Source: Planctomycetota bacterium (GTDB lineage: Bacteria > Planctomycetota > B15-G4). Taken from it: 64,000 bases of DNA. The position numbers and the translations under genes are program-made. The notes beneath the pieces are model-generated. The model was given only the letters and a program-made list of their open reading frames with translations, made no database searches and was not told the DNA's origin. The stretch covers positions 37,449 to 101,448 of the forward strand of contig JACKHP010000010.1 in NCBI GenBank assembly GCA_020638905.1, written 5' to 3'. Of the stretch, positions 1 to 64,000 are shown piece after piece; position 1 is the first letter of the stretch; each line of letters begins with the position of its first letter.

Positions 1-566
1 CGATCCTGGCCGGTGACGAGCGCACCGGCGTGTGCGTCATCGACGTGGTCGAGCGCATGGACGCCGGCGCGATCCTCGGACGGGTCGAGACCGACGTCGA
101 TCGTAAGACCGCCGGAGAGCTGCTCGACGAGCTCGCGCTGGCCGGCGCGAACCTCCTCGTGCGCCTGATCGACCGCATGGCGGCCGACGAGATCGAGCGC
201 ATCCCGCAAGACGAGTCCCGCGTCACGCGGGCCCCGAAGCTCACCGCCGACGACGGACGCATCCGCTGGGAGCACGACGCGGTCGATGTCGACCGCCGCG
301 TGCGCGCGGTCACGCCGCGTCCCGGGGCGTTCGCGCTCGTCGAGGACGTGACGCGCCTGCGCATCCTGGCCGGCGAGCCGGCGGCGTGCCCGAAGGGCTC
401 CCTGCCGGGCGAGATCGTCGAGGCCTCCGAGCAGGGCGTCTTCGTCGCCTGCGGACGCGGTGCGTATCGCATCACGCGCCTGCAGCGCGAGGGCGGACGC
501 CCGCTCGACGCGGCCGAGTACCTGCGCGGCCACGCCCTGCCCGCGGGCGCGCGGCTCGGCCCGTGA
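1..566 (+). CDS. fmt: methionyl-tRNA formyltransferase, C-terminal part (5' end outside window)
   Basis: Frame continuous from base 1; translation ...ILAGDERTGVCVIDVVERMDAGAILGR...RITRLQREGGRPL matches Fmt C-terminal domain; stop TGA 564-566 overlaps next gene start. Confidence 0.85.
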   Translation, partial: ILAGDERTGVCVIDVVERMDAGAILGRVETDVDRKTAGELLDELALAGANLLVRLIDRMAADEIERIPQDESRVTRAPKLTADDGRIRWEHDAVDVDRRVRAVTPRPGAFALVEDVTRLRILAGEPAACPKGSLPGEIVEASEQGVFVACGRGAYRITRLQREGGRPLDAAEYLRGHALPAGARLGP

Positions 567-1864
567 GAGAGCGCGCACTCGCGGTCCTGGTCTCCGTCGA
601 CGGCGGCGCGTTCGCGTCGGAGCGCCTGCTGCCGAGCGATCCGCCGTTCGTGCGCGAGCTCGTGCTGGGCGTGCTGCGCCGGCGGCTCACGCTCGACGCG
701 ATCTACGCGGCGTTCGGGCGACGTCCGCTCGAGGACCTCGACGTCGACGTGCGCTCGGCCATCCGCGCCGGCCTGTACCAGCTGCACTTCATGGACGGCA
801 TCCCGCCCCACGCCGCCGTGGCCGAGACGGTCGGCACGCTGCGCCTCGCCAGCCGGCGCGCCTACGTGAACGCGGTGCTGCGCGCGATCCAGCGCGAGTC
901 GCGACGCGTGCCGCCGGCCGCCGACCGGGGCGGCGCGCACCCGAGCAAGCGCCTCGAGCGCGAGGGACGCAGCGTGAGCTTCTTCTCGCGGCGCGTGTTC
1001 CCCGATCCCGCCGAAGACCGCGTGGGCTGGCTCTCGGTGTTGCACAGCCATCCGCGCCTGCTCGTCGAGCGCTGGCTCGCGCAGGTCGGCGAGGACGAGG
1101 CCGTGCGGCGCATGCAGGCGGGCAACGCCACGCCGCCGCTCGTGCTGCGGCCGTGCGCGCCGCGCGTCGACGCGCTCGAGCTCGCACGCCGGCTCGACGC
1201 CGAAGGCGTGAGCGTGCGCCTGGTCGAGCGCGAGAGCGGACGTCACGCCGTCTCGGCTCCGCCGGGCGCGCGCAAGCTGTTCTCGACGCGCGCCTTCCGC
1301 GAAGGCCTGTTCAGCGTGCAGGACGCCGCCCAGATGGACGCCGTCGAACTGCTCGCGCCCGATCCCGACGCCGTGGTCTGGGACGTCTGCGCCGCGCCGG
1401 GCGGCAAGACCACCCAGATCGCCGAGCAGCTCGCGTCGGGCCGGGGTCGCATCGTCGCCACCGACCTCGTCCCCGACAGGCTGCGCAAGGTCGAGGAGAA
1501 CCTCGCGCGCCTCGGCCTCGCCGAGCGCGTGGTCACCGCCGCCCACGACGCGCTCTCCGACGCGCCGCCGCCGCACATGCCCAGCGGCGGCTTCGACGCG
1601 GTGCTGCTCGACGCGCCGTGCAGCAACACGGCCGTGCTCGCGCGACGTCCCGAGGCGCGCTGGCGGCTGACCGCGGCGACGTTCGACGAGATGGGCGCGC
1701 TCCAGGCGCGCATGCTGCGCTCGGTGCGACGCTGGGTGCGCCCCGGGGGACGGCTCGTGTACTCGGTCTGCACCTACGAGCCCGAGGAAGGCGCGGCCCA
1801 CGCGCTCGCTCCCACGCGCTCGCCCTTCGCCTGGCTCGACGCGCCGCAGGAGCGCGCGCCGTGA
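563..1864 (+). CDS. rsmB: 16S rRNA (cytosine967-C5)-methyltransferase RsmB/Sun
   Basis: GTG 563 overlapping fmt stop; NusB-like N-terminus (RALAVLVSVDGGAFASERLL), SAM motif DVCAAPGGKT, catalytic DAPCS and PxxGRLVYSVCT motifs; classic fmt-rsmB synteny. Confidence 0.85.
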   Translation: MRERALAVLVSVDGGAFASERLLPSDPPFVRELVLGVLRRRLTLDAIYAAFGRRPLEDLDVDVRSAIRAGLYQLHFMDGIPPHAAVAETVGTLRLASRRAYVNAVLRAIQRESRRVPPAADRGGAHPSKRLEREGRSVSFFSRRVFPDPAEDRVGWLSVLHSHPRLLVERWLAQVGEDEAVRRMQAGNATPPLVLRPCAPRVDALELARRLDAEGVSVRLVERESGRHAVSAPPGARKLFSTRAFREGLFSVQDAAQMDAVELLAPDPDAVVWDVCAAPGGKTTQIAEQLASGRGRIVATDLVPDRLRKVEENLARLGLAERVVTAAHDALSDAPPPHMPSGGFDAVLLDAPCSNTAVLARRPEARWRLTAATFDEMGALQARMLRSVRRWVRPGGRLVYSVCTYEPEEGAAHALAPTRSPFAWLDAPQERAP

Positions 1865-2805
1865 CGTCCCCGCGGCTGGGATACAACAGCAACGGCTTCC
1901 CGCAGCACCGTCTGCCCGAGCTCGTCGACCTGCTGGCCGACCTCGGCTACGAGGCCCTCGCGCTCACGCCCGACGCAGGACGCCTCGACCCGTGCCGTCC
2001 GCTCGTGCGCGACGAGCTGCGCGAGGTCGGCGCGCGACTCTCGGCGCGCGGGCTCGCCTGCGCGGTCGAGACCGGCGCGCGCTTCGTGCTCGATCCCCTG
2101 CGCAAGCACCAGCCGACGCTGCTGGACGACGACGCGGGCGAGGCCGAGCGACGGCTCGAGATGCTGCTGCGTTGCCTCGAGATCGCGGCCGGGCTCGGCG
2201 CCGAGACGTTCTCGTTCTGGGCCGGACGTCCTTTGCGCGGCCTGCCGTGCGACGGGCCGTCGGGGACGACGATCCCCGGCGAGCGGGCGTCCGGCGGACC
2301 CTCGTTCGACGCGCTGCTCGACCGGCTGTGCGCGGGCACGGAACGCCTGCTCGACGCGGCCCGGGGCAGCGGCGTGACCATCTGCTTCGAGCCCGAGCCC
2401 GGCATGCTCGTGGCCAGCCTGCCCGAGCTCGACGCGTATCTCGCGCGACTCGGGCGCGACGACCTGCGCGTGATGCTCGACGTGGGCCACGTCCCGGTGA
2501 CCGACGGCGTGACGCCGCACGAGGCGCTGCGCCGGCTCGGTCCGCGTCTGGGCGGGCTGCAGCTCGACGACGCGCGCCCCGGCGTCCACGAGCACCTGTT
2601 CCCGGGCGAAGGAGTGGTCGACTTCGCGGCCGTGTTCGCCGCGGCACGCGAGGCGGGCTTCGCCGGACTGGCGTGCGTCGAGCTGCCGCGCCACGGGCAC
2701 GATCCGGTCGAGACGGCGCGGCGTGCGCTCCACGTGCTGCGCGAGGCCCGCCAATCGGGTGAGGCGCCGGGCGCAGCCGCCGCGCCCGAGGGCGATGCGC
2801 GATGA
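1861..2805 (+). CDS. sugar phosphate isomerase/epimerase (xylose isomerase-like TIM barrel) family protein
   Basis: GTG 1861 overlaps rsmB stop; translation VTSPRLGYNSNGF...ICFEPEPGM...MLDVGHV typical of AP endonuclease 2/xylose isomerase-like TIM barrel; upstream part of track ORF 460..2805 is Arg-rich noise. Confidence 0.65.
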   Translation: MTSPRLGYNSNGFPQHRLPELVDLLADLGYEALALTPDAGRLDPCRPLVRDELREVGARLSARGLACAVETGARFVLDPLRKHQPTLLDDDAGEAERRLEMLLRCLEIAAGLGAETFSFWAGRPLRGLPCDGPSGTTIPGERASGGPSFDALLDRLCAGTERLLDAARGSGVTICFEPEPGMLVASLPELDAYLARLGRDDLRVMLDVGHVPVTDGVTPHEALRRLGPRLGGLQLDDARPGVHEHLFPGEGVVDFAAVFAAAREAGFAGLACVELPRHGHDPVETARRALHVLREARQSGEAPGAAAAPEGDAR

Positions 2806-3392
2806 GTGCCGAGCGCGCGCCCGGTGCGTCGTCCCGCGAGGGGACGGCCGCGCGTCGCGCCTCATCGAGGCCGCGTGTGCGGCTCGTCCATCCGCACCAC
2901 ACCGACGCCGAGGAGTTCGTGGCCGCCGCGCGTCGGAGCCGCGCGCTGCACGCCAGTTGGGTCGCGCCGCCGCGCGACCGCGAGGCCTTCGACGCCTGGA
3001 TCGAGGCGCGTCGCGGTCCGCGTCACGCGAGCTTCCTGGCTCGCGACCTCGAGGACGACGGTCTGGTGGGCTACTTCGGCCTGAGCGAGATCGTGCGGGG
3101 TCCCATGCAGAGCGCGTACCTGGGCTTCTATGCCTTCGCGCCGCTCGCGGGACGCGGGCTCATGACCGAGGCGCTGTCCCAGGTGCTGCGCCGTGCCTTC
3201 GTCGAGCTGGGGCTGCACCGCGTCGAGGCCAACATCCAGCCCGCGAACGAGCGCTCGCGGGCGCTCGTCGAACGCTGCGGCTTCACGCTCGAGGGCTACT
3301 CGCCGCGCTACCTCAAGATCGCCGGACGCTGGCGTGACCATGAACGCTGGGCGGTCGTCCGCGACGACTGGAAGACGCGCCGCCGGCGCTGA
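2802..3392 (+). CDS. GNAT family N-acetyltransferase (RimJ/RimL-like)
   Basis: ATGA start/stop overlap with previous gene; motif GYFGLSEI...LGFYAFAPLAGRGLMTEAL...VEANIQPANERSRALVERCGF is a typical GNAT fold signature. Confidence 0.75.
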   Translation: MSAERAPGASSREGTAARRASSRPRVRLVHPHHTDAEEFVAAARRSRALHASWVAPPRDREAFDAWIEARRGPRHASFLARDLEDDGLVGYFGLSEIVRGPMQSAYLGFYAFAPLAGRGLMTEALSQVLRRAFVELGLHRVEANIQPANERSRALVERCGFTLEGYSPRYLKIAGRWRDHERWAVVRDDWKTRRRR

Positions 3393-3414
3393 GCGACGGA
3401 CGGGCGAGCGCGCG

Positions 3415-4431
3415 TCAGGCCTCGCGCTCGCGCGTCGGCGCCCGGTCGCCGCGGGGCGCCAGGCCGAGCCCGTCGCGCACCTCGCGGCGGGCGCCGGGGT
3501 GCGGTTCGAACGAGACCGGACCGAAGCGCTCGATGACGCACGGCACGGGCGCGCCCGCGGGATCATCGTCGAAGAGCAGTTCGGCGCGCCGGTCGGGCAG
3601 CTTCGCCGGCGACGGAGGGCGCTCGTCGCCCGGGAAGATCACGCCGAACCCGCCACCGGGAGTCGAGTTGACCACGACGACCTCGAGCAGCGCGTCCGTC
3701 GAGAGGCGCAACCGAGCCCGCCGCCGCGAGCACGTCCCGCGCGGGAGCAGCACCTCGAGGCGGCCCCTGGGGAGGCTGCCGAGCCAGGTCTGGATCTGCG
3801 TCGCGTGGTACTCGTCGTCCTTCGCCCGCAGGTGCCGCCAGGGCCTGATCTCGCCGCTGCCCAGTTTCGAGAGCTCGACGCGCAACGCGTCGTGGAGGTG
3901 ACGCAGCGCCTTGCGATGCGCCCTGCGTCCGGCCGAGTCGGGCGGGCCGAGCCCCGACGGGGGGTCGGCATCGAGGGTCAGCTCGGGACGCGCCACGGCG
4001 CGCAGCAGATCGCGCCGCAGCGCGGGATCCTCGCGCTCGATCCAGGCCGAGACGACGTGGTCGATGTGCTCGCGCACCTCGTTCGCCGCCGACTGGTCGA
4101 TCGGCCGGGGCGTCCCGGGGGCCGGCACCACCGGTGTCTCCGGGAGGAGGACGAGGCCGCCGCGCTGGCGCTCGCGCAGGCGGTGCGCACGGTAGACGGC
4201 GTTGCAGGTCACCACGCGCAACCAGCCCTCGATGCGTTCGGGATCGTCCAGGCGGTGGGCGTAGCGCAGCAGCTGCATCACCACGTCGGCGCTGGCGTCG
4301 GCCACGATCTCGGGATCGCGGCTGGTCCAGCGCGCGAACTCACGCACACGCGACAGCACGGCGTCGACGACGCCCTGGGACGGCTCCCCGCGGCGGAACG
4401 ACTCCAGGATCTCGGTCCACGGTGGTGACAC
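3415..4431 (-). CDS. ECF-like sigma-70 family protein with ~130 aa non-canonical C-terminal extension
   Basis: Start chosen at GTG (VSPPWTEIL) because upstream ORF extension is Arg-rich; region 2-like motif DVVMQLLRYAHRLDDPERIEGWLRVVTCNAVYRAHRL; strong GC3 bias in this frame. Confidence 0.45.
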   Translation of the reverse strand: MSPPWTEILESFRRGEPSQGVVDAVLSRVREFARWTSRDPEIVADASADVVMQLLRYAHRLDDPERIEGWLRVVTCNAVYRAHRLRERQRGGLVLLPETPVVPAPGTPRPIDQSAANEVREHIDHVVSAWIEREDPALRRDLLRAVARPELTLDADPPSGLGPPDSAGRRAHRKALRHLHDALRVELSKLGSGEIRPWRHLRAKDDEYHATQIQTWLGSLPRGRLEVLLPRGTCSRRRARLRLSTDALLEVVVVNSTPGGGFGVIFPGDERPPSPAKLPDRRAELLFDDDPAGAPVPCVIERFGPVSFEPHPGARREVRDGLGLAPRGDRAPTREREA

Positions 4432-4511
4432 GTCGACGCACCTCGGGGCCGATCTCTCCCCCCGTCGTCCGCCAGCCCCCCCGAGCGGTCGCCGGATCGC
4501 CTCGTGGCGTC

Positions 4512-5186
4512 CTAGGTCTGTCCCGTGTCCTCCCGTCCCAAGGTCCGCAGGGGACCCGGTTCGGCGACGGCCCTCGCCAGCGCAGCCAGATCGTCGCGCG
4601 GGCGGTGCCGCGAGTGCCGGAAGAGCGCGAATTCGTCGGGCCCGGACGGCGTCTCGCGCTGCGCGAGGTCGGAGCCCGCGTGCCGGGCCTCGTCGAGCAG
4701 CGTCGCGCAGGTGTCGTGGAAGCGTCCCGAGCCTTCGCTCGCGCGCTCGAGCAGCTCGAGGTCGGCCAGCGCGCGCAGCACCAGGGCGGGATGCCGTTGG
4801 CGGTGCCACGCCGGTGCGCCGCGCGCCACGCCGACGCGCTCGACCACGCCGCGCAACGCGTCGGCGCGTCCGAGGTGTTCGTCGATGAACGCGCCGAGGA
4901 ACGCGATGGCGGTGAAGACGTGCGTCGCGTCGACCTCGCGCAGGTCGCGCTCGTCGAGCAGCGTGCGCCAGCGGCGCTCGGCGCGTCCGAGCAGGTCGCG
5001 TGCGAGGGGCAGGCCCGACGGGTCGCCGGAGGATGCCGATTCGTACGCGTACGACATCGCCACGAGGAAGCAGGCGGTCGGACTCGTCCCCCAGTGGGCG
5101 AGCTGGTCGTCGACCCAGGTGCGGAAATCGGCCCAGCGCTCGCGGGCGAAGTCGTGCTCGGCGCGCACGAGCAGCGCGTCACGCAT
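4512..5186 (-). CDS. hypothetical protein (start may be further upstream at 5366)
   Basis: ORF 4512..5366; start taken at internal Met (MRDALLVRAEHDFARERW...); protein-like composition, no recognised domain. Confidence 0.4.
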   Translation of the reverse strand: MRDALLVRAEHDFARERWADFRTWVDDQLAHWGTSPTACFLVAMSYAYESASSGDPSGLPLARDLLGRAERRWRTLLDERDLREVDATHVFTAIAFLGAFIDEHLGRADALRGVVERVGVARGAPAWHRQRHPALVLRALADLELLERASEGSGRFHDTCATLLDEARHAGSDLAQRETPSGPDEFALFRHSRHRPRDDLAALARAVAEPGPLRTLGREDTGQT

Positions 5187-5452
5187 CGGATCGAAGAGCC
5201 TCAGGGCCGGGCCCTGACGCGCACGACGCAGACGGGGAGTGTTCACGAGCTCCCTCCTTCGGCGAGGCCGGACGCTGCGGGCCCCGTGGCAGCCGGGCGC
5301 CGAGCGGCGCTCCGGACCCTTCATCGCGGACGATGCTAGCGCCGGGTTCGCGGGGCGCGCAATCACGGAGCCGTGGGCGCGCAGGGCGTCGTGCCGCCGT
5401 GAGGTCGCCGCCCGCGTGTCGCGCGGGGTGCGAAACGCCCGTCAGCGTCGCC

Positions 5453-6712
5453 TCAGCCGGCCGAGGCGGACGCGCCCTCGCCGCTCTTCGCGAGCCGGTG
5501 CAGCTCGTCGTCCTCGAGCAGGCGGTCGCTGTCCTTGGCGGCCGCGAAGAGCCTGTCGACCAGCGCCGGACGCGCGTCGTAGCCGTGCGTCTCGAGCCAG
5601 TAGACGACGTTGCTCTTGCCCGACATCGGCCCCACGCGGATGACCTGCGCCAGTCCGACCATGTCGGCCGGCACGCCCGAGTAGACGCGGTTCGCGAGCC
5701 ATTCCTCGCCCTTCTGGTGGGCCTTGATGACCGCTGCGGCGTGCACGCCGGTGCCGGTCTCGAACGCGTCGCGTCCGAACGCGGGGTAGCTCACGGGGAT
5801 CGGGATGCCCGTCGCCTGGCTCGTGAGCTGGACGTACTCGCCCAGCCGGGCCAGGTCGTTGTCGATCCAGCCTTCGAGCCGCAGGTTGATCAGCAGCTGG
5901 TCCATCGGGACGTTGCCCGCGCGCTCGCCGATGCCCAGGGCCGTGCCGTGCACGCGGTGCGCCCCGGCCTGCAGCGCGGCGATCGCGTTCGGCACTCCGA
6001 GCCCGCGGTCCATGTGGCCGTGCCAGTCGATCTTCACGTCGTCGCGGCCGCTCTTCGCGACGAGCTCCTGGGCCCACTTGACGAGGTTCACCGTGCCCTG
6101 CGGGACGGCGTGCCCGACGGTGTCGCACAGGCACAGCCTGCGGGTCGCCGGCGACTCGAGCGCCGCACCGTAGAGTGCCTCGAGCGTCTCGGGATGGGCG
6201 CGCGTCGTGTCCTCGGTCACGAACATCACGGCCAGTCCCTCCTGCTCGGCGAAGCGCAGCGCGTCGGTCGAGTGGCGCAGCATCGTCGCCAGGTCCCAGT
6301 CTTCGGTGTAGGCGCGGATCTGGCTGCTGCCGATGAACGTCGAGACCTCGATGGGCACGCCCGTCTTCTGCATGATCTCGGCCACCGGCCGGATGTCGGC
6401 CGCCACCGTGCGCGCGGCGCAGTTGGGCTCGATGCGCAGCTTGCTGTCGCGGATCTCGGTCACGAGCCGCGTGACCATCTCGACCACGTGCGGGCCGGCG
6501 CCCGGGAGGCCCACGTTCGCGTAGGTGATGCCCAGCGCGTCCATGAGGTGCAGCAGGCGCAGACGCTCGTCGAAGACCGGCGCCTTGACCGACGGGCACT
6601 GGAGTCCGTCGCGCAGCGTCTCGTCGTCGAACTCGATGCGGTTCGGCGGCGGCGACAGGGCGGGGGCCTTGTTCCAGTCGTAGATCAGGTCCTGCGGCGC
6701 GGGCTCGGACAT
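5453..6712 (-). CDS. HMGL-like family synthase (2-isopropylmalate/homocitrate/citramalate synthase-like, short form)
   Basis: Start at Met 250 of track ORF (MSEPAPQDLIYDW); motifs DETLRDGLQ and WHGHMDRGLGVPNAIAALQAGA match DRE-TIM metallolyase LeuA/NifV family; lacks LeuA C-terminal regulatory domain. Confidence 0.8.
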   Translation of the reverse strand: MSEPAPQDLIYDWNKAPALSPPPNRIEFDDETLRDGLQCPSVKAPVFDERLRLLHLMDALGITYANVGLPGAGPHVVEMVTRLVTEIRDSKLRIEPNCAARTVAADIRPVAEIMQKTGVPIEVSTFIGSSQIRAYTEDWDLATMLRHSTDALRFAEQEGLAVMFVTEDTTRAHPETLEALYGAALESPATRRLCLCDTVGHAVPQGTVNLVKWAQELVAKSGRDDVKIDWHGHMDRGLGVPNAIAALQAGAHRVHGTALGIGERAGNVPMDQLLINLRLEGWIDNDLARLGEYVQLTSQATGIPIPVSYPAFGRDAFETGTGVHAAAVIKAHQKGEEWLANRVYSGVPADMVGLAQVIRVGPMSGKSNVVYWLETHGYDARPALVDRLFAAAKDSDRLLEDDELHRLAKSGEGASASAG

Positions 6713-6804
6713 GGCGTGCTCCCGGGATGGCCGGGCTCCGGGGCCCGGTCGACCGCGCATGTTAGCAGGACCGTTGCGGCCGCGCTCGGCGCCGCGCGGT
6801 CGGC

Positions 6805-7854
6805 TCAGCCGCCCGTCTCGCCGCCGTCCATCTCGAGGAAGAACGTGTCGGATCCGTCGAGCTGCTCGAGGAAGGCGTGGAAGTCGAGCCGATCGTCGGC
6901 GCCGATGGGTGCCACCGCGCCGGTGAGCTGTTCGATGACGGCGTTCGGCAGCGACGCGTCGGCGGTGAGGTCTTTTCCTGCGTAGCTGCCCTCGAGACGC
7001 AGGAGGCCCTTGCGCGCCAGCGGACGCAGCAGCATGCGACGCGCGATGAGCTCGGCCTCGCTCTCGCTCACGAGCTTGACGAGATCGACGGCGTCGACCG
7101 AGCCGACACCTTCGACCAGCTCTTGGAAGAGCACTGTGACGAGGATCACGAGCGCGTCGAGGTCGAGATCGTGCTCGCCGCGCAGCACCAGGATCGGGAA
7201 GCGCTCGGGACGCTCGGTGTGTGCCAACCGGTCGAGCACCCTGGCCGCCTCGACGCGCGCGCGGTGCAGCAGCGACGCGGTGGTGTCGAGCACCTCGATG
7301 CCGGTGCCCGTCCACGGGTCGAGATGGAAGACGCGCGCGGCGCGACGCCGGTAGTGCAGCGAGAGCCGGCGCAGGTCGGAGAGCACCTCGGCGTTCGTGC
7401 GATACGGACCGGTGAGCGCGCCCGGTGTGGCGCGCGGCGGCTCGCCGAAGGCCTCGCACGCCAGGCGGAACGCGTGTTCGCCGAGCCGGTAGCTCACGCC
7501 GTGGGCCTCGGCCGGATGTCCTGGCACGACCTCGGGAACCAGGAAACCGCGGCTCACCAGGGCCCCGTCGCCGGTGAGCAGGCCCAGCGCAGCGAGCCGC
7601 TCGGCCGGGCCGTCGCAGGCCGCCGCCAGCTCGGACCCGAGCAGCGCGCGCTGGCCGTCGAGCCGCGCGACGAGCGACGCGAGCACCAGCAGCACCTCGA
7701 CGTCGGACAGATGATGTCGGGCGAAGGCTCCCAGCAGCGTGCCCGAACCGGCGTCACGCGGACGCCGCGCGACACGCTCGAGGCGGTCGGCGGTCCGCCG
7801 CTCGACGGCGTCGAGCAGCTCGCGCAGGGGGGCCCGGTCTCCGGTGGGGTCCAT
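6805..7854 (-). CDS. hypothetical protein
   Basis: 349 aa ORF with strong GC3 bias and AGGAG-like SD 7 nt upstream of ATG; 92 nt upstream of HMGL-like gene on same strand; no recognised domain. Confidence 0.55.
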   Translation of the reverse strand: MDPTGDRAPLRELLDAVERRTADRLERVARRPRDAGSGTLLGAFARHHLSDVEVLLVLASLVARLDGQRALLGSELAAACDGPAERLAALGLLTGDGALVSRGFLVPEVVPGHPAEAHGVSYRLGEHAFRLACEAFGEPPRATPGALTGPYRTNAEVLSDLRRLSLHYRRRAARVFHLDPWTGTGIEVLDTTASLLHRARVEAARVLDRLAHTERPERFPILVLRGEHDLDLDALVILVTVLFQELVEGVGSVDAVDLVKLVSESEAELIARRMLLRPLARKGLLRLEGSYAGKDLTADASLPNAVIEQLTGAVAPIGADDRLDFHAFLEQLDGSDTFFLEMDGGETGG

Positions 7855-7994
7855 CGTCGTCTCCTGTCCGTCCGGAGTACTCCGGGCGTCACCTCAGGGT
7901 AACCCGCCCGCCGCCGTGGTGACGGACGGGCCGGGCGGATACCCTCGCCTGCCGCCGCGCTCCGCGGCCGGATCCGCACAACGGACGCGCGACC

Positions 7995-9365
7995 ATGGAC
8001 CATCCCGACATCGCCAGGATCATCGAGGGTGTCGAGGGCGCCCTGGGCGTTCCGCGCAAGATCGCGGGAGAGGTGCGCGCGGCCGACATCGCCCAGGCGC
8101 TGGGCGAGCTCGACGAGTCGCACCGCCTGCTGGTCTTCTCGCTGCTGGGCGACCCGAAGGCTGCCGACGTCCTGGCGGCGGCCGACGAGCGCGTGCAGGA
8201 GTCGCTGCTCGAGGCCCTGCCGGCCGAGCGCCTGACCGCGCTCCTGTCGCAGATGGACCCGGACGACGCGGCCGACGTGCTGCAGAGCGCGCCCGAGGAG
8301 GACCGTCCGCGCATCGTCGCCGGGCTCGACGAGGAGACCCGCCGCGAGGTGAGCCTGCTCGACGCCTACGATCCCGAGTCGGCCGGCGGCATCATGACCA
8401 CCGACGTCCCCACGTGTCGCGACGGCGACACCCTGGGACGGGTCATCGAGCAGCTCGGCGACGTCGAGCAGCCCGAGGCGCTCACCGCGATCTACGTCGT
8501 CGACGCCGCGGGCACCCTGCTCGGCCTCGTCGACCTGCGTGCGCTGCTCGTCTCCGACCGCGACGCGCTCGTGCGCGACGTGATGGACACGGACGTCATC
8601 TCGGCCCACGTCGACGACGACCAGGAGGAGGTCGCCCGCCTGGTCGACCGCTACGACCTCGCGTCGGTGCCGGTGGTCGACGCCGCCCGGCGCCTCAAGG
8701 GCGTGATCACCGTCGACGACGTGATCGACGTGCTCGGCGAGGAGGCCAGCGAGGACATGCTGCGCCTGGCCGGCACGGGCGCCGTGCACCCCACGGGTCA
8801 ACCGCTGGTCGAACGCCTGCTGGCACGCGCCCCCTGGCTCTCGGTCACGCTCGTGGGCTCGTTCAGCGCGGGCCTCGTGCTCGAGTTCATCGAGCAGCGC
8901 TGGTTCCCGCACGCGCTCGAGGTGCAGTCGAGCTTCAAGGCGCTGCTGTACTTCATCCCGCTCATCGGCGGCATGGCGGGCAACGTGGGCAGCCAGTCGT
9001 CGACGATCATGGTGCGCGGCTTCGCCACCGGCGAGGTCGACCCCAAGCGCCCGATGCGCGTGCTCAAGGGAGAGCTGCTGCTGGGTCTCGTGATCGGCGT
9101 GCTGGCCGGGCTGATCGTCGGCGTCGCCGCCGCGCTGGTGCATCCCGAGCGCCCGTGGCTGGGGCTCGTGGTGGGGACGGCGCTGCCCGCGGCCATCGGC
9201 GTGGCCGCGCTGGCGGGCACGCTCGTCCCGTTCGCGTGCGCGGCCGTGGGCATCGATCCGGCCTACGCCAGCGGACCCTTCCTGCAGACGCTCAACGACC
9301 TGTCCGCCTACGTGATCTACTTCACCGTCGCCATCGGGCTCATGGATGGCCTCCAGCTCCACTGA
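7995..9365 (+). CDS. mgtE: magnesium transporter MgtE
   Basis: MgtE N-domain, tandem CBS region and C-terminal 5-TM domain (GGMAGNVGSQSSTIMVRG...). Confidence 0.9.
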   Translation: MDHPDIARIIEGVEGALGVPRKIAGEVRAADIAQALGELDESHRLLVFSLLGDPKAADVLAAADERVQESLLEALPAERLTALLSQMDPDDAADVLQSAPEEDRPRIVAGLDEETRREVSLLDAYDPESAGGIMTTDVPTCRDGDTLGRVIEQLGDVEQPEALTAIYVVDAAGTLLGLVDLRALLVSDRDALVRDVMDTDVISAHVDDDQEEVARLVDRYDLASVPVVDAARRLKGVITVDDVIDVLGEEASEDMLRLAGTGAVHPTGQPLVERLLARAPWLSVTLVGSFSAGLVLEFIEQRWFPHALEVQSSFKALLYFIPLIGGMAGNVGSQSSTIMVRGFATGEVDPKRPMRVLKGELLLGLVIGVLAGLIVGVAAALVHPERPWLGLVVGTALPAAIGVAALAGTLVPFACAAVGIDPAYASGPFLQTLNDLSAYVIYFTVAIGLMDGLQLH

Positions 9366-10542
9366 GAACGCCCGAGGCGTCGACCCGCTTCCGACGCCGC
9401 GCCCGCGCGGGCGACGTCGCCGGCTCGCGCTGTCCGCGGCGCTGGTGCTCGCGCCGGCGATCCTGTTCCGCGTCGCGCTGCTGCCGTTCGAGGTCACGTC
9501 GCCGTCGATGGAGCCGGCGCTGGCCACCGGCGACCGCTACCTCGCGCTGCGCGACGCGTTCGATCCGCGTGAGCGCGAGCGCTTCGACGTGGGCTTCTTC
9601 GACGGGGAGGTCGACGCGTCCCTCGACGACGACGTCGAGTCGCTCGTGAAGCGCATCGCGTCGTGGGGAGACGAATGGGTCGAGATCGAGGGCGGCGACC
9701 TGTGGGCCGGACCCGACCCGGCGAACCTCGCGCCGGTGCGCAAGTCCGACGCCCTGGCCGAGGCGCTGCTCGTGCCCGTGCACGAGTGCGCCGGCCTGGC
9801 CCCGCCCTGGACGTTCCCCGACGCACCCGCCGACGGACGCGCGACGCGGCTCGCGGCGGGTTCGGTCCCGGTCATGGCCGACTTCGGCGAGGCCGTGCGC
9901 GACGGTGTCTGGCGCGACGGACGGCTCGTGCGCGAGGGCAGCGAGCTCGTGGCCGACACCGCGCTGCGCGTGGTCGTCGGCGAGGGTGACGGCTCGCTCG
10001 TGCTCGTGCTGCGCGAGGGCGCCGACACGTTCCGCGCGCTGCTCGCGCCGAGCGAACGGGGCGGCGCCGTCCTGGCGCACAACCTGGCCGGCGCCGAGGT
10101 CGCGGCGGCGCCCGCCTTCTCCGGACTGCACCCGGGGTCGACGGTGCTGTTCAGCAACGTCGACGACCGCGTGCGCCTGGCCGTCGACGGCGAGACGGTC
10201 TTCGCCTACGACCACGCGTCCGGTTCGCCGGGCGACCCGGGCTTCCACAACGCGCCGCGGCTGGGCGTGGTCGACGGCGCGCTCGAGCTGCGCGCGGTGT
10301 CCGTCCTGCGCGACGTGCACTACACCGCGGCCGGCGATCACGGGACGCAGCCGGGCGGCGTCCTGACCCCCTGCCGGGTGGGTCCGGGACAGGTCTTCCT
10401 GCTGGGCGACGACAGCGCCCGTTCGCGCGACAGCCGGCACTTCGGCCCCGTCCCGGTCGAGCGCCTGCTGGGACGGCCGGTGTTCTGCTACGGCCCGGCC
10501 GCGCGCCTCGGCCGCCGCGCCGCCGACGGAACGGCACCGTGA
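9346..10542 (+). CDS. signal peptidase I-like (S26 family) protein
   Basis: N-terminal TM, catalytic Ser motif SPSMEPAL (cf. SGSMxPTL) and box E-like GDDSARSRDSRHFGPV; overlaps mgtE end by 20 nt. Confidence 0.7.
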   Translation: MASSSTENARGVDPLPTPRPRGRRRRLALSAALVLAPAILFRVALLPFEVTSPSMEPALATGDRYLALRDAFDPRERERFDVGFFDGEVDASLDDDVESLVKRIASWGDEWVEIEGGDLWAGPDPANLAPVRKSDALAEALLVPVHECAGLAPPWTFPDAPADGRATRLAAGSVPVMADFGEAVRDGVWRDGRLVREGSELVADTALRVVVGEGDGSLVLVLREGADTFRALLAPSERGGAVLAHNLAGAEVAAAPAFSGLHPGSTVLFSNVDDRVRLAVDGETVFAYDHASGSPGDPGFHNAPRLGVVDGALELRAVSVLRDVHYTAAGDHGTQPGGVLTPCRVGPGQVFLLGDDSARSRDSRHFGPVPVERLLGRPVFCYGPAARLGRRAADGTAP

Positions 10543-10612
10543 AAGCGCGCAACCGTCTCGCCGGGGCGCGGTTCCGGACGCCCGAGCGACCCGACGACGG
10601 AGCGCCATCTCC

Positions 10613-11206
10613 TTGAGCGAGCCGCCCGACGGACGCGAACTCATGCTGGCCGTGGCCGCCGACCGGCCCGGAGCCTTCGAGGACCTCGTCCGCGCCTACG
10701 AGGCGCGGGTCAAGGCCGCCTGCAAGCGCTCCGTGCGCGACGTGGCCTCGGTGGACGACCTCGCCCAGGAGGTCTTCCTGCGACTGTTCCGGTCGAGGCA
10801 CCGGTACCAGCCCACGGCGCGCTTCGAGACCTTCCTCTACCGCATCATCTTCAACCTCTGCGTGAACCACACCCAGTTCAGCAACCGCCGCAGGACCTGG
10901 TCGCTCGACGCCCCAGTGGGCGGCGCCGACGACGAGGGCGCTCCGTCGTTGCCCGCCGACGAGCGCCAGGGCGCGCCGCTCGAGCTGCTCGAGGAGAGCG
11001 AGCGCGCGCTCCTCGTGCGCGAGGCGGTCGAGGAGCTGCCCGACAACCAGCGCCGCGCCCTGCTGCTGTCCCGCTTCGAGGGCCTCGGCTACGAGGAGAT
11101 CGGAGCGGTCATGGACCTCTCGCTCCAGGCGGTCAAGTCGCTGCTCTGGCGGGCGCGTGAGAACCTGCGGCGACGGCTGCAGCCGATCCTCGGAGACAAC
11201 CCATGA
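10613..11206 (+). CDS. ECF (sigma-70 family) RNA polymerase sigma factor
   Basis: TTG start; region 2 (DLAQEVFLRLFRSRHRYQPTARFETFLYRIIFNLCVNH) and region 4 (LPDNQRRALLLSRFEGLGYEEIGAVMDLSLQAVKSLLWRARENLR). Confidence 0.85.
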   Translation: MSEPPDGRELMLAVAADRPGAFEDLVRAYEARVKAACKRSVRDVASVDDLAQEVFLRLFRSRHRYQPTARFETFLYRIIFNLCVNHTQFSNRRRTWSLDAPVGGADDEGAPSLPADERQGAPLELLEESERALLVREAVEELPDNQRRALLLSRFEGLGYEEIGAVMDLSLQAVKSLLWRARENLRRRLQPILGDNP

Positions 11207-11682
11207 ACGACATCCGGCGGCAGCTCCTGCACGAGTGGATGGACGGCACGTTGCCCGACGAGCGGCGCGCCGAGGTCGAGGCGTGGCTCGGCGAGCCCGA
11301 GGTGCGGCGCTACGTCGCCGAGCACCGCGCCGTCTGGACGGCCCTGGGCGCGGCCTTCGTCGACGAGCCGATCGAGGTCTCGTCCGACTTCCGCGACGAG
11401 ACCGTGCGCCGGGCGCGCGCCGAGGAGCGGCGCGACGCGTTCAGCGCGCGCCGCTTCGCCGTGGCGCTGGCCGCCGGCCTGCTCATCGCGCTGGGACTGT
11501 TCTCGTGGTGGCGTCCGGCGCCGGCGCCGTCCGAGGCGCTCGACCCGGGTGACCACGAGGTGGTGCGCCACCTGCACGTGCTGCGCGACCTCGAGCTCGT
11601 CGAGCGCCGCAAGGCCGAGCTCGACCTGCGCGGCGAGTACGACGTGCTGATGGCCTTCGCCGGCGAGGTCGAAGAAGGATGA
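11203..11682 (+). CDS. putative anti-sigma factor (single TM)
   Basis: ATGA overlap with sigma gene; N-terminal sigma-binding-like helix, one TM (FAVALAAGLLIALGLFSWW). Confidence 0.6.
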   Translation: MNDIRRQLLHEWMDGTLPDERRAEVEAWLGEPEVRRYVAEHRAVWTALGAAFVDEPIEVSSDFRDETVRRARAEERRDAFSARRFAVALAAGLLIALGLFSWWRPAPAPSEALDPGDHEVVRHLHVLRDLELVERRKAELDLRGEYDVLMAFAGEVEEG

Positions 11683-12548
11683 GACGCGCGCTGCCGATCC
11701 TCGTCGCGGCGCTCGCGCTGCTGGGCGCCGGTTCCCTGGGCGGAGGGTTCGGGTTCACCGTGACCTCGGCCCAGAAGCTGGCCAACTACGAGGCCTGGCA
11801 ACAGCTCTCGTCCACCGAGCGGCGCGAGCTGCGCCGCGACTGGGAACAGGTCGCCGCGCTGCCCGACGACGAGCTCGACGCGCTCTCCCGACGGCACGGC
11901 GCGCTCATGCGCATGCGCCAGGACTACACCGCCGCGCACGGCCAGCCGCCCACGCTGGAAGCGCTCGACGCCGAGCTGGCCGGTCTCGCGCCGCGCATCG
12001 CGGCCGCCCTCGGCGCCTCGACGACCGACCCGGCCGAACTCTCGCGTCTGGTCGACGAGCGCATCGCGCGCGCGCTCGCGGCGTTCCTCGACAACCTGGA
12101 GCGCTCGGGCGAGATCGGGACGACCGAGCGCGAGTGGCTGGACAGCCTGCCGCTGCCCGAGCTCGTCCAGGAGAGCCTCAAGCTGCAGAAGCGCCAGGAC
12201 CTGTTCCTGTTCGTCGAGCGCAACGCGCCCGATCAGGGCGAGCAGCTCATGGAGCTGCAGGAACTCGACCCGCTCGACGCCATCGACCGCCTCGACCAGC
12301 ATCGGCGCCGCGAGGGCTTCCTGGGCCGGGCGGGGAGCATCCTCGAGCTCACCGACGCGCAGCTGGCCGAGCTGCGTTCGTCCACGGATCGCGACGCGGT
12401 GCGGCTGCTGAAGCGCATGCTCAAGCCGCGCATCGCCGAGTTGCTGGCCGCCGCAGGCAAGGCCCCCGAGAAGATCGACCAGGTTCTGCGCCTGCCGCCG
12501 CGCCAGCTCGAGCGCACGCTCAACCAGCTCCTGCGCGAGGCCAAGTGA
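11679..12548 (+). CDS. secreted helical repeat protein, DUF3106-like
   Basis: Overlaps anti-sigma stop; signal peptide MRRALPILVAALALLGAGS; repeated LSxxERRELRRDWEQ-type helices typical of periplasmic proteins following ECF/anti-sigma pairs. Confidence 0.5.
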   Translation: MRRALPILVAALALLGAGSLGGGFGFTVTSAQKLANYEAWQQLSSTERRELRRDWEQVAALPDDELDALSRRHGALMRMRQDYTAAHGQPPTLEALDAELAGLAPRIAAALGASTTDPAELSRLVDERIARALAAFLDNLERSGEIGTTEREWLDSLPLPELVQESLKLQKRQDLFLFVERNAPDQGEQLMELQELDPLDAIDRLDQHRRREGFLGRAGSILELTDAQLAELRSSTDRDAVRLLKRMLKPRIAELLAAAGKAPEKIDQVLRLPPRQLERTLNQLLREAK

Positions 12549-12597
12549 ACGCTCGCCCGGCGCGTCGCTATCATGGCGCGCGCCACGGAGGTCGAGC

Positions 12598-13446
12598 GTG
12601 CGGTTCGTCAAGGTCGAGGGTGCGGGCAACGACTACGTGCTGGTCGACGGGTTCGACGGCATTCCCGACGACCCGGCCGCGCTCTCGCGCGCGGTGAGCG
12701 ACCGCCACCGCGGGATCGGCTCCGACGGACTCATCGTGCTCGCCGCGCCCGGACCCGGGTCGCTCGCGCACGCCCGCATGCGCATGTGGAACGCCGACGG
12801 CAGCGAGGGACGCATGTGCGGCAACGGGCTGCGCTGCGTCGTGCGCTGGCTGGTCGAGAGCGGACGCGCGTCGCCGGACGGGGTCGTGCGCGTCGACACG
12901 GCCGCGGGCCCCCGCGAGGGACGGGTGCTGGACGGCGAGACCGTCGAGGTCACGATGGGCGTGCCCGACTTCCGTCCCGAGGCGCTGCCGGCGCTGCTGC
13001 CCGGCGACGGACACGACCCGTGCGAGCACGCGCTGCCCGACGGCCTGGCAGCCGATCCCGACGTGGCGTTCGGCGTCTCGATCGGCAATCCGCACCTCGT
13101 GGTGCGCGTGTCCGACCCGGCGCGTGTCGACCTCGGGCGTTTCGGCGCGGCCCTCGAGCGTTCGCCCGAGCTGCCCGAGGGCGCGAACGTGCACTTCACC
13201 TCGGGTCCGCGCGACGGACGTGTCACGGTGCGTCCGTGGGAACGGGGATCGGGCGCGACCCAGGCCTGCGGCACGGGCGCCGTGGCGGTGGCCGTCGTGG
13301 CCATGCGGCTGGGCTGGACGCCGACCGGCGCGCTGCTCGTCCAGATGCCCGGCGGTGCCCTCGGCGTGCGCTGGGACGGGCGCGGTCCGGCCTGGCTGGC
13401 CGGCCCCGCGCGGCTGCCCTTCCGCGGCGAATGGAGCGCCTCGTGA
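12598..13446 (+). CDS. dapF: diaminopimelate epimerase
   Basis: N-terminal FVKVEGAGNDYVLVD and catalytic Cys motifs (CGNGLRC, ACGTGAVAV). Confidence 0.9.
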   Translation: MRFVKVEGAGNDYVLVDGFDGIPDDPAALSRAVSDRHRGIGSDGLIVLAAPGPGSLAHARMRMWNADGSEGRMCGNGLRCVVRWLVESGRASPDGVVRVDTAAGPREGRVLDGETVEVTMGVPDFRPEALPALLPGDGHDPCEHALPDGLAADPDVAFGVSIGNPHLVVRVSDPARVDLGRFGAALERSPELPEGANVHFTSGPRDGRVTVRPWERGSGATQACGTGAVAVAVVAMRLGWTPTGALLVQMPGGALGVRWDGRGPAWLAGPARLPFRGEWSAS

Positions 13447-16187
13447 TCGCGCTTCCGGCCGTGGCGGCGGCGGTGCTGCTGGCGCGCCTGCTGCTCGCGG
13501 GCAGCGACATCGACCTCGGTCCGGCGGCCTGCGTGTCGGCTCCGTCGGTACTGGCGCTGGCCGTCGGGCTCGGACTCGTGCTGCGCGCGCGCCGGCCGAC
13601 GCTCGTCCCGACGCTGGGGATCGCGCTGCTGGTGCCCGCGCGCGGCCTGCTGGTCGACCTCTCGGCCGCGCTCTGGCCGCTCTCCCAGGGCGGGACGACC
13701 CTCGCGGCGCTGCTCTCGTTGGCGCCCGTCGGCTTCCTGCTCGGCCGCGCGCTCGCCCCGCTGATCGACGACGGCGTCGTCCCCGCCGTCCTGGGCTGGA
13801 TGCTCGGCGAGATCCTGGCGTACGTCGGTGCGGTGGGACGCATGCCGGGCGAGCTGTCGGGCTTCTCGGTGGCGGTGCTGCTGGCGGCGCTCGTCGAGTT
13901 GCACGAGCGGCGGCGCGCGCCGTCCGCCCCCCAGGGCGCGGAGTCCGACGAACGCGACGCTCCGGCCTGGGAGGCGTTGCCACCGGCCGCGGCGTTCGCG
14001 CTGCTGTTCGTCTGCGTGCGGCGCATCGCGCCCGCGTACGCCGAGCCGGGCGCGCAGCCCGGCGTGAGCCTGACGCTGGCGTTCCTGGCCCAGGCGCTCG
14101 TGGTGCTGCTCCCGGTGCGGGTGCTCGCGAGCGGGACGACGGCGCGACGCGTGCTCTTCGCCGCCGGCTGCCTCGCGCTGGGCGTCGCGCTCTGGCTGAC
14201 CTCCGGCAACCTGGACGTCTGGCGTGTCCCGATGCTCAAGCAGCAGGTGACGTGGACCATGCACAACCACGTCTGGGCGCATCTCGGGCTGCTCGACGCG
14301 TGGTGGGCGTGGCTGTTGTTCCTCTTCGTCGGCTACGGCGCGGCGGGTCTCGGACTGTTGCTCGGAGCGCTGCGACGCGGGGCGGCCGGTCCGCTGCTGA
14401 TCGGCCTCGGCCTCGGGCTCGTCGCCGAGTCGCTGGTGGACGTCGAGCCGCTCGCGGCGCCGCGCCACCTGCTGCTCGCGGGCGTGGGCGTCGCGTGCGT
14501 CTCGGCGCTCGGCGCGTGGCGCCCCCGGGCGGCGTTCGCGGCCCCGCTGGGCGTGGCGTTCGTGCTCGTGCCGCTCGACTCCCCGCCGGACTTCGCCGCC
14601 ATCACGCGCGTCGGCGAGCCCACGAGCGAGGGCTTCGTGCGGCGGCTGCCGGCCGACGTCGTCGTCTCGTGTGCGTTCGGACCCGACACGTCGGTGCGTG
14701 ACTCGCGGCGTTGCTACGCCGACACGTTCACCCGACGCGTGCACGTCTCGGCGCGGGACGAGATCGAGCGCCTCGCCGAGCAGTGGACGAGCGAGGACAC
14801 CGCCCGGCCCGAGCCGGGCGAGTTCGTGCGGCGTCCGGGCGCGCTGGCCGGCGACGACGACGGGGCCGATGCTCCGGCCGACGTCGACCCGTTCGACCTG
14901 CGCGCGGAGGACGCGCTCGCCGCCCGGCACTACGGTCTGCGCGTGGCCGGCGCCGCGGCCTCTCCCGGGCACGATCCGCTCGGCGTCGAGGGCGCCCTGG
15001 GACGGCTCGACCGCCTGTTCGGCGTGCGTGGGCCGGCGGCCGTGACGGGCACCGCGGGCGAGCTGGCGGCGGCCGACCTCGTGGACGCGGGGCTGTGCCG
15101 TCCCGACGAGATCGTGCTCGCGAGCGCGGCGCCGCTCACGCTCGAGATGACGCGCGTGTTGCTGGCCGACTACGGCTCGGCCGGATACCTGGGCCTGGCC
15201 GACGGCGATCCGGCGGGATGGCTGCGCGCGCGCGCGCCGCAGAGCTGTGCGACGTTCGTCGTGGCGCCCGAGCGCGGGGCCTGGCCGGCGTCCGGGGCGG
15301 CGTTGGCCGTCGAGTCGCTGCGTCGCGCACGCGAGACGTTGCGTCCCGACGGACGCTGCCTGATCTGGATCGACACGGGTGAGCTCGACGCGCGGGCGCT
15401 GCGGGCCAGGCTGGCGGCCGCGGGTGCGGTCTTCGGAGAGCGCGCGGCGTGCTTCGTCGAGATGCGCGGGCTCGACGCGCCCTGGCTGCTCGTGCTGGGC
15501 TGGCGCGACGACGCCGGACGTCCGCGGGCTGCCGACGTGTCGCTCGAGCTGCCGTGGCCCGAGGCCTCGGGCGTGCGCACGCGCCTGCGCGATCTCGACG
15601 ACCTGGCGGCGATGCTGCTGCTCGACGGGCCGGGTCTGTTGAGCCTCGCCGACGACGGTCCCGTCCATCGCCGCGGACGGCCGGTGCCGTCCGACGCGAT
15701 CGCGCCGACGGGCTGGTCGGCGGTGGCAGCGCTGCTGCCGGAGCTTCCGCCGGCTCGGCTCGATCGCGCCCTCGACGGCGCGCCGCCGACGAGCGTCCCG
15801 CTCGAGCCGGTGGCCTCGGCGCTGGCGGCGCACGCGTCGTACAGCTTCCATCTCTCGCTCGTGCGCGGCAGCGAGATCCTCGAGATCGTGCCCGACATCG
15901 ATTGGGACGCCTTCGAGCGCGAGGTCGACGCCTGGGCCGCCGCGGCGGCGAGCGTCCCGGGACACCCGCTGTTGCACGTGGGGCTGGCCACGCTGCTCGA
16001 GACGCTGGCGGTCGAAGGCGACTACTCGCGCTTCGCGGCGGTCTGGCAGCGTGTCGATGGAGACCGGCTCGAGAGCTGGCGCCTGGCCGTGCTCAAGGCC
16101 AAGGTGCTGCGTCAGATGCTCGAACCCGAACAGGCCTGGGATTCGCTCGATCGCGCGCGCGAACTGGCCGGGCTGCCACCGCGCTGA
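13431..16187 (+). CDS. large polytopic membrane protein with C-terminal soluble domain (possible spermidine synthase-like/MTase fold)
   Basis: ATG 13431 (MERLVIALPAV) in frame of track ORF 12573..16187, overlaps dapF by 16 nt; >10 predicted TM helices then ~400 aa soluble region; C-terminal domain assignment is tentative. Confidence 0.6.
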   Translation: MERLVIALPAVAAAVLLARLLLAGSDIDLGPAACVSAPSVLALAVGLGLVLRARRPTLVPTLGIALLVPARGLLVDLSAALWPLSQGGTTLAALLSLAPVGFLLGRALAPLIDDGVVPAVLGWMLGEILAYVGAVGRMPGELSGFSVAVLLAALVELHERRRAPSAPQGAESDERDAPAWEALPPAAAFALLFVCVRRIAPAYAEPGAQPGVSLTLAFLAQALVVLLPVRVLASGTTARRVLFAAGCLALGVALWLTSGNLDVWRVPMLKQQVTWTMHNHVWAHLGLLDAWWAWLLFLFVGYGAAGLGLLLGALRRGAAGPLLIGLGLGLVAESLVDVEPLAAPRHLLLAGVGVACVSALGAWRPRAAFAAPLGVAFVLVPLDSPPDFAAITRVGEPTSEGFVRRLPADVVVSCAFGPDTSVRDSRRCYADTFTRRVHVSARDEIERLAEQWTSEDTARPEPGEFVRRPGALAGDDDGADAPADVDPFDLRAEDALAARHYGLRVAGAAASPGHDPLGVEGALGRLDRLFGVRGPAAVTGTAGELAAADLVDAGLCRPDEIVLASAAPLTLEMTRVLLADYGSAGYLGLADGDPAGWLRARAPQSCATFVVAPERGAWPASGAALAVESLRRARETLRPDGRCLIWIDTGELDARALRARLAAAGAVFGERAACFVEMRGLDAPWLLVLGWRDDAGRPRAADVSLELPWPEASGVRTRLRDLDDLAAMLLLDGPGLLSLADDGPVHRRGRPVPSDAIAPTGWSAVAALLPELPPARLDRALDGAPPTSVPLEPVASALAAHASYSFHLSLVRGSEILEIVPDIDWDAFEREVDAWAAAAASVPGHPLLHVGLATLLETLAVEGDYSRFAAVWQRVDGDRLESWRLAVLKAKVLRQMLEPEQAWDSLDRARELAGLPPR

Positions 16188-16201
16188 GCCGCGGATGACC
16201 G

Positions 16202-16235
16202 AGGCCCGCCCCGGGTCACGGGACGGGCCTCGAGC
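16202..16235. terminator. GC-rich hairpin between convergent genes (candidate bidirectional terminator)
   Basis: Inverted repeat GAGGCCCG...CGGGCCTC in the 72 nt gap between convergent CDS 13431..16187 (+) and 16260..16922 (-). Confidence 0.35.
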
Positions 16236-16259
16236 GGGCGCCGGGGAGGAGGCGTCGCT

Positions 16260-16922
16260 TCAGCTCGCCAGCAGGTCGACGGTGGCGGCCGCGAGTTCGC
16301 GGGAGGGGCCGCCGGGCGCGCGGGCCAGCAACCGCACGCGGAAGGTGCCGGGGTCGAGCACCTCGAAGGTCTGGGGTTCGCCCGTGAACGGGCGCTTGCA
16401 GCGCACGGCGTCGCCGTCCTCGAAGACCAGCGAGGCCGCTTCGCCGGGACGCAGGTCGGTCGGCGCCGAGCCGCGCACGACGAGTCGTACCGCGCCCGCC
16501 GGCTCGCGCTGGACGAGCAGCTCGTCGAGTCCGCCTCCCGGGCCCGCCAGGGCCAGGACGTCGCCGTCGGCCGCGCCGCGCACGCCGCCCAACGCGGCCA
16601 CGTGACCGCCGGCCGAGGGCAGCAACCGGTGCTCGGCCGCGTTCAGGAACTGCAGGCCGCGCTCGAGCAGCCGCGCCACCACGCGGAACACCGGGGACGA
16701 GCCGCGCACCCGCTCGGCGGCCAGGTCGAGCGCGACCGCCAGCACGGTGTGGCAGTCGGCGCAGCCCAGGGCGTGCCGCTCGACGCGCAGGCGGTCGGCG
16801 CCGGTCAGGGCCGCGTCGACGAACCCGGCCAGCAACTCGTCGGACGGGCAGTCGGCACCGGACGAAGCCGGTCGGCGGGAGAGCCCGCGGGCGCGGAAGA
16901 CGAGGTCGATGGGGTCGTTCAT
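16260..16922 (-). CDS. zinc-binding (ZAS-type) anti-sigma factor
   Basis: HALGCADCH = HxxxCxxC ZAS motif near N-terminus; lies directly downstream of ECF sigma 17119..18045 on same strand. Confidence 0.6.
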   Translation of the reverse strand: MNDPIDLVFRARGLSRRPASSGADCPSDELLAGFVDAALTGADRLRVERHALGCADCHTVLAVALDLAAERVRGSSPVFRVVARLLERGLQFLNAAEHRLLPSAGGHVAALGGVRGAADGDVLALAGPGGGLDELLVQREPAGAVRLVVRGSAPTDLRPGEAASLVFEDGDAVRCKRPFTGEPQTFEVLDPGTFRVRLLARAPGGPSRELAAATVDLLAS

Positions 16923-17118
16923 GGCTCTTTTCCCCGGGAGGGGGACTCGCAGCGGCGGTCGGACAGAGCCAGGAGACGCCCCCGTGCCGACCTTCTGACA
17001 GGCCCTCGGCCCCGGCGTCGCGACCCCGCCGCGGGCCGCCGGGCCGGACGGCGCGCCCGGGGTCCCGGGAGGCTCGTCGGGAGCGGCGCGGGGCGGCGAC
17101 GGGGAAGCCGGCCCGCGG

Positions 17119-18045
17119 TCACGGGTCGACCCGCTCGACGAGTTCCTCGAGGATCTCGGCCGCCACTTGGCGGCCGTCGCGCTTGCCGCCGGCCATGCGG
17201 TCGATCTCGGCCTCGCTGCACTGGAAGCGCGGATAGGCCGTGAGCACGTGTCCGATGAGCGCGCGCTGCTTCGCGCCCGGCTGCAGCAGCGCCGCCTGGA
17301 TGCGCCGCGGCGGTACGTGCAGCAGACGCTGCAGCGGCTCGGCCACGGACGGCACGAGCAGGTCCTTGTCGGGCGCGCGCCGGTTGCGCGAGTAGCCGCC
17401 CTCCGCGAAGCGCTGCGTCATCTGGTCCTTCGCGCGTTTGTAGAGCGCGTCGATGTTGGCGCGCGAGGTGGCCATCACGTCGGCGATCGTCTCGCGCTGC
17501 ACGCCCTCGAAGACCCACAGCACCGACGAGACGCGCTTCCACTCGAGCGCGAAGAGCAGGTTGTGGAAGATGTCGAGCTGCTCGCCCTCGAGGCTCTCGC
17601 CCACGGGGCCGAGGCCGCGCGTGTCCTCGGGTTCGGCCTGGGGCGCCTCGTCGTCGTCGGGCATGCCGCCGCGCGCGCGCGGGTGGCGCTTCCACTTGCG
17701 CAGCTCGTCGAGCGCGAAGCGCGTGGCCACGACCTGCAGGAAGGTCGCCATGCTGCAGTTGTTGCGTCCCTGGAAGGCGCGCAGCTTCTGGTAGTCGTTG
17801 CGCGCCAGCGCGAGCACGAACGACTGGTACAGGTCGTCCATGTAGTCGGCCGGGAAGGCGAAGCCCTTGCCGTAGAAGACCGAGAAGACGAGCGAGCGGT
17901 AGCGGTCGAGGAACTGCTCGAAGGCGGGCGGATCGCCGGACAGGACTCGGTCCAACAGCTCCTTCTGATCGTCTTTCATCGGGGCGGGATCGCCGTCGCT
18001 CGCTCGCTCGCCGACCGGGGCGTCCGGAGGGTTCCGAGACGTCAT
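17119..18045 (-). CDS. ECF sigma factor with C-terminal extension (true start possibly Met at 17979)
   Basis: Region 2 (YMDDLYQSFVLALARN...ATFLQVVATRFALDELRKWKR) and region 4 (VFEGVQRETIADVMATSRANIDALYKRAKDQM) followed by ~100 aa tail. Confidence 0.75.
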   Translation of the reverse strand: MTSRNPPDAPVGERASDGDPAPMKDDQKELLDRVLSGDPPAFEQFLDRYRSLVFSVFYGKGFAFPADYMDDLYQSFVLALARNDYQKLRAFQGRNNCSMATFLQVVATRFALDELRKWKRHPRARGGMPDDDEAPQAEPEDTRGLGPVGESLEGEQLDIFHNLLFALEWKRVSSVLWVFEGVQRETIADVMATSRANIDALYKRAKDQMTQRFAEGGYSRNRRAPDKDLLVPSVAEPLQRLLHVPPRRIQAALLQPGAKQRALIGHVLTAYPRFQCSEAEIDRMAGGKRDGRQVAAEILEELVERVDP

Positions 18046-18188
18046 CGTAAGCCCAGGTCGGACAGGATCTTACACGTCCGCGCCTGCATTGAAACATGAG
18101 CCCCGATGGGGGATGATGCGGTGTTGCCCGACAGCCCGGCTTCGCCGCGGCTGCCGTGGGCCTCCGACCCCTGCCGAGCCTCGTCACC

Positions 18189-20765
18189 ATGGCCGACAGT
18201 CCGACTCCCCGCGAGTCCTCAGTCCTCATCGAACGCGAGATGAAGGACAGCTACCTCAGCTATGCGATGAGCGTCATCGTGTCGCGAGCGCTGCCCGACG
18301 TGCGCGACGGCCTCAAGCCGAGCCAGCGCCGCGTGCTCGTGGCGATGAACGACCTGAACCTCGGTCCGCGCTCGCGGTTCAAGAAGTGCGCCAAGATCGC
18401 GGGCGACACGTCCGGCAACTACCACCCGCACGGCGAGGGCGTCGTCTACCCGACGCTCGTGCGCCTCGCGCAGCCGTTCAACATGCGCGTGCCGCTCGTC
18501 GACGGACAGGGGAACTTCGGCTCTGTCGACGGCGACCCGCCGGCGGCCATGCGCTACACCGAGGCGCGCATGACCGACGCCGCCTCGGCCATGCTCGACG
18601 ACCTCGACAAGGACACCGTCGACTTCGTCGCGAACTACGACGGCTCGCGGCAGGAGCCGACGGTCCTGCCGGCGATGTTCCCGAACCTGCTGGTGAACGG
18701 CAGCAACGGCATCGCCGTCGGCATGGCGACGAGCATGCCGCCGCACAACCCGCGCGAGATCTTCGCCGCGCTCAAGCTGCTCATCACGAACCCCGAGGCG
18801 ACGGTCGCCGACATCATGGAGCTGGTGCCGGGTCCCGACTTCCCCACGGGCGGCACGATCTGCGGGCAGAGCGGCATCCGCCGCGCGTACGAGACCGGCC
18901 GCGGCACGCTCGTCCTGCGCTGCAAGGCCGACTGCTACGAGGAGGACAAGAAGAACCGCGCGCGCATCGTCGTCACCGAGATCCCCTACCAGGTCAACAA
19001 GACCTCGCTCATCGAGTCGATGGCGCAGCTCGTCAAGGACGACCGCGTCACGTCGATCCACGACATCGCCGACCTGTCCGACCGCACCGGCATGCGCATC
19101 GTGATCGACCTCAAGAAGGGCGAGGACCCGCAGGTCACGCTCAACCAGCTGCACAAGTTCACGCAGCTGCAGACGACGGTCTCGATCATCAACATCGCGC
19201 TCGTCGGCAACCGCCCGCGCACGCTGCCGATCACCGGGCTGATGCACGAGTTCCTCGACCACCGGCGCGTGGTCATCCGCCGGCGCACGCGCTACCTGCT
19301 CGGCGTCGCCAAGGACCGCCAGCACATCGTCGAGGGTCTGCGCATCGCGCAGGCCAACATCGAAGAGGTGATCAAGGTCATCCGGGCCGCGTCCGACACC
19401 GACTCGGCCAAGAACGAGCTGCGCGCCAGGTTCCTGCTGAGCGAGCGCCAGGCCGAGGCCATCGTGAACATGCGCCTGCGCGCGCTGACCGGGCTCGAGG
19501 TCGAGAAGCTCGAGGCCGAGTGGCGCGACCTGGCCGAGAAGATCGCGCGCTACGAGGCCATCCTGGCCGACCCGCGGCTGATCGACGAGATCATCTCCGA
19601 AGACCTCGACAAGCTGACCGAGCGCTTCGCGTCGCCGCGCCAGACCGAGATCGGCGACCCGATCGAGGGCTTCGAGGACGAGGACTTCATCGTCGACGAG
19701 CAGGTGGCCGTCACGATCACGAACAAGGGCTACGTCAAGCGCATGACGCTCGACCAGTACCGCAGCCAGCGTCGCGGCGGGTCGGGCATCCGCGGCAGCG
19801 ACAGCAAGGACGACGACTTCATCGAGCAGCTCTTCGTGGCCAACACCCACGACTCGCTGCTGTTCTTCACCGGCAGCGGACGCGTCCACCAGCTCAAGGT
19901 CTACCGGTTGCCGAACCTCTCGCGCACCGCGGTCGGACGCGCGGCGGTGAACCTCATCCCCGGCTTCCCGGCGGGCGACTCGATCCAGGCCGTGATCCCC
20001 GTGCGCGACTTCTCGAACGGCACGCTGCTGTTCACGACCGCGCGCGGAATCGTCAAGCGAACGCCGCTCGACGACTACAAGCGTCCCAAGTCGGGCGGCA
20101 TCATCGCCCTGGCGATGGACGAGGGCGACCGCCTGATCGACGTCGAGGTCTGCGAGGACGACGACGAGGTCGTGCTCGGCACGCGCAGCGGCCGCGCGGC
20201 GCGCTTCCGTGCCGGTGACGTGCGCGTCATGGGACGTCCCGCTCGCGGCGTGATCGGCATCCGCCTCAAGGACGACGACGAGGTCTGCGGCGTCGCGATC
20301 CCGCGCGAGGGCTTCGACCTGCTCACGGTGTGCGAGAACGGCTACGGCAAGCGCACGGGCTTCGACGAGTACCCGGTCAAGGGCCGCGGCACCCAGGGCG
20401 TGATGGACATCCGCGCCACCGACCGCAACGGACGGGTCGTGATGATCCGCGCCGTGTCCGAGGTCGACGACGTGATGTACATCACGCAGGCCGGCCAGGT
20501 GGTGCGCTCGCCGGTGGCCGACATCTCGCGCATCGGACGCAACACCCAGGGCGTGCGCCTGATCACGCTCAAGCCCGACGACGTGGTGGCGTCCGTGGCG
20601 CGCATCCCGTTCGACCCCGACGCGGGTGGCGACGACGACGGCGCGGCGGACGACGACGACGAGGGCACCGAGACCGTCACCGCCAGCGCGCCCGAGGCAT
20701 CCGACGACGACGCGTCGGCGCCGACCGCACACGGCGATCCGTCCGACGAGCCGGAGGACTCATGA
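18189..20765 (+). CDS. gyrA: DNA gyrase subunit A
   Basis: MADSP...[34 protein letters not shown], active-site region [11 protein letters not shown]-terminal beta-pinwheel repeats and acidic tail. Confidence 0.95.
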
Positions 20766-22036
20766 CGCACGCGCCGTTCTCGCCCATCCCTGCGGTGATC
20801 GAAGACCTCAAGCAGGGGAAGATGATCATCCTCGTCGACGACGAGGACCGCGAGAACGAGGGTGACCTGGTCTTCCTGGCCGAGAAGGCCACGCCCGAGC
20901 TGGTGAACTTCATGGCCGTCCACGCGCGCGGGCTGATCTGCCTGCCGATGGACAAGGAGATCGCCGACGCGCTCGACCTGCCGCCCCAGGTCGAGCGCAA
21001 CGAGAGCCCGATGGGTACCGCGTTCACCGTCTCGATCGAGGCGCGGCGCGGCGTGACCACGGGCATCTCGGCCGCCGACCGCGCACGCACCATCCTGACC
21101 GCGGCGCGCGCCGACTGCCGCGCCGATGACCTGGTGCGTCCCGGGCATGTGTTCCCGCTGCGCGCCCTGCCCGGCGGCGTGCTGCGACGCGCGGGACAGA
21201 CCGAGGGCGCGGTCGACCTCGCGCGCCTCTGCGGCGCCCATCCGATGGGCGTGATCTGCGAGATCATGAACCCCGACGGCACGATGGCGCGGCTGCCCGA
21301 GCTCGAGGTGTTCGCCGCCGAGCACGACCTCAAGATCGCGTCGGTGGCCGACATCATCGCGTACCGCCGGCACATCGAGAAGCTCGTCGAACACGTGGTC
21401 ACCGTCGACCTGCCGACGGTGCACGGCACCTTCGACTGCCACCTCTACCGTTCGCGCGAGGACGGCAGCGAGCACCTCGCGATGACCCTGGGGGCGCCCA
21501 AGGCGGGCGCGACCCGTCCCATCGAGCGACCGGTCATGGTGCGCGTGCACTCCGAGTGCCTGACCGGCGACGTGCTCGGCTCGTTGCGCTGCGACTGCGG
21601 ACAACAGCTCGCGGCGGCCCTCGAGCGGGTGGCGGCCGAGGGCGAGGGCGTCGTGCTCTACATGCGCGCCCAGGAGGGTCGCGGCATCGGCCTCGCGAAC
21701 AAGATGAAGGCCTACCACCTCCAGCAGACCCAGGGCCTCGACACGGTCGAGGCCAACAAGGCGCTGGGACTGCCGGTCGACGTGCGCGACTACGGCATCG
21801 GCGCGCAGATCCTGCGCGACCTGGGGCTGCGCGACCTGCGGCTGCTCACGAACAACCCGGCCAAGTACCACGCCATGCGCGGCTACGGCCTCGAGATCCA
21901 CGAGCGGCTCCCGCTGCAGATGGAGCCGGGCGTGCACAACGCCCGCTACCTCGCGACCAAGCGCGACAAGCTGGGGCACGCGCTCGACCTGCGTCCGGGA
22001 GAGGGCGAGGGCGACCGCCCCGAGGGGTCGACCTGA
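20762..22036 (+). CDS. ribBA: bifunctional 3,4-dihydroxy-2-butanone-4-phosphate synthase / GTP cyclohydrolase II
   Basis: ATGA overlap with gyrA stop; DHBP synthase N-half ([15 protein letters not shown]...) and GTP cyclohydrolase II C-half with CxxGxxxxxxRCDCG zinc motif. Confidence 0.92.
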
Positions 22037-22065
22037 CCGGCGGCCGGCGGGACGAGGGCCGGGGC

Positions 22066-22094
22066 AGGAATACGGCCCGCGACGGGGGCGTCCA
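22066..22094 (+). promoter_or_regulatory. candidate ECF-type promoter (GGAAT-N17-CGTCCAA) upstream of sigma gene
   Basis: GGAAT at 22066-22070, 17 nt spacer, CGTCcaa at 22088-22094, about 25 nt upstream of the ATG at 22119; matches GGAAC-N16/17-CGTCTAA-type ECF promoters. Confidence 0.4.
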
Positions 22095-22118
22095 ACCGCC
22101 GACGATGGGAATCTGCCC

Positions 22119-22682
22119 ATGAACGAGGCCGATGCCAGCCTCGTGGCCCGAATCCGCTCGGGCGAGGAGGACGCCTTCCGTGAACTGGTCCAGCGCTACG
22201 AAGACCGCATCCTGGCGGTCGTGTCCCGGATCGCCGGCCGAGCGGCCGACCCCGAGGACCTGGCGCAGGAGACGTTCATCAAGGCGTTCGGAGCCATCCA
22301 CCGCTTCGAGGGCAACTCGGCGCTCTACACGTGGCTGTACCGCATCGCGGTCAACACGGCGCGCGACGGAGTGGCCGCGAGGCTGCGACGCCCGGCGGTC
22401 TCGCTCGACGCCCTGCCGCCCTCCAGCGTCGACCCGGTCGACGGGTCCGACGGACCGCTCGACCACCTGCACCGCGACGAGCTGCGGGCGCGGGTCAGGC
22501 AGGGCATCGAGCGCCTGCCCGAGCCGTTCCGCACCACGCTCGTGCTGCGCGAGGTCGAAGGGCACACCTATGAAGAGGTGGCGTCGATCCTGGGTGTCTC
22601 GATCGGCACCGTCGAGTCGCGCCTCTTCCGCGCGCGCGGCAAGCTGCGCGCCATCCTGCTCGATGGAGATCGCTCCCCATGA
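22119..22682 (+). CDS. ECF sigma factor (RpoE-like)
   Basis: Region 2 DLAQETFIKAFGAIHRFEGNSALYTWLYRIAVNTARD and region 4 LPEPFRTTLVLREVEGHTYEEVASILGVSIGTVESRLFRARGKLR. Confidence 0.88.
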   Translation: MNEADASLVARIRSGEEDAFRELVQRYEDRILAVVSRIAGRAADPEDLAQETFIKAFGAIHRFEGNSALYTWLYRIAVNTARDGVAARLRRPAVSLDALPPSSVDPVDGSDGPLDHLHRDELRARVRQGIERLPEPFRTTLVLREVEGHTYEEVASILGVSIGTVESRLFRARGKLRAILLDGDRSP

Positions 22683-23347
22683 CCGCGTCTGACCGCACCG
22701 ACGCCGGGACGGGCGGGCGGCGCCCCGAAGCGGGCGTCTCGCTGCGTCCCGACGAGCCCATGACCGACGAGCTGTGCGTGTTCGCGCTCTCGCTCGTCGC
22801 CGACGGACGTCCCGTGCCCGCCGAGCTCGTGCGGCGCGCCGAGGCCTGGGCCGACGCGCACCCGGCCTGCCGCGGCGTGCTGGCCGACTTCGCCGCGATG
22901 GGCGAGGCGCTGCGCGACCTGCCGGTGCCGCGGGCGCGTCCCGGGTTCGCCGAGCGCGTGCTCGCGGCGCGCGAGTCGTCGGCATCGGGTGCGCGCGTGC
23001 TCGTGCTGGCGCGGCGCATGGCGGTGGCGGCGGCGCTCCTGCTGGCGTTCACGGTGGTGCTCGAGACGACCCATCCGCGCGAGGCCGTGGCCGATCCCGA
23101 CGTGACGGTCGAGCGGCACGCCGTCGATGCGTTCCGTGCCCGTCCGTTCGCCGGCGACGACCTCGACGCCGGACTGGCCGAGCTGCTGCCCGATCCGGCG
23201 CGTCGCTCCTCCGGCGCGGCCGGGAGCGCCGACGCGCGGCCCGGCGACGACCCGTCGCGCCTCGACGGTGCGTCGGACGGCGGCGACACGACGTCCGACG
23301 ACGTGGTCGACGAACTCCCGAAGACGCCCGGCGAGGACGGTCGGTGA
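22679..23347 (+). CDS. anti-sigma factor (single TM, periplasmic acidic tail)
   Basis: ATGA overlap with sigma stop; TM MAVAAALLLAFTVVL; RseA-like organisation. Confidence 0.6.
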   Translation: MTASDRTDAGTGGRRPEAGVSLRPDEPMTDELCVFALSLVADGRPVPAELVRRAEAWADAHPACRGVLADFAAMGEALRDLPVPRARPGFAERVLAARESSASGARVLVLARRMAVAAALLLAFTVVLETTHPREAVADPDVTVERHAVDAFRARPFAGDDLDAGLAELLPDPARRSSGAAGSADARPGDDPSRLDGASDGGDTTSDDVVDELPKTPGEDGR

Positions 23348-23685
23348 GCCGTCCCGTCGACCGGCGCACCGCGGCGGCGCTGACCGTCCTGGCCCTGGCC
23401 AGCGGGGGCATCGGCTACGCCCTCGGACGTCAGGGCTCGCAGCCGGATCGTGGGGAGACGTACCTGCAGGCGCTCCAGCGCGACCTCGACCTGCGGCCCG
23501 AGCAGGTCGAGGCCGTCGACCGGTTGCTGGCCCGCGAGGACGCCGACCTGGCGGCGCTCGTCGACGACTCGCGCGATGCGCTGCGCGATCCCGTCGCGGC
23601 TCGACGCCGGCAGACCGAGCATGAGATGCTCTCGCTGCTCGACGACGAGCAGCGGGCGCGGTACGAAGCGCTGAGTCGACCCTGA
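23344..23685 (+). CDS. periplasmic Spy/CpxP-like (LTXXQ-type) protein
   Basis: GTG 23344 overlaps anti-sigma stop; signal peptide, then DLRPEQVEAVDRLL and LLDDEQRARYEAL helical motifs typical of CpxP/Spy/ZraP family. Confidence 0.5.
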   Translation: MSRPVDRRTAAALTVLALASGGIGYALGRQGSQPDRGETYLQALQRDLDLRPEQVEAVDRLLAREDADLAALVDDSRDALRDPVAARRRQTEHEMLSLLDDEQRARYEALSRP

Positions 23686-23706
23686 CCCCCCGGGGCGGAT
23701 CCCTCC

Positions 23707-25341
23707 ATGGCCTCACAGATCGCACTCGACTACGCGACCCACCGGTTGCGCATCCTGGCCTTCGACGGCTCGTCCAAGCGCATCCGGGTGCAGGCGGTGA
23801 TCGACGTCGACCTCGACGTGCCCCCCACCGACGACGACGTCGAGGCCGACGACCTGCGGGCCGACGCCATCGCGGCGGCGATGAAGGCCGCGAAGCTGCC
23901 GTCCGACCCGTCGGCCATGGCCTTCGACGCGGGACAGGCGCTGTTCCGCGAGTTCGACCTGCCGTTCACCGACGCGGCGCAGATCGCGAAGGTCGTGCGC
24001 TTCGAGGCCGAGAGCCACATCCCGCTCGACATCGACGACGTCGTCATGCAGCACCTCGTGCTGCGCAAGACGCGCGACAAGAGCCACGTCCTCGCGGCGG
24101 CCGTCAAGAAGGACGACCTGCTCGACCGCTTCGACGTGCTCGACGCGTCGGGCATCGACCCGCACTTCGTCGACCTCGACGCGTTCGCGCTGTTCCACGC
24201 GCTGGCGGGCACGGGCGTCGCCGCCGAGCACCCCGACGCGGTGGTCGTGTCGGTGCAGCCCGAGTCGACGACGCTGCTGTTCCTGGCGGGAGGCGAGCTG
24301 TACGCCGTGCGCTCGCTGCGCATGGGCACGCACAGCCTGCACTCGGCCGGCACGCGGCTCGAGGCCAACGAACAAGAGGTCGAGCTGGCGCGCACCCACG
24401 ACTTCCTCGGACGCCTCAAGCGCGAGCTGCGCCGCACGCTCACGAGCCTGCCGCCGCTCGAGATCCCGGTCGTGCTCGTGACCGGCTCCGGCAGCCGCGT
24501 CCCGGGGTTCGCCGACGCGATGCGCGAGGTGTTCGCCGGCGAGGTGCGCGAGCTCGATTTCCTCGCCCACGTCGACCACAAGCTCTCGGCCGAGGAGGTC
24601 GAGCGCTACGGTCCCGACATCGGCGTGGCGCTGGGCATCGCCTACAAGCTGTTCGGGCTCGAGGTGACGCAGACCGACTTCCGTCGCGACGAGTGCGCGT
24701 ACGCGCGCAAGTTCGACCAGGTCAAGTCGCCGCTCATCGTGCTCTCGTTCCTGATCTTCCTGGTCGTGGCACTGCAGTGCATCGACGCCGTCTACCGCAA
24801 CAAGACCGTCAATCGTGAGTACGATCTGATGATCAACTGGGGTGACGAGGCGCTCAAGATGGTGCTGGGCGACGAGGCCGCCGCGCACGCCGTGTGGCAG
24901 GGCGTCGAAGGCCAGCCGCAGCGCGTGCAGGCCATCCACACGCGCATGGAGAAGGAGTTCTCCGACCTCGCGGCCAAGCTGGGACGCGGCGACAGGCTTC
25001 CCTGGCAACCCTCGGCGCTGGCCGCCTGGATCGAGTTCATGGAGAAGGTCGAGGCCAACGAGAAGAAGCTCGGACGCCTGCTCGTGAGCCGCCTCGACAT
25101 CGACGTCGGCGCGCGCACGCCGCAGTTCAAGGTGAGCGGCGTGATGGAGAGCCGCACCAAGGTCGACGAGCTGATCCGCATCCTCGAGGAGGATCCGCTC
25201 TACGAGGACGTGCGTCCGAGCGTGACGTCGGCCACCGACGACGGCATGGTGCGTTTCGACGAGATCGTGGCCGACATCGACCTCGCCGAGCTCGAGCGAC
25301 GGGTCAAAGAAGGCATCAAGTCGGCGGAGAGGGCGGGCTGA
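23707..25341 (+). CDS. PilM/GspL-like actin-fold pilus or secretion assembly protein with TM and periplasmic C-terminal domain
   Basis: N-terminal IALDYATHRLRILAFDG... pattern and actin/ASKHA-like fold signature, one TM (SPLIVLSFLIFLVVALQCI) near residue 345, coiled-coil periplasmic part. Confidence 0.55.
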   Translation: MASQIALDYATHRLRILAFDGSSKRIRVQAVIDVDLDVPPTDDDVEADDLRADAIAAAMKAAKLPSDPSAMAFDAGQALFREFDLPFTDAAQIAKVVRFEAESHIPLDIDDVVMQHLVLRKTRDKSHVLAAAVKKDDLLDRFDVLDASGIDPHFVDLDAFALFHALAGTGVAAEHPDAVVVSVQPESTTLLFLAGGELYAVRSLRMGTHSLHSAGTRLEANEQEVELARTHDFLGRLKRELRRTLTSLPPLEIPVVLVTGSGSRVPGFADAMREVFAGEVRELDFLAHVDHKLSAEEVERYGPDIGVALGIAYKLFGLEVTQTDFRRDECAYARKFDQVKSPLIVLSFLIFLVVALQCIDAVYRNKTVNREYDLMINWGDEALKMVLGDEAAAHAVWQGVEGQPQRVQAIHTRMEKEFSDLAAKLGRGDRLPWQPSALAAWIEFMEKVEANEKKLGRLLVSRLDIDVGARTPQFKVSGVMESRTKVDELIRILEEDPLYEDVRPSVTSATDDGMVRFDEIVADIDLAELERRVKEGIKSAERAG

Positions 25342-25865
25342 TGGCACTCGATCTCGAGAAGGTCGTCCTGGGCTTCATGGGGCTGCTCATCGTGGGCGGC
25401 ATCGGCGTGACGATCTGGCAGCGCAACGAGGCCGACGAGCTCAAGCAGCGCATGGCCACGTCGGAGCGGCAGCTGGTCGAGATCGGCCGACGCTACGTCG
25501 AGCTGACCACGCTCAAGACCGAGATCGACCGCGACCTGATCCTCAAGGGCGAGCTGCGTCCGCTGCCGTACTTCGAGAACCAGATGCGCAAGAACGGCAT
25601 CAAGGCCGGCGACCTGACCATCGCGCCCGGCAACACCGAGCAGCTCGCCGGCTACAAGGACACGGTCTGGGAGTTGCGCTCGACGAACCGCAACCGCAAC
25701 TTCGGCCGGCGTGAGATCGCGAACTTCCTGCTGTTCGTCGAGAACGAGGCGAACACGCTCAAGGTCTCGCGCCTGACCCTCGACCACAGCAGCGCACGCG
25801 ACGCCGGCCCGGACGACTGGTCGCCGCGTATCTGGGTCACGCAGCGCGAGGCCACCGGGCTCTAG
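25341..25865 (+). CDS. bitopic membrane protein, PilO/GspM-like
   Basis: ATGA-coupled to previous gene; N-terminal TM LGFMGLLIVGGIGVTIW then coiled coil; in frame of track ORF 24894..25865. Confidence 0.45.
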   Translation: MALDLEKVVLGFMGLLIVGGIGVTIWQRNEADELKQRMATSERQLVEIGRRYVELTTLKTEIDRDLILKGELRPLPYFENQMRKNGIKAGDLTIAPGNTEQLAGYKDTVWELRSTNRNRNFGRREIANFLLFVENEANTLKVSRLTLDHSSARDAGPDDWSPRIWVTQREATGL

Positions 25866-26060
25866 CCCCGGACTCCGGCCCGCGAGAGGCGCCGACGGGC
25901 GGCCCGGGCGGTTGCGGGCGGCGGGGCGGTTGCGGACGGGTCCCGCGGGGCCTGCCCGACGCGGTGGCGGCACCCCCACCGGACCCTCGGACGCCCTGAA
26001 TCCGGCAGCGGCGGCGGCTCCCGGGAACCTCGGGAGGTCCGCGCTCCGTCCCGTCCGCGG

Positions 26061-28982
26061 GTGAATCGTCTTCGGCTCCGGGCCGGGGCCTGCCGAAAGA
26101 ACCGGATCGACCGATCCGCCCGGGTTCCGCGAGGCAGGCCCTTGTCCGACGACGACTTCCAGAAGCCGAGCAACGTCACGCCCAAACTGCTGGGCGCGGC
26201 CATCGCCTTCCTCGGGGGCGTGGTCGCGATCTCGTGGTACCTCAACAAGCTCGAGCTCGTGACCGTCCCGACCCAATGGGTCTCGATGCAGTACAACACC
26301 GCCGTCGGCTTCGTGCTGGTCGGACTCGCGGTGGTGGCCCACTGCGTCGGACGCAAGCGCTTCGCCTTCCTGTGCGGCGCGCTCGCCGCCGGCATCGGCA
26401 GCGTGGCCCTCGCCGAACAACTCCTGGGGCGCGAGCTGCACATCGTCGACGCGCTGTTCCTCGACGGCAGCGGGTCGTTCCAGTTCGACATGGCGCCCAA
26501 CACGGCGCTGTGCTTCGCGGTGGCGGGATGCCTGATCCTCGTCTACCGCGCGCCGCGCTCGCGGCGACGTTGGCGCGAGATGGCGTCGGGCGTCCTGGCC
26601 GCGATGCTCACCGCCGCGGGCTTCGTGGGACTGCTCAACTTCGTCCTCAACGACGGCGTGGAGACGGGCTTCGCGCGCTTCACGCAGATGGAACTGCACA
26701 CCGCGCTGGCGTTCCTCGGACTGGGCGTGGCGTTCTTCGTGATGATCGGCCACTTCGGCACCGACAGCATGCAGCGCAAGCTGCCCGCCTGGTCGCCTTG
26801 GGCCGCGGGACTCGGCGTGGGCGCGCTCGTGCTGGCCGTCTGGCTCGGGCTCACGTCGTCCGACCAGCGCCTGCGGCAGATGTCGACCACCAAGACGCAC
26901 GAGGCGGCCGTCACCCATGCGAACCAGCTGCTCCAGAACCACCTGCACGAGGTCGACAAGCTGGCGCGTCTCGTCGCGCACTCGCTGAACGGCCCGGAGG
27001 CCGACCTGCGCGCCGACGTCGAGGTGTTCACGAGCGGCATGCCGGGACTGGTCGGCATGGCCCACGTCGAGTGCGACGGTTCGATCGGCTACACCACGGA
27101 TGCGGGCCCCGACTGGGCGCGCCAGGTGCTCGCGCTGGCCGACGTCCAGGACGCGCTCGCACGCAGCCGCAGCGAGGGCGGCACGGCGGTGGCCGGACCG
27201 ATCACCACCGGCGACTTCCCGCAGTCGCTGTTCGTGGTCGTCCCGGTCGTCTGGCAGGGCGAACCGCGCGGTGAGCTCGTGTTCCAGGACGCGGTCCAGC
27301 CGTTCTTCGACGCGATCTTCGCCGAAGGCGTCGGGCGCACGTTCGACGTCGAGCTGTTCGACCAGGACAACCGCTCGTTCTACCGCTCCTACGACGTGTA
27401 CTGGGCGCCCACGCGCCACGTCTCGAGCCTGGTCGCGCACACCGAGCGCGCCACCGGCAAGGTCGCGTTCGGCGACCGCATCTGGACCATCCGCGGCGCG
27501 GTCGGCGCTCCCTGGATGCCCGGCGCGCGCAGCGCCGGCAACACGCTCATCCTCTGGATCGGCCTGTTCCTGGCGGTCTCGATCGCCTTCGCGGTGCGCA
27601 AGTCGGAGCTGCTGCGCGAACGGGCGTACTCGCTGGCGGACGCGAACTCGACCATCGAGAAGGGCGTCGTGAACCTGCAGGAGGCCAACGCGCGCCTCGA
27701 CGAACGCCGCCGCGACCTGGAGGCGGCCGAGGAGCGCCTGCGCCGTGCGGTGCGCGAGAAGCGTCGCATCCTCGACTCGCTCTCGGCCTTCCTGGTGGGC
27801 GTCGACGGCGACGGGGTCGTGACCGAGTGGAACTTCAACTCGAGCGAGCTGTTCGGGCTCTCGAGCGGCGCGGCGCTGGGTCGTCCGTTCGAGGATCTCG
27901 AGCTGCCCTGGGACCGCATCGACGTGCTCGACGCGGTGTCCGAGTGCCTCGCATCCGGGCAGCGCATCAAGCGCGACAACTTCACGGTGACGGGCGAGAC
28001 CGAGAACGACTCGCGCGTCGTCAGCTTCACCGTGAATCCAGCCCAGGACGGCGACAGCCGCCGCGGCTTCTCGATCATCGGCGCCGACGTCACCGAGCGC
28101 AACATGCTCGAGATCCAGCTGCACCAGGCCCAGAAACTCGAGTCGGTCGGCACGCTCGCCGCGGGCATCGCGCACGAGATCAACACGCCGATGCAGTTCG
28201 TGAGCGACAACGTGCGCTTCCTGTCGCAGCAGGTCGAGTCGATCACCGACCTGCTCAAGATGCAGGCCGAGCTGCTCGCCCGGCTCGACGAGGCCGGGGT
28301 CGACGACGAGCGCGTGCGCGCCGCACGGCTGCTGGTCGACTCGATGGACGTCGACTTCGTCGCCGACGAGATGCCGCTCGCGATCAACGAGACGCTCGAG
28401 GGCGTCGAGCGCGTCACGACGATCGTGAAGGCCATGAAGGACTTCAGCCACCCCGGCGACCAGTCGGTGGCCGCGTCCGACCTGAACAAGGCCATCGAGA
28501 CGACGCTGCAGGTGGCGCGCAACGAGTACAAGTACATCGTCGACGTGACCACCGACTTCGGCGACCTGCCGATGGTCGAGTGCTGGGTCGGGGACCTGAA
28601 CCAGGTCTTCCTGAACCTGCTCGTGAACGGCACGCACGCCATCCGCGAGAAGCTGGGCGACAACAGCACCGAGAAGGGGACGATCGCCATCAGCACGCGC
28701 GTCGACGGCGAGTGCGTCGAGATCAGGTTCACCGACTCCGGCACGGGCATCCCCGAGGAGGCCCGCGCGCACGTCTTCGAACAGTTCTACACCACCAAGG
28801 AGATCGGTCGCGGGACCGGCCTCGGGCTCGCCATCGCGCGCGCCGTGGTGGTCGACAAGCACGGCGGAGATCTCCGGTTCGAGACCGAGATGGACGTGGG
28901 CACGACCTTCATCGTGCGCGTCCCCGTGCGCCAGAAGCCCGCCGAGGCGACGATCGATGACACGTGTCCTCTTCGTGGATGA
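26061..28982 (+). CDS. sensor histidine kinase with N-terminal 7-TM domain, extracytoplasmic/linker domain, 8th TM, PAS, HisKA and HATPase_c
   Basis: Seven hydrophobic helices in first ~270 aa, TM LILWIGLFLAVSIAFAV, coiled coil, PAS-like segment, H-box GIAHEINTPMQFV, N/G1/G2 boxes (LLVNGTHAI, DSGTGIP, GTGLGLAIAR). Confidence 0.85.
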   Translation: MNRLRLRAGACRKNRIDRSARVPRGRPLSDDDFQKPSNVTPKLLGAAIAFLGGVVAISWYLNKLELVTVPTQWVSMQYNTAVGFVLVGLAVVAHCVGRKRFAFLCGALAAGIGSVALAEQLLGRELHIVDALFLDGSGSFQFDMAPNTALCFAVAGCLILVYRAPRSRRRWREMASGVLAAMLTAAGFVGLLNFVLNDGVETGFARFTQMELHTALAFLGLGVAFFVMIGHFGTDSMQRKLPAWSPWAAGLGVGALVLAVWLGLTSSDQRLRQMSTTKTHEAAVTHANQLLQNHLHEVDKLARLVAHSLNGPEADLRADVEVFTSGMPGLVGMAHVECDGSIGYTTDAGPDWARQVLALADVQDALARSRSEGGTAVAGPITTGDFPQSLFVVVPVVWQGEPRGELVFQDAVQPFFDAIFAEGVGRTFDVELFDQDNRSFYRSYDVYWAPTRHVSSLVAHTERATGKVAFGDRIWTIRGAVGAPWMPGARSAGNTLILWIGLFLAVSIAFAVRKSELLRERAYSLADANSTIEKGVVNLQEANARLDERRRDLEAAEERLRRAVREKRRILDSLSAFLVGVDGDGVVTEWNFNSSELFGLSSGAALGRPFEDLELPWDRIDVLDAVSECLASGQRIKRDNFTVTGETENDSRVVSFTVNPAQDGDSRRGFSIIGADVTERNMLEIQLHQAQKLESVGTLAAGIAHEINTPMQFVSDNVRFLSQQVESITDLLKMQAELLARLDEAGVDDERVRAARLLVDSMDVDFVADEMPLAINETLEGVERVTTIVKAMKDFSHPGDQSVAASDLNKAIETTLQVARNEYKYIVDVTTDFGDLPMVECWVGDLNQVFLNLLVNGTHAIREKLGDNSTEKGTIAISTRVDGECVEIRFTDSGTGIPEEARAHVFEQFYTTKEIGRGTGLGLAIARAVVVDKHGGDLRFETEMDVGTTFIVRVPVRQKPAEATIDDTCPLRG

Positions 28983-30012
28983 CGACACCCGCGTCCTGAG
29001 CGGGTTGCGACGCCAGCTGCACGACCGACGCGAGGCCTGGGAGATGGTCTTCGCGCCGGGCGGGCCCGAGGCGCTCGCGCTGGTCGGCGCCGAGACGTTC
29101 GACGCCGTCGTGACCGACATGAAGATGCCCGTGATCGACGGCGCCAAGGTGCTCGTGCAGGTCGTCGAGCGCCAGCCTTCCGCGTTGCGCATCGTGCTCT
29201 CGGGAGAGGCCGATCCCGAGCGCCGCGTCGACGCCGCGAGCTGCGCCCACCGCTACCTCGTCAAGCCGTGCGCGCCCGAGACGCTCAAGCTCGAGATCGA
29301 GCAGGGACTCGCGATGCGCGCGCGCGTCGAGGCGCTGCAGGACGCGCGTCTCGTCAGCCTGTGGCGGCGTCCGCCGTTCTCGACCGCCGGGGGGCGTGAT
29401 CTCCTCGCGGCGATGCAGTCCGAGGCGACGCAGCTCCCGCAGGGTCTGGCCGAGAGCCTGGACGCCGACGACACGCTCTGGCGCCGGGTGCGCCAGGCGC
29501 TCTCGGCGGCGTGGGTCGACGAGGTCACGCTGCGCTCGACGCCCGACGAGCTGGCGTCGGCGGTGGGCGCGCGCACCGTGCTCGGTACCGCGATGGCCGC
29601 GCGGGTGCTCGAGCTGGTCGACCTCGGCGACGGCGGAGGCTGGACGTCCGCGCTGCCCGTGGCCGTCTCCGCGCGCAAGCTCGCGCGGGAGCACGGTCTG
29701 CCGGGCGATGCGGCCGCCGAGGCCTTCCTGGGAGGCTTGTTGCACGCGGTCTGCGCCGGCGAGTCCCGCGACGACACGTGGGCCGTGCTCGCGTACGTCC
29801 TGCCGTGCTGGGGCTTCCCGCGGCGCGTGGTCGACGCCGCCACGGCCTGCCCCGACGCCTGGGCGACGTGCGGCGAGGGACATCCCCTGGCCGCGGTGCT
29901 GGCGGCGCGGCTGTTGGTGGGTGACTCGCGCGCCCCCGAACTCGTCGCCGCGCTCTCGGAGCTGGGATGGTCCGAGCGCGTCTCGGCCTGGAAGCACATC
30001 GATCGAAACTGA
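28957..30012 (+). CDS. response regulator, receiver domain fused to HDOD domain
   Basis: REC motifs VLFVDDD...DAVVTDMKMP...LVKP; C-terminal ~200 aa HDOD-like; overlaps kinase gene by 26 nt. Confidence 0.75.
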   Translation: MTRVLFVDDDTRVLSGLRRQLHDRREAWEMVFAPGGPEALALVGAETFDAVVTDMKMPVIDGAKVLVQVVERQPSALRIVLSGEADPERRVDAASCAHRYLVKPCAPETLKLEIEQGLAMRARVEALQDARLVSLWRRPPFSTAGGRDLLAAMQSEATQLPQGLAESLDADDTLWRRVRQALSAAWVDEVTLRSTPDELASAVGARTVLGTAMAARVLELVDLGDGGGWTSALPVAVSARKLAREHGLPGDAAAEAFLGGLLHAVCAGESRDDTWAVLAYVLPCWGFPRRVVDAATACPDAWATCGEGHPLAAVLAARLLVGDSRAPELVAALSELGWSERVSAWKHIDRN

Positions 30013-30123
30013 CCGGACGTTCCCGTGCGATCGGACGCAGATGGGCTGGAGTCGCCCCCGCGGACGGTCGATAGAGCAGGGTCACCGGGGCCGGACGCGC
30101 CCCGAGCCCGGAGGAGGCAAGCG

Positions 30124-30792
30124 ATGCGGCACAAGCTCCTGATCGTCGACGACGAGCCCATGATCTACCACGCGCTGCGTCGTGGTCTGCACCGCGAGGC
30201 AGAGTGGGAGACCATGTACGCCGCTGGCGCGGAGGCCGCGCTCGAGATCCTCGAGACCGAGGCGATCGACATCGTGATCTGCGACGAGAACATGCCGGGC
30301 ATGAACGGCAGCCAGCTGCTCGGACTCGTGCGCCAGCGTTGGCCCGACGTGATCAGGATGATGCTCACCGGCGACGCGCGCGTCGACGTGGTCATGAAGG
30401 CCATCAACAACGGCGAGATCTACCGCTTCTTCACCAAGCCGTGCAACGAGGCCGAGCTGATCGTGGCCCTGCGCGACGCGCTGCAGATGAAGAAGCTGAA
30501 GTCCGAGAGCCGGCGCCTGCTCGACATGGTCAAGAGCCAGGCCGCCCGCATCCGCATGCTCGAGGGCAAGGGCGGACCGCTGACCGACACGCAGGACGCG
30601 GTCCCCGCGGCGCCCGTCGCCGTGGGGCAGCGCAGCATGTCGCTGGACGAGATCACCGGCCGCGCCCCGTCCCCGGGGGCAGAACCGGCGCCGGCGCGCG
30701 GAAACGGCGTGATCGACCTGAACGGCGGCGTCGACGACGTCGACTCGCTGCTCGACGAGATCCGCTCCGAGCTGGACAACATCGCCCGCTGA
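30124..30792 (+). CDS. single-domain response regulator (REC) with low-complexity C-terminal tail
   Basis: ATG with GGAGGAGG SD upstream; LLIVDDE...DIVICDENMPGMNG...FFTKP receiver signature. Confidence 0.8.
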   Translation: MRHKLLIVDDEPMIYHALRRGLHREAEWETMYAAGAEAALEILETEAIDIVICDENMPGMNGSQLLGLVRQRWPDVIRMMLTGDARVDVVMKAINNGEIYRFFTKPCNEAELIVALRDALQMKKLKSESRRLLDMVKSQAARIRMLEGKGGPLTDTQDAVPAAPVAVGQRSMSLDEITGRAPSPGAEPAPARGNGVIDLNGGVDDVDSLLDEIRSELDNIAR

Positions 30793-30890
30793 GCGGCGGG
30801 CGGGCCGCCGCGCGTCTCCGACGCGCCGGCGGTGGATCGCCGCGAGAAGTTCGGGCTAGACTCGCGGGCTCCCGTCCAGGAGCCCGCAAG

Positions 30891-31937
30891 ATGCCGCACG
30901 CAGAGCACGTTCCGCGCGTCCCGGCGACGTGCGTCCTGTTCGTGCTGGCGGCGCTCGCGCTGTTCGGCGGCGCGCCGTCCGCGCGGGCCGGCGAGACCGG
31001 TCCCGTGCTGGTCGTCACGCCGGAGCACCTGCACCTCGGCGAGGTGTACTGGGGCTCCAGCGGACGCGGCGAGATCGTGCTCGAGAACGCGGGCGACGAG
31101 ACGCTCGTGATCGACCAGATCAGGAGCAGCTGCGGTTGCACGGTGGCCCCGCTGGCCGAGGACAGCCGGCGCCTCGAGCCGGGCGCGAAGGTGACCGTCC
31201 CGGTGATCATGACGCCCAAGGGCCCGGCCACGCCGCTGCACAAGACCCTGCACGTGGTCAGCAACGACCACCGGCACCCGGACGTCCCGGTCGAGGTCGA
31301 GTGCGACGTCAAGGTCGGCGTCGAGACGGTGCCCGGATACGTGCTGTTCCGCGACCTCGAGCTGGGCCAGGTGGCCGAGACGGACCTGAAGGTCGTCTCG
31401 CGCGACGGCGAGCCGTTCGCGATCGTCTCGGCGACCGTCAACGGCGACCTGTACGCGTTGACCTTCGAGACGGGGACCGAGGCGCTCGAGCACGTGATCC
31501 ACGTCCGGGCGGGGCCCATCGAGCGGCGCATCAACCCGTCCTGCCTGTTGACCGTGACGACCACGCACTCGCGCACGCCGACGCTCACGATCAACTGCAA
31601 CTCGATGACCGCGCCGGCACTCGTGACCGACCCGCGCTACCTGCTGCTGGGCGACGTCCCGGCCGGCGGCGAGCGCGAGATCACGGTCGAGGTGCGGCGT
31701 CCGCACGACCCGACGCCGTTCGAGTCGCTCGAGATCGTGCCCTTCAACATGCCCGAGCTGGTCGTCCGCACCCGACGCGACGAGGCGAACCCGCTGCTCT
31801 GGCACGTGGCCGTGACCGCGCCGACCGCACGCGCGGGCCAGAACCTGAACACCCCCGTGCGCCTCGTCACCGAGCTGGGCGAGGATGCCGCACTGACCAT
31901 GCTGCTCGGACTGCGCGTGACCCCGGAGAAGCCGTGA
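30891..31937 (+). CDS. DUF1573 domain-containing secreted protein (tandem Ig-like domains)
   Basis: Signal peptide, GEVYWGSSGRGEIVLENAGDETLVIDQIRSSCGCT DUF1573 signature, second similar domain. Confidence 0.7.
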   Translation: MPHAEHVPRVPATCVLFVLAALALFGGAPSARAGETGPVLVVTPEHLHLGEVYWGSSGRGEIVLENAGDETLVIDQIRSSCGCTVAPLAEDSRRLEPGAKVTVPVIMTPKGPATPLHKTLHVVSNDHRHPDVPVEVECDVKVGVETVPGYVLFRDLELGQVAETDLKVVSRDGEPFAIVSATVNGDLYALTFETGTEALEHVIHVRAGPIERRINPSCLLTVTTTHSRTPTLTINCNSMTAPALVTDPRYLLLGDVPAGGEREITVEVRRPHDPTPFESLEIVPFNMPELVVRTRRDEANPLLWHVAVTAPTARAGQNLNTPVRLVTELGEDAALTMLLGLRVTPEKP

Positions 31938-32431
31938 TGAGTGGGAAGTCCCTTGCCGTGATCGGATCCGTGCTGCTCGTCGCGGTGGCGTGCTCGTCCC
32001 CGGGTGCGGCGACCCCCGCGCCGGACGCCGCCGACGCGCCCGTCGCGGACGGCGCTGCGTCCGACGCCCCGGCCACGGCCGAGGCCGAGAGCGTGACCAA
32101 GGGCTGGCGCGAGAAGACCGTCGAGGGACTGATCGTGCGCTGGCGTCCGCTGCCCGACCCGATCCCTCTCAACAAGCTCTTCAACCTCGACATCGAGCTC
32201 GCGAACCCCACCGGCGGCCCGGTCGACGGGGTCACGCAGATGCGCGTCGACGCCAAGATGCCGGCCCACGGTCACGGCATGACGCGTCAGGCCCAGACCA
32301 TCATGGACGGCAGCGAACGCGCCCACGCGGTGGGCCTGCTGTTCCACATGGTGGGCGAGTGGGAGGTCTCGGTCGACGTGTACCGCGACCAGCACTGGAT
32401 CTCCGCCAAGTGGACCGAGACCCTCGAGTGA
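31937..32431 (+). CDS. lipoprotein with Met/His-rich motif (possible metal-binding, YtkA/FixH-like)
   Basis: ATGA-coupled to DUF1573 gene; lipobox LLVAVAC; motif AKMPAHGHGMTRQAQTIM. Confidence 0.5.
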   Translation: MSGKSLAVIGSVLLVAVACSSPGAATPAPDAADAPVADGAASDAPATAEAESVTKGWREKTVEGLIVRWRPLPDPIPLNKLFNLDIELANPTGGPVDGVTQMRVDAKMPAHGHGMTRQAQTIMDGSERAHAVGLLFHMVGEWEVSVDVYRDQHWISAKWTETLE

Positions 32432-32433
32432 GC

Positions 32434-34764
32434 ATGGCGGACGGCGCGCGCGACGGGCGCGCGCCGTCGTCCCGTGACCGGGGGGCGCGCGTCCCCCGGA
32501 GCGGGAGCGCCGCTGGCCTCGCCGTCGCGGGACTGGTCGCGCTCGCGCTGCTTTCGCCGAACGCCTGCCGCGCCCCGCTCGACGGTGCCGCGTCCGACCT
32601 GGCGCAGGCGCCCGACGCCGACACGTCGGCGCGCGGCGCCGTCGAGGCTCGGGCGGCCGGGCCGCCGTGGGTCGTGGCGCTCACGCCACTCGAGCGCAAG
32701 CGCATCCTGCGCATGTCCCCGCTCGGGGATCCGCCGCCCGACCCCACGAACGCGGTGGCCGACGACCCGCGGGCGGCGCGTCTCGGGCAGGCGCTGTTCT
32801 TCGACCCGCGGCTGTCCGACGACGGCTCGGTGGCGTGCGTGAGCTGCCACGATCCGCAGAAGGGCTGGGCCGACGGACGCCGCCTCGCGCGCGGACTGGC
32901 CGACGCGTCCTTCCACGCCCCCACGCTGTGGAACGCGGCGTACCAGCGCTGGTACTTCTGGGACGGTCGGGCCGACTCGCTCTGGGCGCAGGCCCTCGGC
33001 CCGCTCGAGAACCCCAAGGAGCACGGCGCCGACCGCTCCCTCGTGGCGCACGTCCTGCACGACGACCCGCGCCTCGCGGCGGCGTACGAGGAGGTCTTCG
33101 GCGCGCTGCCCGAACTCGACGACGCGGCGCGCTTCCCGGCGCGCGCCCGTCCGGTGCCGGGCGAGCCGTCGAATCCGCAGCAGCTCGCGTGGGACGCGAT
33201 GCATCCCAGCGACCGCGACGACGTGAACCGCGTGTTCGCCAACGTGGGCAAGTCGCTCGAGGCCTTCGAGCGCCGGATCGTCTCGAGGCACGCACCGATC
33301 GACACGTTCGTCGAGGGACTGCGCACGGGCGACGCGTCCGAGCTGGCCGCGCTCGACGAGTCGGCCGTACGCGGCGCGCAGCTCTTCGTGGGACGCGGCA
33401 ACTGCCACGTGTGCCACGGCGGCGCGACGTTCTCCGACCTCGAGTTCCACGACATCCGGCTGCCGCTGGCGGGAGCACCGTCGGTGGGCGACCCGGGACG
33501 ACTGGGCGCGTACCGCAAGCTGCGCGGCGACCCGTTCGCCGGCGGCGGGGCGTACAGCGACGATCCCGAGACCGGCGACGACAAGGTGGCGCGCCTGCTT
33601 CCGTCGGAGGAGGCCTACGGCGCCTTCAAGACGCCTTCGCTGCGCAACGTGGCGGCCACCGCGCCGTACATGCACCGGGGCCACTTCGCCACGCTCGACG
33701 ACGTGCTCGACCACTACTCGACCCTGGCCCGCGGCGGCACGCCCGTCGGACACCACACCGAGCCGCGCAGGAGCGAGAGCATCCTCGTGCCGTTGCACCT
33801 CACGGCGCAGGAGCACGACGATCTGCGAGCGTTCCTCGAGTCGCTCACCGACACGGCCATCGACCCGGCGCTCACCCGTCCGCCGGCCGGACTGGAACCC
33901 CCGCCGCCGCGTCCGCGCTCACGGGCGCTCGACGACTTCCGCGCGATCTCGGCCGACGCGCTCGAGTCGCATCCGCTCGAGGAGCTGGCCGGGCTCGACC
34001 GCGTGCGCGGCTGGCGCCTGCGCGAGGACCTCGTGCGCGCCCTGGCCGATCCGGAGTCGACGCGCTTCAAGGAGCCGTTGTTCCTGCCGGGCGTCGAGGC
34101 GTTGCTGCCGCGCGAGGCCGCCGAGCTCGCGCGCTACGACGGTGGACGCCTGTTCCTGCGCGACCTGCGTGCGCTCGACCTCGAGACCGCGCGACAGCTC
34201 GTCGGATTCCGTCCAGGGGGCGAACTGTTCCTCGACGGACTCGCGACGCTCGACCTCGATGTCGCCCGCGTGCTCGCCGCGTGGAAGGGCGACCGGCTCT
34301 CGCTCGGCGGACTGACGTCGCTGTCGCCCGACCTGGCGCAGGTGCTGGCGGTCTTCGGCGGCGGACTCGAGCTCGACGGTGTGCGTGGGCTCGACGACGA
34401 GACCGCGCGCGCCCTGTCCGCGTGGCGCTCGCCCGGGCCCGGACGCATGCTCTCGCTCGACGGCGTGCGCGGGCTCGCGCCGGAGGTCGTGGCGACGCTC
34501 GCGGCCGTCGACGGCTGGGGGCTCAGCCTGGGCGGGCTCGAGACCCTCGACGCGCCGCTGGCCGAGGCGCTGCGGGGCGCGCACGTCACGCTGCTGCGCC
34601 TCGACGGCGTGCGCTCGCTGTCGTCCGACGCGGTCGAGCCCATGACGCACTGGACGGCGCGCTTCGTCGAGCTGCGCGCGCTGCGCGAGGCCGACGCCGA
34701 CACGCGCGCCCGGCTCGAGGCCGCGCCGCCCGTCTTCAGCCTCGATCCGCCGCCGGGCGCCTGA
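32434..34764 (+). CDS. di-heme cytochrome c peroxidase (CCP/MauG family) with C-terminal LRR-like repeat domain
   Basis: Two CxxCH motifs (CVSCHD, CHVCHG), conserved CCP segments (FFDPRLS, AFKTPSLRNVAATAPYMHRGHFATL); C-terminal ~210 aa of ~7 LxLxGLxxL..A..LA repeats. Confidence 0.8.
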   Translation: MADGARDGRAPSSRDRGARVPRSGSAAGLAVAGLVALALLSPNACRAPLDGAASDLAQAPDADTSARGAVEARAAGPPWVVALTPLERKRILRMSPLGDPPPDPTNAVADDPRAARLGQALFFDPRLSDDGSVACVSCHDPQKGWADGRRLARGLADASFHAPTLWNAAYQRWYFWDGRADSLWAQALGPLENPKEHGADRSLVAHVLHDDPRLAAAYEEVFGALPELDDAARFPARARPVPGEPSNPQQLAWDAMHPSDRDDVNRVFANVGKSLEAFERRIVSRHAPIDTFVEGLRTGDASELAALDESAVRGAQLFVGRGNCHVCHGGATFSDLEFHDIRLPLAGAPSVGDPGRLGAYRKLRGDPFAGGGAYSDDPETGDDKVARLLPSEEAYGAFKTPSLRNVAATAPYMHRGHFATLDDVLDHYSTLARGGTPVGHHTEPRRSESILVPLHLTAQEHDDLRAFLESLTDTAIDPALTRPPAGLEPPPPRPRSRALDDFRAISADALESHPLEELAGLDRVRGWRLREDLVRALADPESTRFKEPLFLPGVEALLPREAAELARYDGGRLFLRDLRALDLETARQLVGFRPGGELFLDGLATLDLDVARVLAAWKGDRLSLGGLTSLSPDLAQVLAVFGGGLELDGVRGLDDETARALSAWRSPGPGRMLSLDGVRGLAPEVVATLAAVDGWGLSLGGLETLDAPLAEALRGAHVTLLRLDGVRSLSSDAVEPMTHWTARFVELRALREADADTRARLEAAPPVFSLDPPPGA

Positions 34765-34785
34765 CGCGCCGACGGACGGCGCTCG

Positions 34786-38049
<3,264 letters not shown>

Positions 38050-38211
38050 GGTGGTGCTCCTTCGGGCGGGCGTCGCGCGCGCCCGTGGACGACGCGTGCA
38101 GGCAAATCCGGGACACCATACTCGATCGGCGCCACCGCGCCGCATGTCGGACGGGGTCGCGAGCCGGGTCCGGCGCCCGTCGAAGAGCCTGGCGCCCTCC
38201 GCCCGGCAGGG

Positions 38212-39105
38212 TCAGCCCGCGCGGCCGGGCCCGTCCTCGCCGCACCACTCCCGCACCGCGCGTCCCAGGCGGACGGCGACGTCCTCGGGCAGCAGCGCCT
38301 CGGGGCCCAGCTCGTCGGCCGCCAGGTCGCCCGCGCGGGCGTGCAGGTGCACCGCCAGGGCGGCCGCGCCGGCCGCGTCGGGCAGCCGGGCCAAGAGCGC
38401 GCCCAGGCAGCCGGAGAGGACGTCCCCCATCCCCGCCCGGGCCATGCCCGGGTTGCCGGACGACTCGATGCGCACGCGCTCGCCGTCCGTGGTCACGGTG
38501 CGGTGGCCCTTGAGCACGACCACCGCGCCGGTGTGCGAGGCCAGGGCGCGCGCCCGTGCGACGCGCTCGTCGTCGCCCCGTGGCGCGGGACTCCGGTCGA
38601 GGCGTGCCAGCTCGCCCGGGTGCGGCGTGAGCACCGTCGGCGCCGGACGTCGGCGCAAACGCTCGACGCCGGACAGCGCGAGCAGGTTGAGACCGTCTGC
38701 GTCGAGCAGCAGCGGACGCGCCGCTCCGTCGAGGAGTCCCTCGACGAACGCGCCGGTGGCAGGGTGTCCGCCGAGTCCAGGACCCAGCACCACGGTGTCG
38801 GAGCCCAGGGCCAGCTCGAGCGCGCCGGGCAGGGCGCGCGCGTCGAAGCCGCCCTGCTCGCCGTCGGGCGCGCGGTGCAGCACGCACGACGGGACGGCCG
38901 GCAGCACGAGCGGCGCGATGCCCTCGGGCACGAGCAGGTGCACGTAGCCCGCGCCCATGCGCAGCGCGCCCAGGGCCGCCAGGATCGCCGCCCCGGGATA
39001 GCGTCCGCAGCCGGCCGCCACGAGCACGCTCCCGTAGTCGCCCTTGTGCGTGTCGGCGAGGCGTTCGGGCAGGGCGGGCAACGGCAGATCGGGCGCGTCG
39101 ACCAT
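38212..39105 (-). CDS. nnrD: ADP-dependent NAD(P)H-hydrate dehydratase (YjeF C-terminal/Nnr2 domain)
   Basis: KGDYGSVLVAAGCGRYPGAAILAALGALRMGAGYV, GPGLG and GMGDVLSG motifs of carbohydrate-kinase-like NnrD. Confidence 0.8.
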   Translation of the reverse strand: MVDAPDLPLPALPERLADTHKGDYGSVLVAAGCGRYPGAAILAALGALRMGAGYVHLLVPEGIAPLVLPAVPSCVLHRAPDGEQGGFDARALPGALELALGSDTVVLGPGLGGHPATGAFVEGLLDGAARPLLLDADGLNLLALSGVERLRRRPAPTVLTPHPGELARLDRSPAPRGDDERVARARALASHTGAVVVLKGHRTVTTDGERVRIESSGNPGMARAGMGDVLSGCLGALLARLPDAAGAAALAVHLHARAGDLAADELGPEALLPEDVAVRLGRAVREWCGEDGPGRAG

Positions 39106-39188
39106 CGGGTGCTCCTGCGCGGACGGGGCGTCCTGCGCCTCGGCCCGATGGTAGCCGCGGGCCCCGGCGGGGTCGCTATACTCGGCCC

Positions 39189-39617
39189 ATGGCCATGAGA
39201 GAGGTGGAGCTCGCGCGGATCATCCGCAACGACGAGACGCCGGAGTGCCACCTCTACCTCCGCGAACTCGACGGCGGCCGCATCTTCCCCATCATCATCC
39301 ACCAGAACGAGATGGCGGAGATCCACCGCAAGGTGACGGGCCTCGTGATGCGGCGTCCGATGACGCACGATCTGTTCGCCTCGCTCATGCAGGCGGCGGG
39401 GCTGCGGCTCACGGCGGTCGAGATCACCGAGCTCAAGTCCGAGGTGTTCTACGCGCGCATGCTGCTCGAAGGCGACGCGGGACAGAGCTTCTCGCTCGAT
39501 GCGCGCCCGTCCGACGCGGTGGCCATCGCCACCGGGGTGCGCGCGCCGCTGTTCGCCAGCGAGAAGATCCTCGACGAGATCGGTGTGGTCGAAGGCGCGG
39601 AGGACGACACGGCCTGA
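39189..39617 (+). CDS. bifunctional nuclease (BFN/DUF151) family protein
   Basis: Characteristic ...PIIIHQNEMAEIHRKVTGLVMRRPMTHDLFASLMQAAGLRLTAVEITELKSEVFYARMLLEG... Confidence 0.8.
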   Translation: MAMREVELARIIRNDETPECHLYLRELDGGRIFPIIIHQNEMAEIHRKVTGLVMRRPMTHDLFASLMQAAGLRLTAVEITELKSEVFYARMLLEGDAGQSFSLDARPSDAVAIATGVRAPLFASEKILDEIGVVEGAEDDTA

Positions 39618-39638
39618 CGAGCGGCGCCGGCTTCGCGT

Positions 39639-39727
39639 GGAGGGGTGGCAGAGTGGTCGATTGCGACGGTCTTGAAAACCGTTGGCCTCCCAAGGGCTCG
39701 TGGGTTCGAATCCCACCCCCTCCGCCA
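39639..39727 (+). tRNA. tRNA-Ser (anticodon UGA)
   Basis: Hand-folded cloverleaf: acceptor GGAGGGG/CCCCTCC, anticodon stem ACGGT/ACCGT with loop cuTGAaa, long variable arm, T-loop GTTCGAATC, 3' CCA encoded. Confidence 0.85.
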
Positions 39728-39850
39728 TCTCGCTCGCGTGCGGGGCTTCGGTCACGCATGATGCGCACCGCGCGGCGCTCCCCGGCACCGACGCGTCGGC
39801 GCCCGGTCGTTGACAAGGGACCGCATGGACAGGTTGAATCCGGGCCCGCC

Positions 39851-39944
39851 GGACAGGTGGCAGAGTGGTCGAATGCGGCAGATTGCTAATCTGTTGACGG
39901 GGGTTTCTCCCCGTCCGCGGGTTCGAATCCCGCCCTGTCCGCCA
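39851..39944 (+). tRNA. tRNA-Ser (anticodon GCU)
   Basis: Acceptor GGACAGG/CCTGTCC, anticodon loop ttGCTaa, long variable arm, T-loop GTTCGAATC, CCA encoded. Confidence 0.85.
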
Positions 39945-39959
39945 GCCCTTCTCTTCGCC

Positions 39960-40400
39960 GTGACGCTGCTCCTCGCGACCACTCCGGGTTGCGTCACGCG
40001 AACGCTCTTCGTGCGCAGCGACCCGCCCGGGGCGCGGGTCCTGCTCGACGGCAAGGCCGTCGGCACGACGCCGTACACCGAGGTCTTCCAGTCGTACGGC
40101 GTGCGGCGGCTCGAGCTGCGGCTCGAGGGACACCGACGGCTGGTGGCCGAACTCGACATCGTGCGTCCGTGGTGGCAGTACCTGCCCTTCGCGCTGATCA
40201 CCGACGTGCTCTGGCCGTTCCCGATCCACGACGAGCGCACCTTCGAGTTCGCGCTCGAGCCGCTCGACCCGGATGCCGCGACCTTCGGGGACGCGCAGGC
40301 GGCCTACGAGCGCATGCTGCGCCACAAGGAGCGCGTCACGGGACGGGGCGAGCCCGCGGACGCCGCGCGCGACGCGCCCGACGACGGAACCCGCCCGTGA
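39960..40400 (+). CDS. PEGA domain-containing lipoprotein
   Basis: GTG start just after tRNA; LLLATTPGC lipobox-like; PEGA signature SDPPGARVLLDGKAVGTTPY; upstream part of track ORF 39810.. would overlap the tRNA and is rejected. Confidence 0.55.
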   Translation: MTLLLATTPGCVTRTLFVRSDPPGARVLLDGKAVGTTPYTEVFQSYGVRRLELRLEGHRRLVAELDIVRPWWQYLPFALITDVLWPFPIHDERTFEFALEPLDPDAATFGDAQAAYERMLRHKERVTGRGEPADAARDAPDDGTRP

Positions 40401-41788
40401 GCGCACCGTCCCTCGCGGGGGCGCGCGCGCTGGTGCTGGGCCTGGGACGCTTCGGCGGCGGCCTCGGAGCGGCGCGCTGGCTGCTGTCCCAGGGGGCGCG
40501 GGTGACCGTCACCGACCGGCTGCCGCGGGAGGCGTTGGTGGTCCCGGCGACCGAGCTCGAACGCGCCGGCGCGCGACTCGTCCTCGGGGGACACGAGGGC
40601 GTCGACCTGGCGTCGACCGACCTGCTCGTGGTGAACCCGGCCGTCCCGCTCTCGGCGCCCCTCGTGCGGGCGGCGCGCGCGGCCGGCGTGCCGGTCACGA
40701 GCGAGATCGCGCTGCTGCTCGAGCGCTGGCCCGGGCCCGTGCTGGGCGTGACCGGCAGCAACGGCAAGTCGACCACCGTCTGCCTGGCGAAGGCCCTGCT
40801 CTCGGCCGCGGGCGTCGAGGCCTGGGAAGGCGGCAACCTGGGAGGATCGCTCCTGCCGCGCCTGGCGACCGCCGGTCCGCGCACCGCGGCGGTGCTCGAG
40901 CTGTCGTCGTTCATGCTCGAGCTGCTGCCCGAACTCGGGCTCGGTCCCGACGTGGCGATCGTGCTCAACGTGACGCCCAACCACCTCGACCGCCACGGCA
41001 CGATGGACGCCTACACGGCCGCCAAGGCCGGCATCCTGGTGCGGGCGCGCGCGGCCGTGCTGAACGCCGACGACCCGCGCACCTCGATCATGGGCCTGGG
41101 ACGTCCCCTGCGCGCGCTGCGCTTCGGCGTCGCCGGACGCGACCGCGACCTGGGTGTCGATCCGGCGGGACACCTGGTCGACGCGTCCGGGCGGCGAGTC
41201 GTGGCCTCGTCCGAGGTGCCCCTCCCCGGGCGCATGAACCGGGTCGACCTGGCCGCGGCGATCCTGGCCGCGGGCGAGCTGCTCGACGATCGCGAGCGGG
41301 TGCTGGCGGCGGTCCCGGCGGCGCTGTCCGGATTCCGTCCCCCGGCGCACCGGCTGCAGCTCGTGGACGAGCGCCTGGGTGTGCGCTGGATCGACGATTC
41401 GGTCTCGACCACGCCCGAGTCGACCGCGGCCTCGCTCGAGGCCATCGGCGGTCCGTGCCTGCTCGTGGCGGGCGGCCACGACAAGGGACTCGACCCCCGT
41501 CCGCTGCTCGACGCCGCGCGCGGGCGGGCCCGGATCGTGCTCACCGTGGGCGAACAGGGGGGTCCGCTGGCGATGGCCCTCAACCGCGAGGGCATCCCTG
41601 CCGAACAAGTGCATACGGTGGAGGCGGCCGTGCTCCGCGCCGCGAGGCTCGCTCGCGTGGGCGACACGGTGCTGCTCTCTCCGGGGTACTCGTCCCATGA
41701 CCAGTTCGCCAACTACGAGGCACGCGCCGAGGCCTTCGCACGGGCGGTGGCCCGTCTGGCCCTGTCGCCCCCGGCCGAGGAGTGCTAG
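40397..41788 (+). CDS. murD: UDP-N-acetylmuramoylalanine--D-glutamate ligase (MurD-like Mur ligase)
   Basis: GTGA overlap with previous gene; Rossmann N-domain LVLGLGRFGG, P-loop GVTGSNGKSTT, central and C-terminal Mur ligase domains (FRPPAHRLQLV). Confidence 0.78.
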   Translation: MSAPSLAGARALVLGLGRFGGGLGAARWLLSQGARVTVTDRLPREALVVPATELERAGARLVLGGHEGVDLASTDLLVVNPAVPLSAPLVRAARAAGVPVTSEIALLLERWPGPVLGVTGSNGKSTTVCLAKALLSAAGVEAWEGGNLGGSLLPRLATAGPRTAAVLELSSFMLELLPELGLGPDVAIVLNVTPNHLDRHGTMDAYTAAKAGILVRARAAVLNADDPRTSIMGLGRPLRALRFGVAGRDRDLGVDPAGHLVDASGRRVVASSEVPLPGRMNRVDLAAAILAAGELLDDRERVLAAVPAALSGFRPPAHRLQLVDERLGVRWIDDSVSTTPESTAASLEAIGGPCLLVAGGHDKGLDPRPLLDAARGRARIVLTVGEQGGPLAMALNREGIPAEQVHTVEAAVLRAARLARVGDTVLLSPGYSSHDQFANYEARAEAFARAVARLALSPPAEEC

Positions 41789-41820
41789 AACGGGCTCGAA
41801 GGGACCGAGGAGCCCCTGAC

Positions 41821-42378
41821 ATGTACAGTTGCGACCGCTGCGACAGTCCCGCCACCGTCCACATGACGGACATCAAGCAGGGCGAGAAGACCGAGCGCCA
41901 CTTCTGCGAGGAGTGCGCGCGCGCCATGCAGGTGCCCCAGCCCAGCAAAGAACTGGCCAAGCTGCTGAAGAGCTTCGAACCGATCCACTCGATGGCGCGG
42001 CGCAAGCTGGCCCAGACGAACCTGGCCTGCCCCGAGTGCGGCATGACCTACGCCGAGTTCCGCCAGCAGGGACGCTTCGGCTGTCCGCACGACTACAAGG
42101 CGTTCGGCGACGAGGTGGTCAAGCTGCTGCAGCGCATCCACGGGTCGACCGAGTACTCGGGTCCGGCGCCCGACGGGCGCACGATCGAGGGCGGCAAGCT
42201 GGTCGACGAGGTGACGCTCATCCGGGCGCGCCTCGAGCAGGCCGTGGCCGAAGAAGACTACGAGCAGGCGGCGCGCCTGCGCGACGAGATCCGCCAGCAG
42301 TTGCGTGCCCGGGGGCGTCCGTCGGGCGACCGTCCGACCGGCGGGCCCGCCGGCGACCAGGGCTCGGTCGAGACCTGA
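41821..42378 (+). CDS. mcsA: McsA-like protein (zinc-finger pairs plus UVR domain), activator of protein-arginine kinase
   Basis: CDRCDS...CEEC and CPEC...CPHD cysteine pairs; UVR motif LIRARLEQAVAEEDYEQAARLRDEIR; directly precedes mcsB-clpC. Confidence 0.75.
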   Translation: MYSCDRCDSPATVHMTDIKQGEKTERHFCEECARAMQVPQPSKELAKLLKSFEPIHSMARRKLAQTNLACPECGMTYAEFRQQGRFGCPHDYKAFGDEVVKLLQRIHGSTEYSGPAPDGRTIEGGKLVDEVTLIRARLEQAVAEEDYEQAARLRDEIRQQLRARGRPSGDRPTGGPAGDQGSVET

Positions 42379-42386
42379 GGCGACCC

Positions 42387-43499
42387 ATGGCCCCAGGCGA
42401 CCAATCGTCCCTCTTCCCCATGGACCCCGGACCGGGGGCCTTCGACCTGCCCGCGCTGTGGCTCGAGCGCACGGGTCCCGAGCGCGACGTGGTCGTCTCG
42501 TCCCGCATGCGCCTGGCGCGCAACGTCGACGGCTTCCACTTCAAGCCCAAGCTCGACCCGGGCGAGGGACAGCGCCTCGAGACGTACCTGCACACCGTGC
42601 TGGGCGAGATCGACCCGGCGCTGCGCTACCACGCGCTGCACGAGCTGCCCGAGCACCACCGCGAGGTCATGTTCGAGCGCCACCTCGTCTCGCGCGAGCA
42701 CGTCTCCGACGAGCAGCCGCGCGCGGTGGCCTTCGACCGCACCGGCACCACGAGCGTGATGGTCAACGAGGAAGACCACCTGCGCATCCAGGTCTTCTCG
42801 CCCGGCCTCGACCTCGACGAGCTCCAGGGACGGGTGCGCGAGCTCGACGCACGCATCGCGAGTCGCGTGGCCTACTGCTTCGACGAGCGCTTCGGATACA
42901 TCACGGCGTGCCCCACGAACACGGGCACCGGCCTGCGCGTGTCGGTCATGCTGCACCTGCCGGCGCTGGCGTTCCGTCCCGAGGTGCGCGGTGCGCGCGG
43001 GGGAGAGCGCGACATCGTGCGCATGCACAACGCGGCTCAGCAGCTCGGCCTGACCGTGCGCGGCCTGTTCGGCGAGAGCAGCCGGGCCGAGGGCGACTTC
43101 TTCCAGATCAGCAACCAGGTGACCCTCGGGCGCACCGCCGAACAGACCGTCCACGACGTGCACGAGCTCGTGCAGCTCGTGCTCGACTGGGAGCGGCGCA
43201 GCCGCGAGACGCACCTGAAGACGAACCGACACCGCCTCGAAGACCACGTCTGGCGTGCCTGGGCCCTGCTGGGCCACGCGCGGCGCATGTCCTCGGGCGA
43301 GGCCCTGGCACACCTCTCGGCCCTGCGGCTGGGCGTGTGCCTGGGCATCATCGACCGGGTCGACGTGGGCACCCTGCAGGGGCTCATGGTCACGATGCGA
43401 CCCGGTCACCTCCAGCACCTGGCCGGACGGGAGCTCACTCCCGAGGAGCGCGACGTGGTTCGCGCCGCCCGCATCCGCGACGCGCTCTCCTCGACCTGA
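42387..43499 (+). CDS. mcsB: protein-arginine kinase (ATP:guanido phosphotransferase)
   Basis: Phosphagen kinase C-terminal domain signature CPTNTGTGLRVSVMLHLP; length and synteny with mcsA/clpC. Confidence 0.85.
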   Translation: MAPGDQSSLFPMDPGPGAFDLPALWLERTGPERDVVVSSRMRLARNVDGFHFKPKLDPGEGQRLETYLHTVLGEIDPALRYHALHELPEHHREVMFERHLVSREHVSDEQPRAVAFDRTGTTSVMVNEEDHLRIQVFSPGLDLDELQGRVRELDARIASRVAYCFDERFGYITACPTNTGTGLRVSVMLHLPALAFRPEVRGARGGERDIVRMHNAAQQLGLTVRGLFGESSRAEGDFFQISNQVTLGRTAEQTVHDVHELVQLVLDWERRSRETHLKTNRHRLEDHVWRAWALLGHARRMSSGEALAHLSALRLGVCLGIIDRVDVGTLQGLMVTMRPGHLQHLAGRELTPEERDVVRAARIRDALSST

Positions 43500-43569
43500 A
43501 GCGCTCCGCGCGCTATCTCGTCCCTTTCGATCCCGACTTCACGGCTGGCAACCACCCGAGCTCACGACC

Positions 43570-46116
43570 ATGTTCGACCGCTTCACCGACCGCGCCCGGA
43601 AGGTCATGAACCTCGCCAAGAGCGAGGCTCAGCGACTCAACCACGAGTACATCGGGACGGAGCACATCCTGCTCGGCCTCGTGCAGGAGGGCAGCGGCGT
43701 GGCCGCGAACGTCCTGCGCAGCATGGGCATCGAGCTCAAGCGCATCCGCAGCGAGGTCGAGAAGCTCGTCAAGGGCAGCGCGACGATGGTGCCGATGGGC
43801 AACCTGCCGTTCACGCCGCGCGCCAAGAAGGTGCTCGAGCTCTCGCTCGAGGAGGCCAGCCAGCTCGGCCACAACTACATCGGCACCGAGCACCTGCTGC
43901 TGGGCCTGATCAAGGAGAGTGAAGGAATCGCCGCGCGCGTGCTCACGAACCTCAACGTGAAGCTCGAGGACGTGCGTGAAGAGGTGCTCGAGTTCCTCGG
44001 CGCGCCCCAGGAGGGCGGCGAGGAGGTCGAGGGCGGCGGCGAGCGCCCCGGCGAGGAGTCGTCGGAGGGCGAACCCGGCTCCACGCCGCGCGCCGGCAAG
44101 GGCAAGACCCCCGCGCTGAACGCGTTCGGGCGCGACCTCACGAAGCTCGCCCGCGAGGGCGCGCTCGACCCGGTCATCGGTCGCCGCGAGGAGATCGAGC
44201 GCGTGATCCAGATCCTGTCGCGCCGCACGAAGAACAACCCCGTGCTGCTCGGCGAGGCCGGCGTCGGCAAGACCGCCATCGTCGAGGGCCTCGCGCAGGA
44301 CATCATCAACGGCGAGGTCCCCGAGATCCTCAAGGGACGTCGGCTCGTCGTGCTCGACCTCGCGATGATGGTCGCCGGCACGAAGTACCGCGGCCAGTTC
44401 GAGGAGCGCATCAAGTCGGTCATGAACGAGGTGCGCCGCGCGAAGAACATCATCCTGTTCATCGACGAGCTGCACACGCTCGTGGGAGCCGGCGGCGCCG
44501 AGGGCGCCATCGACGCGTCGAACGTGCTCAAGCCGGCGCTCTCGCGCGGCGAGATCCAGTGCATCGGCGCGACGACGCTGACCGAGTACCGCAAGTACAT
44601 CGAGAAGGACCCGGCCCTCGAGCGGCGCTTCCAGTCGGTCATGGTCGAGCCGCCGACGCCCGACCAGACGATCGAGATCCTGAAGGGGCTGCGCGAGCGC
44701 TACGAGAAGCACCACAACGTGCAGATCACCGACGGCGCGCTCGAGCTCGCCGTCGAGCTCTCGACGCGGTACATCACGAGCCGCTTCCACCCCGACAAGG
44801 CCATCGACGTCATGGACGAGGCGGGCGCCCGCGTGCGCCTCAAGGCCATGACCGCGCCGCCCGACCTCAAGGACCTCGAGGTCGAGATCCTCAAGCTCGA
44901 CAAGGAGAAGGAGGAGTGCGTCGCGAACCAGGACTTCGAGCGCGCCGCGTACCTGCGTGACTACGCCGACAAGCTGCGCAAGAAGCGCGACCAGATCGAG
45001 AAGGAGTGGAAGTCGCAGTCGGTCGAGATCGACGGCACCGTCGACGAGGACGTGATCTCGGAGACGGTCAGCAAGATGACCGGCGTGCCGCTCACGCGCC
45101 TCGACAAGGGCGAGGCCCAGCGCCTGCTCAACATGGAGGACACGCTGCACCGCACGGTCGTCAGCCAGGACGACGCGATCGGTGCGATCAGCAAGGCCGT
45201 GCGGCGCTCGCGCTCGGGCCTCAAGGACCCGCGCCGCCCGATGGGCAGCTTCCTGTTCCTGGGACCGACGGGCGTGGGCAAGACGCACCTCGCCAAGCAG
45301 CTCGCGGCGTTCCTGTTCGGCAGCGAAGAGGCGCTGATCCAGATCGACATGTCGGAGTACATGGAGAAGCACAACGCGAGCCGGCTCGTCGGCGCGCCTC
45401 CCGGCTACGTCGGCTACGAGGAGGGCGGCCAGCTCACCGAGAAGATCCGTCGCCGTCCGTACGCGGTCGTGCTGCTCGACGAGATCGAGAAGGCGCACGC
45501 CGACATCTACAACATGCTGCTGCAGATCATGGAGGAGGGACGGCTCACCGATTCGTTCGGTCGGCAGGTCGACTTCCGAAACGTCCTGCTCATCATGACG
45601 AGCAACATCGGCGCCGAGATCATCAAGAACCAGACCGGCCTGGGCTTCGCGTCGCGCGACACCGACAAGAAGTTCTCGCGCATGCGCGACAACCTCATGA
45701 ACGAGGTCGGGCGCTTCTTCCGCCCCGAGTTCCTGAACCGCCTCGACGACGTGATCGTCTTCAAGCCGCTCGAGAAGAAGGACCTCGTCGACATCCTCGA
45801 CATCGAGCTGCGCGGCATCCGCGCGCGGCTCGCCGAGCGCAGTCTCGAGTTGCAGCTCACTCCGAAGGCGCGCGACTTCCTGATCGACAACGGCAGCAAC
45901 CTCGAGATGGGCGCGCGGCCCCTGCGTCGTGCCGTCGAGCGATTCATCGAAGACGCGCTCTCCGAAGAGCTGCTCAAGGGCGGTCTCGAGGGCGCTGACG
46001 TGGTGCAGGCCGACATCAGCGCCGAACTCGACGACCACGAGAAGCCGAAGTGCCTCGTGTTCCGGGGCGTGACTTCCGAGGAGGCGACGCCGCCCACCGA
46101 GGAGGCACGGGTCTGA
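43570..46116 (+). CDS. clpC: ATP-dependent Clp protease ATP-binding subunit ClpC
   Basis: Two Clp_N repeats, two AAA+ modules ([18 protein letters not shown]), middle coiled-coil with UVR-like motif, arginine-finger region. Confidence 0.95.
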
Positions 46117-46166
46117 CCCGTTCGGCGCACCCGTCCGACGCGCGGGCGCGCGCGTCCGGATCGATC

Positions 46167-47204
46167 GTGCATGCACGACACGCGGCGCTGGGCCTCTTGC
46201 TCGGCGTCGCGTGCGTCGTTGCGTCGACCTCGGCGCAGGACGCTCCGCCGCCGAGCGCGGGCGATCCCGGCGTGGCGTCCGACGGGGCGACACCTCTCCC
46301 CGACCCGGCGAACTGGATCGTCGACCCCGACCGTGCGCCCAAGGTCTGGCTCTCCAAGCCGCCCATCGACCCGGACGACCTGGCCGCGCGGCCGGAGGCC
46401 TACGCGACGATGCTGGCCACCCACGGGCTGGCGCTCGACCTCGAGCGCCGGTCGGTCTCGGTGCGTGGCTCGACGATCCACGACCTGACGGACCTCGGGT
46501 ACCCGATCGAGTACCCGCTCGTGACCGAGGACGGCAAGACGCACGAGGCCGTCGTCGTGGTGCGCGCCAAGCCGTCGGTGCTCGACGCGTGCCTGCGTGC
46601 GCTCGGGCTGCGCCCGGGAGCGCCCACGGCGTTGATCGAGAAGGATCCTCTGCCCCCGGCCGAGGAGATCGAATCGGGAGCGACCTCGCCGTACTGGCTC
46701 GAGGCCGGCTACGGGCCGGTGGTCGACATCCGCGTCACCTGGACGGACGACGACGGACGTCCGCACGACGAGGCGCTCGAGTCGCTGCTCGTCGACGTGA
46801 ACGACGACCAGCCGCTCGACCCGCTGGGCTGGATCTACGTCGGCAGTCGCTACGGCCACTATCGCCAGGGACGCGAGACCGTCGACTGGTTCAAGGCCGA
46901 CGTCGAGGGCGACGTGTGCGCGATCTACCTCGAGGGCCTCGACGTGTGCCTGTTCGAGCGCAACTCCCTCGACGGCCTGAGCTACGCACCGTACACGCTC
47001 AACGGCGCGACGATCCCGCCGCGCAGCACGCCGGTGACGCTGCGCATCACGCCGCGTGACGAGTTCGTCGCACCGGCCGAGCGCGTCGACCTGGGTGAGT
47101 TCTACGAGAGGCGCGCGGCCGAGAAGGCCGCCGAGCACGGCGAGGGCGCGCCCGGTGCCGGGTCCGAGGGTGACGAGCGAGCGGATGCGGGCGCCGACGG
47201 CTGA
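46167..47204 (+). CDS. secreted hypothetical protein
   Basis: GTG start giving signal peptide HARHAALGLLLGVACVVASTSAQD; 345 aa acidic protein; no recognised domain. Confidence 0.45.
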   Translation: MHARHAALGLLLGVACVVASTSAQDAPPPSAGDPGVASDGATPLPDPANWIVDPDRAPKVWLSKPPIDPDDLAARPEAYATMLATHGLALDLERRSVSVRGSTIHDLTDLGYPIEYPLVTEDGKTHEAVVVVRAKPSVLDACLRALGLRPGAPTALIEKDPLPPAEEIESGATSPYWLEAGYGPVVDIRVTWTDDDGRPHDEALESLLVDVNDDQPLDPLGWIYVGSRYGHYRQGRETVDWFKADVEGDVCAIYLEGLDVCLFERNSLDGLSYAPYTLNGATIPPRSTPVTLRITPRDEFVAPAERVDLGEFYERRAAEKAAEHGEGAPGAGSEGDERADAGADG

Positions 47205-48510
47205 GCGCGTGCGCTCCATCGCGCTCGCGTGGGTGCTGCTGGCGACGTTCGCGGGCTGTGCGTCCCACGCGACGGATCGCGGTGCGACCCACGTCGCACC
47301 CGACGGCGACGCGGCGGCGCTGGCCACGCTCGATGCGGTGGTCGACCTCGTGGAGCGCGAGTTCGTCGATCCCGAGCGCCTCGACGACGCGTGGCGGGCC
47401 GCCGTGCAGCGCGCGCGGGACGCGTTCGCGCGCGGTCCCGTGACGCCGGACGAGGCCGCCGACCGGGTCAACGAGGCGCTCGCCACGCTGGGCCTGTCGC
47501 ACACCGTGTTCCTCACGCCGGACGACCCGGCCTTCGCCGACCTGGCCGAGGTCTACGGCGTCGCGGCGCGTCCCGGGCTGGCCGCGCAATTCCCGGACGG
47601 ACGGGCGTCGCGCGACGACGTCGGCCTCCTGGGTCAGGTCGTCGACGGCGGATTCCTGGTGCGCTTCGTCCTCGACGGATCGCCCGCCGAACGTGCGGGC
47701 CTGCACGCGGGCGACCTCGTGACGCACGCCGACGGCGCGACGGTCGGTCCCGTGTCCTCCTTCGCGGGACGAGCCGGGACACCGGTGCTGCTCGACGTCC
47801 TGCGCGGTCCGTCGCGCGAGCGCACGGTCTTCGAGGTGGTGCCCGAACACGTCGTACCCTCCGAGGCGTGCCTGCGCGCCCTGCGTGCGAGCGAGCGGGT
47901 CGAGGTGCGCGACGGCGTGCGCGTCGGCTACGTCCACGTGTGGAGCTACGCGGGGCTGTCGAACCAGCAGGCCGTGGTCGACGCGCTCGAACACGGTGCA
48001 CTGGCCGACGCCGAGGCGCTCGTGCTCGACCTGCGCGACGGCTGGGGCGGCGCCGATCCCGCGTACCTGCGCGCGTTCGGCGGACGTCCACCGCGGCTCG
48101 AGTTCACGGGACGCGACGGCGCCGTGACGAGCATCGGCGACGACGCGGACGACGCGCCCGCGCACTCCGGCGACGTGCTCGCCGGACGTCCGCTCGTGGT
48201 GCTCGTCGACGGACGCTCGCGCAGCGGCAAGGAGGTGCTCGCGTCCGGCGTCCGTAGCCAGCAGCTCGGCACGCTCGTGGGCGAACGCACCGCGGGCGCC
48301 GTGGCGGGCGGACGCGGCTTCGTCGTCCCCGGCGGGCTGCTCGTGCTCGCGGTGCTCGAGGCCCGCGTCGACGGCGAGCGTCTCGAGGGCGTGGGCGTGC
48401 CGCCGGACGTCGAGGTGGCGCGTCCGCTCGACGGCACGGGCGTCGACCCGCAGCGCGAACGCGCGCTCGCGCTGGCCGCGGCTGCGGTACACGCGCGCCG
48501 CGACGACTGA
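47185..48510 (+). CDS. S41 family peptidase (C-terminal processing protease-like, PDZ plus S41)
   Basis: Lipoprotein-like N-terminus LLATFAGC, PDZ-like GGFLVRFVLDGSPAERAGLHAGDLV, S41 core LVLDLRDGWGG...LVVLVDGRSRSGKEVLA; alternative GTG start at 47209. Confidence 0.7.
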   Translation: MRAPTAERVRSIALAWVLLATFAGCASHATDRGATHVAPDGDAAALATLDAVVDLVEREFVDPERLDDAWRAAVQRARDAFARGPVTPDEAADRVNEALATLGLSHTVFLTPDDPAFADLAEVYGVAARPGLAAQFPDGRASRDDVGLLGQVVDGGFLVRFVLDGSPAERAGLHAGDLVTHADGATVGPVSSFAGRAGTPVLLDVLRGPSRERTVFEVVPEHVVPSEACLRALRASERVEVRDGVRVGYVHVWSYAGLSNQQAVVDALEHGALADAEALVLDLRDGWGGADPAYLRAFGGRPPRLEFTGRDGAVTSIGDDADDAPAHSGDVLAGRPLVVLVDGRSRSGKEVLASGVRSQQLGTLVGERTAGAVAGGRGFVVPGGLLVLAVLEARVDGERLEGVGVPPDVEVARPLDGTGVDPQRERALALAAAAVHARRDD

Positions 48511-48683
48511 AGGCACGCCCGTCGGCCGGGGCGCCCGACGGCGCCGAGTCCCCCGTGCGCGCGACGACTCGCGATCCCGTGAGTCGCGCGAGACGGCGCG
48601 CGCGCACCGTGGATGCATCCCTGGGAACCCCGTGCGATCGCTCCGCGTGGGAGCGCGTCCGGGCCCGTCCCGGGAGTCACGCC

Positions 48684-50357
48684 ATGTGCACACGCTCGAA
48701 ACAGGTCACGTCCACCATCACGCTCACGTCGCTCGCCCTCGCGCTGTTCGCGGGAGGCACGTCCGCCCAACTCCACGTGCAACTCCACTTCGGCGAGAAC
48801 CTCGCCGTGGCCGGGGACGAGATGGGCACGTCGGTCGCGATCCTCGGCGACCTCGACGGCGACGGGAAGGGCGAGGTCGCCGTGGGCACGCCGGGCGACT
48901 CGACGAACGGTGTCGACGCGGGCGCGGTGTACGTCGCCGATGGACAGTTCGGCAACGTCCTGTACGTGATCCGCGGGACGCACGCCGGCGACCGCTGCGG
49001 CGAGTCGATCGCGAACCTCGGCGACGTCGACCTCGACGGCTTCGACGACCTGCTCGTGGGCTTCCCCGGCGAGGACTTCAACGGCAACGACACGGGACGG
49101 GCGCGCGTCTACTCCGGCGACTCGGGTCTCGTGCTCTACACGCGCATCGGTCCGCAGGCCGGCGCGCGCTTCGGTGCCGCGGTGGCCGCCGTGGGCGACA
49201 CGAACGGCGACGGACGCCCCGACTTCCTGGTCGGCGCGCCGGACTACGACGTCGCCGGACTCTCGGGACAGAGCCACGGTTACGCGGGCCTCTTCTCGGG
49301 CGCGCCGTTCGGCACGCCGATGGGCACGTTCACCGGCACCCAGTCGTTCGAGCAGCTCGGCTACGCGGTGGGTGGGGCGGGCGACGTGGACGCCGACGGC
49401 GTGGCCGACTTCGCGATCGGCGCGCCCGGCCACGACGTCCTGTTCACGTTCAACACGGGCAGGGTCACGGTCTACTCCGGCGCGACGCACGGGTTGCTCG
49501 GCTCGCACGTCGGCTCAGCCTTCGACTCGCTCGGCTTTGCGCTCGCGCCCGTGGGCGACACCGATCTCGACGGCGTCCCCGAACTGCTGGCCGGTGCGCC
49601 GGGACACGCGTCGAACCGCGGTGCGGTGCAGCTCCTCGAGGGACCGCTCCTGTCGCAGGTCTGGCAGCTCGAGGGACCGCAGCTCACGACGAACGATCGC
49701 TACGGTTCGTCGGTCTCGGGCCTCGGCGACTTCGATCGTGACGGGCACGTCGACATGCTCGTCGGCGCGCCGATGGAGGGCACGTCCTTCGGCGGACTCG
49801 TGCAGGTCGTGTCCGGCGCCGACGGACTGCCAGCGCAGTCGATCTACGGCGCCGCGGCGGGCGACGGCTTCGGCAGCGCGGTCGCGGGCGCCGACCTGAA
49901 CGGCAACGACTGGCCGGACGTGTTCGTGGGCGTCCCGCTGAGCGACGCCGAGGGCGCCGACTCGGGCTACGCGATCGCGTACGACCTGCTCACCGTCCAG
50001 CCGAACCTGCTGCTCGGCGGACCGGGCATCGCCGCGCTGAGCGTGTACGGCACTCCGCTCGTCACCGGCGGCCAGGCCGACATGGCACTCACGTTCGCGC
50101 CGCCGAGCAGTCCCGCATACCTGCTGCTGTCGCTCGAGGAGGACGTGGTGCCGTTCAAGGGCGGCTTCCTCGTGCCCGAGGTGGCGACGGCGCTCATCGT
50201 GTCGCTGGTCACCGACGCGCAGGGCGAGATCCTGATCCCTTCGCTGCCGGGCGGCGGGGGACCGCTCATCGTCTACGCGCAGTACGTGATCAAGAACGCC
50301 ATGTACCCGCTCGGCTTCGGCATGTCGAACGCGGTGGCCATCGAGTACCTGCCGTAG
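48684..50357 (+). CDS. FG-GAP repeat-containing secreted protein (integrin-alpha-like beta-propeller)
   Basis: Signal peptide; seven or more FG-GAP-like repeats with DxDGDGxxD/E calcium-binding loops (GDLDGDGKGEVAVG, GDVDLDGFDDLLVG, GDTNGDGRPDFLVGAP ...). Confidence 0.75.
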   Translation: MCTRSKQVTSTITLTSLALALFAGGTSAQLHVQLHFGENLAVAGDEMGTSVAILGDLDGDGKGEVAVGTPGDSTNGVDAGAVYVADGQFGNVLYVIRGTHAGDRCGESIANLGDVDLDGFDDLLVGFPGEDFNGNDTGRARVYSGDSGLVLYTRIGPQAGARFGAAVAAVGDTNGDGRPDFLVGAPDYDVAGLSGQSHGYAGLFSGAPFGTPMGTFTGTQSFEQLGYAVGGAGDVDADGVADFAIGAPGHDVLFTFNTGRVTVYSGATHGLLGSHVGSAFDSLGFALAPVGDTDLDGVPELLAGAPGHASNRGAVQLLEGPLLSQVWQLEGPQLTTNDRYGSSVSGLGDFDRDGHVDMLVGAPMEGTSFGGLVQVVSGADGLPAQSIYGAAAGDGFGSAVAGADLNGNDWPDVFVGVPLSDAEGADSGYAIAYDLLTVQPNLLLGGPGIAALSVYGTPLVTGGQADMALTFAPPSSPAYLLLSLEEDVVPFKGGFLVPEVATALIVSLVTDAQGEILIPSLPGGGGPLIVYAQYVIKNAMYPLGFGMSNAVAIEYLP

Positions 50358-50544
50358 TCGCAGCGACGCGGCGCGCGCGGGATGCCCCGGTCGCGCGCCG
50401 CGGCATGGGTGGGGGGATGCCACCGAGTCGGGCTGCGCGACCACGACTCGCGACGAGGCGTGGCCGCGCGGACGCCCCGAAGTCGATCCGGAGGCCTCGG
50501 TGCGGGACTGCGCGAGCGGGCGTGGAATGCGCCGAAACCGGGTC

Positions 50545-50573
50545 TTGACACCCGCCGGCCACTCCGGTGGAAT
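50545..50573 (+). promoter_or_regulatory. candidate sigma-70-type promoter TTGACA-N17-TGGAAT upstream of second FG-GAP gene
   Basis: TTGACA at 50545-50550, 17 nt spacer, TGGAAT at 50568-50573, in the 304 nt intergenic gap; conspicuous AT-richer hexamers in very GC-rich DNA. Confidence 0.3.
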
Positions 50574-50661
50574 GTCTCACGCGTCTGCGACTCAGTCTCA
50601 ATATGGGTCACTTCGAGGCGGGCGCACCGGATCGCTCCCCGTCTCCCGAAGGTTGCTCCCC

Positions 50662-52365
50662 ATGCTCGTTCGCAGTCCGTCCCCGTCCGCCGCCGGCCTC
50701 GTCCTGGCGGCCGCCCTGCTCTCGCCCGCCGCCGCCGCCGTCGAACCCGCGGGTCTCCGCCCGACCCTCGAAGTCGGTCCGCTCGTCGGCGGCCAGCACT
50801 TCTTCGTCCACATCCGCACCGCCGGCGCCTCGGTGGCCGGACTGTTCCTGTCGCTCGACGGGACGCCGACCGTGCCGGTCGGCGCGCTCAAGCCCGTCTT
50901 CGGCCTCGACGTGGCGGCCGCCACGCTGATCGTGCTGCCTTGCGACGGCAGCGGACGCGTGCTGATCGACATCCCCACGAACCCCGGCGTGTACGGGCCG
51001 TCGGGCCTGGACGTGCCGGTCTTCTTCCAGGCGGTCGCTCCGCTCGGCAACGGATTGCTCGGTGCCAGCGAGGCGCACGCGGTGCGCAGCGAGCCGACGC
51101 CGGTCCTCCCCGGCTTCCTGGTCGACGTCGCGGCGACGAACCTGCCCGTGGGGTACGACTCGATCGCCGGCGTCGAGGTGGCGCACGGGGACGTCGACCG
51201 CGACGGGAACGAAGACCTCGTCTTCTTCGGCGGCTCGCCCGGCACGACGCTCGTCACCTGGAAGGGCGACGGACAGGGCGCGTTCCACGACGCGTCGGCA
51301 GAGACCTTCCCCGGTTACCAGCCGCTGGCCTCGGGCGCGCTCCAGCTGGCGGACGTCGACGGCGACAACGACCTCGACGCACTGCTGGGTGGCGGCTTCG
51401 ACTCGAGCACCACGGTGCCCGACGAGCTGTGGCTCAATACGAACGGAGTCTTCGCACCGGCGCTCAACTTCCCGCCGGGTGACGGACAGACGCGCAGCTT
51501 CGAGGTCGCCGACCTCGATGGCGACGGACTCTCCGACCTCGTGCTCGGCGTCGGTCCCGAGACGCACCTGCCGTCGTCGGGCGGCAAGGACCGTCTCTAC
51601 TTCGCCGACGGCGCCGGCGGCTGGACGGAGTCGATCGCGTTCCGCGACGCCCCGTGGAACGACCCGAACCTGCCCACCACGGTGATCCGCAGCGGCGACC
51701 TCGACAACGACGGCTTCCTCGACCTGATCGTCGGTCGCCAGGACACCTCGTCGGTCGACGGAATCCCCGGCCAGCCCAATTCGCTGCTGCTCAACGTCGG
51801 CAACGGCAGTTTCGCCGACCAGTCGGCACTGCTGTTCTCGAACAACCCGTCCGACAACACGCAGGACGTGGCCCTGGCCGACCTCGACCTCGACGGCGAC
51901 CTCGATCTCGTCGTCGCGAACAGCCACGGCTCGGTGCCCGCGTCCCAGTCGGGCGAGTTGTTCGTGAACCAGGGCGGTGCCCAGGCCGGCACGCTCGGCT
52001 TCCTGCTCGAGGACACGACGAGCGAACTCGAGATCAGCACGCCCGCCGACTGGATCCGGCTCTCCGTCGTCACGGCGGACATGGACGCCGACGGCGACCC
52101 CGACGTGATCATGGGTGTGCACGACCTGTTCGCCGGAGCCGACCAGCTGATCTTCCTGAACCAGGGCGGCGTCCAGATGGGCGTCGCCGGATCGCTCGTG
52201 CGTCAGACCTGGTTCGATCCCGGCGACTTCATCTGCTACGGCGTCGCGGCCTTCGACGCCGACCACGACGGCGACCGCGACCTGCTCATGCTCGGCGACG
52301 GCGTCGTCTCCGGCGACCCGACCCAGGGCGAGCGCGCTCGGCTGTTCGAGAACACGACCCTCTGA
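50662..52365 (+). CDS. FG-GAP/VCBS repeat-containing secreted protein (second paralog)
   Basis: Signal peptide; repeats with DVDRDGNEDLVF, DVDGDNDLDALLGG, DLDGDGLSDLVLG, DLDNDGFLDLIVG, DLDLDGDLDLVVA, DMDADGDPDVIMG. Confidence 0.75.
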   Translation: MLVRSPSPSAAGLVLAAALLSPAAAAVEPAGLRPTLEVGPLVGGQHFFVHIRTAGASVAGLFLSLDGTPTVPVGALKPVFGLDVAAATLIVLPCDGSGRVLIDIPTNPGVYGPSGLDVPVFFQAVAPLGNGLLGASEAHAVRSEPTPVLPGFLVDVAATNLPVGYDSIAGVEVAHGDVDRDGNEDLVFFGGSPGTTLVTWKGDGQGAFHDASAETFPGYQPLASGALQLADVDGDNDLDALLGGGFDSSTTVPDELWLNTNGVFAPALNFPPGDGQTRSFEVADLDGDGLSDLVLGVGPETHLPSSGGKDRLYFADGAGGWTESIAFRDAPWNDPNLPTTVIRSGDLDNDGFLDLIVGRQDTSSVDGIPGQPNSLLLNVGNGSFADQSALLFSNNPSDNTQDVALADLDLDGDLDLVVANSHGSVPASQSGELFVNQGGAQAGTLGFLLEDTTSELEISTPADWIRLSVVTADMDADGDPDVIMGVHDLFAGADQLIFLNQGGVQMGVAGSLVRQTWFDPGDFICYGVAAFDADHDGDRDLLMLGDGVVSGDPTQGERARLFENTTL

Positions 52366-52627
52366 CCGGACCGGACGGCGGCGCCGGGAGGTGTCGTCGT
52401 CCACGAGACAACAGACCCGTCGGGGAATCCTTCGGCGGGTCGGGGGTCCGGACGAACTCGAAGGCGTCCGGGCCCCCACTTTCTCGCAGCATCCCGCGAC
52501 GCGCGACATGACGCGCGCAGGGCTCGCGCCCCGTGACGAACACGCGACCGCCCGCACCCGCGCCGGCGTGCGTCCGTCGACCACGCAATATCCGCGGCGC
52601 ACAGGCGCCGCCCGATTGGAGGACCGC

Positions 52628-54700
52628 ATGTCACGCCCCGTCCGCCTCGCGCTCGCGCTCGTCGCCGCGAGCCTGTCGTCGTCCGTCGCGTTCGCATCGA
52701 CCCGTGACGCCGCGCCGTCCCCGCGTCCGCCGTCGGGCGTCGTGTGGACGTTGCTGCCGCGCGCGGTCACGAGCTTCGGCGCCGCGGTCGACGGCGGCTG
52801 GCTGTACGTCCTCGGCGGCTACCACGGCACGCCGCACGAGTACTCGCGCGAGGGACAGTCGCGCGCGTTCTACCGCATGAGCCTGTGCGATCCGCGCGAC
52901 GTCGAGCTGCTGCCCGGCGAGGAGGGCGTGCAGGGCGCGGGCCTCGCGGCGCATCACGGACGGCTGCTGCGCGTCGGCGGACTCGCCATCGAGAACGCGC
53001 GCGGCGAACCCGAGTCGCTGCGTTCGCTCGACACGGTCGCGTTCTTCGATCCGCGCGAGAACGCGTGGACGGACGGTCCCGCGCTGCCCGAGCCGCGCTC
53101 GTCGCAGCGGCTCGCCGTGGCCGGCGACACCGCCGTGGTCGTCGGCGGCTGGACGCTCGACGGCGCGCGCTCGGACGTGTGCTGGTGCGACACGTGGCTC
53201 GCGCTCGACCTGGCCGATCCCGACGCGCGCTGGACGGTGCACGACGCGCCCTTCCGTCGGCGCGCGCTCGGGCTCGCGGCCACCGACACGCACGTCGTCG
53301 CCGTCGGCGGCATGGACGGAGAGAGCGGACAGGTCGTCTCCGAGACGTGGCTGCTCGACCTCGCCCGCGGCGAGTGGGCGCGCGGTCCCGACTTCCCCGA
53401 GGCGGGCTTCGGTGCCGCGGCCTGCGCAGCGGACGGACGCGTCTTCGCGTCGGCGCGCAGCGGCGTGGTCTACGCGCTGCGTCCGGGCGACGAAGCCTGG
53501 AGCGAGTGCGCGAAGCTCGCGTTCCCGCGCTTCTTCCACGAGCTCGCGGCCACGCCGGACGGCGAGTTGCTCGCGCTCGGCGGCATCGTCGGCATGGATC
53601 CGTCGGGGCGCCTGCGGCACGTCGAACGGGTGCGTCCCGCGCCGGCGGCCGCGTTCGTGCCGGCCGGCGGCGAGGATCCTTCCGACGCGACATGCGACGC
53701 GCGCGACGACGCCCCGGTCGACGACGCCGCTGCCGCGGAGTCCACCGCGCGCGTGCTGCTGCGCCTCGACGTCCCCACGCCGGCGCTCGCGCGCAACCGG
53801 CAGGGCGCGGCGCTCGTCGGGCGCGCGCTCTACCTCTTCGGCGGCAACCGCAGCACGGGACAGCACGACTTCGGTCCCGACGACTTCCTCTCCGAAGGTT
53901 GGCGGCTGAGTTTGGCGGACCTCTCGTGGGAGCGGCTGCCCGACTTTCCCGCGCGGCGTCAGTCGATGGTCGCGCTGTCGTCGTCCGACGGGCGTGAGCT
54001 GCGCCTGTTCGGCGGTTTCGGACACGACGGGGACGCCGCGCGCACGCAGTCCGGCGCCCAGGCCTTCGACCTCGAGCTGGGACTCTGGCGCGCGTTGCCC
54101 GAGTTGCCGGCGCCGCTCACGCAGTTCGGACTGGCCGACGTCGGCGACGCGAAATACGTCCTCGGCGGACTCGACTACGATCCCGATCGTGTCGAGGACG
54201 ACGGCTTCCGCCACGTGCGCACGGTGCTGCGCGCCGACACGGCGGCGCGCGAGCCGCGCTTCGTCGACACCGGACTCGAGCTGCCCGAGGCCCGGCGCGC
54301 GTTCGGCTGTGCGGCGCTCGACGGACGCATCTACCTCGTGGGCGGCATGGCCGGCGACTTCGCGCGCGTCGAGCCGTGTCGCGCCTTCGATCCCGCGGCG
54401 GGGACGTTCGCCGAGATCGCGTCGCCGCGCGCCGTGCGCATCTCGCCCGAGCTCGTGGCCCTCGACGGACGGCTCGCGCTGTTCGGCGGCACGTCGCGCG
54501 ACCCGCGGACCGGCGACTCGCGCTCGGATCCGTCGATCGAGGTCTACGATCCGGCCACCGACACGTGGCGCGTCGCGCTCGAGGATGCAGGACTCGATCC
54601 GCGGCACGCGCGCGCGTTCGCGCTCGACGGCCGCCTGCTGATCGTGAGCTTCATGGCGTCCGACGCGGGTGTCGCGACGATCGTGCTCGTGGACGTGTGA
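52628..54700 (+). CDS. Kelch/galactose-oxidase-type beta-propeller repeat secreted protein (two propeller units)
   Basis: Signal peptide MSRPVRLALALVAASLSSSVAFA; repeated ...GGW/GGY...LYVLGG / VVVGG / LYLFGG / YVLGG / IYLVGG / LALFGG blades. Confidence 0.7.
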   Translation: MSRPVRLALALVAASLSSSVAFASTRDAAPSPRPPSGVVWTLLPRAVTSFGAAVDGGWLYVLGGYHGTPHEYSREGQSRAFYRMSLCDPRDVELLPGEEGVQGAGLAAHHGRLLRVGGLAIENARGEPESLRSLDTVAFFDPRENAWTDGPALPEPRSSQRLAVAGDTAVVVGGWTLDGARSDVCWCDTWLALDLADPDARWTVHDAPFRRRALGLAATDTHVVAVGGMDGESGQVVSETWLLDLARGEWARGPDFPEAGFGAAACAADGRVFASARSGVVYALRPGDEAWSECAKLAFPRFFHELAATPDGELLALGGIVGMDPSGRLRHVERVRPAPAAAFVPAGGEDPSDATCDARDDAPVDDAAAAESTARVLLRLDVPTPALARNRQGAALVGRALYLFGGNRSTGQHDFGPDDFLSEGWRLSLADLSWERLPDFPARRQSMVALSSSDGRELRLFGGFGHDGDAARTQSGAQAFDLELGLWRALPELPAPLTQFGLADVGDAKYVLGGLDYDPDRVEDDGFRHVRTVLRADTAAREPRFVDTGLELPEARRAFGCAALDGRIYLVGGMAGDFARVEPCRAFDPAAGTFAEIASPRAVRISPELVALDGRLALFGGTSRDPRTGDSRSDPSIEVYDPATDTWRVALEDAGLDPRHARAFALDGRLLIVSFMASDAGVATIVLVDV

Positions 54701-54725
54701 GGTCCGCGCGCGCGGGCGCGTCGGG

Positions 54726-56762
<2,037 letters not shown>

Positions 56763-56976
56763 GGGCGATGTCTTGTGGGACGGGCGGAGGCGCGCTCAGT
56801 GTAGCGACGCGGGGGCGCGGGGCGGCGAGTCCGTACCGTCCCTCGCCGTCGCCGACTCCCAGGACGATTCGAGGGACTTCTGCCCGCGCGCGAGGGATGA
56901 TGGGCTCTCGTGGTGAGAGTGGGCAGGCAGGTGTCGGGCCCCGAGACGTCCCGCCGCCCGCGCGAGGAGTTGAGGG

Positions 56977-57378
56977 ATGAGCACGAGATGGGCTTCCGTC
57001 CGCGCGGTCGTGGCGGGCATTCTCGTCATCGTCGTCACGTCGACGGCGATCGACGTCGTCCTACAGGCCATCGGCTTCTTGCCGCCGATGAATCGGCCGC
57101 TGGACGACGCGCAGGCCCTCGTCGCCACGAGCTACCGGGTCGTCTTCGGCGTGGCGGGCGGCTGGGTCACCGCGCGGCTCGCGCCCGGCCATCCCATGCG
57201 ACACGCGCTTGCGCTCGGGGCGCTCGGCGTGGTGCTCGGAGCGGCGGCCGTCGTGGCCACCTGGGACAGCAACCTCGGTCCGCGCTGGTACGGCCTCTCG
57301 CACGTCGTCCTCGCGCTGCCCGAGGTGTGGCTCGGCGCGTGGATCGTCGAGCGCCGCTCGACGAGGACCGAGGGATGA
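56977..57378 (+). CDS. small 4-TM membrane protein, hypothetical
   Basis: 133 aa with four hydrophobic helices; good GC3 bias; no recognised family. Confidence 0.45.
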   Translation: MSTRWASVRAVVAGILVIVVTSTAIDVVLQAIGFLPPMNRPLDDAQALVATSYRVVFGVAGGWVTARLAPGHPMRHALALGALGVVLGAAAVVATWDSNLGPRWYGLSHVVLALPEVWLGAWIVERRSTRTEG

Positions 57379-57480
57379 CGCCGCGCGGCCTGGCCGTGCT
57401 CGCGCGCCCGTGCGCGCTCGCGTGAGGCCGTTCGCGCTCGCCGACCCGCCCTCGCGGAGCGCTGCGCGACGACGCGCCGC

Positions 57481-58326
57481 CTATCCCTTGTCGGGCTCGT
57501 CGAGGAAGGCCAGCGTCGAGCCGACGATGCCGAACGGCAGCAGCAGCGGGACGAAGCTCACCACGACGCCGAGCGCGATCACGAGCAGGATGTGCCGGCG
57601 GGCCCAGGCGGTTCGGCGTCCCGCGGGGTAGAGCTTGCGCGACAGGATCACGTCGACCTGGCCGAGGCCGGCGTAGTAGAAGCCGGCGGCGACGAACAGC
57701 GGCGCGCCCACGGCGGTGAAGCTCAAGGCGAAGAGCAGCGCCATCACGAGCGCCTGGCGCAGCACGAGCGAGAGCGCGGCGCGCAGCGAGCGCAGCAGGT
57801 CGCCGACGAAGGCCGACCAGGGACGTCCCGGGTCTTTGCGGCCGAAGTGCACCGACTCGACGGCCTCGCTGAGCATGTCGTAGAAGGGCGCGTTCACGAT
57901 GCTCGAGAGCAGCAGCGTGAGGAAGAAGCCGGCCAGCACCGCGACCGTCCACAGCACCACGCCGAGCAGCCAGCCGGTGGCCTCGCGCAGCCAGTCGATC
58001 CACGCGGGCCACGACTGGGACAGGTCGGGCATCCAGTCGGACGCGTAGGTCGCGAGGCCCCAGACGATGAGCGCGAAGAGCAGCGCGTTGAGCAGCAGCG
58101 GGAGGACGATCCAGCTCCACAGGCGCGGGTTGCGGGAGACGTAAGCCATGCCGCGCAGGGGCGAGGCGAGGCCGCGCGAGACGGCCGAGCCGAGGGCGCT
58201 GCCGGCGGTGGCGGGACGCGGCGCGGTGTTGCCGCAGCGTCCGCACTCGGCGGGCGGCGGCAGGGTCGCGGCGCCGCAGCGCCAGCACCGCTGCTTGCCC
58301 GGGGCGTCCGGGGACGTGTCGCTCAT
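57481..58326 (-). CDS. EI24/CysZ-like (DUF540) membrane protein with N-terminal zinc-ribbon
   Basis: Start at internal Met (MSDTSPD); CWRCG...CGRCG zinc-ribbon-like motif then multiple TM helices typical of EI24/CysZ-like proteins. Confidence 0.55.
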   Translation of the reverse strand: MSDTSPDAPGKQRCWRCGAATLPPPAECGRCGNTAPRPATAGSALGSAVSRGLASPLRGMAYVSRNPRLWSWIVLPLLLNALLFALIVWGLATYASDWMPDLSQSWPAWIDWLREATGWLLGVVLWTVAVLAGFFLTLLLSSIVNAPFYDMLSEAVESVHFGRKDPGRPWSAFVGDLLRSLRAALSLVLRQALVMALLFALSFTAVGAPLFVAAGFYYAGLGQVDVILSRKLYPAGRRTAWARRHILLVIALGVVVSFVPLLLPFGIVGSTLAFLDEPDKG

Positions 58327-58636
58327 CGTCCGGCCTCGCTCGTGCTCGATGGGGACGGGATCGGAGCCGCGTGCGCGCCGAGGAGCGCGCCCCCGTCCTG
58401 GACGCGGCGCGACGGGCGGGCCGCGCACCGCGGGGCGCCGATCCTAGCAACCCTGGACGATCGTCCGGGCACGGCGTACGTGCGGCGCCGGAGCCGAGCC
58501 GGCCGGCCCGCGGAGCCCCTGGGCGCGTGGCCCGCCGCGGCCCGGGGATGCTACCCTGGCCCGGATCGTCGGGCCGTCCGAAAGGGCGCGCCGCCGACAC
58601 CCTTCCGACCTGACTCACGCCACGCGAGTTCGAACC

Positions 58637-59809
58637 ATGGGCGCCTTCCGCGGTCTCGACTACTTCCACCTCGACGACCTCCTGACCGAAGAAGAGGTCA
58701 TGATCCGCGACATGACGCGCGACTTCGTGTCGGACGCGGTCATGCCGGTCATCGAGGACGCGTACGAGAAGGCGTACTTCCCGATGGACCTCGTGCCGAA
58801 GATCGCCGAGCTCGGCATGCTCGGCGCGAACCTGCCGACCGAGTACGGTTGCGCGGGACTGGGTCCGGTCGCGTACGGACTCATCTGCCAGGAGCTCGAG
58901 CGCGGCGACTCGGGACTGCGCTCGTTCGTGTCGGTGCAGGGCAGCCTCGTGATGTGGCCGATCTTCGCGTACGGCTCCGAAGAGCAGAAGCAGAAGTGGC
59001 TGCCGCGCATGGCGAAGGGCGAGGCCATCGGCTGCTTCGGTCTCACAGAGCCCGATCACGGCAGCGATCCCGGCGGCATGGAGACGCGCGCCACGAAGGA
59101 CGGCGACGGCTGGATCCTGAACGGCGCCAAGATGTGGATCACGAACGGCACGATCGCCGACGTGGCCGTGGTCTGGGCGCGCACCGACGAGGGCATCCAG
59201 GGCTTCCTGGTCGAGAAGGGCACCGAGGGCTTCAGCGCCCCCGAGCAGAAGCGCAAGTTCAGCCTGCGCGCGAGCGTGACGAGCGAGCTGGTGCTCGACC
59301 ACGTGCGCGTGCCCGACTCGGCGCGGCTGCCCGGCGTGAAGGGGCTGAAAGGCCCGCTGGGCTGCCTGACCCAGGCGCGCTACGGCATCGCGTGGGGCGG
59401 CGTCGGCGCGGCGATGGCCTGCTACGACGAGGTGCTGCAGTACACGAAGGAGCGCGAGCAGTTCGGGCGTCCGCTCGCGGGCTTCCAGCTCATCCAGGCC
59501 AACCTGGCCGAGATGGTGACCGAGATCACGAAGGCGCAGCTCGTCGTCTGGCGTCTCGGCAAGCTGAAAGAGGCCGGCAAGGCGCGTCCGCAGCACGTGA
59601 GCCTGGCGAAGCGCAACAACATCCACATCGCGCTGAAGATCGCGCGCATGTGCCGCGACATGCTCGGCGCGAACGGCATCACCGCCGAGTACCAGGCCAT
59701 GCGCCACATGTGCAACCTCGAGTCGGTCTACACGTACGAGGGCACGCACAACATCCACACGCTCGTGATCGGCCAGGACGTGACGGGGATCTCGGCCTTC
59801 GGCGGGTAG
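58637..59809 (+). CDS. gcdH: glutaryl-CoA dehydrogenase-like acyl-CoA dehydrogenase
   Basis: ACAD N, middle (CFGLTEPDHGSDPGGMETRA) and C-terminal domains; YTYEGTHNIHTLVIGQDVTGISAF C-terminus is characteristic of GCDH family. Confidence 0.88.
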   Translation: MGAFRGLDYFHLDDLLTEEEVMIRDMTRDFVSDAVMPVIEDAYEKAYFPMDLVPKIAELGMLGANLPTEYGCAGLGPVAYGLICQELERGDSGLRSFVSVQGSLVMWPIFAYGSEEQKQKWLPRMAKGEAIGCFGLTEPDHGSDPGGMETRATKDGDGWILNGAKMWITNGTIADVAVVWARTDEGIQGFLVEKGTEGFSAPEQKRKFSLRASVTSELVLDHVRVPDSARLPGVKGLKGPLGCLTQARYGIAWGGVGAAMACYDEVLQYTKEREQFGRPLAGFQLIQANLAEMVTEITKAQLVVWRLGKLKEAGKARPQHVSLAKRNNIHIALKIARMCRDMLGANGITAEYQAMRHMCNLESVYTYEGTHNIHTLVIGQDVTGISAFGG

Positions 59810-59904
59810 TCGCGCGGGCGGCGAGTGCCGTCCGGCATGCGTGTCGATCGAACCGGACGTCGGCCTCGATCGAGAGCAGTGTCACCGGCATCTCGGAGAG
59901 TCGC

Positions 59905-60291
59905 ATGAATCGTGTCACCGGCATCGGCGGCGTGTTCTTCAAGGCGAAGGACCCGAAGGCCCTGGCCGCGTGGTATCGCGACCATCTGGGCATGAACGTC
60001 GAAGACTGGGGCGGGGTCGCGTTCCGCTGGGTCACCGAGTCGAACCCGAGTGGAACGGGGACGACGGTCTGGAGCCCGTTCAAGGCGGACACGACGTACT
60101 TCGCGCCCAGCCAGGCCAGCTTCATGGTGAACTACCGGGTCGAGGACCTCGACGCCGTGCTGGCCGCCCTGCGCGCCGAAGGCTGCCAGGTCGACGACAA
60201 GGTCGAAGAGTCGGAGTTCGGCAGGTTCGGCTGGGTGATCGACCCGGAAGGCAACAAGGTCGAGCTCTGGCAACCGCCCGCGGGGCAGTGA
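59905..60291 (+). CDS. VOC (glyoxalase/bleomycin resistance/dioxygenase) family protein
   Basis: 128 aa; GIGGVFFKAKDPKALAAWYRDHLGM ... FGRFGWVIDPEGNKVELWQP typical VOC beta-alpha-beta-beta-beta modules. Confidence 0.7.
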   Translation: MNRVTGIGGVFFKAKDPKALAAWYRDHLGMNVEDWGGVAFRWVTESNPSGTGTTVWSPFKADTTYFAPSQASFMVNYRVEDLDAVLAALRAEGCQVDDKVEESEFGRFGWVIDPEGNKVELWQPPAGQ

Positions 60292-60317
60292 GAGTCCGCT
60301 CGACGGTGCCTCTGCCG

Positions 60318-61679
60318 TCACGCGGTGTCGCGCTCGACGAGCTCGGTGTCGCAGTCGAGCTCGAGCGCGAAGCGTCCGCGTCCCGTGGAGACCATGCGCA
60401 CGTCGGGGCAACGCTCGGCGAGCCGGTTGCGCAGCAGGATGAGCCGGCTCTCGAGGTTGTCCTTGAGTGCGGGCAGGCCGAGGGCGGGGTCGAGGCGCAG
60501 TTCACGGTTGGTGAACTCGGTGCGGCCCTCGCGCGCGTGCTGGCCGAGCAGCTTCCACAGGATGCGGCCGGGGACGTTGCGCACGAGGTACTCACCGTCG
60601 ACGAAGACGCAGTCGTCGTTGCGGTAGAAGACGAAGCGCCGGACGGGTCGGCTGCTCGCGACGACGAGCGGCGTCTCCTCCGCGCCTCCCAGGCGATCGA
60701 TGCCCTGGGCGATCTGGTTCGCGACGATCTGCAGGTAGGCCTCGTCCCACTCGTCGAAGCAGAACGGGTCGGGACTCTCGACCGCGAGCACGCCGACGAG
60801 GCGGCACCCGACGAGGAGCGGCAGGCCGAGCTGGGCCTGCGCGTCGGGCAGTCCCGGCAGCGGCAGCTCCGGCGGGAGGTCTTGCGAGCCGTCGCGCCGC
60901 GCCAACGACTCGCGGACCGCGCGACCGTAGCGCAGCTCGGCGCCGACGCCCGCGACGCGCAGCATGCGACGCCTGGCGGCGACCGTCCCGATCAGGCCTT
61001 CACCGACCTTGACCGCGAGGCCGGCGGTGCGGCCCTCGTAGCCGCGGCTGGCGAGGGTGACGAGACGGCTCTCGTCGCGTGGATCGACCGCGAGCACCAT
61101 CGCGTGGGAGAAGCCGAACAGCTCGTCGAGCGCGGTGAGCGAACCCGACAGCATCTCGTCGAGGTCGCCCGCACGCGTGATGCGATCGCTCACGACCTGC
61201 AGGCCGCGCAGCTCGGTGAGCGGACCGCCTCCGACCGTCGCGGAGGACAGCGCGTCGAGCGCGAGGTCGGGCGGCGTCAGGTAGCCCGCGACCTCCTCGA
61301 GCGAGACGACCTCGTAGACGTCGGCCGAGATGAGCTTGAACACCCCCGTCATGCCCGTGTGCGATGCGATCACGTCGATGCGCGCCGACATCGTCTCGAA
61401 CAGCGGGCCCGTCGTCTCGGAGCGCTCGAAGCGCGCGCACAGGTGATACGCCCGGAAGTCGATCGGGTCGTAGAGGACGATCGTGACCACCGGGTTCTGC
61501 GCGACGTTGCGCACCGTCTTGTTGAAGAACTGGCGCGAGAGCGCGACGTGGCCTGCGTCGACGTAGTAGACGTGCGAGAGATACGTGATGTTCGGCTCGC
61601 CGTCCTTGCTGACGGTGGCGATCACCGACGGGGCGATGCCCTGGAAGCAGGACTGCAGGTCCGCGAGGCGCGCGGTCAT
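60318..61679 (-). CDS. PNPOx-like (FMN-binding split barrel) N-terminal domain fused to GAF domain and C-terminal uncharacterised domain
   Basis: N-terminal IATVSKDGEPNITYLSHVYYVD... resembles pyridoxamine 5'-phosphate oxidase-like fold; central GAF-like segment (LDELFGFSHAMVLAVDPRDESRLVTLASRGYEG...LIGTVAARRRMLRV). Confidence 0.55.
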   Translation of the reverse strand: MTARLADLQSCFQGIAPSVIATVSKDGEPNITYLSHVYYVDAGHVALSRQFFNKTVRNVAQNPVVTIVLYDPIDFRAYHLCARFERSETTGPLFETMSARIDVIASHTGMTGVFKLISADVYEVVSLEEVAGYLTPPDLALDALSSATVGGGPLTELRGLQVVSDRITRAGDLDEMLSGSLTALDELFGFSHAMVLAVDPRDESRLVTLASRGYEGRTAGLAVKVGEGLIGTVAARRRMLRVAGVGAELRYGRAVRESLARRDGSQDLPPELPLPGLPDAQAQLGLPLLVGCRLVGVLAVESPDPFCFDEWDEAYLQIVANQIAQGIDRLGGAEETPLVVASSRPVRRFVFYRNDDCVFVDGEYLVRNVPGRILWKLLGQHAREGRTEFTNRELRLDPALGLPALKDNLESRLILLRNRLAERCPDVRMVSTGRGRFALELDCDTELVERDTA

Positions 61680-62158
61680 GCGTCGACCCCCTGGCCCAGC
61701 GCTTCACCCGCGCCCGGACCGGGAGTCTGGACCCAGATCGTCTCGATCTCGACGCGCACCGCGTGGCACGGCCAGCTCGAGATGCGGTAGCTGAGGCGCG
61801 GAGGCATCCCCACGAAGGCCAGGTTCTGCGCGAGCTCGCCGCGATAGCGGTCGACGACGGCGCGGTCCTCGTCGCGGGCCGCCGCGACGCTTCGCGCGCG
61901 TCCCTTGAGCTGGATCGTGCGGTTGTCGGCGATGCGCGAGAAGCAGATCGCGATGCGCCCGTTGTCTTCGAGGTTCGCGAGGGTGCGTGTTCCGGTCGCG
62001 GCGGGGACGAACACGACGACGTGCCCGCGGTCGGGTTCGACGCGCGCCCCGACGCCGCGCACCGCCTCGGGAACGAGCGATGCGTCGCGGGTCCCGATCT
62101 GCACCGAGACCCCCGACTGCACGAAGTCGACGAGTTCCGCCGAGAGGCTCCTGGTCAT
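61676..62158 (-). CDS. pyridoxamine 5'-phosphate oxidase-like FMN-binding protein
   Basis: 160 aa; ELVDFVQSGVSVQIGTRDASLVPEAVRGVGARVE...IQLKGRAR split-barrel pattern; ATGA overlap with downstream PNPOx-GAF gene. Confidence 0.6.
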   Translation of the reverse strand: MTRSLSAELVDFVQSGVSVQIGTRDASLVPEAVRGVGARVEPDRGHVVVFVPAATGTRTLANLEDNGRIAICFSRIADNRTIQLKGRARSVAAARDEDRAVVDRYRGELAQNLAFVGMPPRLSYRISSWPCHAVRVEIETIWVQTPGPGAGEALGQGVDA

Positions 62159-62283
62159 CGCGGCCAGAGTCTAGCAGCCCGCCGACGGTCTCCTCGACGT
62201 CGACGGAGCCCTCGGGACGCGGGCCCGCGCGAGCGCCGGGGCCCCGCGCGGCGCTCGCACCGCGCGGGCGCCGCGGGTCCCGC

Positions 62284-62853
62284 TCAGCCGCGCGGCGGCA
62301 GTGGCTCCGGCACGCGGTTCGAGACGGCCGGCTGCGACTTCAGGTACGCGAAGATCGCCCGCAGATCGTCGTCGGTGAGCCTGCCGATCCCCGGCCAGGG
62401 CATCGGCGGGAGGATCGGGCGACCCATCCCGAGGTGCTTGCCGGTCCGCAGCGAGGCGAGGAAGGTGTCCTCGCTCCAGCTCCCGATGCCGGTCTCGACG
62501 TCCGGCGTCAGGTTCGAGGTGAAGCTCACACCCCAAGGACCGGCCCAGGCGGTGTTCGTCGCCGCGGCCGAGACGAGCCACGGACCCTCGGGCAGCTCCG
62601 GCGCGGGCGGCATCACGAGCTCGGCCGGATGACCCGACAGCCCGCGCGACGCGTCCGGCTCGGGACCGTTCGGGCCGACGTGCCAGGGCGTGTGACAGTC
62701 GGCGCAGCCCAACGCCACGGTGAGGTAGCGGCCGCGCTCGACCGACGCCGGTGCGAAGGTCGCGCCCGCACTGGCCTTCTCGCACGCCGGCAGGGACGAC
62801 GCGGCGACGAGCACCGCGGCGAGGGACAGGCTGGTGATCAGGGACTTCGACAT
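62284..62853 (-). CDS. c-type cytochrome lipoprotein (single CxxCH)
   Basis: Lipobox SLPAC; heme motif CADCH; cytochrome c-like ...IFAYLKSQ motif. Confidence 0.65.
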   Translation of the reverse strand: MSKSLITSLSLAAVLVAASSLPACEKASAGATFAPASVERGRYLTVALGCADCHTPWHVGPNGPEPDASRGLSGHPAELVMPPAPELPEGPWLVSAAATNTAWAGPWGVSFTSNLTPDVETGIGSWSEDTFLASLRTGKHLGMGRPILPPMPWPGIGRLTDDDLRAIFAYLKSQPAVSNRVPEPLPPRG

Positions 62854-62869
62854 GGGACTTCCTCCGGAA

Positions 62870-63928
62870 TCAGGGGGTCGGCTCGAGGTCTTCTCGAATC
62901 CAGGTTTCGATGAGGTGCAGGGCGTCGACGTCGACGAGGTGCGTGCCCAGCGGCGGCATCTGCCGCAGCGGGTCGCGCGTCGCCATGCGCTCGACGAGGG
63001 TGCTGAGTTCGGGTGCGCCGGGCTCGATGCGCGCCTCGCACGACGGCGCGCCGGGCGGCCGGAAGCGGCTGGGACGGCCGACGGTCGTCACGAGCGCACG
63101 CGGCGGGTGATCGCCGTCCCGGTCGCGCAGTTCGGCGCCGAGCGTGAGCCCGAGTCCGGCCAGCGGACCGTCGTCGCGATGGCACGAGCCGCAGTGCGTG
63201 TCGAGGTAGCCGAGCGCCGCGCGCTCGCGCGGCGTCCGTGCGGGGATGCGTGGCGGCCGCGCGAGGAGGTCGGCGGGGAGTCCGCGCACGAGACCACGGG
63301 CGACGAACGCCGCGAGGTCCTGCCCGGCCGGCACGCCGGCGTTCGCGTGCGGGGCGAGCGGGTCGCGCTCGGCCGAGAGCTGCAGCGCGTCGAAGCCGAG
63401 CACGCCGTCGCCGCGCGAGTGGCACGTCGCGCAGTCGGCGCGCCCCGGGACGTCGTAGGGCACGCCCGGAGCGACCTCGGCGAGGTGTGCGACGCCGCCG
63501 GCCGGAGCCAGGACGGCGTCGCCCCCGTCGTCGCTCCAGACGTACGACGCGCGCAGCCACGAGCCGTCCGCGCGCTTCTCCATGTACCGCGTCTCGAGGC
63601 GCCGCCCGAGCGCGAACTCCTTCCAGAGCCTGGTGCCGGCGGGGAAGACCCACGCCTCGGGATCGGTCGCGTCGATCGCGCTCCCGGCGGGCACGTGGAT
63701 CCAGCGCCGCTTCGTCGCACCGTCGGTCCAGAGCGGGTACTGCGGGTCGTACGGCCAGACGTCCGGCGCGACGTCGCGCAGCGTGGCGTCGGCGTACAGG
63801 CCGGTATCGGCGAGGTGCGCAGGCAGCTCGTCCGGCGCGGGCGCGGGCGGCGCCGCGTCAGGCGCGCACGACGCGAGCGCGAGTGCTGCGAGCGCGAGAC
63901 CCCGGAGGGACGGTCGACACGCCTTCAT
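62870..63928 (-). CDS. di-heme c-type cytochrome-like lipoprotein, hypothetical
   Basis: Lipobox LALASC; two CxxCH motifs (CATCHS, CGSCHR); 17 nt upstream of the monoheme cytochrome gene on same strand. Confidence 0.55.
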   Translation of the reverse strand: MKACRPSLRGLALAALALASCAPDAAPPAPAPDELPAHLADTGLYADATLRDVAPDVWPYDPQYPLWTDGATKRRWIHVPAGSAIDATDPEAWVFPAGTRLWKEFALGRRLETRYMEKRADGSWLRASYVWSDDGGDAVLAPAGGVAHLAEVAPGVPYDVPGRADCATCHSRGDGVLGFDALQLSAERDPLAPHANAGVPAGQDLAAFVARGLVRGLPADLLARPPRIPARTPRERAALGYLDTHCGSCHRDDGPLAGLGLTLGAELRDRDGDHPPRALVTTVGRPSRFRPPGAPSCEARIEPGAPELSTLVERMATRDPLRQMPPLGTHLVDVDALHLIETWIREDLEPTP

Positions 63929-64000
63929 CGCACGGCGTCCGCGAGCGATGCGCTCCAGCGCCGCTCGCCCAGCTCGACGCGCGCAGCGGCGGTCACCGCC
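63925..64000 (-). CDS. 3' end of an upstream minus-strand gene (partial, runs off window)
   Basis: ATGA overlap at 63925-63928 implies an upstream reading frame whose stop overlaps the start of 62870..63928; too short to classify. Confidence 0.25.
   Translation of the reverse strand, partial: AVTAAARVELGERRWSASLADAVR

Follow-up and report, generated by a model that had tools for sequence, protein, structure and literature searches.

Two apparently independent units, a sensor-kinase block and a lipoprotein/di-heme enzyme pair, side by side in a Planctomycetota genome

The window analyzed here is a stretch of 64,000 nucleotides from a Planctomycetota bacterium (GCA_020638905.1), in which six consecutive plus-strand genes lie between positions 26061 and 34764 (Table 1). 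All six ORFs of the original prediction, which treated them as one envelope module, are present with those boundaries. The same-strand run exceeds these six genes, as it begins at gyrA (18156) and takes in ECF sigma and PilM-like genes. The kinase gene (HK) and the first response regulator gene (RR1) overlap by 26 nt at the HK stop, an overlap kept in the related loci L086 and L088, and gaps of 111 nt and 98 nt separate RR1 from the second regulator gene (RR2) and RR2 from the DUF1573 gene. Further downstream, the DUF1573 stop TGA (31935-31937) and the lipoprotein ATG (31937) form TGATG with a 1-nt overlap, in place of the ATGA first described, and a 2-nt spacer lies between the lipoprotein stop and the di-heme ATG.

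Table 1. Features of the locus, with positions counted from the first letter of the window.
Feature	Position	Strand	Details
Upstream part of kinase-trio block	22119..25865	+	Pfam Sigma70_r2/r4, PilM_2, T2SSL
ECF sigma	22119-22682	+	
Putative anti-sigma	22679-23347	+	
Small ORF	23344-23685	+	
PilM/GspL-like	23707-25341	+	
175-aa single-TM protein	25338-25865	+	
Sensor histidine kinase HK	26061..28982	+	7 TM, ~225-aa extracytoplasmic domain, TM8, coiled coil, PAS, DHp (His705), HATPase_c
Response regulator 1 (RR1)	28957..30012	+	REC (62.6 bits) + divergent HDOD-like C-terminal domain
Response regulator 2 (RR2)	30124..30792	+	REC + ~100-aa tail, conserved acidic C-terminus (…DDVDSLLDEIRSELDNIAR)
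Intergenic region, 5' edge of insertion	30793..30890	+	Decamer GCTAGACTCG at 30855-30864
Exported DUF1573/ASH Ig-like protein, 348 aa	30891..31937	+	N-terminal DUF1573 domain
YtkA/CrdA-family lipoprotein, 164 aa	31937..32431	+	Beta-sandwich domain aa 50-164
MauG/MbnH-class di-heme catalytic domain	32434..33900	+	Gene 32434-34764
Leucine-rich-repeat-like solenoid, C-terminal	33901..34764	+	aa 490-776, about 8-9 strand-helix repeats, ~290-aa extension
carB	34786..38145	-	Convergent; 3' boundary; directly after RR2 in relatives

The first three genes encode signaling proteins. HK is a two-component kinase by its HATPase_c domain (80 bits) and its H-box, HEINTP, at aa 705, with a HisKA score of only 17.9 bits, below 26.9. 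Seven N-terminal transmembrane segments (aa 39-266) bear out its earlier description as a 7-TM kinase, which had left out an eighth at aa 494-512. Orthologues in L086, L088, and L089 share 53-85% identity with it. The NCBIfam T2SS_HK model (NF038348) was rejected as a name for this protein, at 225 bits against a cutoff of 450 and with the kinase core alone aligning.

For RR1, remote homology indicates that the predicted REC-HDOD assignment is right, with a divergent HDOD part. The Pfam HDOD score (PF08668) is 18.8 bits over a 40-aa stretch, under the gathering score of 22.9, and the C-terminal half searched alone against Pfam gives no HDOD match. The closest relative, P0276, is 69% identical and has an HDOD annotation marked “faint.” Remote homologues (P0284-P0297; 28-49% identity, covering 58-99% of RR1) are REC+HDOD proteins, and coverage reaches at least 84% in six REC+HDOD homologues and just 34% in P0290 and P0297. 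RR1 is like the REC-HDOD regulators beyond the REC domain and differs from them in an HDOD too divergent for the Pfam threshold. RR2 has a short acidic tail only. This tail is 65% identical in L002, and domain searches of Pfam and NCBIfam found no known output domain in it. The REC domains of both regulators are closest to those of the HD-GYP/NosR-type (RpfG-type) family, and domain searches found no DNA-binding output domain in either protein.

The genes upstream of the kinase are colinear with those of L086 and L088, at 38-83% amino acid identity. The NCBIfam matches of the PilM-like protein are all sub-threshold: Amuc_1101 PilM-like at 66.6 bits (cutoff 650), pilM at 53.8 bits (cutoff 133), and GspL at 24.8 bits (cutoff 65). 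In L086/L087 (MAG DHS20C15) and in L088, the order is gyrA-ribBA-ECF sigma-anti-sigma-PilM-like-HK-RR1-RR2, and convergent carB-nnrD comes immediately after it, so that the RR2 orthologue in L086 and L088 has carB as its immediate neighbor. None of the three exported genes has a tblastn match in L086/L087 or L088; in MAG DHS20C15, a YtkA-CCP pair is present on a different contig (L030). In L089 and L003, which come from one sample, HK-RR1-RR2 is followed by the lipoprotein and CCP genes without a DUF1573 gene. Because this second, related lineage (L002, L003, L089) also has the pair directly after RR2, the juxtaposition of RR2 and pair has persisted for some time.

Such synteny bears on the circuit originally proposed for the six genes, in which the 7-TM kinase would sense a periplasmic oxidant or metal and control the three exported proteins through both regulators. 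A circuit of this kind is unlikely. In L086/L087 and L088, the trio keeps the same synteny but the exported genes are missing, its linkage with the ECF sigma and PilM-like genes upstream is more consistent, and neither of its regulators has a DNA-binding domain; for its part, the lipoprotein/di-heme pair is found at 74 loci elsewhere, and no kinase, regulator, or DUF1573 gene recurs beside it. The 98-nt spacer before the inserted genes also counts against a single circuit, as it carries a conserved, AT-richer decamer, GCTAGACTCG, about 27-30 nt before the start codon. The decamer, which is not significant on its own, is also found in the RR2-lipoprotein spacer of L002 and L003, and the region 30793-30890 may be the inserted genes' own promoter or operator. 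The circuit does gain from the shared strand of all six genes, from the order RR2 then pair in L002, L003, and L089, and from the lack of any terminator-like site in the RR2-DUF1573 spacer (30793-30890). Because RR2 adjoins the pair in two related lineages with no terminator between, local co-transcription with the kinase trio is possible. The prediction had also proposed a search of other genomes for a DUF1573/lipoprotein/CCP trio beside an HK/REC-HDOD pair, but among the pair loci and relatives searched the exported trio occurs nowhere outside the window. The signaling and DUF1573 genes therefore fall under the failure to co-occur that the prediction named as its refutation, and the lipoprotein and di-heme genes do not.

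The region is better explained as two independent units side by side than as a single system, and we give this overall explanation, together with the copper and oxidation chemistry proposed below, a probability of about 0.6. The first unit (26061-30792) would be the sensor kinase and its two output-less or HDOD regulators, forming the tail of a conserved Planctomycetota block. The second (30891-34764) would be a lineage-specific insertion between RR2 and carB, with a two-gene cassette of lipoprotein and di-heme enzyme as its conserved core.

The pairing of these two genes was followed at 80 loci anchored on the di-heme clade, which has 569 genome hits. A YtkA-like ORF lies immediately upstream on the same strand at 74 of the 80, or 74 of the 78 with upstream sequence, with a median of 95 nt between its stop and the start of the catalytic domain. 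The pair is thus present in at least 74 species-level genomes, from several phyla. The pairwise identities of one protein track those of the other (r=0.59, Mantel p about 0.001), and natural fusions join YtkA to CCP (P0045, L069), NHL to YtkA, and NHL to CCP (P0107). A choice-of-anchor B protein is found near the pair at 29 of the 80 loci, usually just downstream, and NHL propellers lie upstream of the pair or are fused to it at about 12-14. About half of the loci have no adjoining propeller or other recurrent third gene. The flanks show no enrichment of known copper genes, with one MopE-type neighbor only. The pair is widespread and apparently unstudied.

The enzyme belongs to the bCCP/MauG superfamily, as predicted, with a CCP_MauG (PF03150) score of 134.4 bits against a gathering threshold of 25.6 and two haem c motifs, CVSCH at aa 135-139 (32836-32850) and CHVCH at aa 324-328 (33403-33417). 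Canonical peroxidases of this superfamily have a high-potential, His/Met-ligated electron-transfer haem, with the Met about 14 residues after a PY[FM]H motif. In the window enzyme, Tyr428 (33715-33717) occupies the position of MauG Tyr294, with MauG residues 261-295 aligning to window residues 396-430, and this Tyr is invariant across 24 aligned clade members. The same column holds a Met in Shewanella CcpA (3o5c, “NTM”), which we take to be a haem ligand. A canonical H2O2-scavenging cytochrome c peroxidase was rejected on this account, as the invariant Tyr replaces the Met of the His/Met electron-transfer haem. In MauG, a Tyr ligand at this position makes the potential of the haem lower and is associated with protein oxidation. 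Like MauG (TIGR03791; PDB 3L4M), the window enzyme has two c-type haems, an inter-haem Trp in FWDGR (32956-32970), and the Tyr294-equivalent ligand, features that imply long-range oxidation of a protein substrate. Unlike MauG, it has a second domain longer by about 50 residues and a leucine-rich-repeat-like extension.

Neither of its best NCBIfam matches reaches the cutoff, with MauG (TIGR03791) at 162.3 bits against 443.85 and MbnH (TIGR04039) at 149.8 bits against 362.85. No mauA, mauB, or other methylamine dehydrogenase subunit gene is among the annotated genes of the window. Among solved structures, its closest sequence relative is 6e1c (E=2.7e-28), whose deposited name is “Di-heme enzyme” and which we take to be MbnH. 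MbnP was rejected as the adjacent partner; the partner has no NCBIfam match at E<=0.01, TIGR04052 presumably being the model of the MbnP family, and belongs to the YtkA family instead. Because of the Tyr ligand and the conserved, dedicated partner, the enzyme is probably of the MauG/MbnH type and oxidizes a protein instead of removing peroxide, in agreement with the earlier suggestion.

The partner is a putative lipoprotein with Cys19 (31991-31993) after a predicted signal peptide, and its N-terminus has a hydrophobic segment at aa 6-24 and the sequence VAVAC19, in which the -3 residue is Ala, not Leu. This Cys is at least 90% conserved in alignment A4, and a loose lipobox pattern fits 50 of 74 partners. 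Its family had been guessed to be YtkA-like, and the guess holds by transitive homology only, since the protein itself falls short of Pfam YtkA (PF13115; 14.1 bits, E=0.078, below 25.9) and its relatives match. From 2983 representatives gathered by a profile search, 36 were sampled against Pfam, and 33 matched PF13115 (best E=2.5e-10). The domain, modeled by AF2 with pLDDT above 90, has the Ig-like beta-sandwich fold of solved YtkA-like members. The predicted HGHGM motif (aa 111-115, 32267-32281) lies within MPAHGHGM and is followed by FHMVGEW (32342-32362). Across 75 partners, conservation is 96-99% at M108, H111, H113, H137, and M138, and the signature MPxHxHG...HMxGxW is almost invariant.

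Copper would be the metal of this protein, and the original prediction, which proposed an oxidant- or metal-responsive role, gains in that respect from the YtkA/CrdA relationship. The family profile matches CrdA (E=8e-4), with MMPEMPGM aligned to MPxHGHGM. The window protein shares with CrdA of Helicobacter pylori and YtkA/CtaK of Bacillus subtilis (PF13115, PDB 9LL2) detectable homology and an exported or lipoprotein location, and with CrdA a metal-binding loop in the corresponding place, MMPEMPGM against MPAHGHGM. It differs in that its loop is His-rich (three His and two Met), not all-Met, and in that its gene type is obligately paired with a di-heme enzyme, unlike ctaK and unlike crdA, which is found with crdB/czc. 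YtkA/CtaK and the YtkA domain of YcnJ take part in copper delivery to cytochrome oxidase (PMC13344008). From the Met/His motifs and the homology to CrdA and CtaK, we infer that the lipoprotein binds copper (PMC9182242, PMC13344008).

The chemistry and client of the pair are likewise inferred. Copper would be bound through a His3/Met2 site made of the MPxHxHG(M) loop and the HM motif. The enzyme, translationally coupled to the lipoprotein, would contain a six-coordinate, His/Tyr-ligated haem and would be taken by H2O2 to a MauG-like high-valent bis-Fe(IV) state, from which it would oxidize a protein-bound residue by long-range electron transfer, with the lipoprotein supplying or holding copper. 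On this analysis, the pair is most likely a maturation module that would carry out copper insertion and oxidative cofactor formation for an exported client. The precedent is SCO1/SenC and MauG, which are proposed to mature methanethiol oxidase, and mtoX-SCO1/senC-mauG operons are known, SCO1-MauG fusions included (PMC5739008). As in those operons, genes for a copper chaperone and a MauG-like protein are kept together, are sometimes fused, and adjoin an exported beta-propeller, there a copper enzyme and the proposed client; B. subtilis YtkA/CtaK, moreover, partners Sco in copper delivery (PMC13344008). The chaperone of the pair, however, is YtkA-like and not a thioredoxin-fold SCO1. In place of SBP56, the client slot would often hold an NHL or choice-of-anchor B propeller, or would be empty.

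It is nearly as likely that no third protein is involved and that the lipoprotein itself is the substrate, with the enzyme oxidizing one of its residues to create or tune the copper site. This possibility, which we hold at a minority weight, draws on the near-universal and tightly coupled pairing (74/78), on the nearly invariant His, Met, and Trp of the partner, and on the best solved enzyme relative, 6e1c, presumably being MbnH. The lack of a recurrent third gene at about half of the loci fits an enzyme/substrate pair on the MbnPH model at least equally well. In MbnP (7L6G), MbnH converts a Trp beside His/Met copper ligands to a kynurenine that serves as a copper ligand (PMC11951088). The Trp of the GxW motif, however, is conserved family-wide and occurs in CrdA too, so that it is probably structural and marks no modification site. 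CrdA and CtaK also function without a di-heme enzyme, enzyme-substrate fusions (P0045, L069) would be unusual for a once-only modification, and beta-propeller neighbors and fusions recur. In sequence, the partner does not resemble MbnP (no NCBIfam match), and it is a YtkA/CrdA beta-sandwich of about 110 aa without the WxW motif. In the likenesses, MbnH/MbnP is also a periplasmic MauG-like di-heme enzyme encoded beside a dedicated His/Met copper-binding partner, widespread beyond any one pathway and with Tyr at the axial-ligand position. The pair studied here differs in its order, partner then enzyme, and in that its members are in some genomes fused with one another or with NHL propellers, and the window enzyme also carries a leucine-rich-repeat-like domain. 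The best reading of the pair is a new periplasmic copper-plus-oxidative-maturation variant of MbnH/MbnP and SCO1/MauG.

A redox couple for peroxide and/or copper detoxification would make different use of the same two proteins. Either the peroxidase would take electrons from the lipoprotein copper, as azurin and pseudoazurin serve cytochrome c peroxidases, or the di-heme protein would use H2O2 to convert Cu(I) on the chaperone to Cu(II), which would make it an equivalent of PcoA/PcoC or CueO that is driven by peroxide. Both versions seem improbable: as in MauG, an invariant Tyr stands in place of the peroxidase Met ligand; the partner is a CrdA/YtkA-type beta-sandwich and no cupredoxin with a type-1 Cys ligand; and copper-resistance genes do not recur nearby. 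The membership of the enzyme in the CCP_MauG superfamily, the resemblance of the partner to copper-resistance proteins of the CrdA/CopC type (PMC9182242), and stable two-domain fusions, which suit a permanent electron-transfer complex, are what such a couple would explain.

More tentatively, the pair could be a second, fold-independent “metallo-mystery pair,” in which a MauG-class enzyme installs a protein-derived cofactor or copper site. The enzyme would act either on the His3/Met2 lipoprotein itself or on a co-encoded exported client, elsewhere an NHL or choice-of-anchor B propeller and in the window the DUF1573 protein, recruited through the leucine-rich-repeat-like domain. If this is true, it would bring to light a protein-derived cofactor of a new kind and assign a role to large families whose function is unknown.

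On the maturation reading, too, the window client could be the DUF1573 Ig-like protein, which fills the slot of the putative client here, and/or whatever the leucine-rich-repeat-like domain binds. Neither the closest relative nor any of the 80 pair loci has the DUF1573 gene, whose product is a lineage-specific add-on. This product had been described as a tandem DUF1573 protein; the first domain stands (PF07610, 48 bits against a threshold of 26.1, aa 45-130 only, with a CGC motif, SCGCT, at aa 80-84, nt 31128-31142), and a second copy is not supported, as aa 130-348 have no Pfam match. A self-comparison gives a weak 29-aa self-match (E=0.002). Apart from the window protein, only P0006 and P0007 were seen to have the C-terminal extension of the enzyme, which has no Pfam match, LRR families included. 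Its AF2 model, a curved strand-helix solenoid, has a pLDDT of 88 and a pTM of 0.86, and Foldseek matches it to FBXL2, the Nogo receptor, Skp2, and internalins with a probability of 1.0 and TM-scores of only about 0.4.

The kinase gene (HK), two regulator genes (RR1, RR2), DUF1573 gene, lipoprotein gene and di-heme gene are six ORFs that all lie on the plus strand of a window with a G+C content of about 72% (see the table). In the protein database the window is assigned to a Planctomycetes MAG whose locus tags begin with H6825_. No family match was obtained for the extracytoplasmic stretch of about 225 residues in HK. Its assignment as a type II secretion system part (NCBIfam T2SS_HK) was rejected because the generic kinase core alone aligns, with a score half the cutoff, and is kept as a lead. 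RR1 was rightly called a REC-HDOD protein, judging by its homologues, with an HDOD domain that is divergent: REC-HDOD proteins are found among the remoter homologues (58-99% coverage of RR1, six at 84% or more), and the closest relative, database protein P0276 (69% identical), carries a faint HDOD annotation. Neither RR1 nor RR2 has a DNA-binding output domain. The DUF1573 protein was predicted to be a tandem repeat; one DUF1573 domain is certain, and no domain assignment was obtained for the rest of the protein. This domain also gives a sub-threshold match to the NCBIfam "OS_HP2 family (seleno)protein" (45.5 bits, cutoff 100), which hints, from sequence, that the CxC motif of DUF1573 domains could be redox-active.

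Coordinates of the features discussed, in the window and in the compared loci
Feature	Contig or locus	Coordinates	Strand	Length	Description
HK	window	26061-28982	+	973 aa	seven N-terminal hydrophobic segments (aa 39-266), eighth TM (494-512), then PAS, H-box HEINTP (His705), HATPase_c
RR1	window	28957-30012	+	351 aa	REC and C-terminal domain; Pfam HDOD 18.8 bits, below threshold 22.9
RR2	window	30124-30792	+	222 aa	REC and tail; no output domain found (Pfam)
DUF1573 protein	window	30891-31937	+	348 aa	signal peptide; one certain DUF1573/ASH domain with SCGCT motif (31128-31142)
Lipoprotein	window	31937-32431	+	164 aa	signal peptide, Cys19, MPAHGHGM, FHMVGEW
Di-heme protein	window	32434-34764	+	776 aa	CCP_MauG 134 bits; two CXXCH motifs; extension of about 290 aa
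Colinear block	window	18156-30792
Colinear block	L086	1-11841
Colinear block	L088	1-9917
Choice-of-anchor B	L023	9216-11552
Choice-of-anchor B	L008	11289-13658
Choice-of-anchor B	L029	6433-8754
NHL-repeat beta-propeller	L001	3-1946
NHL-repeat beta-propeller	L004	3-527
NHL-repeat beta-propeller	L006	3292-5391
Long ORF	window	12549-16184	+	1212 aa	strong coding-type codon bias; no Pfam match at E<=1e-4
tRNA-Ser (TGA)	window	39639-39727
tRNA-Ser (GCT)	window	39851-39944
tRNA-Ser (AGA)	window	47084-47176			ARAGORN only

The original prediction described the six genes as one tightly packed, same-strand module. The shared strand and the HK/RR1 overlap (26 nt) hold, and RR2 is flanked by gaps of 111 nt (to RR1) and 98 nt (to the DUF1573 gene). 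Further along, the DUF1573 stop overlaps the lipoprotein start by 1 nt (TGATG), and a 2-nt spacer separates the lipoprotein stop from the di-heme gene. The same-strand run is itself longer than six genes, extending from gyrA (18156) to a convergent carB and taking in ribBA, an ECF sigma factor, a putative anti-sigma factor and, together with its small TM partner, a PilM/GspL-like gene.

The RR1 orthologues were traced to their contigs for a comparison of synteny. In the MAG DHS20C15 (contigs L086/L087) and on contig L088, the order is gyrA, ribBA, ECF sigma, anti-sigma, a small ORF, a PilM-like gene, a 174-aa ORF, HK, RR1 and RR2, with convergent carB and nnrD directly after RR2. The amino acid identity of this block to the window is 38-83%, and the HK/RR1 overlap is kept. 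A tblastn search of these contigs with the DUF1573, lipoprotein and di-heme genes gave no match; DHS20C15 carries a lipoprotein/di-heme pair on a separate contig (L030). In a closer relative (L089 and L003, from one sample, plus L002), HK, RR1 and RR2 are 85%, 69% and 87% identical to those of the window, a lipoprotein gene (58%) and a di-heme gene follow 125 nt past RR2, and the DUF1573 gene is absent. By the synteny in these two sets of contigs, the three exported genes are an insertion between RR2 and carB. One lineage gained or kept the pair alone; the window has it together with the DUF1573 gene.

Membership in the conserved ECF sigma/PilM-like block accounts better for the kinase trio, and the six-gene "module" is not a real unit: there are two units, and the trio occurs in synteny without the exported genes. 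Transcription could conceivably read through from the trio into the inserted genes. A scan of 25.7-35 kb found no promoter-like site, no terminator between genes and none after RR2. The decamer GCTAGACTCG lies in the spacer before the first inserted gene, at a similar distance from the start codon in the window and in the L002/L003/L089 lineage, and may mark a promoter belonging to the inserted genes; it is not enriched in the window and by itself is not statistically remarkable. A search for direct or inverted repeats and composition shifts as mobile-element boundaries around 30.8-34.8 kb gave nothing convincing, and Rfam and tRNA scans detected no RNA element in this region. For genome scanning this is a caution, as an older signalling trio and a recent insertion looked like one module through tight same-strand packing. 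At least three Planctomycetota share the colinear block, which counts about 11 genes and in the window contains a 175-aa TM protein, a 7+1-TM kinase, a REC-HDOD and a REC protein. A PilM-like protein together with a kinase and non-DNA-binding regulators may be a system deserving its own study.

The lipoprotein and the di-heme enzyme are another matter. A word-indexed search returned 5 relatives of the lipoprotein, which made it look like an orphan; this was overturned by an exhaustive profile search, with 2983 cluster representatives (1276 at E<=1e-10). The guess that it is YtkA-like holds through its homologues: Pfam YtkA is matched by 33 of 36 sampled family members. For the catalytic domain of the di-heme enzyme, more than 1500 homologues were found, about 50-55% identical. 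When contigs of one genome per species were searched with the di-heme clade as anchor, 569 relatives were confirmed, and 80 loci were kept. A YtkA-like ORF lies directly upstream on the same strand in 74 of these 80 (74/78 where upstream sequence is present; L052, L059, L074 and L082 have upstream sequence and no detected YtkA-like ORF). Between the YtkA-like stop and the point where the catalytic domain starts lie a median of 95 nt, enough solely for the enzyme's signal peptide. By label, the carriers are Planctomycetota/Phycisphaerae, Myxococcota, Acidobacteriota (including the cultured Sulfidibacter corallicola), Binatia, and Alpha-, Beta- and Gammaproteobacteria. The pairwise identities of the enzymes are correlated with those of their partners (r=0.59, Mantel p about 0.001). 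YtkA+CCP fusions, which join the partner to the di-heme CCP_MauG domain, occur in protein P0045 and locus L069, and P0107 is an NHL+CCP fusion. The long proteins P0156 and P0271 were candidates for CCP+YtkA fusions and are in fact NHL propeller+YtkA fusions (3/28 long ORFs), with the YtkA-like domain C-terminal. These data show a copper-chaperone-type lipoprotein that is inherited, translated and sometimes fused as a unit with a MauG-class di-heme enzyme.

The best solved relative of the enzyme is 6e1c (E=2.7e-28), deposited as "Di-heme enzyme," which we take to be MbnH; canonical peroxidases and MauG rank after it. The top NCBIfam matches are MauG (162 bits) and MbnH (150 bits), both far under their cutoffs; the family forms a clade of its own. 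Tyr428 is invariant in a 24-sequence alignment and is aligned with MauG Tyr294, the 6e1c Tyr and the Met that occupies the high-potential haem ligand position in Shewanella CcpA. A His/Tyr haem, as in MauG and BthA, is associated with a bis-Fe(IV) state and with oxidation of proteins rather than peroxide scavenging (PMC6405878). A strand-helix solenoid is predicted (pTM 0.86) for the window enzyme's C-terminal extension, which matches leucine-rich-repeat proteins; it is otherwise seen only in P0006, a paralogue in the same MAG, and P0007, a metagenomic fragment. Leucine-rich-repeat proteins are protein-binding modules.

The AlphaFold model of the partner is a confident beta-sandwich (pLDDT above 90, aa 50-164). 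The family profile matches CrdA by sequence (E=8e-4), with the CrdA Met loop MMPEMPGM aligned to MPxHGHGM, and M108, H111, H113, H137, M138 and W142 are conserved at 96-99% in 75 enzyme-associated partners. CrdA binds copper (PMC9182242), and in B. subtilis the delivery of copper to cytochrome oxidase is supported, alongside Sco, by YtkA/CtaK and by the YtkA domain of YcnJ (PMC13344008). CrdA and CtaK function without any di-heme enzyme.

A check proposed with the original prediction was to look in other genomes for the DUF1573/lipoprotein/CCP trio beside an HK/REC-HDOD pair, and no such arrangement was found. All 80 pair loci lack a homologue of the DUF1573 protein, matches to the kinase and regulators there are sporadic and non-adjacent, and a metagenome scan with the DUF1573 protein gave two remote loci, neither with the pair. 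Just two families, both propellers, recur as neighbours. In 29/80 loci the pair has a choice-of-anchor B protein (TIGR04312, 303 bits) near it, mostly directly downstream; some have a GC-type dockerin tail, and the window has none of these proteins. NHL propellers lie upstream in 9/66 loci, plus L001 and L004. No copper, kinase or regulator family recurs among the -1 neighbours and a random 125 wider-flank ORFs of the 80 loci. In one pair locus the ORF just upstream encodes a Cu-binding_MopE (PF11617) protein (E=9e-54; among 66 upstream ORFs, alignment A7), the sole copper gene seen next to a pair. MopE, a copper protein, has kynurenine as a ligand.

The pair may be a maturation module for an exported client. 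The lipoprotein would bind copper at a His3/Met2 site, and the enzyme would use H2O2 and oxidise a protein residue at a distance. In the window, the DUF1573 protein, whose gene is translationally coupled to that of the lipoprotein, would hold the client position; the leucine-rich-repeat domain could be a device that recruits the client. A precedent is found in SCO1/SenC and a MauG-like protein, fused at times, which adjoin methanethiol oxidase, a beta-propeller copper enzyme, and are its proposed maturation factors (PMC5739008). Nearly as likely is a self-contained pair in which the enzyme acts on the lipoprotein itself, as MbnH turns a Trp of MbnP into a kynurenine ligand of the copper site (PMC11951088). 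The invariant Trp142 was considered as such a marked modification site, and this was weakened since CrdA has an equivalent Trp. The maturation module is slightly favoured, because propeller neighbours and fusions recur and because CrdA and CtaK work on their own. The Tyr ligand on the haem makes a peroxide/copper redox couple less likely. The earlier idea of a periplasmic peroxidase acting on a protein substrate rather than detoxifying H2O2 thus survives through the MauG-type Tyr428, with the chemistry inferred; the six-gene circuit around it does not.

Protein-derived cofactors are built by MauG-class di-heme enzymes, which are rare and chemically remarkable, and the understood enzyme/partner systems are few: MauG with methylamine dehydrogenase and MbnH with MbnP. 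Our results point to another large MauG-class clade with an almost obligatory partner of the YtkA/CrdA copper-chaperone family. The pairing itself looks new; a MauG-class enzyme with a dedicated partner is already known as a type. No description of the pairing was found in the open-access literature (subscription literature was outside the search), and a network study of the BthA superfamily does not mention it. If the pair makes or metalates a modified protein, it would be a new case of protein-derived cofactor biogenesis and the first functional handle on YtkA-like proteins outside Bacillus, possibly also on choice-of-anchor B, NHL and DUF1573 surface proteins. For work on protein-derived cofactors and on copper trafficking, the pair offers specialists a concrete lead, and cultured carriers exist: Phycisphaerae bacterium RAS1 (P0082) and Sulfidibacter corallicola M133 (L045).

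Some smaller observations concern annotation. The tRNA-Ser (AGA) call is perhaps a false positive because ARAGORN alone made it, with no Rfam match at gathering score, and because it falls within a predicted coding region. A protein database search with the window di-heme protein did not return its own entry; the best match was the 55%-identical paralogue P0006 (H6825_08075). Its neighbours, the lipoprotein and RR1, are present at 99-100% identity, and the public record may lack an annotation for the di-heme gene or carry it with a flag, though the ORF is intact. The public lipoprotein annotation P0001 (157 aa) begins at GTG 31958 and so lacks MSGKSLA, the signal peptide's first 7 residues; ATG 31937, which overlaps the upstream stop, looks like the better start.

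Follow-up and report, generated by a model that had tools for sequence, protein, structure and literature searches.

The window analysed here, a 64,000-nucleotide stretch of a Planctomycetota genome, carries a member of a widespread, obligate gene pair in which a lipoprotein with the YtkA/CrdA fold and a conserved His/Met site is translationally coupled to a CCP/MauG-type di-heme enzyme with a predicted His/Tyr-ligated heme; to this description we assign a probability of about 0.9. A literature search found no published description of the pair. As a putative copper lipoprotein stands back-to-back with a two-heme enzyme, and does so again in many bacterial phyla, the pair looks like an undescribed relative of the systems in which MauG-like enzymes mature copper proteins.

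The lipoprotein and its putative copper site

Both genes lie where the preliminary description had placed them: a 164-residue lipoprotein with a lipobox, followed by a di-heme peroxidase. The lipoprotein gene (31937–32431, + strand) opens with a signal peptide (31937–31993, + strand; MSGKSLAVIGSVLLVAVAC followed by SS) that ends in the lipobox VAVAC. Its Cys19, encoded at 31991–31993, shows conservation of at least 90% across 47 diverse relatives and is nearly invariant in alignment A2. The near-identical P0001 ('hypothetical protein H6825_08850', Planctomycetes MAG) is annotated at NCBI from a GTG seven codons downstream, which gives 157 residues and omits the Lys-containing n-region of the signal peptide.

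Among the families named for comparison in the preliminary description (MbnP, CopC, PCuAC and YtkA), YtkA-like is the one that fits, since 44 of 47 diverse homologs match Pfam PF13115 at E ≤ 0.01; the window protein itself is a divergent member that reaches a sub-threshold 14 bits (cut-off 25.9). Its Pfam search gave neither CopC nor PCuAC, and no NCBIfam family was matched at E ≤ 1 in a library with the MbnH model among its entries. The AF2 model is an eight-stranded beta-sandwich with pLDDT >90 for residues 57–164, whose best Foldseek match is the copper resistance determinant CrdA (9ll2; E 9e-6, TM 0.73, rmsd 2.9 Å), a protein only marginally similar by sequence (E 0.12). Family, sequence and model together point to a lipid-anchored periplasmic beta-sandwich with the YtkA/CrdA copper-binding fold, its domain a divergent YtkA-like one.

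The Met/His cluster AKMPAHGHGM, already reported for this lipoprotein, is present and belongs to the first of two conserved motifs. Motif 1, MPAHGHGM (M108, H111, H113, M115; 32258–32281, + strand), occupies the loop following strand 99–108, and motif 2, FHMVGEW (H137, M138, G140, W142; 32342–32362, + strand), the hairpin joining strands 128–135 and 140–150. MPxHxHGM and FHMxGxW are invariant in an alignment of 124 sequences at about 30% identity to the window protein; among 148 family ORFs from the fetched loci, MPxHxHGM occurs in 132 and HMxGxW in 146, 29 residues past motif 1 in 126. Such invariance at this distance, together with the recurrence among the family ORFs, indicates that the cluster is more than chance. 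Three His and three Met on two neighbouring loops, with Trp142 adjacent, make up a conserved site, a putative copper site. From the strand topology of the model's secondary structure, both motifs and a conserved PxPIPxNE loop appear to share one end of the sandwich. Motif 1 aligns with the Met-rich stretch MPEMPGMPAM of CrdA, which keeps M108, M115, M138, G140 and W142 and has Met, Met and Ser at H111, H113 and H137; as far as this motif comparison with CrdA goes, the three His seem specific to the MauG-paired subfamily.

The di-heme enzyme, its extension and the gene junctions

The enzyme gene (32434–34764, + strand) encodes 776 residues, of which about 80–480 form the catalytic part (Pfam CCP_MauG, E 6e-39). 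Two heme-binding motifs, CVSCH (C135, C138, H139; 32836–32850, + strand) and CHVCH (C324, C327, H328; 33403–33417, + strand), are invariant in 25 partner enzymes, as is Tyr428 (33715–33717, + strand), predicted to serve as axial ligand to the six-coordinate heme. Tyr428 aligns with MauG Tyr294 (numbering counted from the alignment) and with the Tyr of 'VIDIYS' in MbnH, whereas canonical peroxidases place a Met heme ligand here, as in 'VNTMAD' of Shewanella CcpA. His/Tyr ligation of the six-coordinate heme is predicted, as known from MauG, MbnH and BthA, and this Tyr, which sets MauG/MbnH/BthA-type enzymes apart from Met-ligated peroxidases, supports the earlier assignment of the enzyme as MauG-like. 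The inter-heme Trp (FWDGR) is conserved in the partner enzymes as well. MbnH (6e1c; 2e-27) is the best single-sequence PDB match, and a profile of the partner-enzyme clade scores MauG at 176, MbnH at 172, a canonical CCP at 169 and BthA at 113 bits. The window enzyme falls far below the cut-offs of both the MbnH-family model (150 bits, cut-off 363) and TIGR03791 for MauG (162–165 bits, cut-off 444).

Beyond the catalytic part, the enzyme carries a C-terminal extension of about 295 residues (33871–34761, + strand), on which the preliminary description was silent: a Pro-rich linker and then a leucine-rich-repeat (LRR) solenoid of about nine strand-helix repeats. Its AF2 model has pLDDT 81 and pTM 0.80; LRR proteins make up most of the Foldseek matches listed, and searches for Pfam or PDB sequence matches returned none. 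The LRR domain is lineage-specific: it is shared by the window enzyme and a paralog in the same MAG (P0256), and the partner enzymes at 80 related loci lack it.

The near-adjacent coupling that had been reported for the two genes stands, with one correction: the lipoprotein stop TGA ends at 32431 and is followed by 'GC' and the enzyme ATG at 32434, so that the spacer is 2 nt and not 3 nt. The coupling also extends further than the two genes described, since the start codon of the lipoprotein shares 1 nt with the stop codon of the gene upstream (TGATG), making three coupled genes. This gene (30891–31937, + strand) encodes a secreted protein of 348 residues with an N-terminal DUF1573/ASH Ig-like domain containing SCGCT (Pfam DUF1573, E 3.7e-12; NCBIfam OS_HP2 (seleno)protein domain, E 7e-12, below cut-off). 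DUF1573 is not among the 25 Pfam families listed for upstream neighbours in related loci, and the gene is possibly a third operon member in this genome only.

Conservation of the pair and its neighbours

The pairing, which the preliminary description had drawn from one adjacency, proved to be syntenic across genomes. In loci found via the lipoprotein motif, the enzyme is directly downstream in 74 of 78 informative genome loci; in those found via the enzyme, the lipoprotein is upstream in 52 of 57 informative metagenome loci. The pair recurs across several bacterial phyla, at 50 of the 74 loci the stop and start codons overlap by either 4 nt or 1 nt, and two natural lipoprotein-enzyme fusions exist (L020 and P0295). 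Coupled translation and fusion in some organisms make it very probable that the two proteins act as a complex. Could the adjacency in the window nevertheless be fortuitous and the Met/His cluster a low-complexity coincidence? The window lipoprotein alone does fall below every Pfam and NCBIfam cut-off, and a word-based search gave only five close homologs, but the synteny in independent loci of several phyla, the overlapping stops and starts, the fusions and the invariant motif residues refute this explanation, and we reject it as having next to no probability.

The surroundings of the pair are far less constant. Upstream genes at 68 loci comprise NHL (14), Amidohydro_2 (14), Kelch (5) and otherwise unrelated families, with an NHL propeller also directly upstream in L003 and L004; downstream genes are heterogeneous, and at 12 of 65 loci they include a choice-of-anchor B/LVIVD propeller that has invariant His and Trp residues. 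Roughly one locus in three has a secreted beta-propeller gene of the NHL, Kelch or choice-of-anchor B/LVIVD type beside the pair, and an NHL domain is fused to one enzyme of the partner clade. At some loci, the fusion L020 among them, all flanking genes lie on the opposite strand. This, and the variation of the third gene, suggests that the pair is autonomous. No NHL, amidohydrolase or LVIVD homologs were found in the window, the neighbours in related loci include no copper-resistance or peroxide-stress genes, and there are no methanobactin or copCD genes among the neighbours examined.

Possible functions and relation to known systems

Copper proteins are matched with di-heme enzymes in MopE/MCA2590 and CorA/CorB, which we offer as analogues beside MbnP/MbnH. 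By this analogy the MauG-like enzyme may modify the copper lipoprotein as its protein substrate, a tentative reading to which we give somewhat less than even odds. MbnH turns a Trp in MbnP, its copper-protein partner, into kynurenine, which is also found at the copper sites of MopE and CorA (PMC11951088). In the pair described here, the five-coordinate heme would react with H2O2 to reach a high-valent (bis-Fe(IV)-type) state, and the oxidant would travel some way through the protein to reach a residue within or beside the His/Met site, with the side chain of Trp142 as the best candidate and the His or Met ligands as alternatives. The modification would make or tune the copper site, and the mature lipoprotein could then acquire, buffer or deliver copper at the membrane. 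The extra LRR domain in this genome might add a protein-docking surface to the enzyme. Several observations count against the lipoprotein as substrate. Trp142 may be a mere fold residue, since CrdA has it too, and CrdA has, to our knowledge, no MauG partner, nor do we know of a crdA adjoining a di-heme enzyme gene. The window protein has Ser at position 145, where the family has a Tyr conserved to at least 90%, and in the enzyme a Gly stands where MauG has Trp199, through which holes hop at the substrate interface. An enzyme fused to a single-turnover substrate is uneconomical, and where a copper protein is known to be fused to a MauG-like enzyme it is the chaperone SCO1 (PMC5739008). Characterised YtkA-family members are copper-delivery factors or chaperones, not enzyme substrates (PMC13344008), and the propellers beside so many loci, together with the NHL-fused enzyme, suggest a different substrate in those lineages.

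That last point leads to an arrangement we consider possible though rather unlikely, in which the lipoprotein would be a copper chaperone, the enzyme a maturase installing a protein-derived cofactor, and both would act on a third secreted protein: the propeller next door in some lineages, a protein encoded elsewhere in others and, in this genome, perhaps either the DUF1573 protein or a partner that the protein-binding LRR domain recruits. It would mirror mtoX (whose product is a propeller copper enzyme), SCO1/senC and mauG, whose operons are widely conserved, with some SCO1-MauG fusions (PMC5739008) that the YtkA-like/CCP fusions parallel; CtaK/YtkA and the YtkA domain of YcnJ work with Sco in CuA assembly (PMC13344008). 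However, no third gene is conserved family-wide, some loci have only opposite-strand neighbours, the window holds none of the homologs sought there, and no candidate target is associated with the pair nearly as tightly as its two members are with each other (>90% in both directions). Strict 1:1 translational coupling and the fusions are typical of stable subunits, and the lipoprotein could instead be the permanent redox-active subunit of a periplasmic peroxidase or oxidase, acting as electron entry point or as the oxidation site for Cu(I) or a small substrate. Instead of a one-off protein modification, the pair would then serve to detoxify H2O2 or to oxidise Cu(I). Canonical bacterial CCPs are reduced by small copper proteins, among them pseudoazurin and azurin. 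With three His gained over the all-Met site of CrdA, the site would accommodate Cu(I) as well as Cu(II), and many partner enzymes have, like the lipoproteins, a Cys at the end of the signal peptide, so that the two may sit anchored in one membrane. Against this, the site has no Cys ligand and is not a type-1 electron-transfer centre, copper-resistance and peroxide-stress genes do not accompany the pair, and the characterised MbnH, MCA2590 and CorB, each with a copper-protein gene immediately upstream, go with kynurenine-bearing partners. BthA, Tyr-His ligated yet turning over H2O2 as a catalytic peroxidase (PMC6405878), speaks for a redox subunit and against modification of the lipoprotein; on balance we regard the two-subunit enzyme as doubtful. 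Modification of the lipoprotein by its enzyme remains our best guess, and the preliminary description, which had proposed it, is partly supported as a whole; the computational checks that it suggested all turned out in its favour.

Among known systems, no MauG-like partner is known to us for Bacillus subtilis CtaK (formerly YtkA) or YcnJ. The window lipoprotein shares PF13115 with CtaK and the YcnJ YtkA domain, both implicated in copper handling (PMC13344008), though as a divergent member, and CtaK is likewise a membrane-anchored lipoprotein on the outer face of the cytoplasmic membrane. Helicobacter pylori CrdA (PDB 9LL2, 9LL4) is closest in structure, its metal-binding Met-rich loop and M-x-G-x-W hairpin aligning with motifs 1 and 2, and differs at the three His that are invariant in the paired family. 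Burkholderia BthA (PDB 6NX0) shares the Tyr-His ligated six-coordinate heme, has no known physiological substrate and cautions that such enzymes may be peroxidases; it scores 113 bits on the clade profile, against about 175 for MauG and MbnH, and lacks the inter-heme Trp (PMC6405878) that the window enzyme's clade keeps. MauG, which acts on pre-methylamine dehydrogenase in TTQ biosynthesis, provides the paradigm for the proposed mechanism in its H2O2-driven long-range oxidation of a partner protein. The di-heme fold, inter-heme Trp and Tyr are common to both enzymes, while the TIGR03791 score is under the cut-off, the Trp199 position is not conserved and no mau genes adjoin. With MbnP/MbnH (PDB 6E1C, 7L6G) the pair shares a periplasmic copper protein gene immediately upstream of a MauG-like di-heme enzyme with the conserved Tyr. 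MbnP, whose copper site combines His, Met and the modified Trp (PMC11951088), differs from the partner found here, a YtkA/CrdA-fold domain of about 110 residues that has no NCBIfam match; there is no WxW motif, methanobactin and copCD genes are absent among the neighbours examined, and the enzyme remains well under the MbnH-family cut-off. The mtoX-SCO1/senC-mauG operons of methanethiol oxidase (PMC5739008) differ in that their chaperone has the thioredoxin fold of Sco rather than the YtkA fold and their propeller is SBP56 rather than NHL, Kelch or LVIVD, a third gene that is unconserved here and absent from the window. They resemble the pair in setting a copper-chaperone-type gene directly before a MauG-like enzyme, sometimes fused to it, and many Planctomycete relatives, with a secreted beta-propeller before the pair, repeat the order of target, chaperone and MauG.

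Conservation of the gene pair

The lipoprotein (164 aa, 31937-32431, + strand) and the di-heme CCP/MauG-family enzyme (776 aa, 32434-34764, + strand) are encoded in the window, whose G+C content is about 72%, as the second and third of three same-strand genes joined end to end. The first encodes a secreted 348-aa protein with a DUF1573/ASH Ig-like domain (30891-31937, + strand), whose TGA overlaps the ATG of the lipoprotein gene (TGATG). The preliminary description of the pair was accurate on the lipobox cysteine, the AKMPAHGHGM segment and both CXXCH motifs; the distance it gave between the two genes needs correction, as the spacer is 2 nt. For a near-identical public protein from a Planctomycetes MAG (P0001, 'hypothetical protein H6825_08850'), NCBI places the start at a GTG seven codons later (31958), giving 157 aa. 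The ATG at 31937 appears to be the better start, because it supplies a lysine in the n-region of the signal peptide and produces the TGATG overlap with the upstream gene.

The DUF1573 protein has three domains, and its DUF1573 domain carries an SCGCT motif and shows a weak resemblance to the OS_HP2 (seleno)protein family; in the other loci, no DUF1573 gene was seen adjoining the pair. The same-strand segment just upstream (26061-30792) encodes a PAS histidine kinase and two response regulators, one of which has a weak HDOD match while the other is a receiver domain standing alone. The kinase and the two response regulators are possible regulators of the three-gene unit; a Pfam DNA-binding domain was detected in neither response regulator. 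Downstream, on the opposite strand and convergent, a long ORF reads in translation like the large subunit of carbamoyl-phosphate synthase (carB-like). A promoter and terminator scan of 29900-35000 returned no promoter-like site and one terminator-like site within the enzyme gene, which corresponds to chance level.

The pairing is kept from both sides. When genomes were searched with the lipoprotein motif, taking one genome per species, an enzyme homolog lay directly downstream on the same strand in 74 of 80 loci; among the other six, two end too early to show the position, one has a different gene order and three have no enzyme. The lipoprotein stop and the nearest in-frame enzyme start share 4 nt in 44 loci and a single nucleotide in six, and lie within 7 nt of each other in nine more. 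According to their record titles, these loci cover Planctomycetota, Beta- and Alphaproteobacteria, 'Deltaproteobacteria'/Myxococcota and Verrucomicrobiota, as well as Holophagae, Binatia and Sericytochromatia/Blackallbacteria; the cultured Planctomycete Phycisphaerae bacterium RAS1 has a typical pair (L167, 5536-5997 and 6001-7329). Conversely, in an enzyme-first search of metagenome contigs, a YtkA-like gene is found directly upstream in 52 of the 57 loci with enough upstream sequence, and of the five exceptions, three belong to a single subgroup located downstream of a ClpA-like gene (L104, L124, L130). In addition, the YtkA-like domain has been fused to the enzyme N terminus in two independent natural fusions, at L020 (1721-3415) and in P0295 (L166, 404-2176), the latter a 590-aa protein matching PF13115 and PF03150. 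The synteny across genomes on which the preliminary description made its proposal depend is therefore present in 74/80 genome loci and 52/57 metagenome loci. In our view, comparative genomics thereby establishes, to the extent that it is able to, that lipoprotein and enzyme act together.

Some individual loci show further arrangements. The genome locus with a different gene order (L017, 2291-6366) encodes a more distant di-heme CCP of 603 aa, a protein of about 600 aa and then a YtkA-like protein. The L020 fusion has opposite-strand genes at both sides. In two loci of the ClpA subgroup (L104, 1693-2736; L124, 1406-2455), a gene for a membrane protein stands between the ClpA-like gene and the enzyme, and its sequence WHMYPLGMLFGLGFDTASE reads like a NiCoT-type nickel/cobalt transporter.

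A YtkA-like lipoprotein with an invariant His/Met site

The signal peptide of the lipoprotein, MSGKSLAVIGSVLLVAVAC, fits on reading a PROSITE-type lipobox pattern, and its cysteine is at least 90% conserved; lipidation is predicted. A word-indexed search with the single sequence retrieved five relatives, in which D-A-x-M-P-x-H-G-H-G-M and F-H-M-V-G-x-W-E are invariant. Taken alone, this five-protein result would have pointed mistakenly to a rare orphan; an exhaustive profile search revealed a large family, with 3168 clusters (50% identity) for a limit of E<=1e-3 and 1386 for one of E<=1e-10. Members are mostly 130-200 aa long and are named 'hypothetical', 'YtkA-like' or 'FixH family' in their sources. 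The window protein itself reaches only 14.1 bits (E 0.078) against the Pfam YtkA-like family PF13115, below the gathering threshold of 25.9 bits; YtkA was the one family found in a Pfam scan at E<=1. Of 47 diverse homologs retrieved by the lipoprotein profile and then scanned as a family, 44 reach E<=0.01 against PF13115, with a lowest value of 7.6e-10, which favors YtkA. The other families that had been put forward fared differently: the Pfam scan at E<=1 gave no CopC or PCuAC match, CopC appearing just as a remote fold match, and MbnP found no support in an NCBIfam scan, which returned no family at E<=1 from a library that holds the MbnH model TIGR04039 and in which we assume an MbnP model to be present.

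Conservation centers on two motifs, MPxHxHGM (here MPAHGHGM, M108-M115) and HMxGxW (here FHMVGEW, H137-W142). When 124 sequences sharing about 30% identity with the window protein are aligned, M108, P109, H111, H113, G114, M115, G133, H137, M138, G140, W142 and D147 are invariant, bearing out the expectation that the putative metal ligands are conserved. Across the 148 family ORFs of the fetched loci, the first motif is present in 132 and the second in 146, with a spacing of 29 residues in 126. The window protein is a divergent member, lacking the near-invariant tyrosine at position 145 and the TERAQ motif. A variant YtkA-like subgroup (L105, L131, L132, L141, L148, L151, L160) carries GM(R/M)HG-x5-(A/M)H(G/A)M instead of MPxHxHGM and ends C-terminally in Pro/Gln-Cys-Cys, which suggests a different or extra metal or thiol site.

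An AlphaFold (AF2) model built on the 124-sequence alignment has a pLDDT above 90 for residues 57-164 and shows an eight-strand beta-sandwich. Its best PDB match in Foldseek is Helicobacter pylori CrdA (9ll2, E 9e-6, TM 0.73 (TMt)), followed by the periplasmic copper-binding proteins FtrA-P19 and FetP; CopC is remote, at rank 29 (E 0.013). As modeled, the lipoprotein has the same Ig-like beta-sandwich fold as CrdA. A profile-to-PDB alignment spans the entire CrdA chain and places its Met-rich MPEMPGMPAM loop on the first motif and its SMNGTW hairpin on the second. By this alignment M108, M115, M138, G140 and W142 are common to CrdA, whereas H111, H113 and H137 are Met, Met and Ser there, so that the three histidines are specific to the lipoprotein's subfamily. 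From the strand order, we infer that both motifs and a conserved PxPIPxNE loop come together at one end of the sandwich. The invariant His and Met residues, together with the homology to CrdA and CtaK, suggest that the lipoprotein may bind copper or act as a copper chaperone.

A MauG-like enzyme with a predicted tyrosine ligand

Residues ~80-480 of the enzyme match the Pfam family CCP_MauG (PF03150) with 134 bits and an E-value of 6e-39 (cut-off 25.6). The best single-sequence PDB match is MbnH (6E1C, 2e-27). Scored with a profile of 25 partner enzymes, MauG, MbnH and a canonical peroxidase come out nearly equidistant, at 176, 172 and 169 bits. All 25 partner enzymes match the NCBIfam models for MauG, the MbnH family and the MauG-like protein of the His-Xaa-Ser system. 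The window enzyme stays below the cut-offs of all three, with 162-165 bits against MauG TIGR03791 (cut-off 443.85), 150-153 bits against MbnH TIGR04039 (362.85) and 108 bits against the His-Xaa-Ser-system model (340).

Both CXXCH motifs (CVSCH and CHVCH), the inter-heme tryptophan (FWDGR) and Tyr428 are invariant in the 25 enzymes of the clade. Tyr428 (LDHYST) aligns with MauG Tyr294, with the corresponding tyrosine of MbnH and with the methionine (VNTMAD) by which Shewanella CcpA ligates its high-potential heme, and it is predicted to be the axial ligand of the six-coordinate heme. In MauG and BthA, the bis-Fe(IV) state is linked to Tyr-His ligation (PMC6405878). An assignment as a canonical bacterial cytochrome c peroxidase was rejected on this position, where tyrosine replaces the Met ligand throughout the clade. 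A true MauG or a true MbnH was likewise rejected, as the scores lie far under the cut-offs and both partner and context are wrong: the partner is YtkA-like and not MbnP, and there is no mau operon context (mauA/mauB), the neighbors being the DUF1573 protein, the YtkA-like protein, response regulators and the carB-like ORF. At the position of MauG Trp199, two residues before the second CXXCH, the enzyme has glycine (FVGRGNC) where MauG has tryptophan (ITWNC).

What sets the window enzyme apart is a C-terminal extension of about 295 aa (33871-34761, + strand), absent from the partner enzymes of the 80 related loci examined. It has no match in Pfam or, by sequence, in the PDB, and its identity as a leucine-rich-repeat (LRR) solenoid comes from structure prediction only: the model (pTM 0.80) contains about nine strand-helix repeats, and the structural matches listed are mostly leucine-rich-repeat proteins. 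The predicted extension suggests that a further protein could be recruited. The best protein-database match of the enzyme, which is itself not among the matches, is P0256 (NCBI H6825_08075), a 762-aa paralog from a different contig of the same MAG with 55% identity across the catalytic and LRR parts.

Possible functions of the pair

To look for a conserved third gene, we called the genes up- and downstream of the pair, using a self-trained codon model, and then grouped them by clustering and scanned them. None is universal; there are only recurrent lineage-specific neighbors (NHL, Amidohydro_2, Kelch and choice-of-anchor B). Upstream, among 68 loci, these are NHL beta-propellers in 14 (plus L003 and L004), Amidohydro_2 proteins in 14, mostly in Betaproteobacteria, and Kelch propellers in five. 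Downstream, a choice-of-anchor B/LVIVD propeller of about 800 aa with many invariant His and Trp residues is found in 12 of 65 loci, mostly in Planctomycetota. HMMs of these recurrent neighbors have no match within the window, and copper-efflux, Sco or classical copper-resistance genes were not seen beside the pair in the examined loci. Many Planctomycete loci have the four-gene order NHL propeller, YtkA-like, MauG-like and finally a choice-of-anchor B/LVIVD propeller, about 800 aa long and bearing a dockerin-like tail (for example L057, at 3866-5938 and 7838-10261, and L005, L019, L023, L039 and L040), and the propellers of these loci are possible substrates of the pair. One partner-clade di-heme enzyme, P0357 (L165, 61-2328), carries a fused C-terminal NHL beta-propeller; its contig begins 60 nt upstream.

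But what does the pair do? The preliminary description had raised the possibility that the enzyme oxidatively modifies the lipoprotein, as MauG and MbnH do with their partner proteins. Of the di-heme enzymes with Tyr-His ligation that have been characterized, MauG and MbnH are known to act on a partner in this way, and the genes for MopE and CorA precede MauG-like genes. The copper site of MbnP requires a kynurenine made by MbnH, and MopE and CorA bear the same residue (PMC11951088). On the precedent of MauG and MbnH modifying partner proteins and of the copper protein MbnP, the most likely single mechanism, to which we give a probability of roughly 40%, is that the enzyme would use peroxide to modify the lipoprotein, either within the His/Met site or close to it. 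Trp142 would be the obvious candidate residue; its conservation in CrdA weakens that case.

It is less probable, yet a serious contender, that the lipoprotein is a chaperone and the enzyme a maturase, both acting on a third protein. CtaK/YtkA is a copper-delivery factor that acts with Sco (PMC13344008), and mtoX-SCO1-mauG operons, which show the order target, chaperone, MauG and also include SCO1-MauG fusions (PMC5739008), look much like the NHL-YtkA-MauG order of many Planctomycetes; the LRR domain of the window enzyme could recruit such a third protein. Rather unlikely is the reading in which the lipoprotein is a permanent copper subunit of a peroxidase or oxidase, though it fits the tight coupling, the fusions and the three gained histidines, and BthA gives reason to keep it in view. 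Under peroxide-driven modification of the lipoprotein, the pair would yield a new protein-derived cofactor or copper site and tie the YtkA copper-chaperone fold to oxidative maturation; a chaperone or redox subunit would instead imply that phyla abundant in the environment have a new periplasmic pathway that depends on copper. As the partner is obligate, easily expressed and about 110 residues long, the function of the enzyme is directly testable.

Finally, we would like to place the pair among related systems. Its public annotation is generic ('hypothetical protein' and 'cytochrome c peroxidase'), and full-text literature searches returned no paper linking YtkA-like proteins to MauG-like enzymes or cytochrome c peroxidases, and nothing relevant for PF13115. 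With the lipoprotein family, a known kind of enzyme gains a new family of partners. Long-range protein modification driven by heme has its textbook example in the MauG-type enzymes, for which, to our knowledge, only a handful of substrates have been identified, namely pre-MADH and MbnP and, presumably, MopE/CorA and MtoX. The pair is distributed over Planctomycetota, Beta- and Alphaproteobacteria, Myxococcota, Verrucomicrobiota, Acidobacteriota, Binatia and non-photosynthetic relatives of cyanobacteria. We tentatively suggest, with somewhat less confidence than in modification of the lipoprotein as such, that the di-heme enzyme installs a protein-derived modification at the His3/Met3 site, with Trp142 or one of the His or Met ligands as its possible target, which would create a new kind of copper centre within a chaperone fold. 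The pair would then join MbnPH, MopE/MCA2590 and CorAB as a fourth class of systems that combine a copper protein with a MauG-like maturase, and would be far more widespread than those three.

Follow-up and report, generated by a model that had tools for sequence, protein, structure and literature searches.

Why should a di-heme enzyme of the cytochrome c peroxidase (CCP)/MauG type carry a long C-terminal tail of repeats, and is that tail real? The question is raised by a single gene in the window analyzed here, a 64,000-nucleotide stretch of planctomycete DNA. An earlier note, written from the letters of the window alone, had proposed that about seven repeats resembling leucine-rich repeats (LRRs) follow the peroxidase core, that such a fusion is unusual and that it marks a targeted, partner-modifying peroxidase rather than a scavenger.

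The gene and its relatives

The gene is complete. It occupies positions 32434–34764 (stop codon included) of the forward strand, the strand of all the enzyme features given below, as a single open reading frame that begins with the ATG at 32434 and encodes a protein of 776 residues. The G+C content of the window is ~72%, and third-codon-position G+C (GC3) is 0.85–0.99 in one frame from ~32500 to 34750, the whole length of the gene; the two genes upstream of it lie in other reading frames. As that one frame has high GC3 throughout and the window sequence contains no N bases, the peroxidase core and the tail are translated as one continuous frame. The protein begins with a putative signal peptide (32434–32568), read from the sequence, that ends in the lipobox-like LLSPNAC (Cys45). 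Given this terminal cysteine and the canonical lipoboxes found at the same place in homologues (LAGGC in P0013, LLGAC in P0052 and LAAGC in P0056), the enzyme is probably a lipoprotein that faces the periplasm and is anchored via Cys45.

Among the 120 closest whole-protein homologues, 110 are 426–490 residues long, and a hidden Markov model (HMM) of the tail was positive in two, P0013 and P0014. P0013 (762 residues, locus tag H6825_08075) is 55% identical to the window enzyme, and P0014 is the product of a 5′-truncated gene on a JGI metagenome contig. The three tails align nearly without gaps at 41–47% identity, with equal numbers of units and a conserved linker. P0013 is most likely a paralogue encoded on a different contig of the window's own genome, as the two share the locus-tag prefix H6825; the lipoprotein encoded upstream of the window enzyme is identical, from its GTG start, to P0282 (H6825_08850) of a Planctomycetes metagenome-assembled genome (MAG). 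The fusion is genuine and conserved but rare, the order of core, linker, cap and LRR being present in three proteins here, and the earlier view that an LRR is an unusual addition to a di-heme peroxidase was borne out by the short homologues and the two tail-positive ones. Exact-sequence look-ups of P0013, P0282 and the window enzyme found no contigs. A scan of genome contigs with P0013 gave 16 loci from species-representative genomes (neither P0013's own contig nor the window's genome among them), which matched over the core only, none of the 16 having a tail, and scans of genome contigs and metagenome contigs with the tail alignment (A1) gave no confirmed relatives. P0017, encoded by a gene of 448 residues that is complete on its contig, lacks the tail at 59% identity; with tail-less proteins no more distant in sequence than the tailed ones, the tail would be dispensable for the core reaction.

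These data bear on the possibility that the tail arose as an artefact, with a separate LRR gene joined by frameshift or misassembly to a normal peroxidase gene of ~440 residues; a frameshifted fusion had been named by the earlier note as fatal to its proposal. Such a join would fit the absence of the 776-residue product from the protein collection, in which the product of the neighboring gene was present, and an independent Logan contig of the locus that stops just before the enzyme gene and does not span the junction; however, no stop codon or change of frame was found, GC3 stays high in the single frame across the junction, and the same architecture recurs with near gap-free tails in P0013, encoded on a second contig of the MAG, and in the metagenomic P0014. 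We consider the artefact essentially refuted and give it hardly any credence.

The di-heme core and the lipoprotein encoded upstream

The core (residues ~95–480; 32716–33873) was matched by the Pfam model CCP_MauG (PF03150) with 134.4 bits, versus a cutoff of 25.6, and this match together with two CxxCH heme-binding motifs, CVSCH (residues 135–139; 32836–32850) and CHVCH (residues 324–328; 33403–33417), places the enzyme in the bCcP/MauG superfamily. The best match of the core among PDB sequences was MbnH (6e1c, E = 2.3e-28); bacterial peroxidases and MauG came next. Models of the individual families gave partial matches that fell far below their cutoffs, the MauG model (TIGR03791) scoring 162.3 bits versus an equivalog cutoff of 443.85 and the MbnH model (TIGR04039) 149.8 bits versus 362.85, and the enzyme is assigned neither to the MauG equivalog nor to the MbnH family. 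No methylamine dehydrogenase genes were found near the enzyme gene, its neighbors being a DUF1573 gene, a YtkA-like gene, response regulators and carB.

When aligned with bacterial peroxidases and MbnH, the enzyme has Trp176 (32959–32961), within FWDGRA, at the position of the inter-heme tryptophan (MauG Trp93), a residue whose role has been described (PMC6405878). Tyr428 (33715–33717), counted along the alignment, falls in the column of MauG Tyr294 and of the tyrosine of the MbnH segment …VIDIYSEG…, and is the predicted axial ligand of the six-coordinate heme; in the bacterial peroxidase 3o5c this column holds the methionine of …AVNTMAD…. Tyr–His ligation sets MauG and BthA, which form bis-Fe(IV) species, apart from the scavenging peroxidases, which have Met–His ligation (PMC6405878). 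MauG carries out long-range oxidation of its partner protein through the bis-Fe(IV) state (PMC6405878), and MbnH, which displays the same bis-Fe(IV) signature in the near infrared, turns a tryptophan of MbnP into kynurenine (PMC11951088). Judged from these alignments, the window enzyme falls in the MauG-like class capable of forming bis-Fe(IV) (MauG, MbnH and BthA), with Tyr–His ligation predicted and Tyr428 at the position where a canonical scavenger has the methionine of its high-potential heme. The proposal that the enzyme is MauG-like and not a scavenger is supported by this predicted ligand, but not by the tail from which it had been derived: a tyrosine was present at the Tyr428 offset in 115 of 115 PYMH motifs of homologues, and hence the MauG-like reading applies to the whole clade, irrespective of the tail.

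The stop codon of the preceding gene (31937–32431, forward strand) lies 2 nt before the enzyme ATG. This gene encodes a lipoprotein of 164 residues, a CrdA/YtkA-like β-sandwich having an invariant MPxHGHGM…HMxGxW. Its match to the Pfam YtkA model (PF13115) is below threshold (14.1 bits versus a cutoff of 25.9), the homologous N-terminal domain of P0052 has a precomputed PF13115 match, and no match was found among the NCBIfam models or among PDB sequences, the MbnP chains included. A homologue of the lipoprotein was encoded directly upstream of the enzyme at 12 of the 13 Planctomycetota and Verrucomicrobiota loci examined and was absent from that place in the Myxococcota loci and the one Proteobacteria locus examined. 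Phycisphaerae RAS1 has a homologue (40% identity) 3 nt upstream of a short enzyme, and in P0052 and P0056 the lipoprotein domain is fused to the N-terminus of the enzyme. From the conserved adjacency, the N-terminal fusions and the analogy with MbnP/MbnH, we infer that the lipoprotein is a putative periplasmic metal-binding protein, the metal probably being copper, that is paired one-to-one with the di-heme enzyme and upon which the enzyme would act. The pairing and occasional fusion of this enzyme clade with a CrdA-like His/Met lipoprotein point to a widespread uncharacterized periplasmic metal-handling module in Planctomycetota and Verrucomicrobiota; a search of the literature for a CCP–YtkA link gave nothing specific.

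The DUF1573 gene (30891–31937), which overlaps the start of the lipoprotein gene by one base, was considered as the source of the LRR ligand and rejected. At the related locus L019 the same response regulator gene directly precedes the lipoprotein gene with no DUF1573 gene between them, and the gene is absent from the other loci; hence, it does not belong to the conserved module.

The repeat domain and its occurrence elsewhere

The core is connected to the tail by a proline-rich linker (…TRPPAGLEPPPPRPRSRA…; 33871–33924), read from the sequence, which is conserved in P0013 and P0014 and forms a first block of low pLDDT in the AlphaFold2 model described below. A flexible proline-rich linker fits a tethered arm. 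The linker is followed by a helical cap at the N-terminal end of the LRRs (residues 499–538; 33928–34047), seen as AlphaFold2 helices at tail residues 10–23, 26–30 and 38–49, and then by nine LRR units of ~24 residues plus a closing β-strand (34075–34740). The units have the form LxLxG[LV]xxLxxxxAxxLAxxxxxx or, in fuller detail, LxLxG[LV]xxL(S/D)x(E/D)xAxxLAxxxxxx. In the model the first leucine of the LxL of successive units is residue 549, 573, 598, 622, 645, 673, 697, 721 and 745, the units being 24, 25, 24, 23, 28, 24, 24, 24 and 23 residues long, and the terminal strand after the ninth unit is in VFSLD (residues 767–769).

A BLOSUM62 self-correlation of residues 546–760 gave only one strong peak, at a lag of 24 (z = 6.05, 500 shuffles), with a secondary peak, its echo, at a lag of 48 (z = 3.6). 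The peptide repeats quoted in the earlier note are all present and the ~24-residue periodicity claimed there is confirmed, although its count of about seven gives way to the nine strand–helix units of the model, and the span it had assigned to the repeats, 34141–34680, covers units 2–8 and part of unit 9 of the full array. Recurrence of a motif at the DNA level also held, at three sites a few bases from the positions quoted: CTCGACGGYGTGCGYGGGCTC is exact at 34372 and 34456 and has three mismatches at 34600, the chance expectation being 0.17 matches, and at least three matches were obtained in none of 100 shuffles. TRF detected no tandem array in the DNA of the tail, and for this reason we judge the repeats to be old and diverged and visible mainly at the protein level.

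AlphaFold2, run on residues 490–776 with an input alignment (A2) of 11 sequences, gave a tail model of mean pLDDT 90.4 and pTM 0.88, in which ten strands of three residues alternate with helices of 7–9 residues. A Foldseek search of this model against the PDB returned LRR proteins only (Nogo receptor, SDS22, internalins, NLRC4 and Skp2), and an HMM of the tail matched 24-residue LRRs among PDB sequences with E values down to 6.5e-14. The strand–helix units and the exclusively LRR matches uphold the earlier reading of the repeats as an LRR solenoid. As modeled, the tail is a genuine LRR domain, placed in the LRR superfamily by its tandem units and its predicted parallel-sheet solenoid. Pfam gave no match to the tail at E ≤ 1 or E ≤ 10, and no LRR model, and searches of the tail alone with Pfam plus NCBIfam gave nothing useful. 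For 43 repeat-rich proteins no LRR family was present among the 25 listed of 37 Pfam families, and the sole Pfam LRR trace among the relatives of the tail was a sub-threshold LRR_8 match on P0002.

The phylum Planctomycetota is known for promiscuous repeat modules. A word-indexed protein search with the tail alone found 12 proteins, all having signal peptides or transmembrane segments and all made of the same repeat, in which Pfam detected no domains. An exhaustive profile search with the tail gave 5,908 representative clusters at E ≤ 1e-3, of which 1,708 remained at E ≤ 1e-30; most are long proteins with multiple repeats, many having 500–1,900 residues. In 43 of the best profile matches the domains found beside the repeats were Pkinase (9), Peptidase_M56 of the BlaR1 type (2), FGE-sulfatase, the planctomycete-associated PSCyt3/PSD2 and Sigma70_r2 (sigma-70 region 2), and the source name of the family members looked up was "hypothetical protein". 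Within the window the di-heme enzyme gene is the only carrier of the repeat. With its thousands of clusters the repeat is an abundant LRR variant, a module that is promiscuous and poorly annotated; current Pfam models miss it, which matters for the annotation of planctomycete proteomes.

Possible roles of the tail and comparison with known systems

LRR solenoids hold their ligands, usually proteins, on the concave face. The ELFLDG and RLSLGG strands are among the invariant parts of that face in the tails. Across the three tails there is no variation at 12 of the 27 positions on the concave face (0, 2 and 4, counted from LxL) and at 3 of the 72 exposed convex positions, which would be the pattern expected of a conserved binding surface, with the reservations that it comes from three sequences and that position 4 (Asp/Gly) may be structural. 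On balance we lean toward the view that the protein is a membrane-anchored periplasmic MauG/MbnH-type enzyme whose LRR solenoid is a putative tethered protein-binding arm. Enzymes of this type, in which the second heme is ligated by His and Tyr, are known to oxidize residues of a partner protein with H2O2, and the window enzyme would do likewise, unlike a Met/His peroxidase that only scavenges peroxide. The proline-rich linker and helical cap would join the nine-unit solenoid of 24-residue GALA/CC-like LRRs to the enzyme C-terminus, and a specific protein would be bound on the conserved concave face, beside the oxidizing heme pair. Candidates for the protein held are a substrate, the CrdA-like lipoprotein encoded next to the enzyme, which would bind metal, and a scaffold in the envelope. 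That the enzyme modifies a partner is a plausible functional interpretation, for which the core tyrosine ligand and the gene of the partner carry more weight than the LRR does.

To our knowledge, the MauG-type enzymes with known substrates are few (MauG and MbnH), and in both the partner is recognized by the core. A modular protein-recognition domain on such an enzyme would ease target finding, as the isolated LRR could be used as bait, and a separate recognition domain would show that the gain of a domain can redirect long-range heme oxidants to other targets.

Given that the repeats are fused to many unrelated domains, they could instead be a generic localization or scaffolding module and not one specific for a substrate. 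The tail would then dock the enzyme onto an envelope structure or periplasmic complex, as the same module may do for planctomycete kinases, proteases and anti-sigma-like proteins. The size of the family (5,908 clusters, 1,708 of them at the stringent threshold) and the variety of its neighboring domains fit a promiscuous general-purpose module, and nearly all members of the enzyme clade work without the tail. However, the enzyme has its own lipoprotein-type anchor, which makes a second localization device less needed, and conservation of the concave face between the paralogues and the homologue suggests a defined ligand, although that ligand could be a scaffold protein. We regard such docking as possible, but on the doubtful side.

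The protein-binding arm that we favor has a narrower form, a sub-case and not an independent explanation, in which the tail docks the co-encoded CrdA/YtkA-like lipoprotein as a non-covalent stand-in for the N-terminal fusion of other lineages. The gene pair is conserved and is fused in P0052 and P0056, and the lipoproteins closest to that of the window, P0283 and P0284, share with it conserved segments that are missing from more distant lipoproteins, WRE…RWRP…PDPIPLN in the N-terminal part and a C-terminus rich in W. Most members, however, pair with the lipoprotein having neither the fusion nor the LRR, and we think it quite improbable that this is what the tail does. The protein-binding arm might also be part of a hitherto undescribed protein-maturation system parallel to MbnH/MbnP, in which the enzyme would modify the His/Met lipoprotein by oxidation, for instance at the tryptophan that is invariant in HMxGxW, and so create or tune a copper site, with the LRR arm docking the substrate or a third protein. 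This full scheme is unlikely. Were it true, the enzyme would be the first di-heme oxidant of proteins to be guided by an LRR domain dedicated to recognition, and the two paralogues with LRR tails that share a genome might differ in their targets.

MbnH (PDB 6E1C) resembles the window enzyme in being the best core match, in having tyrosine at the ligand position of the six-coordinate heme and in having the inter-heme tryptophan. The gene of each lies beside one for a small protein of the periplasm, with predicted metal binding here and the copper-binding MbnP there (PMC11951088). However, MbnH has no LRR tail, and the window partner is a CrdA/YtkA-like β-sandwich with MPxHGHGM and no MbnP match, whereas MbnP has a WxW motif; neither a TonB-dependent transporter nor mbn genes were seen among the neighbors examined. 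MauG of tryptophan tryptophylquinone biosynthesis (PDB 3L4M) shares the superfamily, the tyrosine (Tyr294, equivalent to Tyr428) and a tryptophan at the Trp93 position, but preMADH is recognized by the MauG core and MauG has no appended binding domain. The lipoprotein is only 19% identical to the Helicobacter pylori CrdA/CopC-family copper proteins, and its motif is of the His/Met type (MPxHGHGM plus HMxGxW), whereas CrdA has no histidine, belongs to an efflux system and is not paired with a di-heme enzyme.

The tail itself agrees with the GALA/CC-LRR proteins (Legionella LegL1, 4XA9; Ralstonia RipG4, 9J7J; FBXL2 and Skp2 were those compared) in unit length, convex helix and closest structures. 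In the consensus of that class a unit has 24–26 residues and a convex α-helix, the ladder residue at position 3 is Cys/Asn/Thr, and positions 5–7 hold the motif I/V-g/t-d (PMC2244805). In contrast, the ladder position is Leu or Val in 9 of 9 window units, and in place of the GALA Igd/Vtd/ITD these have L-S/D-x-E/D, in which the apolar residue comes one position further along. The window protein also lacks an F-box, and its LRR domain would be periplasmic and not part of a secreted effector. As 24-residue GALA and GALA-like LRRs have already been reported in the planctomycetes Gemmata and Rhodopirellula (PMC2244805), the repeat class is not new for Planctomycetota; a literature search on GALA-type LRRs in Planctomycetes found nothing specific beyond Kajava 2008. 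The joining of a MauG/MbnH-type di-heme enzyme to GALA-like LRRs is a new domain combination made from known parts and not a new kind of system.

Probable LRR-tailed paralogues and the enzyme gene's product in a protein collection

The only full-length LRR-tailed homologue of the window enzyme that we found was P0013 (H6825_08075), a 762-aa protein with 55% identity to it. The H6825 locus-tag prefix of P0013 is also that of P0282 (H6825_08850), a protein identical to the product of window 31958-32431, and the window appears to derive from a Planctomycetes MAG bearing this prefix. Two divergent paralogues with LRR tails, encoded on different contigs, therefore seem to be present in one genome. 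No exact or near-identical match to the 776-aa product of window 32434-34764 was found in a collection of 15 billion proteins, whereas the product of the adjacent gene was present in that same collection. One possibility is that the source record either leaves the enzyme gene uncalled or lists it as a pseudogene.

Repeat family and duplicated di-heme cores

By use of a profile search we found that the 24-residue repeat of the tail, LxLxGLxxLSxExAxxLAxxxGx, defines a family that comprises no fewer than 5,900 clusters at 50% identity (P0133-P0281 among them), in which fusion to Ser/Thr kinase domains is frequent. A Pfam scan gave no match of any Pfam LRR model to the repeat, which could be proposed as a new curated family. 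In some homologues of about 800 aa (P0015, P0016, P0019, P0050 and P0085), the whole di-heme core is tandemly duplicated to give four CxxCH motifs per polypeptide. Two back-to-back core matches were also found in a Kofleriaceae locus (L015, 8001-10672).

Gene neighborhood and the lipoprotein partner

Just upstream, on the forward strand, lie genes encoding a PAS histidine kinase (1038 aa), a REC-HDOD-like regulator and a REC-only regulator (25866-30792). As the C-terminal sequence of this last regulator (…DDVDSLLDEIR.ELDNI.R) recurs in the related locus L019 (1-183), directly upstream of the lipoprotein-enzyme pair, there is a hint of conserved linkage between the pair and a two-component system. 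These genes are followed by a forward-strand gene (30891-31937) that encodes a 348-aa DUF1573/ASH Ig-like protein with an SSCGCT motif, the stop codon of which overlaps the ATG of the lipoprotein gene by 1 base. Its absence from the equivalent place in L019 suggests that the DUF1573 gene was inserted into the operon in a lineage-specific manner. Downstream, a carbamoyl-phosphate synthase large-subunit-like gene (34786-38145, reverse strand), recognized by eye from its translation, is convergent with the enzyme gene, and 21 bp separate the two stop codons.

The window lipoprotein (31937-32431) lacks the His-rich stretches that its closest homologues, P0283 and P0284, carry immediately after the lipobox cysteine (e.g., DDEHAGHAAHDHAAHDHAGHAG). 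Such stretches are typical of periplasmic metal-binding proteins.

Follow-up and report, generated by a model that had tools for sequence, protein, structure and literature searches.

A predicted split-barrel/GAF/winged-helix regulator and its putative di-iron and cytochrome regulon in a Planctomycetota bacterium

The minus-strand gene cluster at the end of the window, the 64,000-nucleotide stretch of DNA that was analysed, is in our view rather probably a split-barrel/GAF/winged-helix regulator together with its di-iron/cytochrome regulon and not a single machine. We identified the domains of the encoded proteins, predicted the fold of the C-terminal domain, found that the two PNPOx-like genes are obligately paired and in some bacteria naturally fused, and detected a conserved 44-bp element that lies strictly in front of the putative target genes.

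The four genes and their domains, predicted from the sequence alone, were all confirmed by open reading frame calls and profile searches (Table 1). The diheme and monoheme genes are separated by 16 nt and the monoheme and small PNPOx-like genes by 125 nt (62159-62283). The sequence-only reading had counted one nucleotide too many in each spacer (17 and 126 nt), while its ATGA overlap between the small PNPOx-like and fusion genes, 4 nt long, was correct. In addition, a hemerythrin-like gene, linked to the diheme gene through an ATGA overlap, was found as fifth member of the cluster. Its 3′ end translates as AVTAAARVELGERRWSASLADAVR followed by the stop codon, which matches the C-terminus of the hemerythrin of locus L003. 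The remainder of the gene was read on contig L086, whose sequence shares 1717 nt with the window at 100% identity, and the protein comprises 220 aa in total.

Table 1. Features of the regulator and cytochrome cluster (positions in the window)
Feature	Position	Strand	Remarks
Hemerythrin-like gene, 3′ end	63925-64000	-	24 codons and stop; truncated by the window edge
Diheme cytochrome gene	62870-63928	-	ORF of 352 aa
Monoheme cytochrome gene	62284-62853	-	ORF of 189 aa
-10-like hexamer TAGACT (putative promoter)	62168-62173	-	9 nt 5′ of the small PNPOx-like ATG, inside the 125-nt spacer
Small PNPOx-like gene	61676-62158	-	ORF of 160 aa
Fusion gene (PNPOx-GAF-C-terminal domain)	60318-61679	-	ORF of 453 aa
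Fusion protein, N-terminal PNPOx-like domain	61275-61679	-	about aa 1-135; Pfam and Foldseek
Fusion protein, GAF domain	60681-61217	-	about aa 155-333; Pfam and Foldseek
Fusion protein, predicted C-terminal winged-helix domain (putative DNA-binding output)	60321-60653	-	aa 343-453; AF2 and Foldseek

The full hemerythrin-like protein matches Pfam PF01814 with 27.4 bits, above the cut-off of 25.3, and thus contains an HHE domain. Both cytochromes combine CXXCH heme motifs, a hydrophobic N-terminus in front of a cysteine and a Pfam match above cut-off, in agreement with their earlier assignment as c-type cytochromes. The diheme protein harbours a CATCH and a CGSCH motif, matches PSCyt1 (24.8 bits, cut-off 22) and carries an N-terminal LASC lipobox, which makes it a probable lipoprotein. 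It aligns over residues 36-345 with nearly the full NCBIfam model TIGR03806 of the SO2930 diheme cytochrome family (E 5.7e-51), yet its score of 173.5 bits lies well below the cut-off of 313.3; it is therefore a relative of this family, for which we found no described function in the literature searched, and not a member. The monoheme protein, with a CADCH motif, matches Cytochrom_C (25.6 bits, cut-off 21.3) and resembles (E 7e-22) individual heme domains in the triheme cytochrome subunits that belong to the membrane-bound dehydrogenases for alcohol, fructose and glucose. Its LPAC lipobox is atypical, and certain homologues have a plain signal peptide instead. The hemerythrin-like protein is cytoplasmic and both cytochromes are exported.

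To compare the neighbourhoods we used 80 species-level genomes, in which 79 loci were testable for adjacency of the small PNPOx-like and fusion genes. In all 79 the small PNPOx-like gene lies directly 5′ of the fusion gene, and the full five-gene order recurs in 15 of the 80 genomes. Thus the arrangement is not due to chance, and the linkage, which is kept across phyla, is not unique to this genome. Loci with the pair were found in Planctomycetota-labelled MAGs, Eisenbacteria, Acidobacteriota and Myxococcota. The other genes are variable in presence and orientation: the monoheme gene was present in 47 loci, the hemerythrin gene in 42 and the diheme gene in 27, and cytochrome genes are missing from about 40% of the loci, while in others they are oriented convergently or divergently relative to the PNPOx pair. 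None of the three accessory genes was present within the fetched DNA of 16 loci with usable flanks; in three of these an ODP-like gene takes their place, and in two the only matches are distant and cytochrome c-like. When neighbouring genes of the 80 loci were clustered without supervision, only these three recurrent partners emerged, with every other gene in at most eight loci. No genes for heme uptake, heme synthesis, iron transport or metabolic pathways, and no further conserved regulator gene, were among the conserved neighbours.

Both PNPOx-like assignments of the sequence-only reading were borne out. Residues 12-98 of the fusion protein match Pfam PNPOx_N (PF01243) with 40.2 bits and the 160-aa protein matches it with 30.8 bits (cut-off 28.1), which places both in the PNPOx-like superfamily. 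The model of the fusion N-domain was matched by Foldseek to split β-barrel structures (target-normalised TM 0.65-0.74, E about 1e-7). HupZ (7kq2/7kpz; TM 0.72-0.74, 18% identity) was the best solved structure, and the FMN-binding protein 3in6 fits about equally well. However, compared to HupZ, HugZ and HutZ, the cluster proteins lack a DUF2470 or HugZ C-terminal module and have no heme-uptake genes nearby. The HugZ/HutZ model TIGR04110 was matched with only 15.2 bits (cut-off 225, E 0.013), and the F420-dependent PPOX class TIGR03618 with 26.2 and 20.3 bits (cut-off 79). In the homologue alignments the motifs GEPN, QFFNKT and IASHxGM are invariant in the fusion N-domain, as is the C-terminal tail QTPGPxAG in the small protein. 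The central GAF domain that had been proposed was also recovered: residues 172-328 match GAF_2 (51.1 bits), GAF (46.7 bits) and GAF_3 (42 bits), and the top Foldseek match of the region is the GAF domain of PtsP (3ci6, target-normalised TM 0.86). An insertion at aa 250-273 of this domain has low confidence in the AF2 model.

In Tibeticola-like bacteria, the small PNPOx-like protein is fused in-frame to the regulator, giving proteins of 629-660 aa (including RefSeq WP_366781386.1). Such fusions fall into three divergent clusters, one of which has 27 members from many independent contigs and includes the RefSeq entry from Tibeticola. Judged from gene order and these natural fusions, the small protein is an obligate partner of the fusion protein. 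ATGA or GTGA overlaps were seen by eye, without a tally, at many of the junctions between the two genes.

The C-terminal part of the fusion protein, about 100 aa long, had been left as unknown. Indeed, no Pfam match was obtained even at E≤10, and a 34-sequence profile found no PDB sequence match; however, these ~110 aa are confidently predicted by AF2 (pLDDT 94.8, pTM 0.87) to fold as a winged helix, probably of the OmpR/PhoB type. The best Foldseek matches were the DNA-binding domains of the OmpR/PhoB-family proteins SaeR (4qwq, probability 0.99) and BaeR (4b09, 0.97), with ArlR (6iju, 0.75) at rank 9 and mostly winged-helix proteins among the other top matches; the E-values are weak (0.03-0.3). 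The predicted topology, in which an N-terminal β-sheet is followed by three helices and the C-terminus forms a hairpin wing, resembles that of the SaeR, BaeR, ArlR and PhoB effector domains. By eye, the RGRF wing and the LLRKRL helix resemble RGxGY and RLRKKL of these proteins, and hhalign aligned exactly this stretch. Nevertheless, there is no detectable sequence homology: the hhalign probability against a three-sequence OmpR-family profile was 0.5%, and Trans_reg_C (PF00486) was not matched at the level of the sequence profile. The fusion protein also differs from OmpR/PhoB regulators in that it lacks a receiver domain and a histidine kinase partner. Its C-terminal domain recurs as the terminal module of 991 protein clusters, where it follows GAF, PAS, PNPOx-GAF or STAND-TPR modules. 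The position behind GAF alone, PAS or STAND-NTPase and TPR sensors is as expected for an output domain of one-component regulators, driven by these modules instead of a receiver, and from the modelled fold we infer that it binds DNA.

A 44-bp element precedes the hemerythrin/cytochrome unit. It consists of four direct repeats with 11-bp spacing (consensus CTTAGGcAATT CTTAGGAnnnn nnnAGCGACCA TTTAGGAnGCG), and the spacing of the repeat cores peaks at 10-12 nt (41 of 57 cases). In this genome the element is located about 52 nt 5′ of the hemerythrin ATG, about 640 nt past the end of the window, and no second copy was found within the 64 kb scanned with a position weight matrix (PWM). Across about 1.2 Mb the PWM gave 56 matches, of which 50 lie 22-137 nt 5′ of, and on the same strand as, a gene for hemerythrin or for a diheme or monoheme cytochrome, wherever that gene sits; 13 of the loci had served to seed the PWM, and their 13 matches are thus circular. 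Where the targets of a locus form two separate units, two elements are present. Five matches are without such a target, three of which (L047, L049 and L055) precede a gene for an ODP-family, flavodiiron-like di-iron protein; of the remaining two, L062 precedes a small membrane protein gene and the other is L051. In a betaproteobacterial locus with a fused regulator, the single match in 12.6 kb is directly 5′ of the hemerythrin gene, and element and regulator occur together in five phylum-level groups. The conserved direct repeats suggest that the hemerythrin/cytochrome unit is a likely target of regulation. OmpR/PhoB-type domains recognise direct repeats at 11-bp spacing, as in Pho boxes, whose direct repeats with an 11-bp period overlap the -35 region, an arrangement shared by the putative operator described here. 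The element is assigned to the PNPOx-GAF-winged-helix regulator by co-occurrence, and another transcription factor could bind it.

The regulator pair seems to have a promoter of its own. A consensus promoter scan of the 125-nt spacer gave no match because there is no -35 element, but TAGACT lies close to the small PNPOx-like start codon (Table 1). Of 75 homologous loci, 45 have a TAnnnT hexamer at a distance of 6-18 nt from this start codon, compared to a background of 1.5%, most commonly as TAGAAT. In several loci without a near hexamer, a similar one was seen by eye farther 5′, followed by GGAG. TAGACT is thus a putative promoter of the pair, which would give a leaderless or very short-leader mRNA. 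This conserved hexamer suggests that the cluster is probably organised as two transcription units, regulator and regulon. Visual inspection of the regulator's own promoter in the lineage of the window revealed no repeat unit beside it, and autoregulation is therefore not evident there.

On the regulator-and-regulon reading, the target unit would comprise the hemerythrin-like di-iron protein and the diheme and monoheme cytochromes c behind the 44-bp element, and the regulator unit the translationally coupled small PNPOx-like and PNPOx-GAF-winged-helix proteins behind their own -10-like hexamer. In the manner in which PNPOx-fold proteins usually dimerise, the two different split-barrel modules may form a heterodimer with a redox-active cofactor, FMN or heme, held at the interface; the obligate pairing of their genes in 79 of 79 loci and the natural in-frame fusions are indirect evidence for such a dimer. 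O2, NO or the cellular redox state would alter this cofactor, and the GAF domain would relay the change to the C-terminal winged helix. In regulator oligomers, the winged helices would sit on the 11-bp repeats that cover the -35 region, and the bound regulator would switch on the genes for the di-iron protein and the cytochromes. Activation as the direction of control, a flavin or heme as the cofactor and O2, NO or redox state as the signal are inferred parts of this model.

The sequence-only reading had instead suggested that cytochromes, PNPOx-like protein and fusion protein form one periplasm-to-cytoplasm unit for heme/redox handling or sensing. On such a model, the unit would handle or degrade heme like HugZ/HutZ or relay electrons, and the C-terminus would be a protein-interaction module. 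The heme-associated HupZ among the nearest solved folds, the weak HutZ match and the adjacent genes with short spacers, kept in order in 15 genomes, are in line with this. However, cytochromes that are so often missing or oppositely oriented, a HutZ score far below cut-off, a predicted C-terminal winged helix that is modular behind unrelated sensor domains and a direct-repeat element that points to separate control of the cytochrome/hemerythrin unit make a single unit very unlikely. An equally slight chance is given to a C-terminal domain that does not bind DNA, in which case the 44-bp element would belong to an unlinked factor and the PNPOx-GAF protein would act post-transcriptionally or as a partner of hemerythrin. 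The absence of sequence-level homology to any DNA-binding family and the weak Foldseek E-values would fit this, but the fold matches are mainly winged helices with OmpR/PhoB domains at the top, several types of sensor protein have this domain in the place of an output module, the repeats have the pattern known for OmpR/PhoB-type recognition, the element accompanies the regulator in five phylum-level groups, and no second conserved regulator gene was found in the neighbourhood.

Two further explanations keep the pair but change its role. The same regulator could sense heme or iron supply, with the split-barrel pair binding free heme and the regulon of iron proteins being switched on only when supply is plentiful. 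All identifiable predicted targets are iron or heme proteins, the fusion N-domain resembles HupZ, and His107 and Met110 are invariant in its IASHxGM motif. We nevertheless regard this as unlikely, given that no heme-uptake, heme-synthesis or iron-transport genes are conserved neighbours, that QFFNKTxRN resembles by eye the stretch with which FMN-binding split barrels bind phosphate, and that hemerythrin and ODP/flavodiiron-like families bind or reduce O2 or NO. It is quite unlikely that the pair is mainly an FMN- or F420-dependent reductase, to which GAF and winged helix would be appended for sensing of substrate or product, comparable to PutA and BirA, which are both enzyme and repressor. Characterised PNPOx-fold proteins are mostly oxidoreductases, small metabolites are common GAF ligands and TIGR03618 was weakly matched; on the other hand, these matches are far below cut-off, the host lineages are to our knowledge not known as F420 producers, no metabolic-pathway genes recur nearby, and the predicted regulon consists of di-iron proteins and cytochromes instead of catabolic enzymes.

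Among known systems, CodY follows the same logic as the proposed regulator, with a GAF-type ligand domain followed by a C-terminal winged helix in a single polypeptide. However, CodY lacks both a split-barrel module and a partner protein, its ligands are branched-chain amino acids and GTP, and its operator is palindromic, whereas direct repeats are found here; moreover, none of the cluster proteins matched the CodY Pfam families. In NifL-NifA, the gene of a flavoprotein sensor of redox state and O2 likewise lies directly 5′ of that of an activator with a GAF domain, with which it is translationally coupled, and the sensor protein described here may also bear a flavin. The fusion protein has a weak NifA profile match, confined to the GAF region. 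In contrast to the split barrel found here, NifL has a PAS-FAD domain, and NifA belongs to the sigma-54 AAA+ activators and carries a Fis-type HTH, while the regulator described here lacks an AAA+ domain. Moreover, the two sensor modules of this regulator have paralogous folds and are sometimes fused.

No description of this regulator was found in the literature searched. We tentatively propose, as a possibility worth naming but short of an even chance, that the pair represents a class of transcription factors for sensing gas or redox state that has so far gone unrecognised, in which a flavin- or heme-containing heterodimeric split barrel is joined to a new family of winged-helix output domains and the regulon consists of hemerythrin- or ODP-like proteins and periplasmic cytochromes c. 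If this is true, the regulon would help anaerobes of soil and sediment, spread over at least five phylum-level groups, to withstand O2 or NO.

The ORF listing contained the four minus-strand genes described in the sequence-only reading, in a part of the window with a G+C content of ~70-78%. The intergenic distances were measured as 16 and 125 nt, the spacers given in that reading each being off by one, and the 4-nt ATGA overlap was found as described. Its domain calls (cytochromes c, two PNPOx domains and GAF) were upheld by Pfam and NCBIfam. Both heme proteins match cytochrome c models, and the diheme protein matches TIGR03806 (SO2930 family) with an E-value of 5.7e-51, yet under the model cut-off. 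The small PNPOx (160 aa) matches PNPOx_N above threshold, and in the fusion protein (453 aa) PNPOx_N covers residues 12-98 and GAF residues 172-328, with no Pfam or NCBIfam match in the final ~110 residues. Because the BLAST similarity between the small PNPOx and the N-terminal domain of the fusion protein is not significant (E 0.16), the two would be distant paralogues at best.

Table. Coordinates of the genes and putative control sites (window positions unless a contig is named)
Feature	Position	Strand	Description
Diheme cytochrome gene	62870-63928	-	352 aa; CATCH and CGSCH; signal sequence closing in lipobox LASC (ORF listing)
Monoheme cytochrome gene	62284-62853	-	189 aa; CADCH; signal sequence closing in LPAC (ORF listing)
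Small PNPOx gene	61676-62158	-	160 aa (ORF listing)
Fusion gene	60318-61679	-	453 aa (ORF listing)
Hemerythrin-like gene, 3' end	63925-64000	-	fifth gene, truncated by the window edge; encodes AVTAAARVELGERRWSASLADAVR*
-10-like hexamer TAGACT	62168-62173	-	9 nt before the small-PNPOx ATG
44-bp element, window's own genome	L086 1865-1908 (~64639-64682 in window terms, just beyond the edge)		38 bits; 52 nt before the hemerythrin ATG
ODP-family genes (oxygen-binding di-iron protein, PF19583; metallo-beta-lactamase fold)	L047 6568-7374; L049 6549-7343; L055 110-973	-	some Acidobacteriota

The peptide encoded by the truncated fifth gene, AVTAAARVELGERRWSASLADAVR*, matches the C-terminus of a hemerythrin-like protein at the equivalent position in the closest related genome, and the stop codon of this gene overlaps the diheme ATG as ATGA. 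The whole gene was found on L086, a 4.3-kb public contig that is identical to the window throughout an overlap of 1717 nt; it encodes 220 aa (Pfam Hemerythrin, 27.4 bits) and is preceded there by 252 nt of upstream DNA. At the other end of the cluster, a small plus-strand gene (~59908-60291), the product of which looks like a glyoxalase/VOC-family protein by eye, is convergent with the fusion gene, leaving 26 nt up to the fusion stop codon, in which no terminator-like site was found. Genes judged by eye to encode a methionyl-tRNA synthetase-like protein (54726-56762, -), an EI24/CysZ-like membrane protein (57481-58428, -) and an acyl-CoA dehydrogenase-like protein (58637-59809, +) are probably unrelated to the system, since neighbour clustering showed that none of them recurs beside it in other genomes.

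The fusion protein has thousands of relatives, for which public annotations go no further than "GAF domain-containing protein" or "adenylate cyclase". A pattern-matched scan with one genome per species yielded 195 encoding loci, of which the best 80 were fetched; these are labelled as Planctomycetota MAGs, Candidatus Eisenbacteria, Acidobacteriota and Myxococcota, including cultured Anaeromyxobacter species. When neighbouring genes were located by tblastn, a small-PNPOx orthologue was found directly upstream of the fusion gene at all 79 loci having upstream DNA, and by eye the two genes overlap by ATGA or GTGA at many of these junctions. The hemerythrin, monoheme and diheme genes are common neighbours without a fixed place: they lie upstream on the same strand, as in the window, or divergent, or downstream and convergent, or they are absent. 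Unsupervised clustering of all neighbour ORFs at the 80 loci recovered hemerythrin in 42, monoheme in 47 and diheme in 27, and no other neighbour recurred in more than 8. Conservation of gene order in related genomes, a check proposed by the sequence-only reading, was borne out by 15 genomes among the 80 loci that share the exact five-gene order of the window. The A. dehalogenans cluster consists of the hemerythrin, small PNPOx and fusion genes only, without cytochromes; in strain 2CP-C the PNPOx pair is located at ~3.459-3.461 Mb of CP000251.

Three divergent protein clusters (629-660 aa) consist of the small PNPOx followed, in the same reading frame, by the PNPOx-GAF-winged-helix protein. 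The 27 members of one cluster were seen on many independent contigs and include the RefSeq entry WP_366781386.1 (Tibeticola sp.), and the fusion is therefore no assembly artefact. ORF length was uninformative as a test for fusion, as frames stay open by chance at 70% GC, and cluster membership was used instead. Proteins of the PNPOx fold form dimers that hold the cofactor at their interface. The obligate pairing and natural fusion of two different split barrels point to a putative heterodimeric sensor module.

Structure prediction gave a pLDDT of 79 for the entire fusion protein and of more than 90 for its C-terminal part; the last 111 residues modelled separately reached a pLDDT of 94.8 and a pTM of 0.87. 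In the model, three strands are followed by a helix, a further strand, a short and then a long helix, and finally a three-stranded hairpin sheet. In a Foldseek search of the PDB, the top two matches were the OmpR/PhoB DNA-binding domains of SaeR (probability 0.99, TM 0.58/0.65) and BaeR (0.97); ArlR followed at rank 9 (0.75), and the remaining top matches were mostly winged-helix proteins, all with weak E-values of at least 0.03. No match was found in Pfam (2025) at E<=10, nor in the PDB with a 34-sequence profile. An hhalign comparison with a small, approximate OmpR-family profile (PhoB and OmpR plus one L066 sequence) was not significant, and the stretch that it aligned is the expected recognition helix and wing. 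Judged from the model, the C-terminal domain is a predicted winged helix that would work like an OmpR/PhoB effector domain; because of the weak E-values and the lack of a link by sequence methods, we do not assign it to that family.

Independent support came from scanning the full set of 1.84 billion representative proteins, which showed this output domain in 991 clusters at 50% identity, mostly in a C-terminal position among the matches listed. It follows GAF alone (~300 aa), PNPOx and GAF (~450 aa), two PNPOx modules and GAF (629-660 aa), PAS (335 aa, P0373) or a STAND NTPase and MalT-like TPRs (852 aa, P0360, seen on 17 contigs), and it occurs as two tandem copies in P0254, a 249-aa protein without a Pfam match. 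Such swapping behind unrelated sensor modules is the signature of a one-component-regulator output domain. P0360, P0373 and P0254 together suggest a wider output-domain family matching no Pfam model.

Comparison of upstream regions across the loci revealed direct repeats with CTTAGG-type cores, 10-12 nt apart from core to core in 41 of 57 cases. A 44-bp PWM spanning four units gave 56 non-overlapping matches of at least 18 bits on both strands of ~1.2 Mb of locus DNA; in 50 cases a hemerythrin, diheme or monoheme gene with the same orientation follows after 22-137 nt. The placement is kept even at loci where the target unit comes after the regulator or converges on it, and loci with two separate target units have two elements. 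Five matches have none of the three genes downstream. In three of them (L047, L049 and L055) the gene that follows encodes a di-iron protein of the ODP family, which also has a match to the NorV flavorubredoxin di-iron domain; it appears that in some Acidobacteriota hemerythrin is swapped for another di-iron protein type under the same control element. The match in L062 precedes a small membrane protein gene, and L051 holds the fifth. The 64-kb window has no match of at least 10 bits, its genome's element being on L086 (table). The betaproteobacterial fused-regulator locus L208 has a single 42-bit match in 12.6 kb, directly upstream of a hemerythrin gene. That gene is flanked by genes for a GMC-family oxidoreductase (8997-10604, -) and a second hemerythrin (10752-11312, +), which may be extra lineage-specific regulon members. 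In several target promoters a -10-like hexamer was seen by eye ~20-25 nt after the element; this would place the repeats over the -35 region, an arrangement known from activator-dependent Pho-box promoters.

As a marker of the system in metagenome contigs, a short repeat pattern was not specific: only 2 of 80 matches were true system loci, and most matches fell in eukaryotic minisatellites of 11-bp period or upstream of HtrA-like protease genes in high-GC contigs. CTTAGG repeats with the same 11-bp spacing precede HtrA-like serine protease genes in L155 (2827-2870), L093 (322-365) and L106 (1612-1655), metagenome contigs of ~66-70% GC that are probably actinobacterial and lack this regulator; there, the repeats are probably sites for another OmpR-family response regulator, of the MprA or CseB type. 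A further group of metagenome contigs (L132, L133, L150, L164 and ~40 more, ~41-45% GC) has near-identical CTTAGGAA repeats in four 11-bp units. Since L132 and L164, the two inspected, contain no long ORFs, and an exon-like stretch of L164 is similar to a receptor kinase, the repeats of this group appear to be eukaryotic minisatellites whose likeness to the bacterial element is accidental.

A different signal precedes the regulator pair. A TAnnnT hexamer, most commonly TAGAAT, lies 6-18 nt before the small-PNPOx start at 45 of 75 loci, compared to a background of 1.5%; several of the others, by eye, have a similar hexamer farther upstream, followed by a GGAG Shine-Dalgarno. Because this promoter-like hexamer is located just before the start codon, the cluster most likely comprises two transcription units and the regulator mRNA is most likely leaderless or nearly so. 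An RNA element in the 125-nt spacer was rejected (fold z-score -0.96, no Rfam matches, no terminator-like site in the spacer). The hexamer is bracketed by a GC-rich inverted repeat, the arms of which vary between genomes while complementarity is kept; a hairpin here would hold the -10 box in its loop. Perfect stems of at least 6 bp surround the hexamer at 22% of loci (random positions: 3.8%); nine loci have stems of 7-9 bp. The repeat is clearer just upstream of the small-PNPOx start in L006, L010, L016, L018, L025, L032 and L060 than in the window (62159-62190), where the stem has only 4 bp.

The evidence fits best with a one-component-type regulator that has a two-protein sensor and controls di-iron proteins and periplasmic cytochromes c as its regulon. 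The signal would pass from the split-barrel heterodimer via GAF to the winged helix, and the regulator would act on the four 11-bp direct repeats. Hemerythrin and ODP/flavodiiron-like families bind or reduce O2 and NO, and low-oxygen soil and sediment are the known habitat of several host lineages (Anaeromyxobacter and Thermoanaerobaculia, for example); for these reasons O2, NO or redox state is the favoured signal. A sensor of heme or iron availability is a less likely rival. As regards the cofactor, the best fold matches of the fusion N-domain include both the heme-associated split barrel HupZ and an FMN-binding protein, and of the two invariant motifs in the alignment, IASHxGM could by eye serve as a heme ligand while QFFNKTxRN looks like an FMN-phosphate site. 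A further alternative, also less likely, is an enzyme fused to a regulator.

A C-terminal domain without DNA binding is another, unlikely rival, to be set beside the weak Foldseek E-values on one side and the winged-helix matches and exchange of sensor modules on the other. A single heme-handling unit is an unlikely rival as well. The sequence-only reading had proposed a unit for heme/redox handling or sensing that reaches from periplasm to cytoplasm, and had named a gene order unique to this genome, with divergent promoters between the genes, as evidence against it. The order is not unique, and a promoter-like TAGACT is present before the regulator pair.

As a putative one-component transcription factor, the regulator belongs to a kind of system that is already known, and such regulators are the main means by which bacteria sense their surroundings. 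A literature search on the domain combination found no relevant description, and the SO2930/SO2931 papers listed, by their titles and abstracts, apparently assign no function. The proposed split-barrel heterodimer as input module, the output-domain family matching no Pfam model, and the predicted operator and regulon appear to be undescribed; to our knowledge, recognised sensor inputs do not include PNPOx-fold modules. The family is widespread, with a relative in 195 pattern-matched species genomes and the output domain in ~1000 clusters at 50% identity. Its hosts (Anaeromyxobacter, Polyangia, Acidobacteriota, Eisenbacteria and Planctomycetota-labelled MAGs) belong to poorly studied soil and sediment lineages. 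What emerges is a testable package: a regulator pair, a predicted 44-bp operator and a small predicted regulon, made up of di-iron proteins and periplasmic cytochromes. The pair is present in the sequenced and culturable Anaeromyxobacter dehalogenans. The system could explain how facultative or microaerophilic anaerobes induce their defence against O2 or NO. It would also supply a physiological context for hemerythrin-like proteins and SO2930-like cytochromes.
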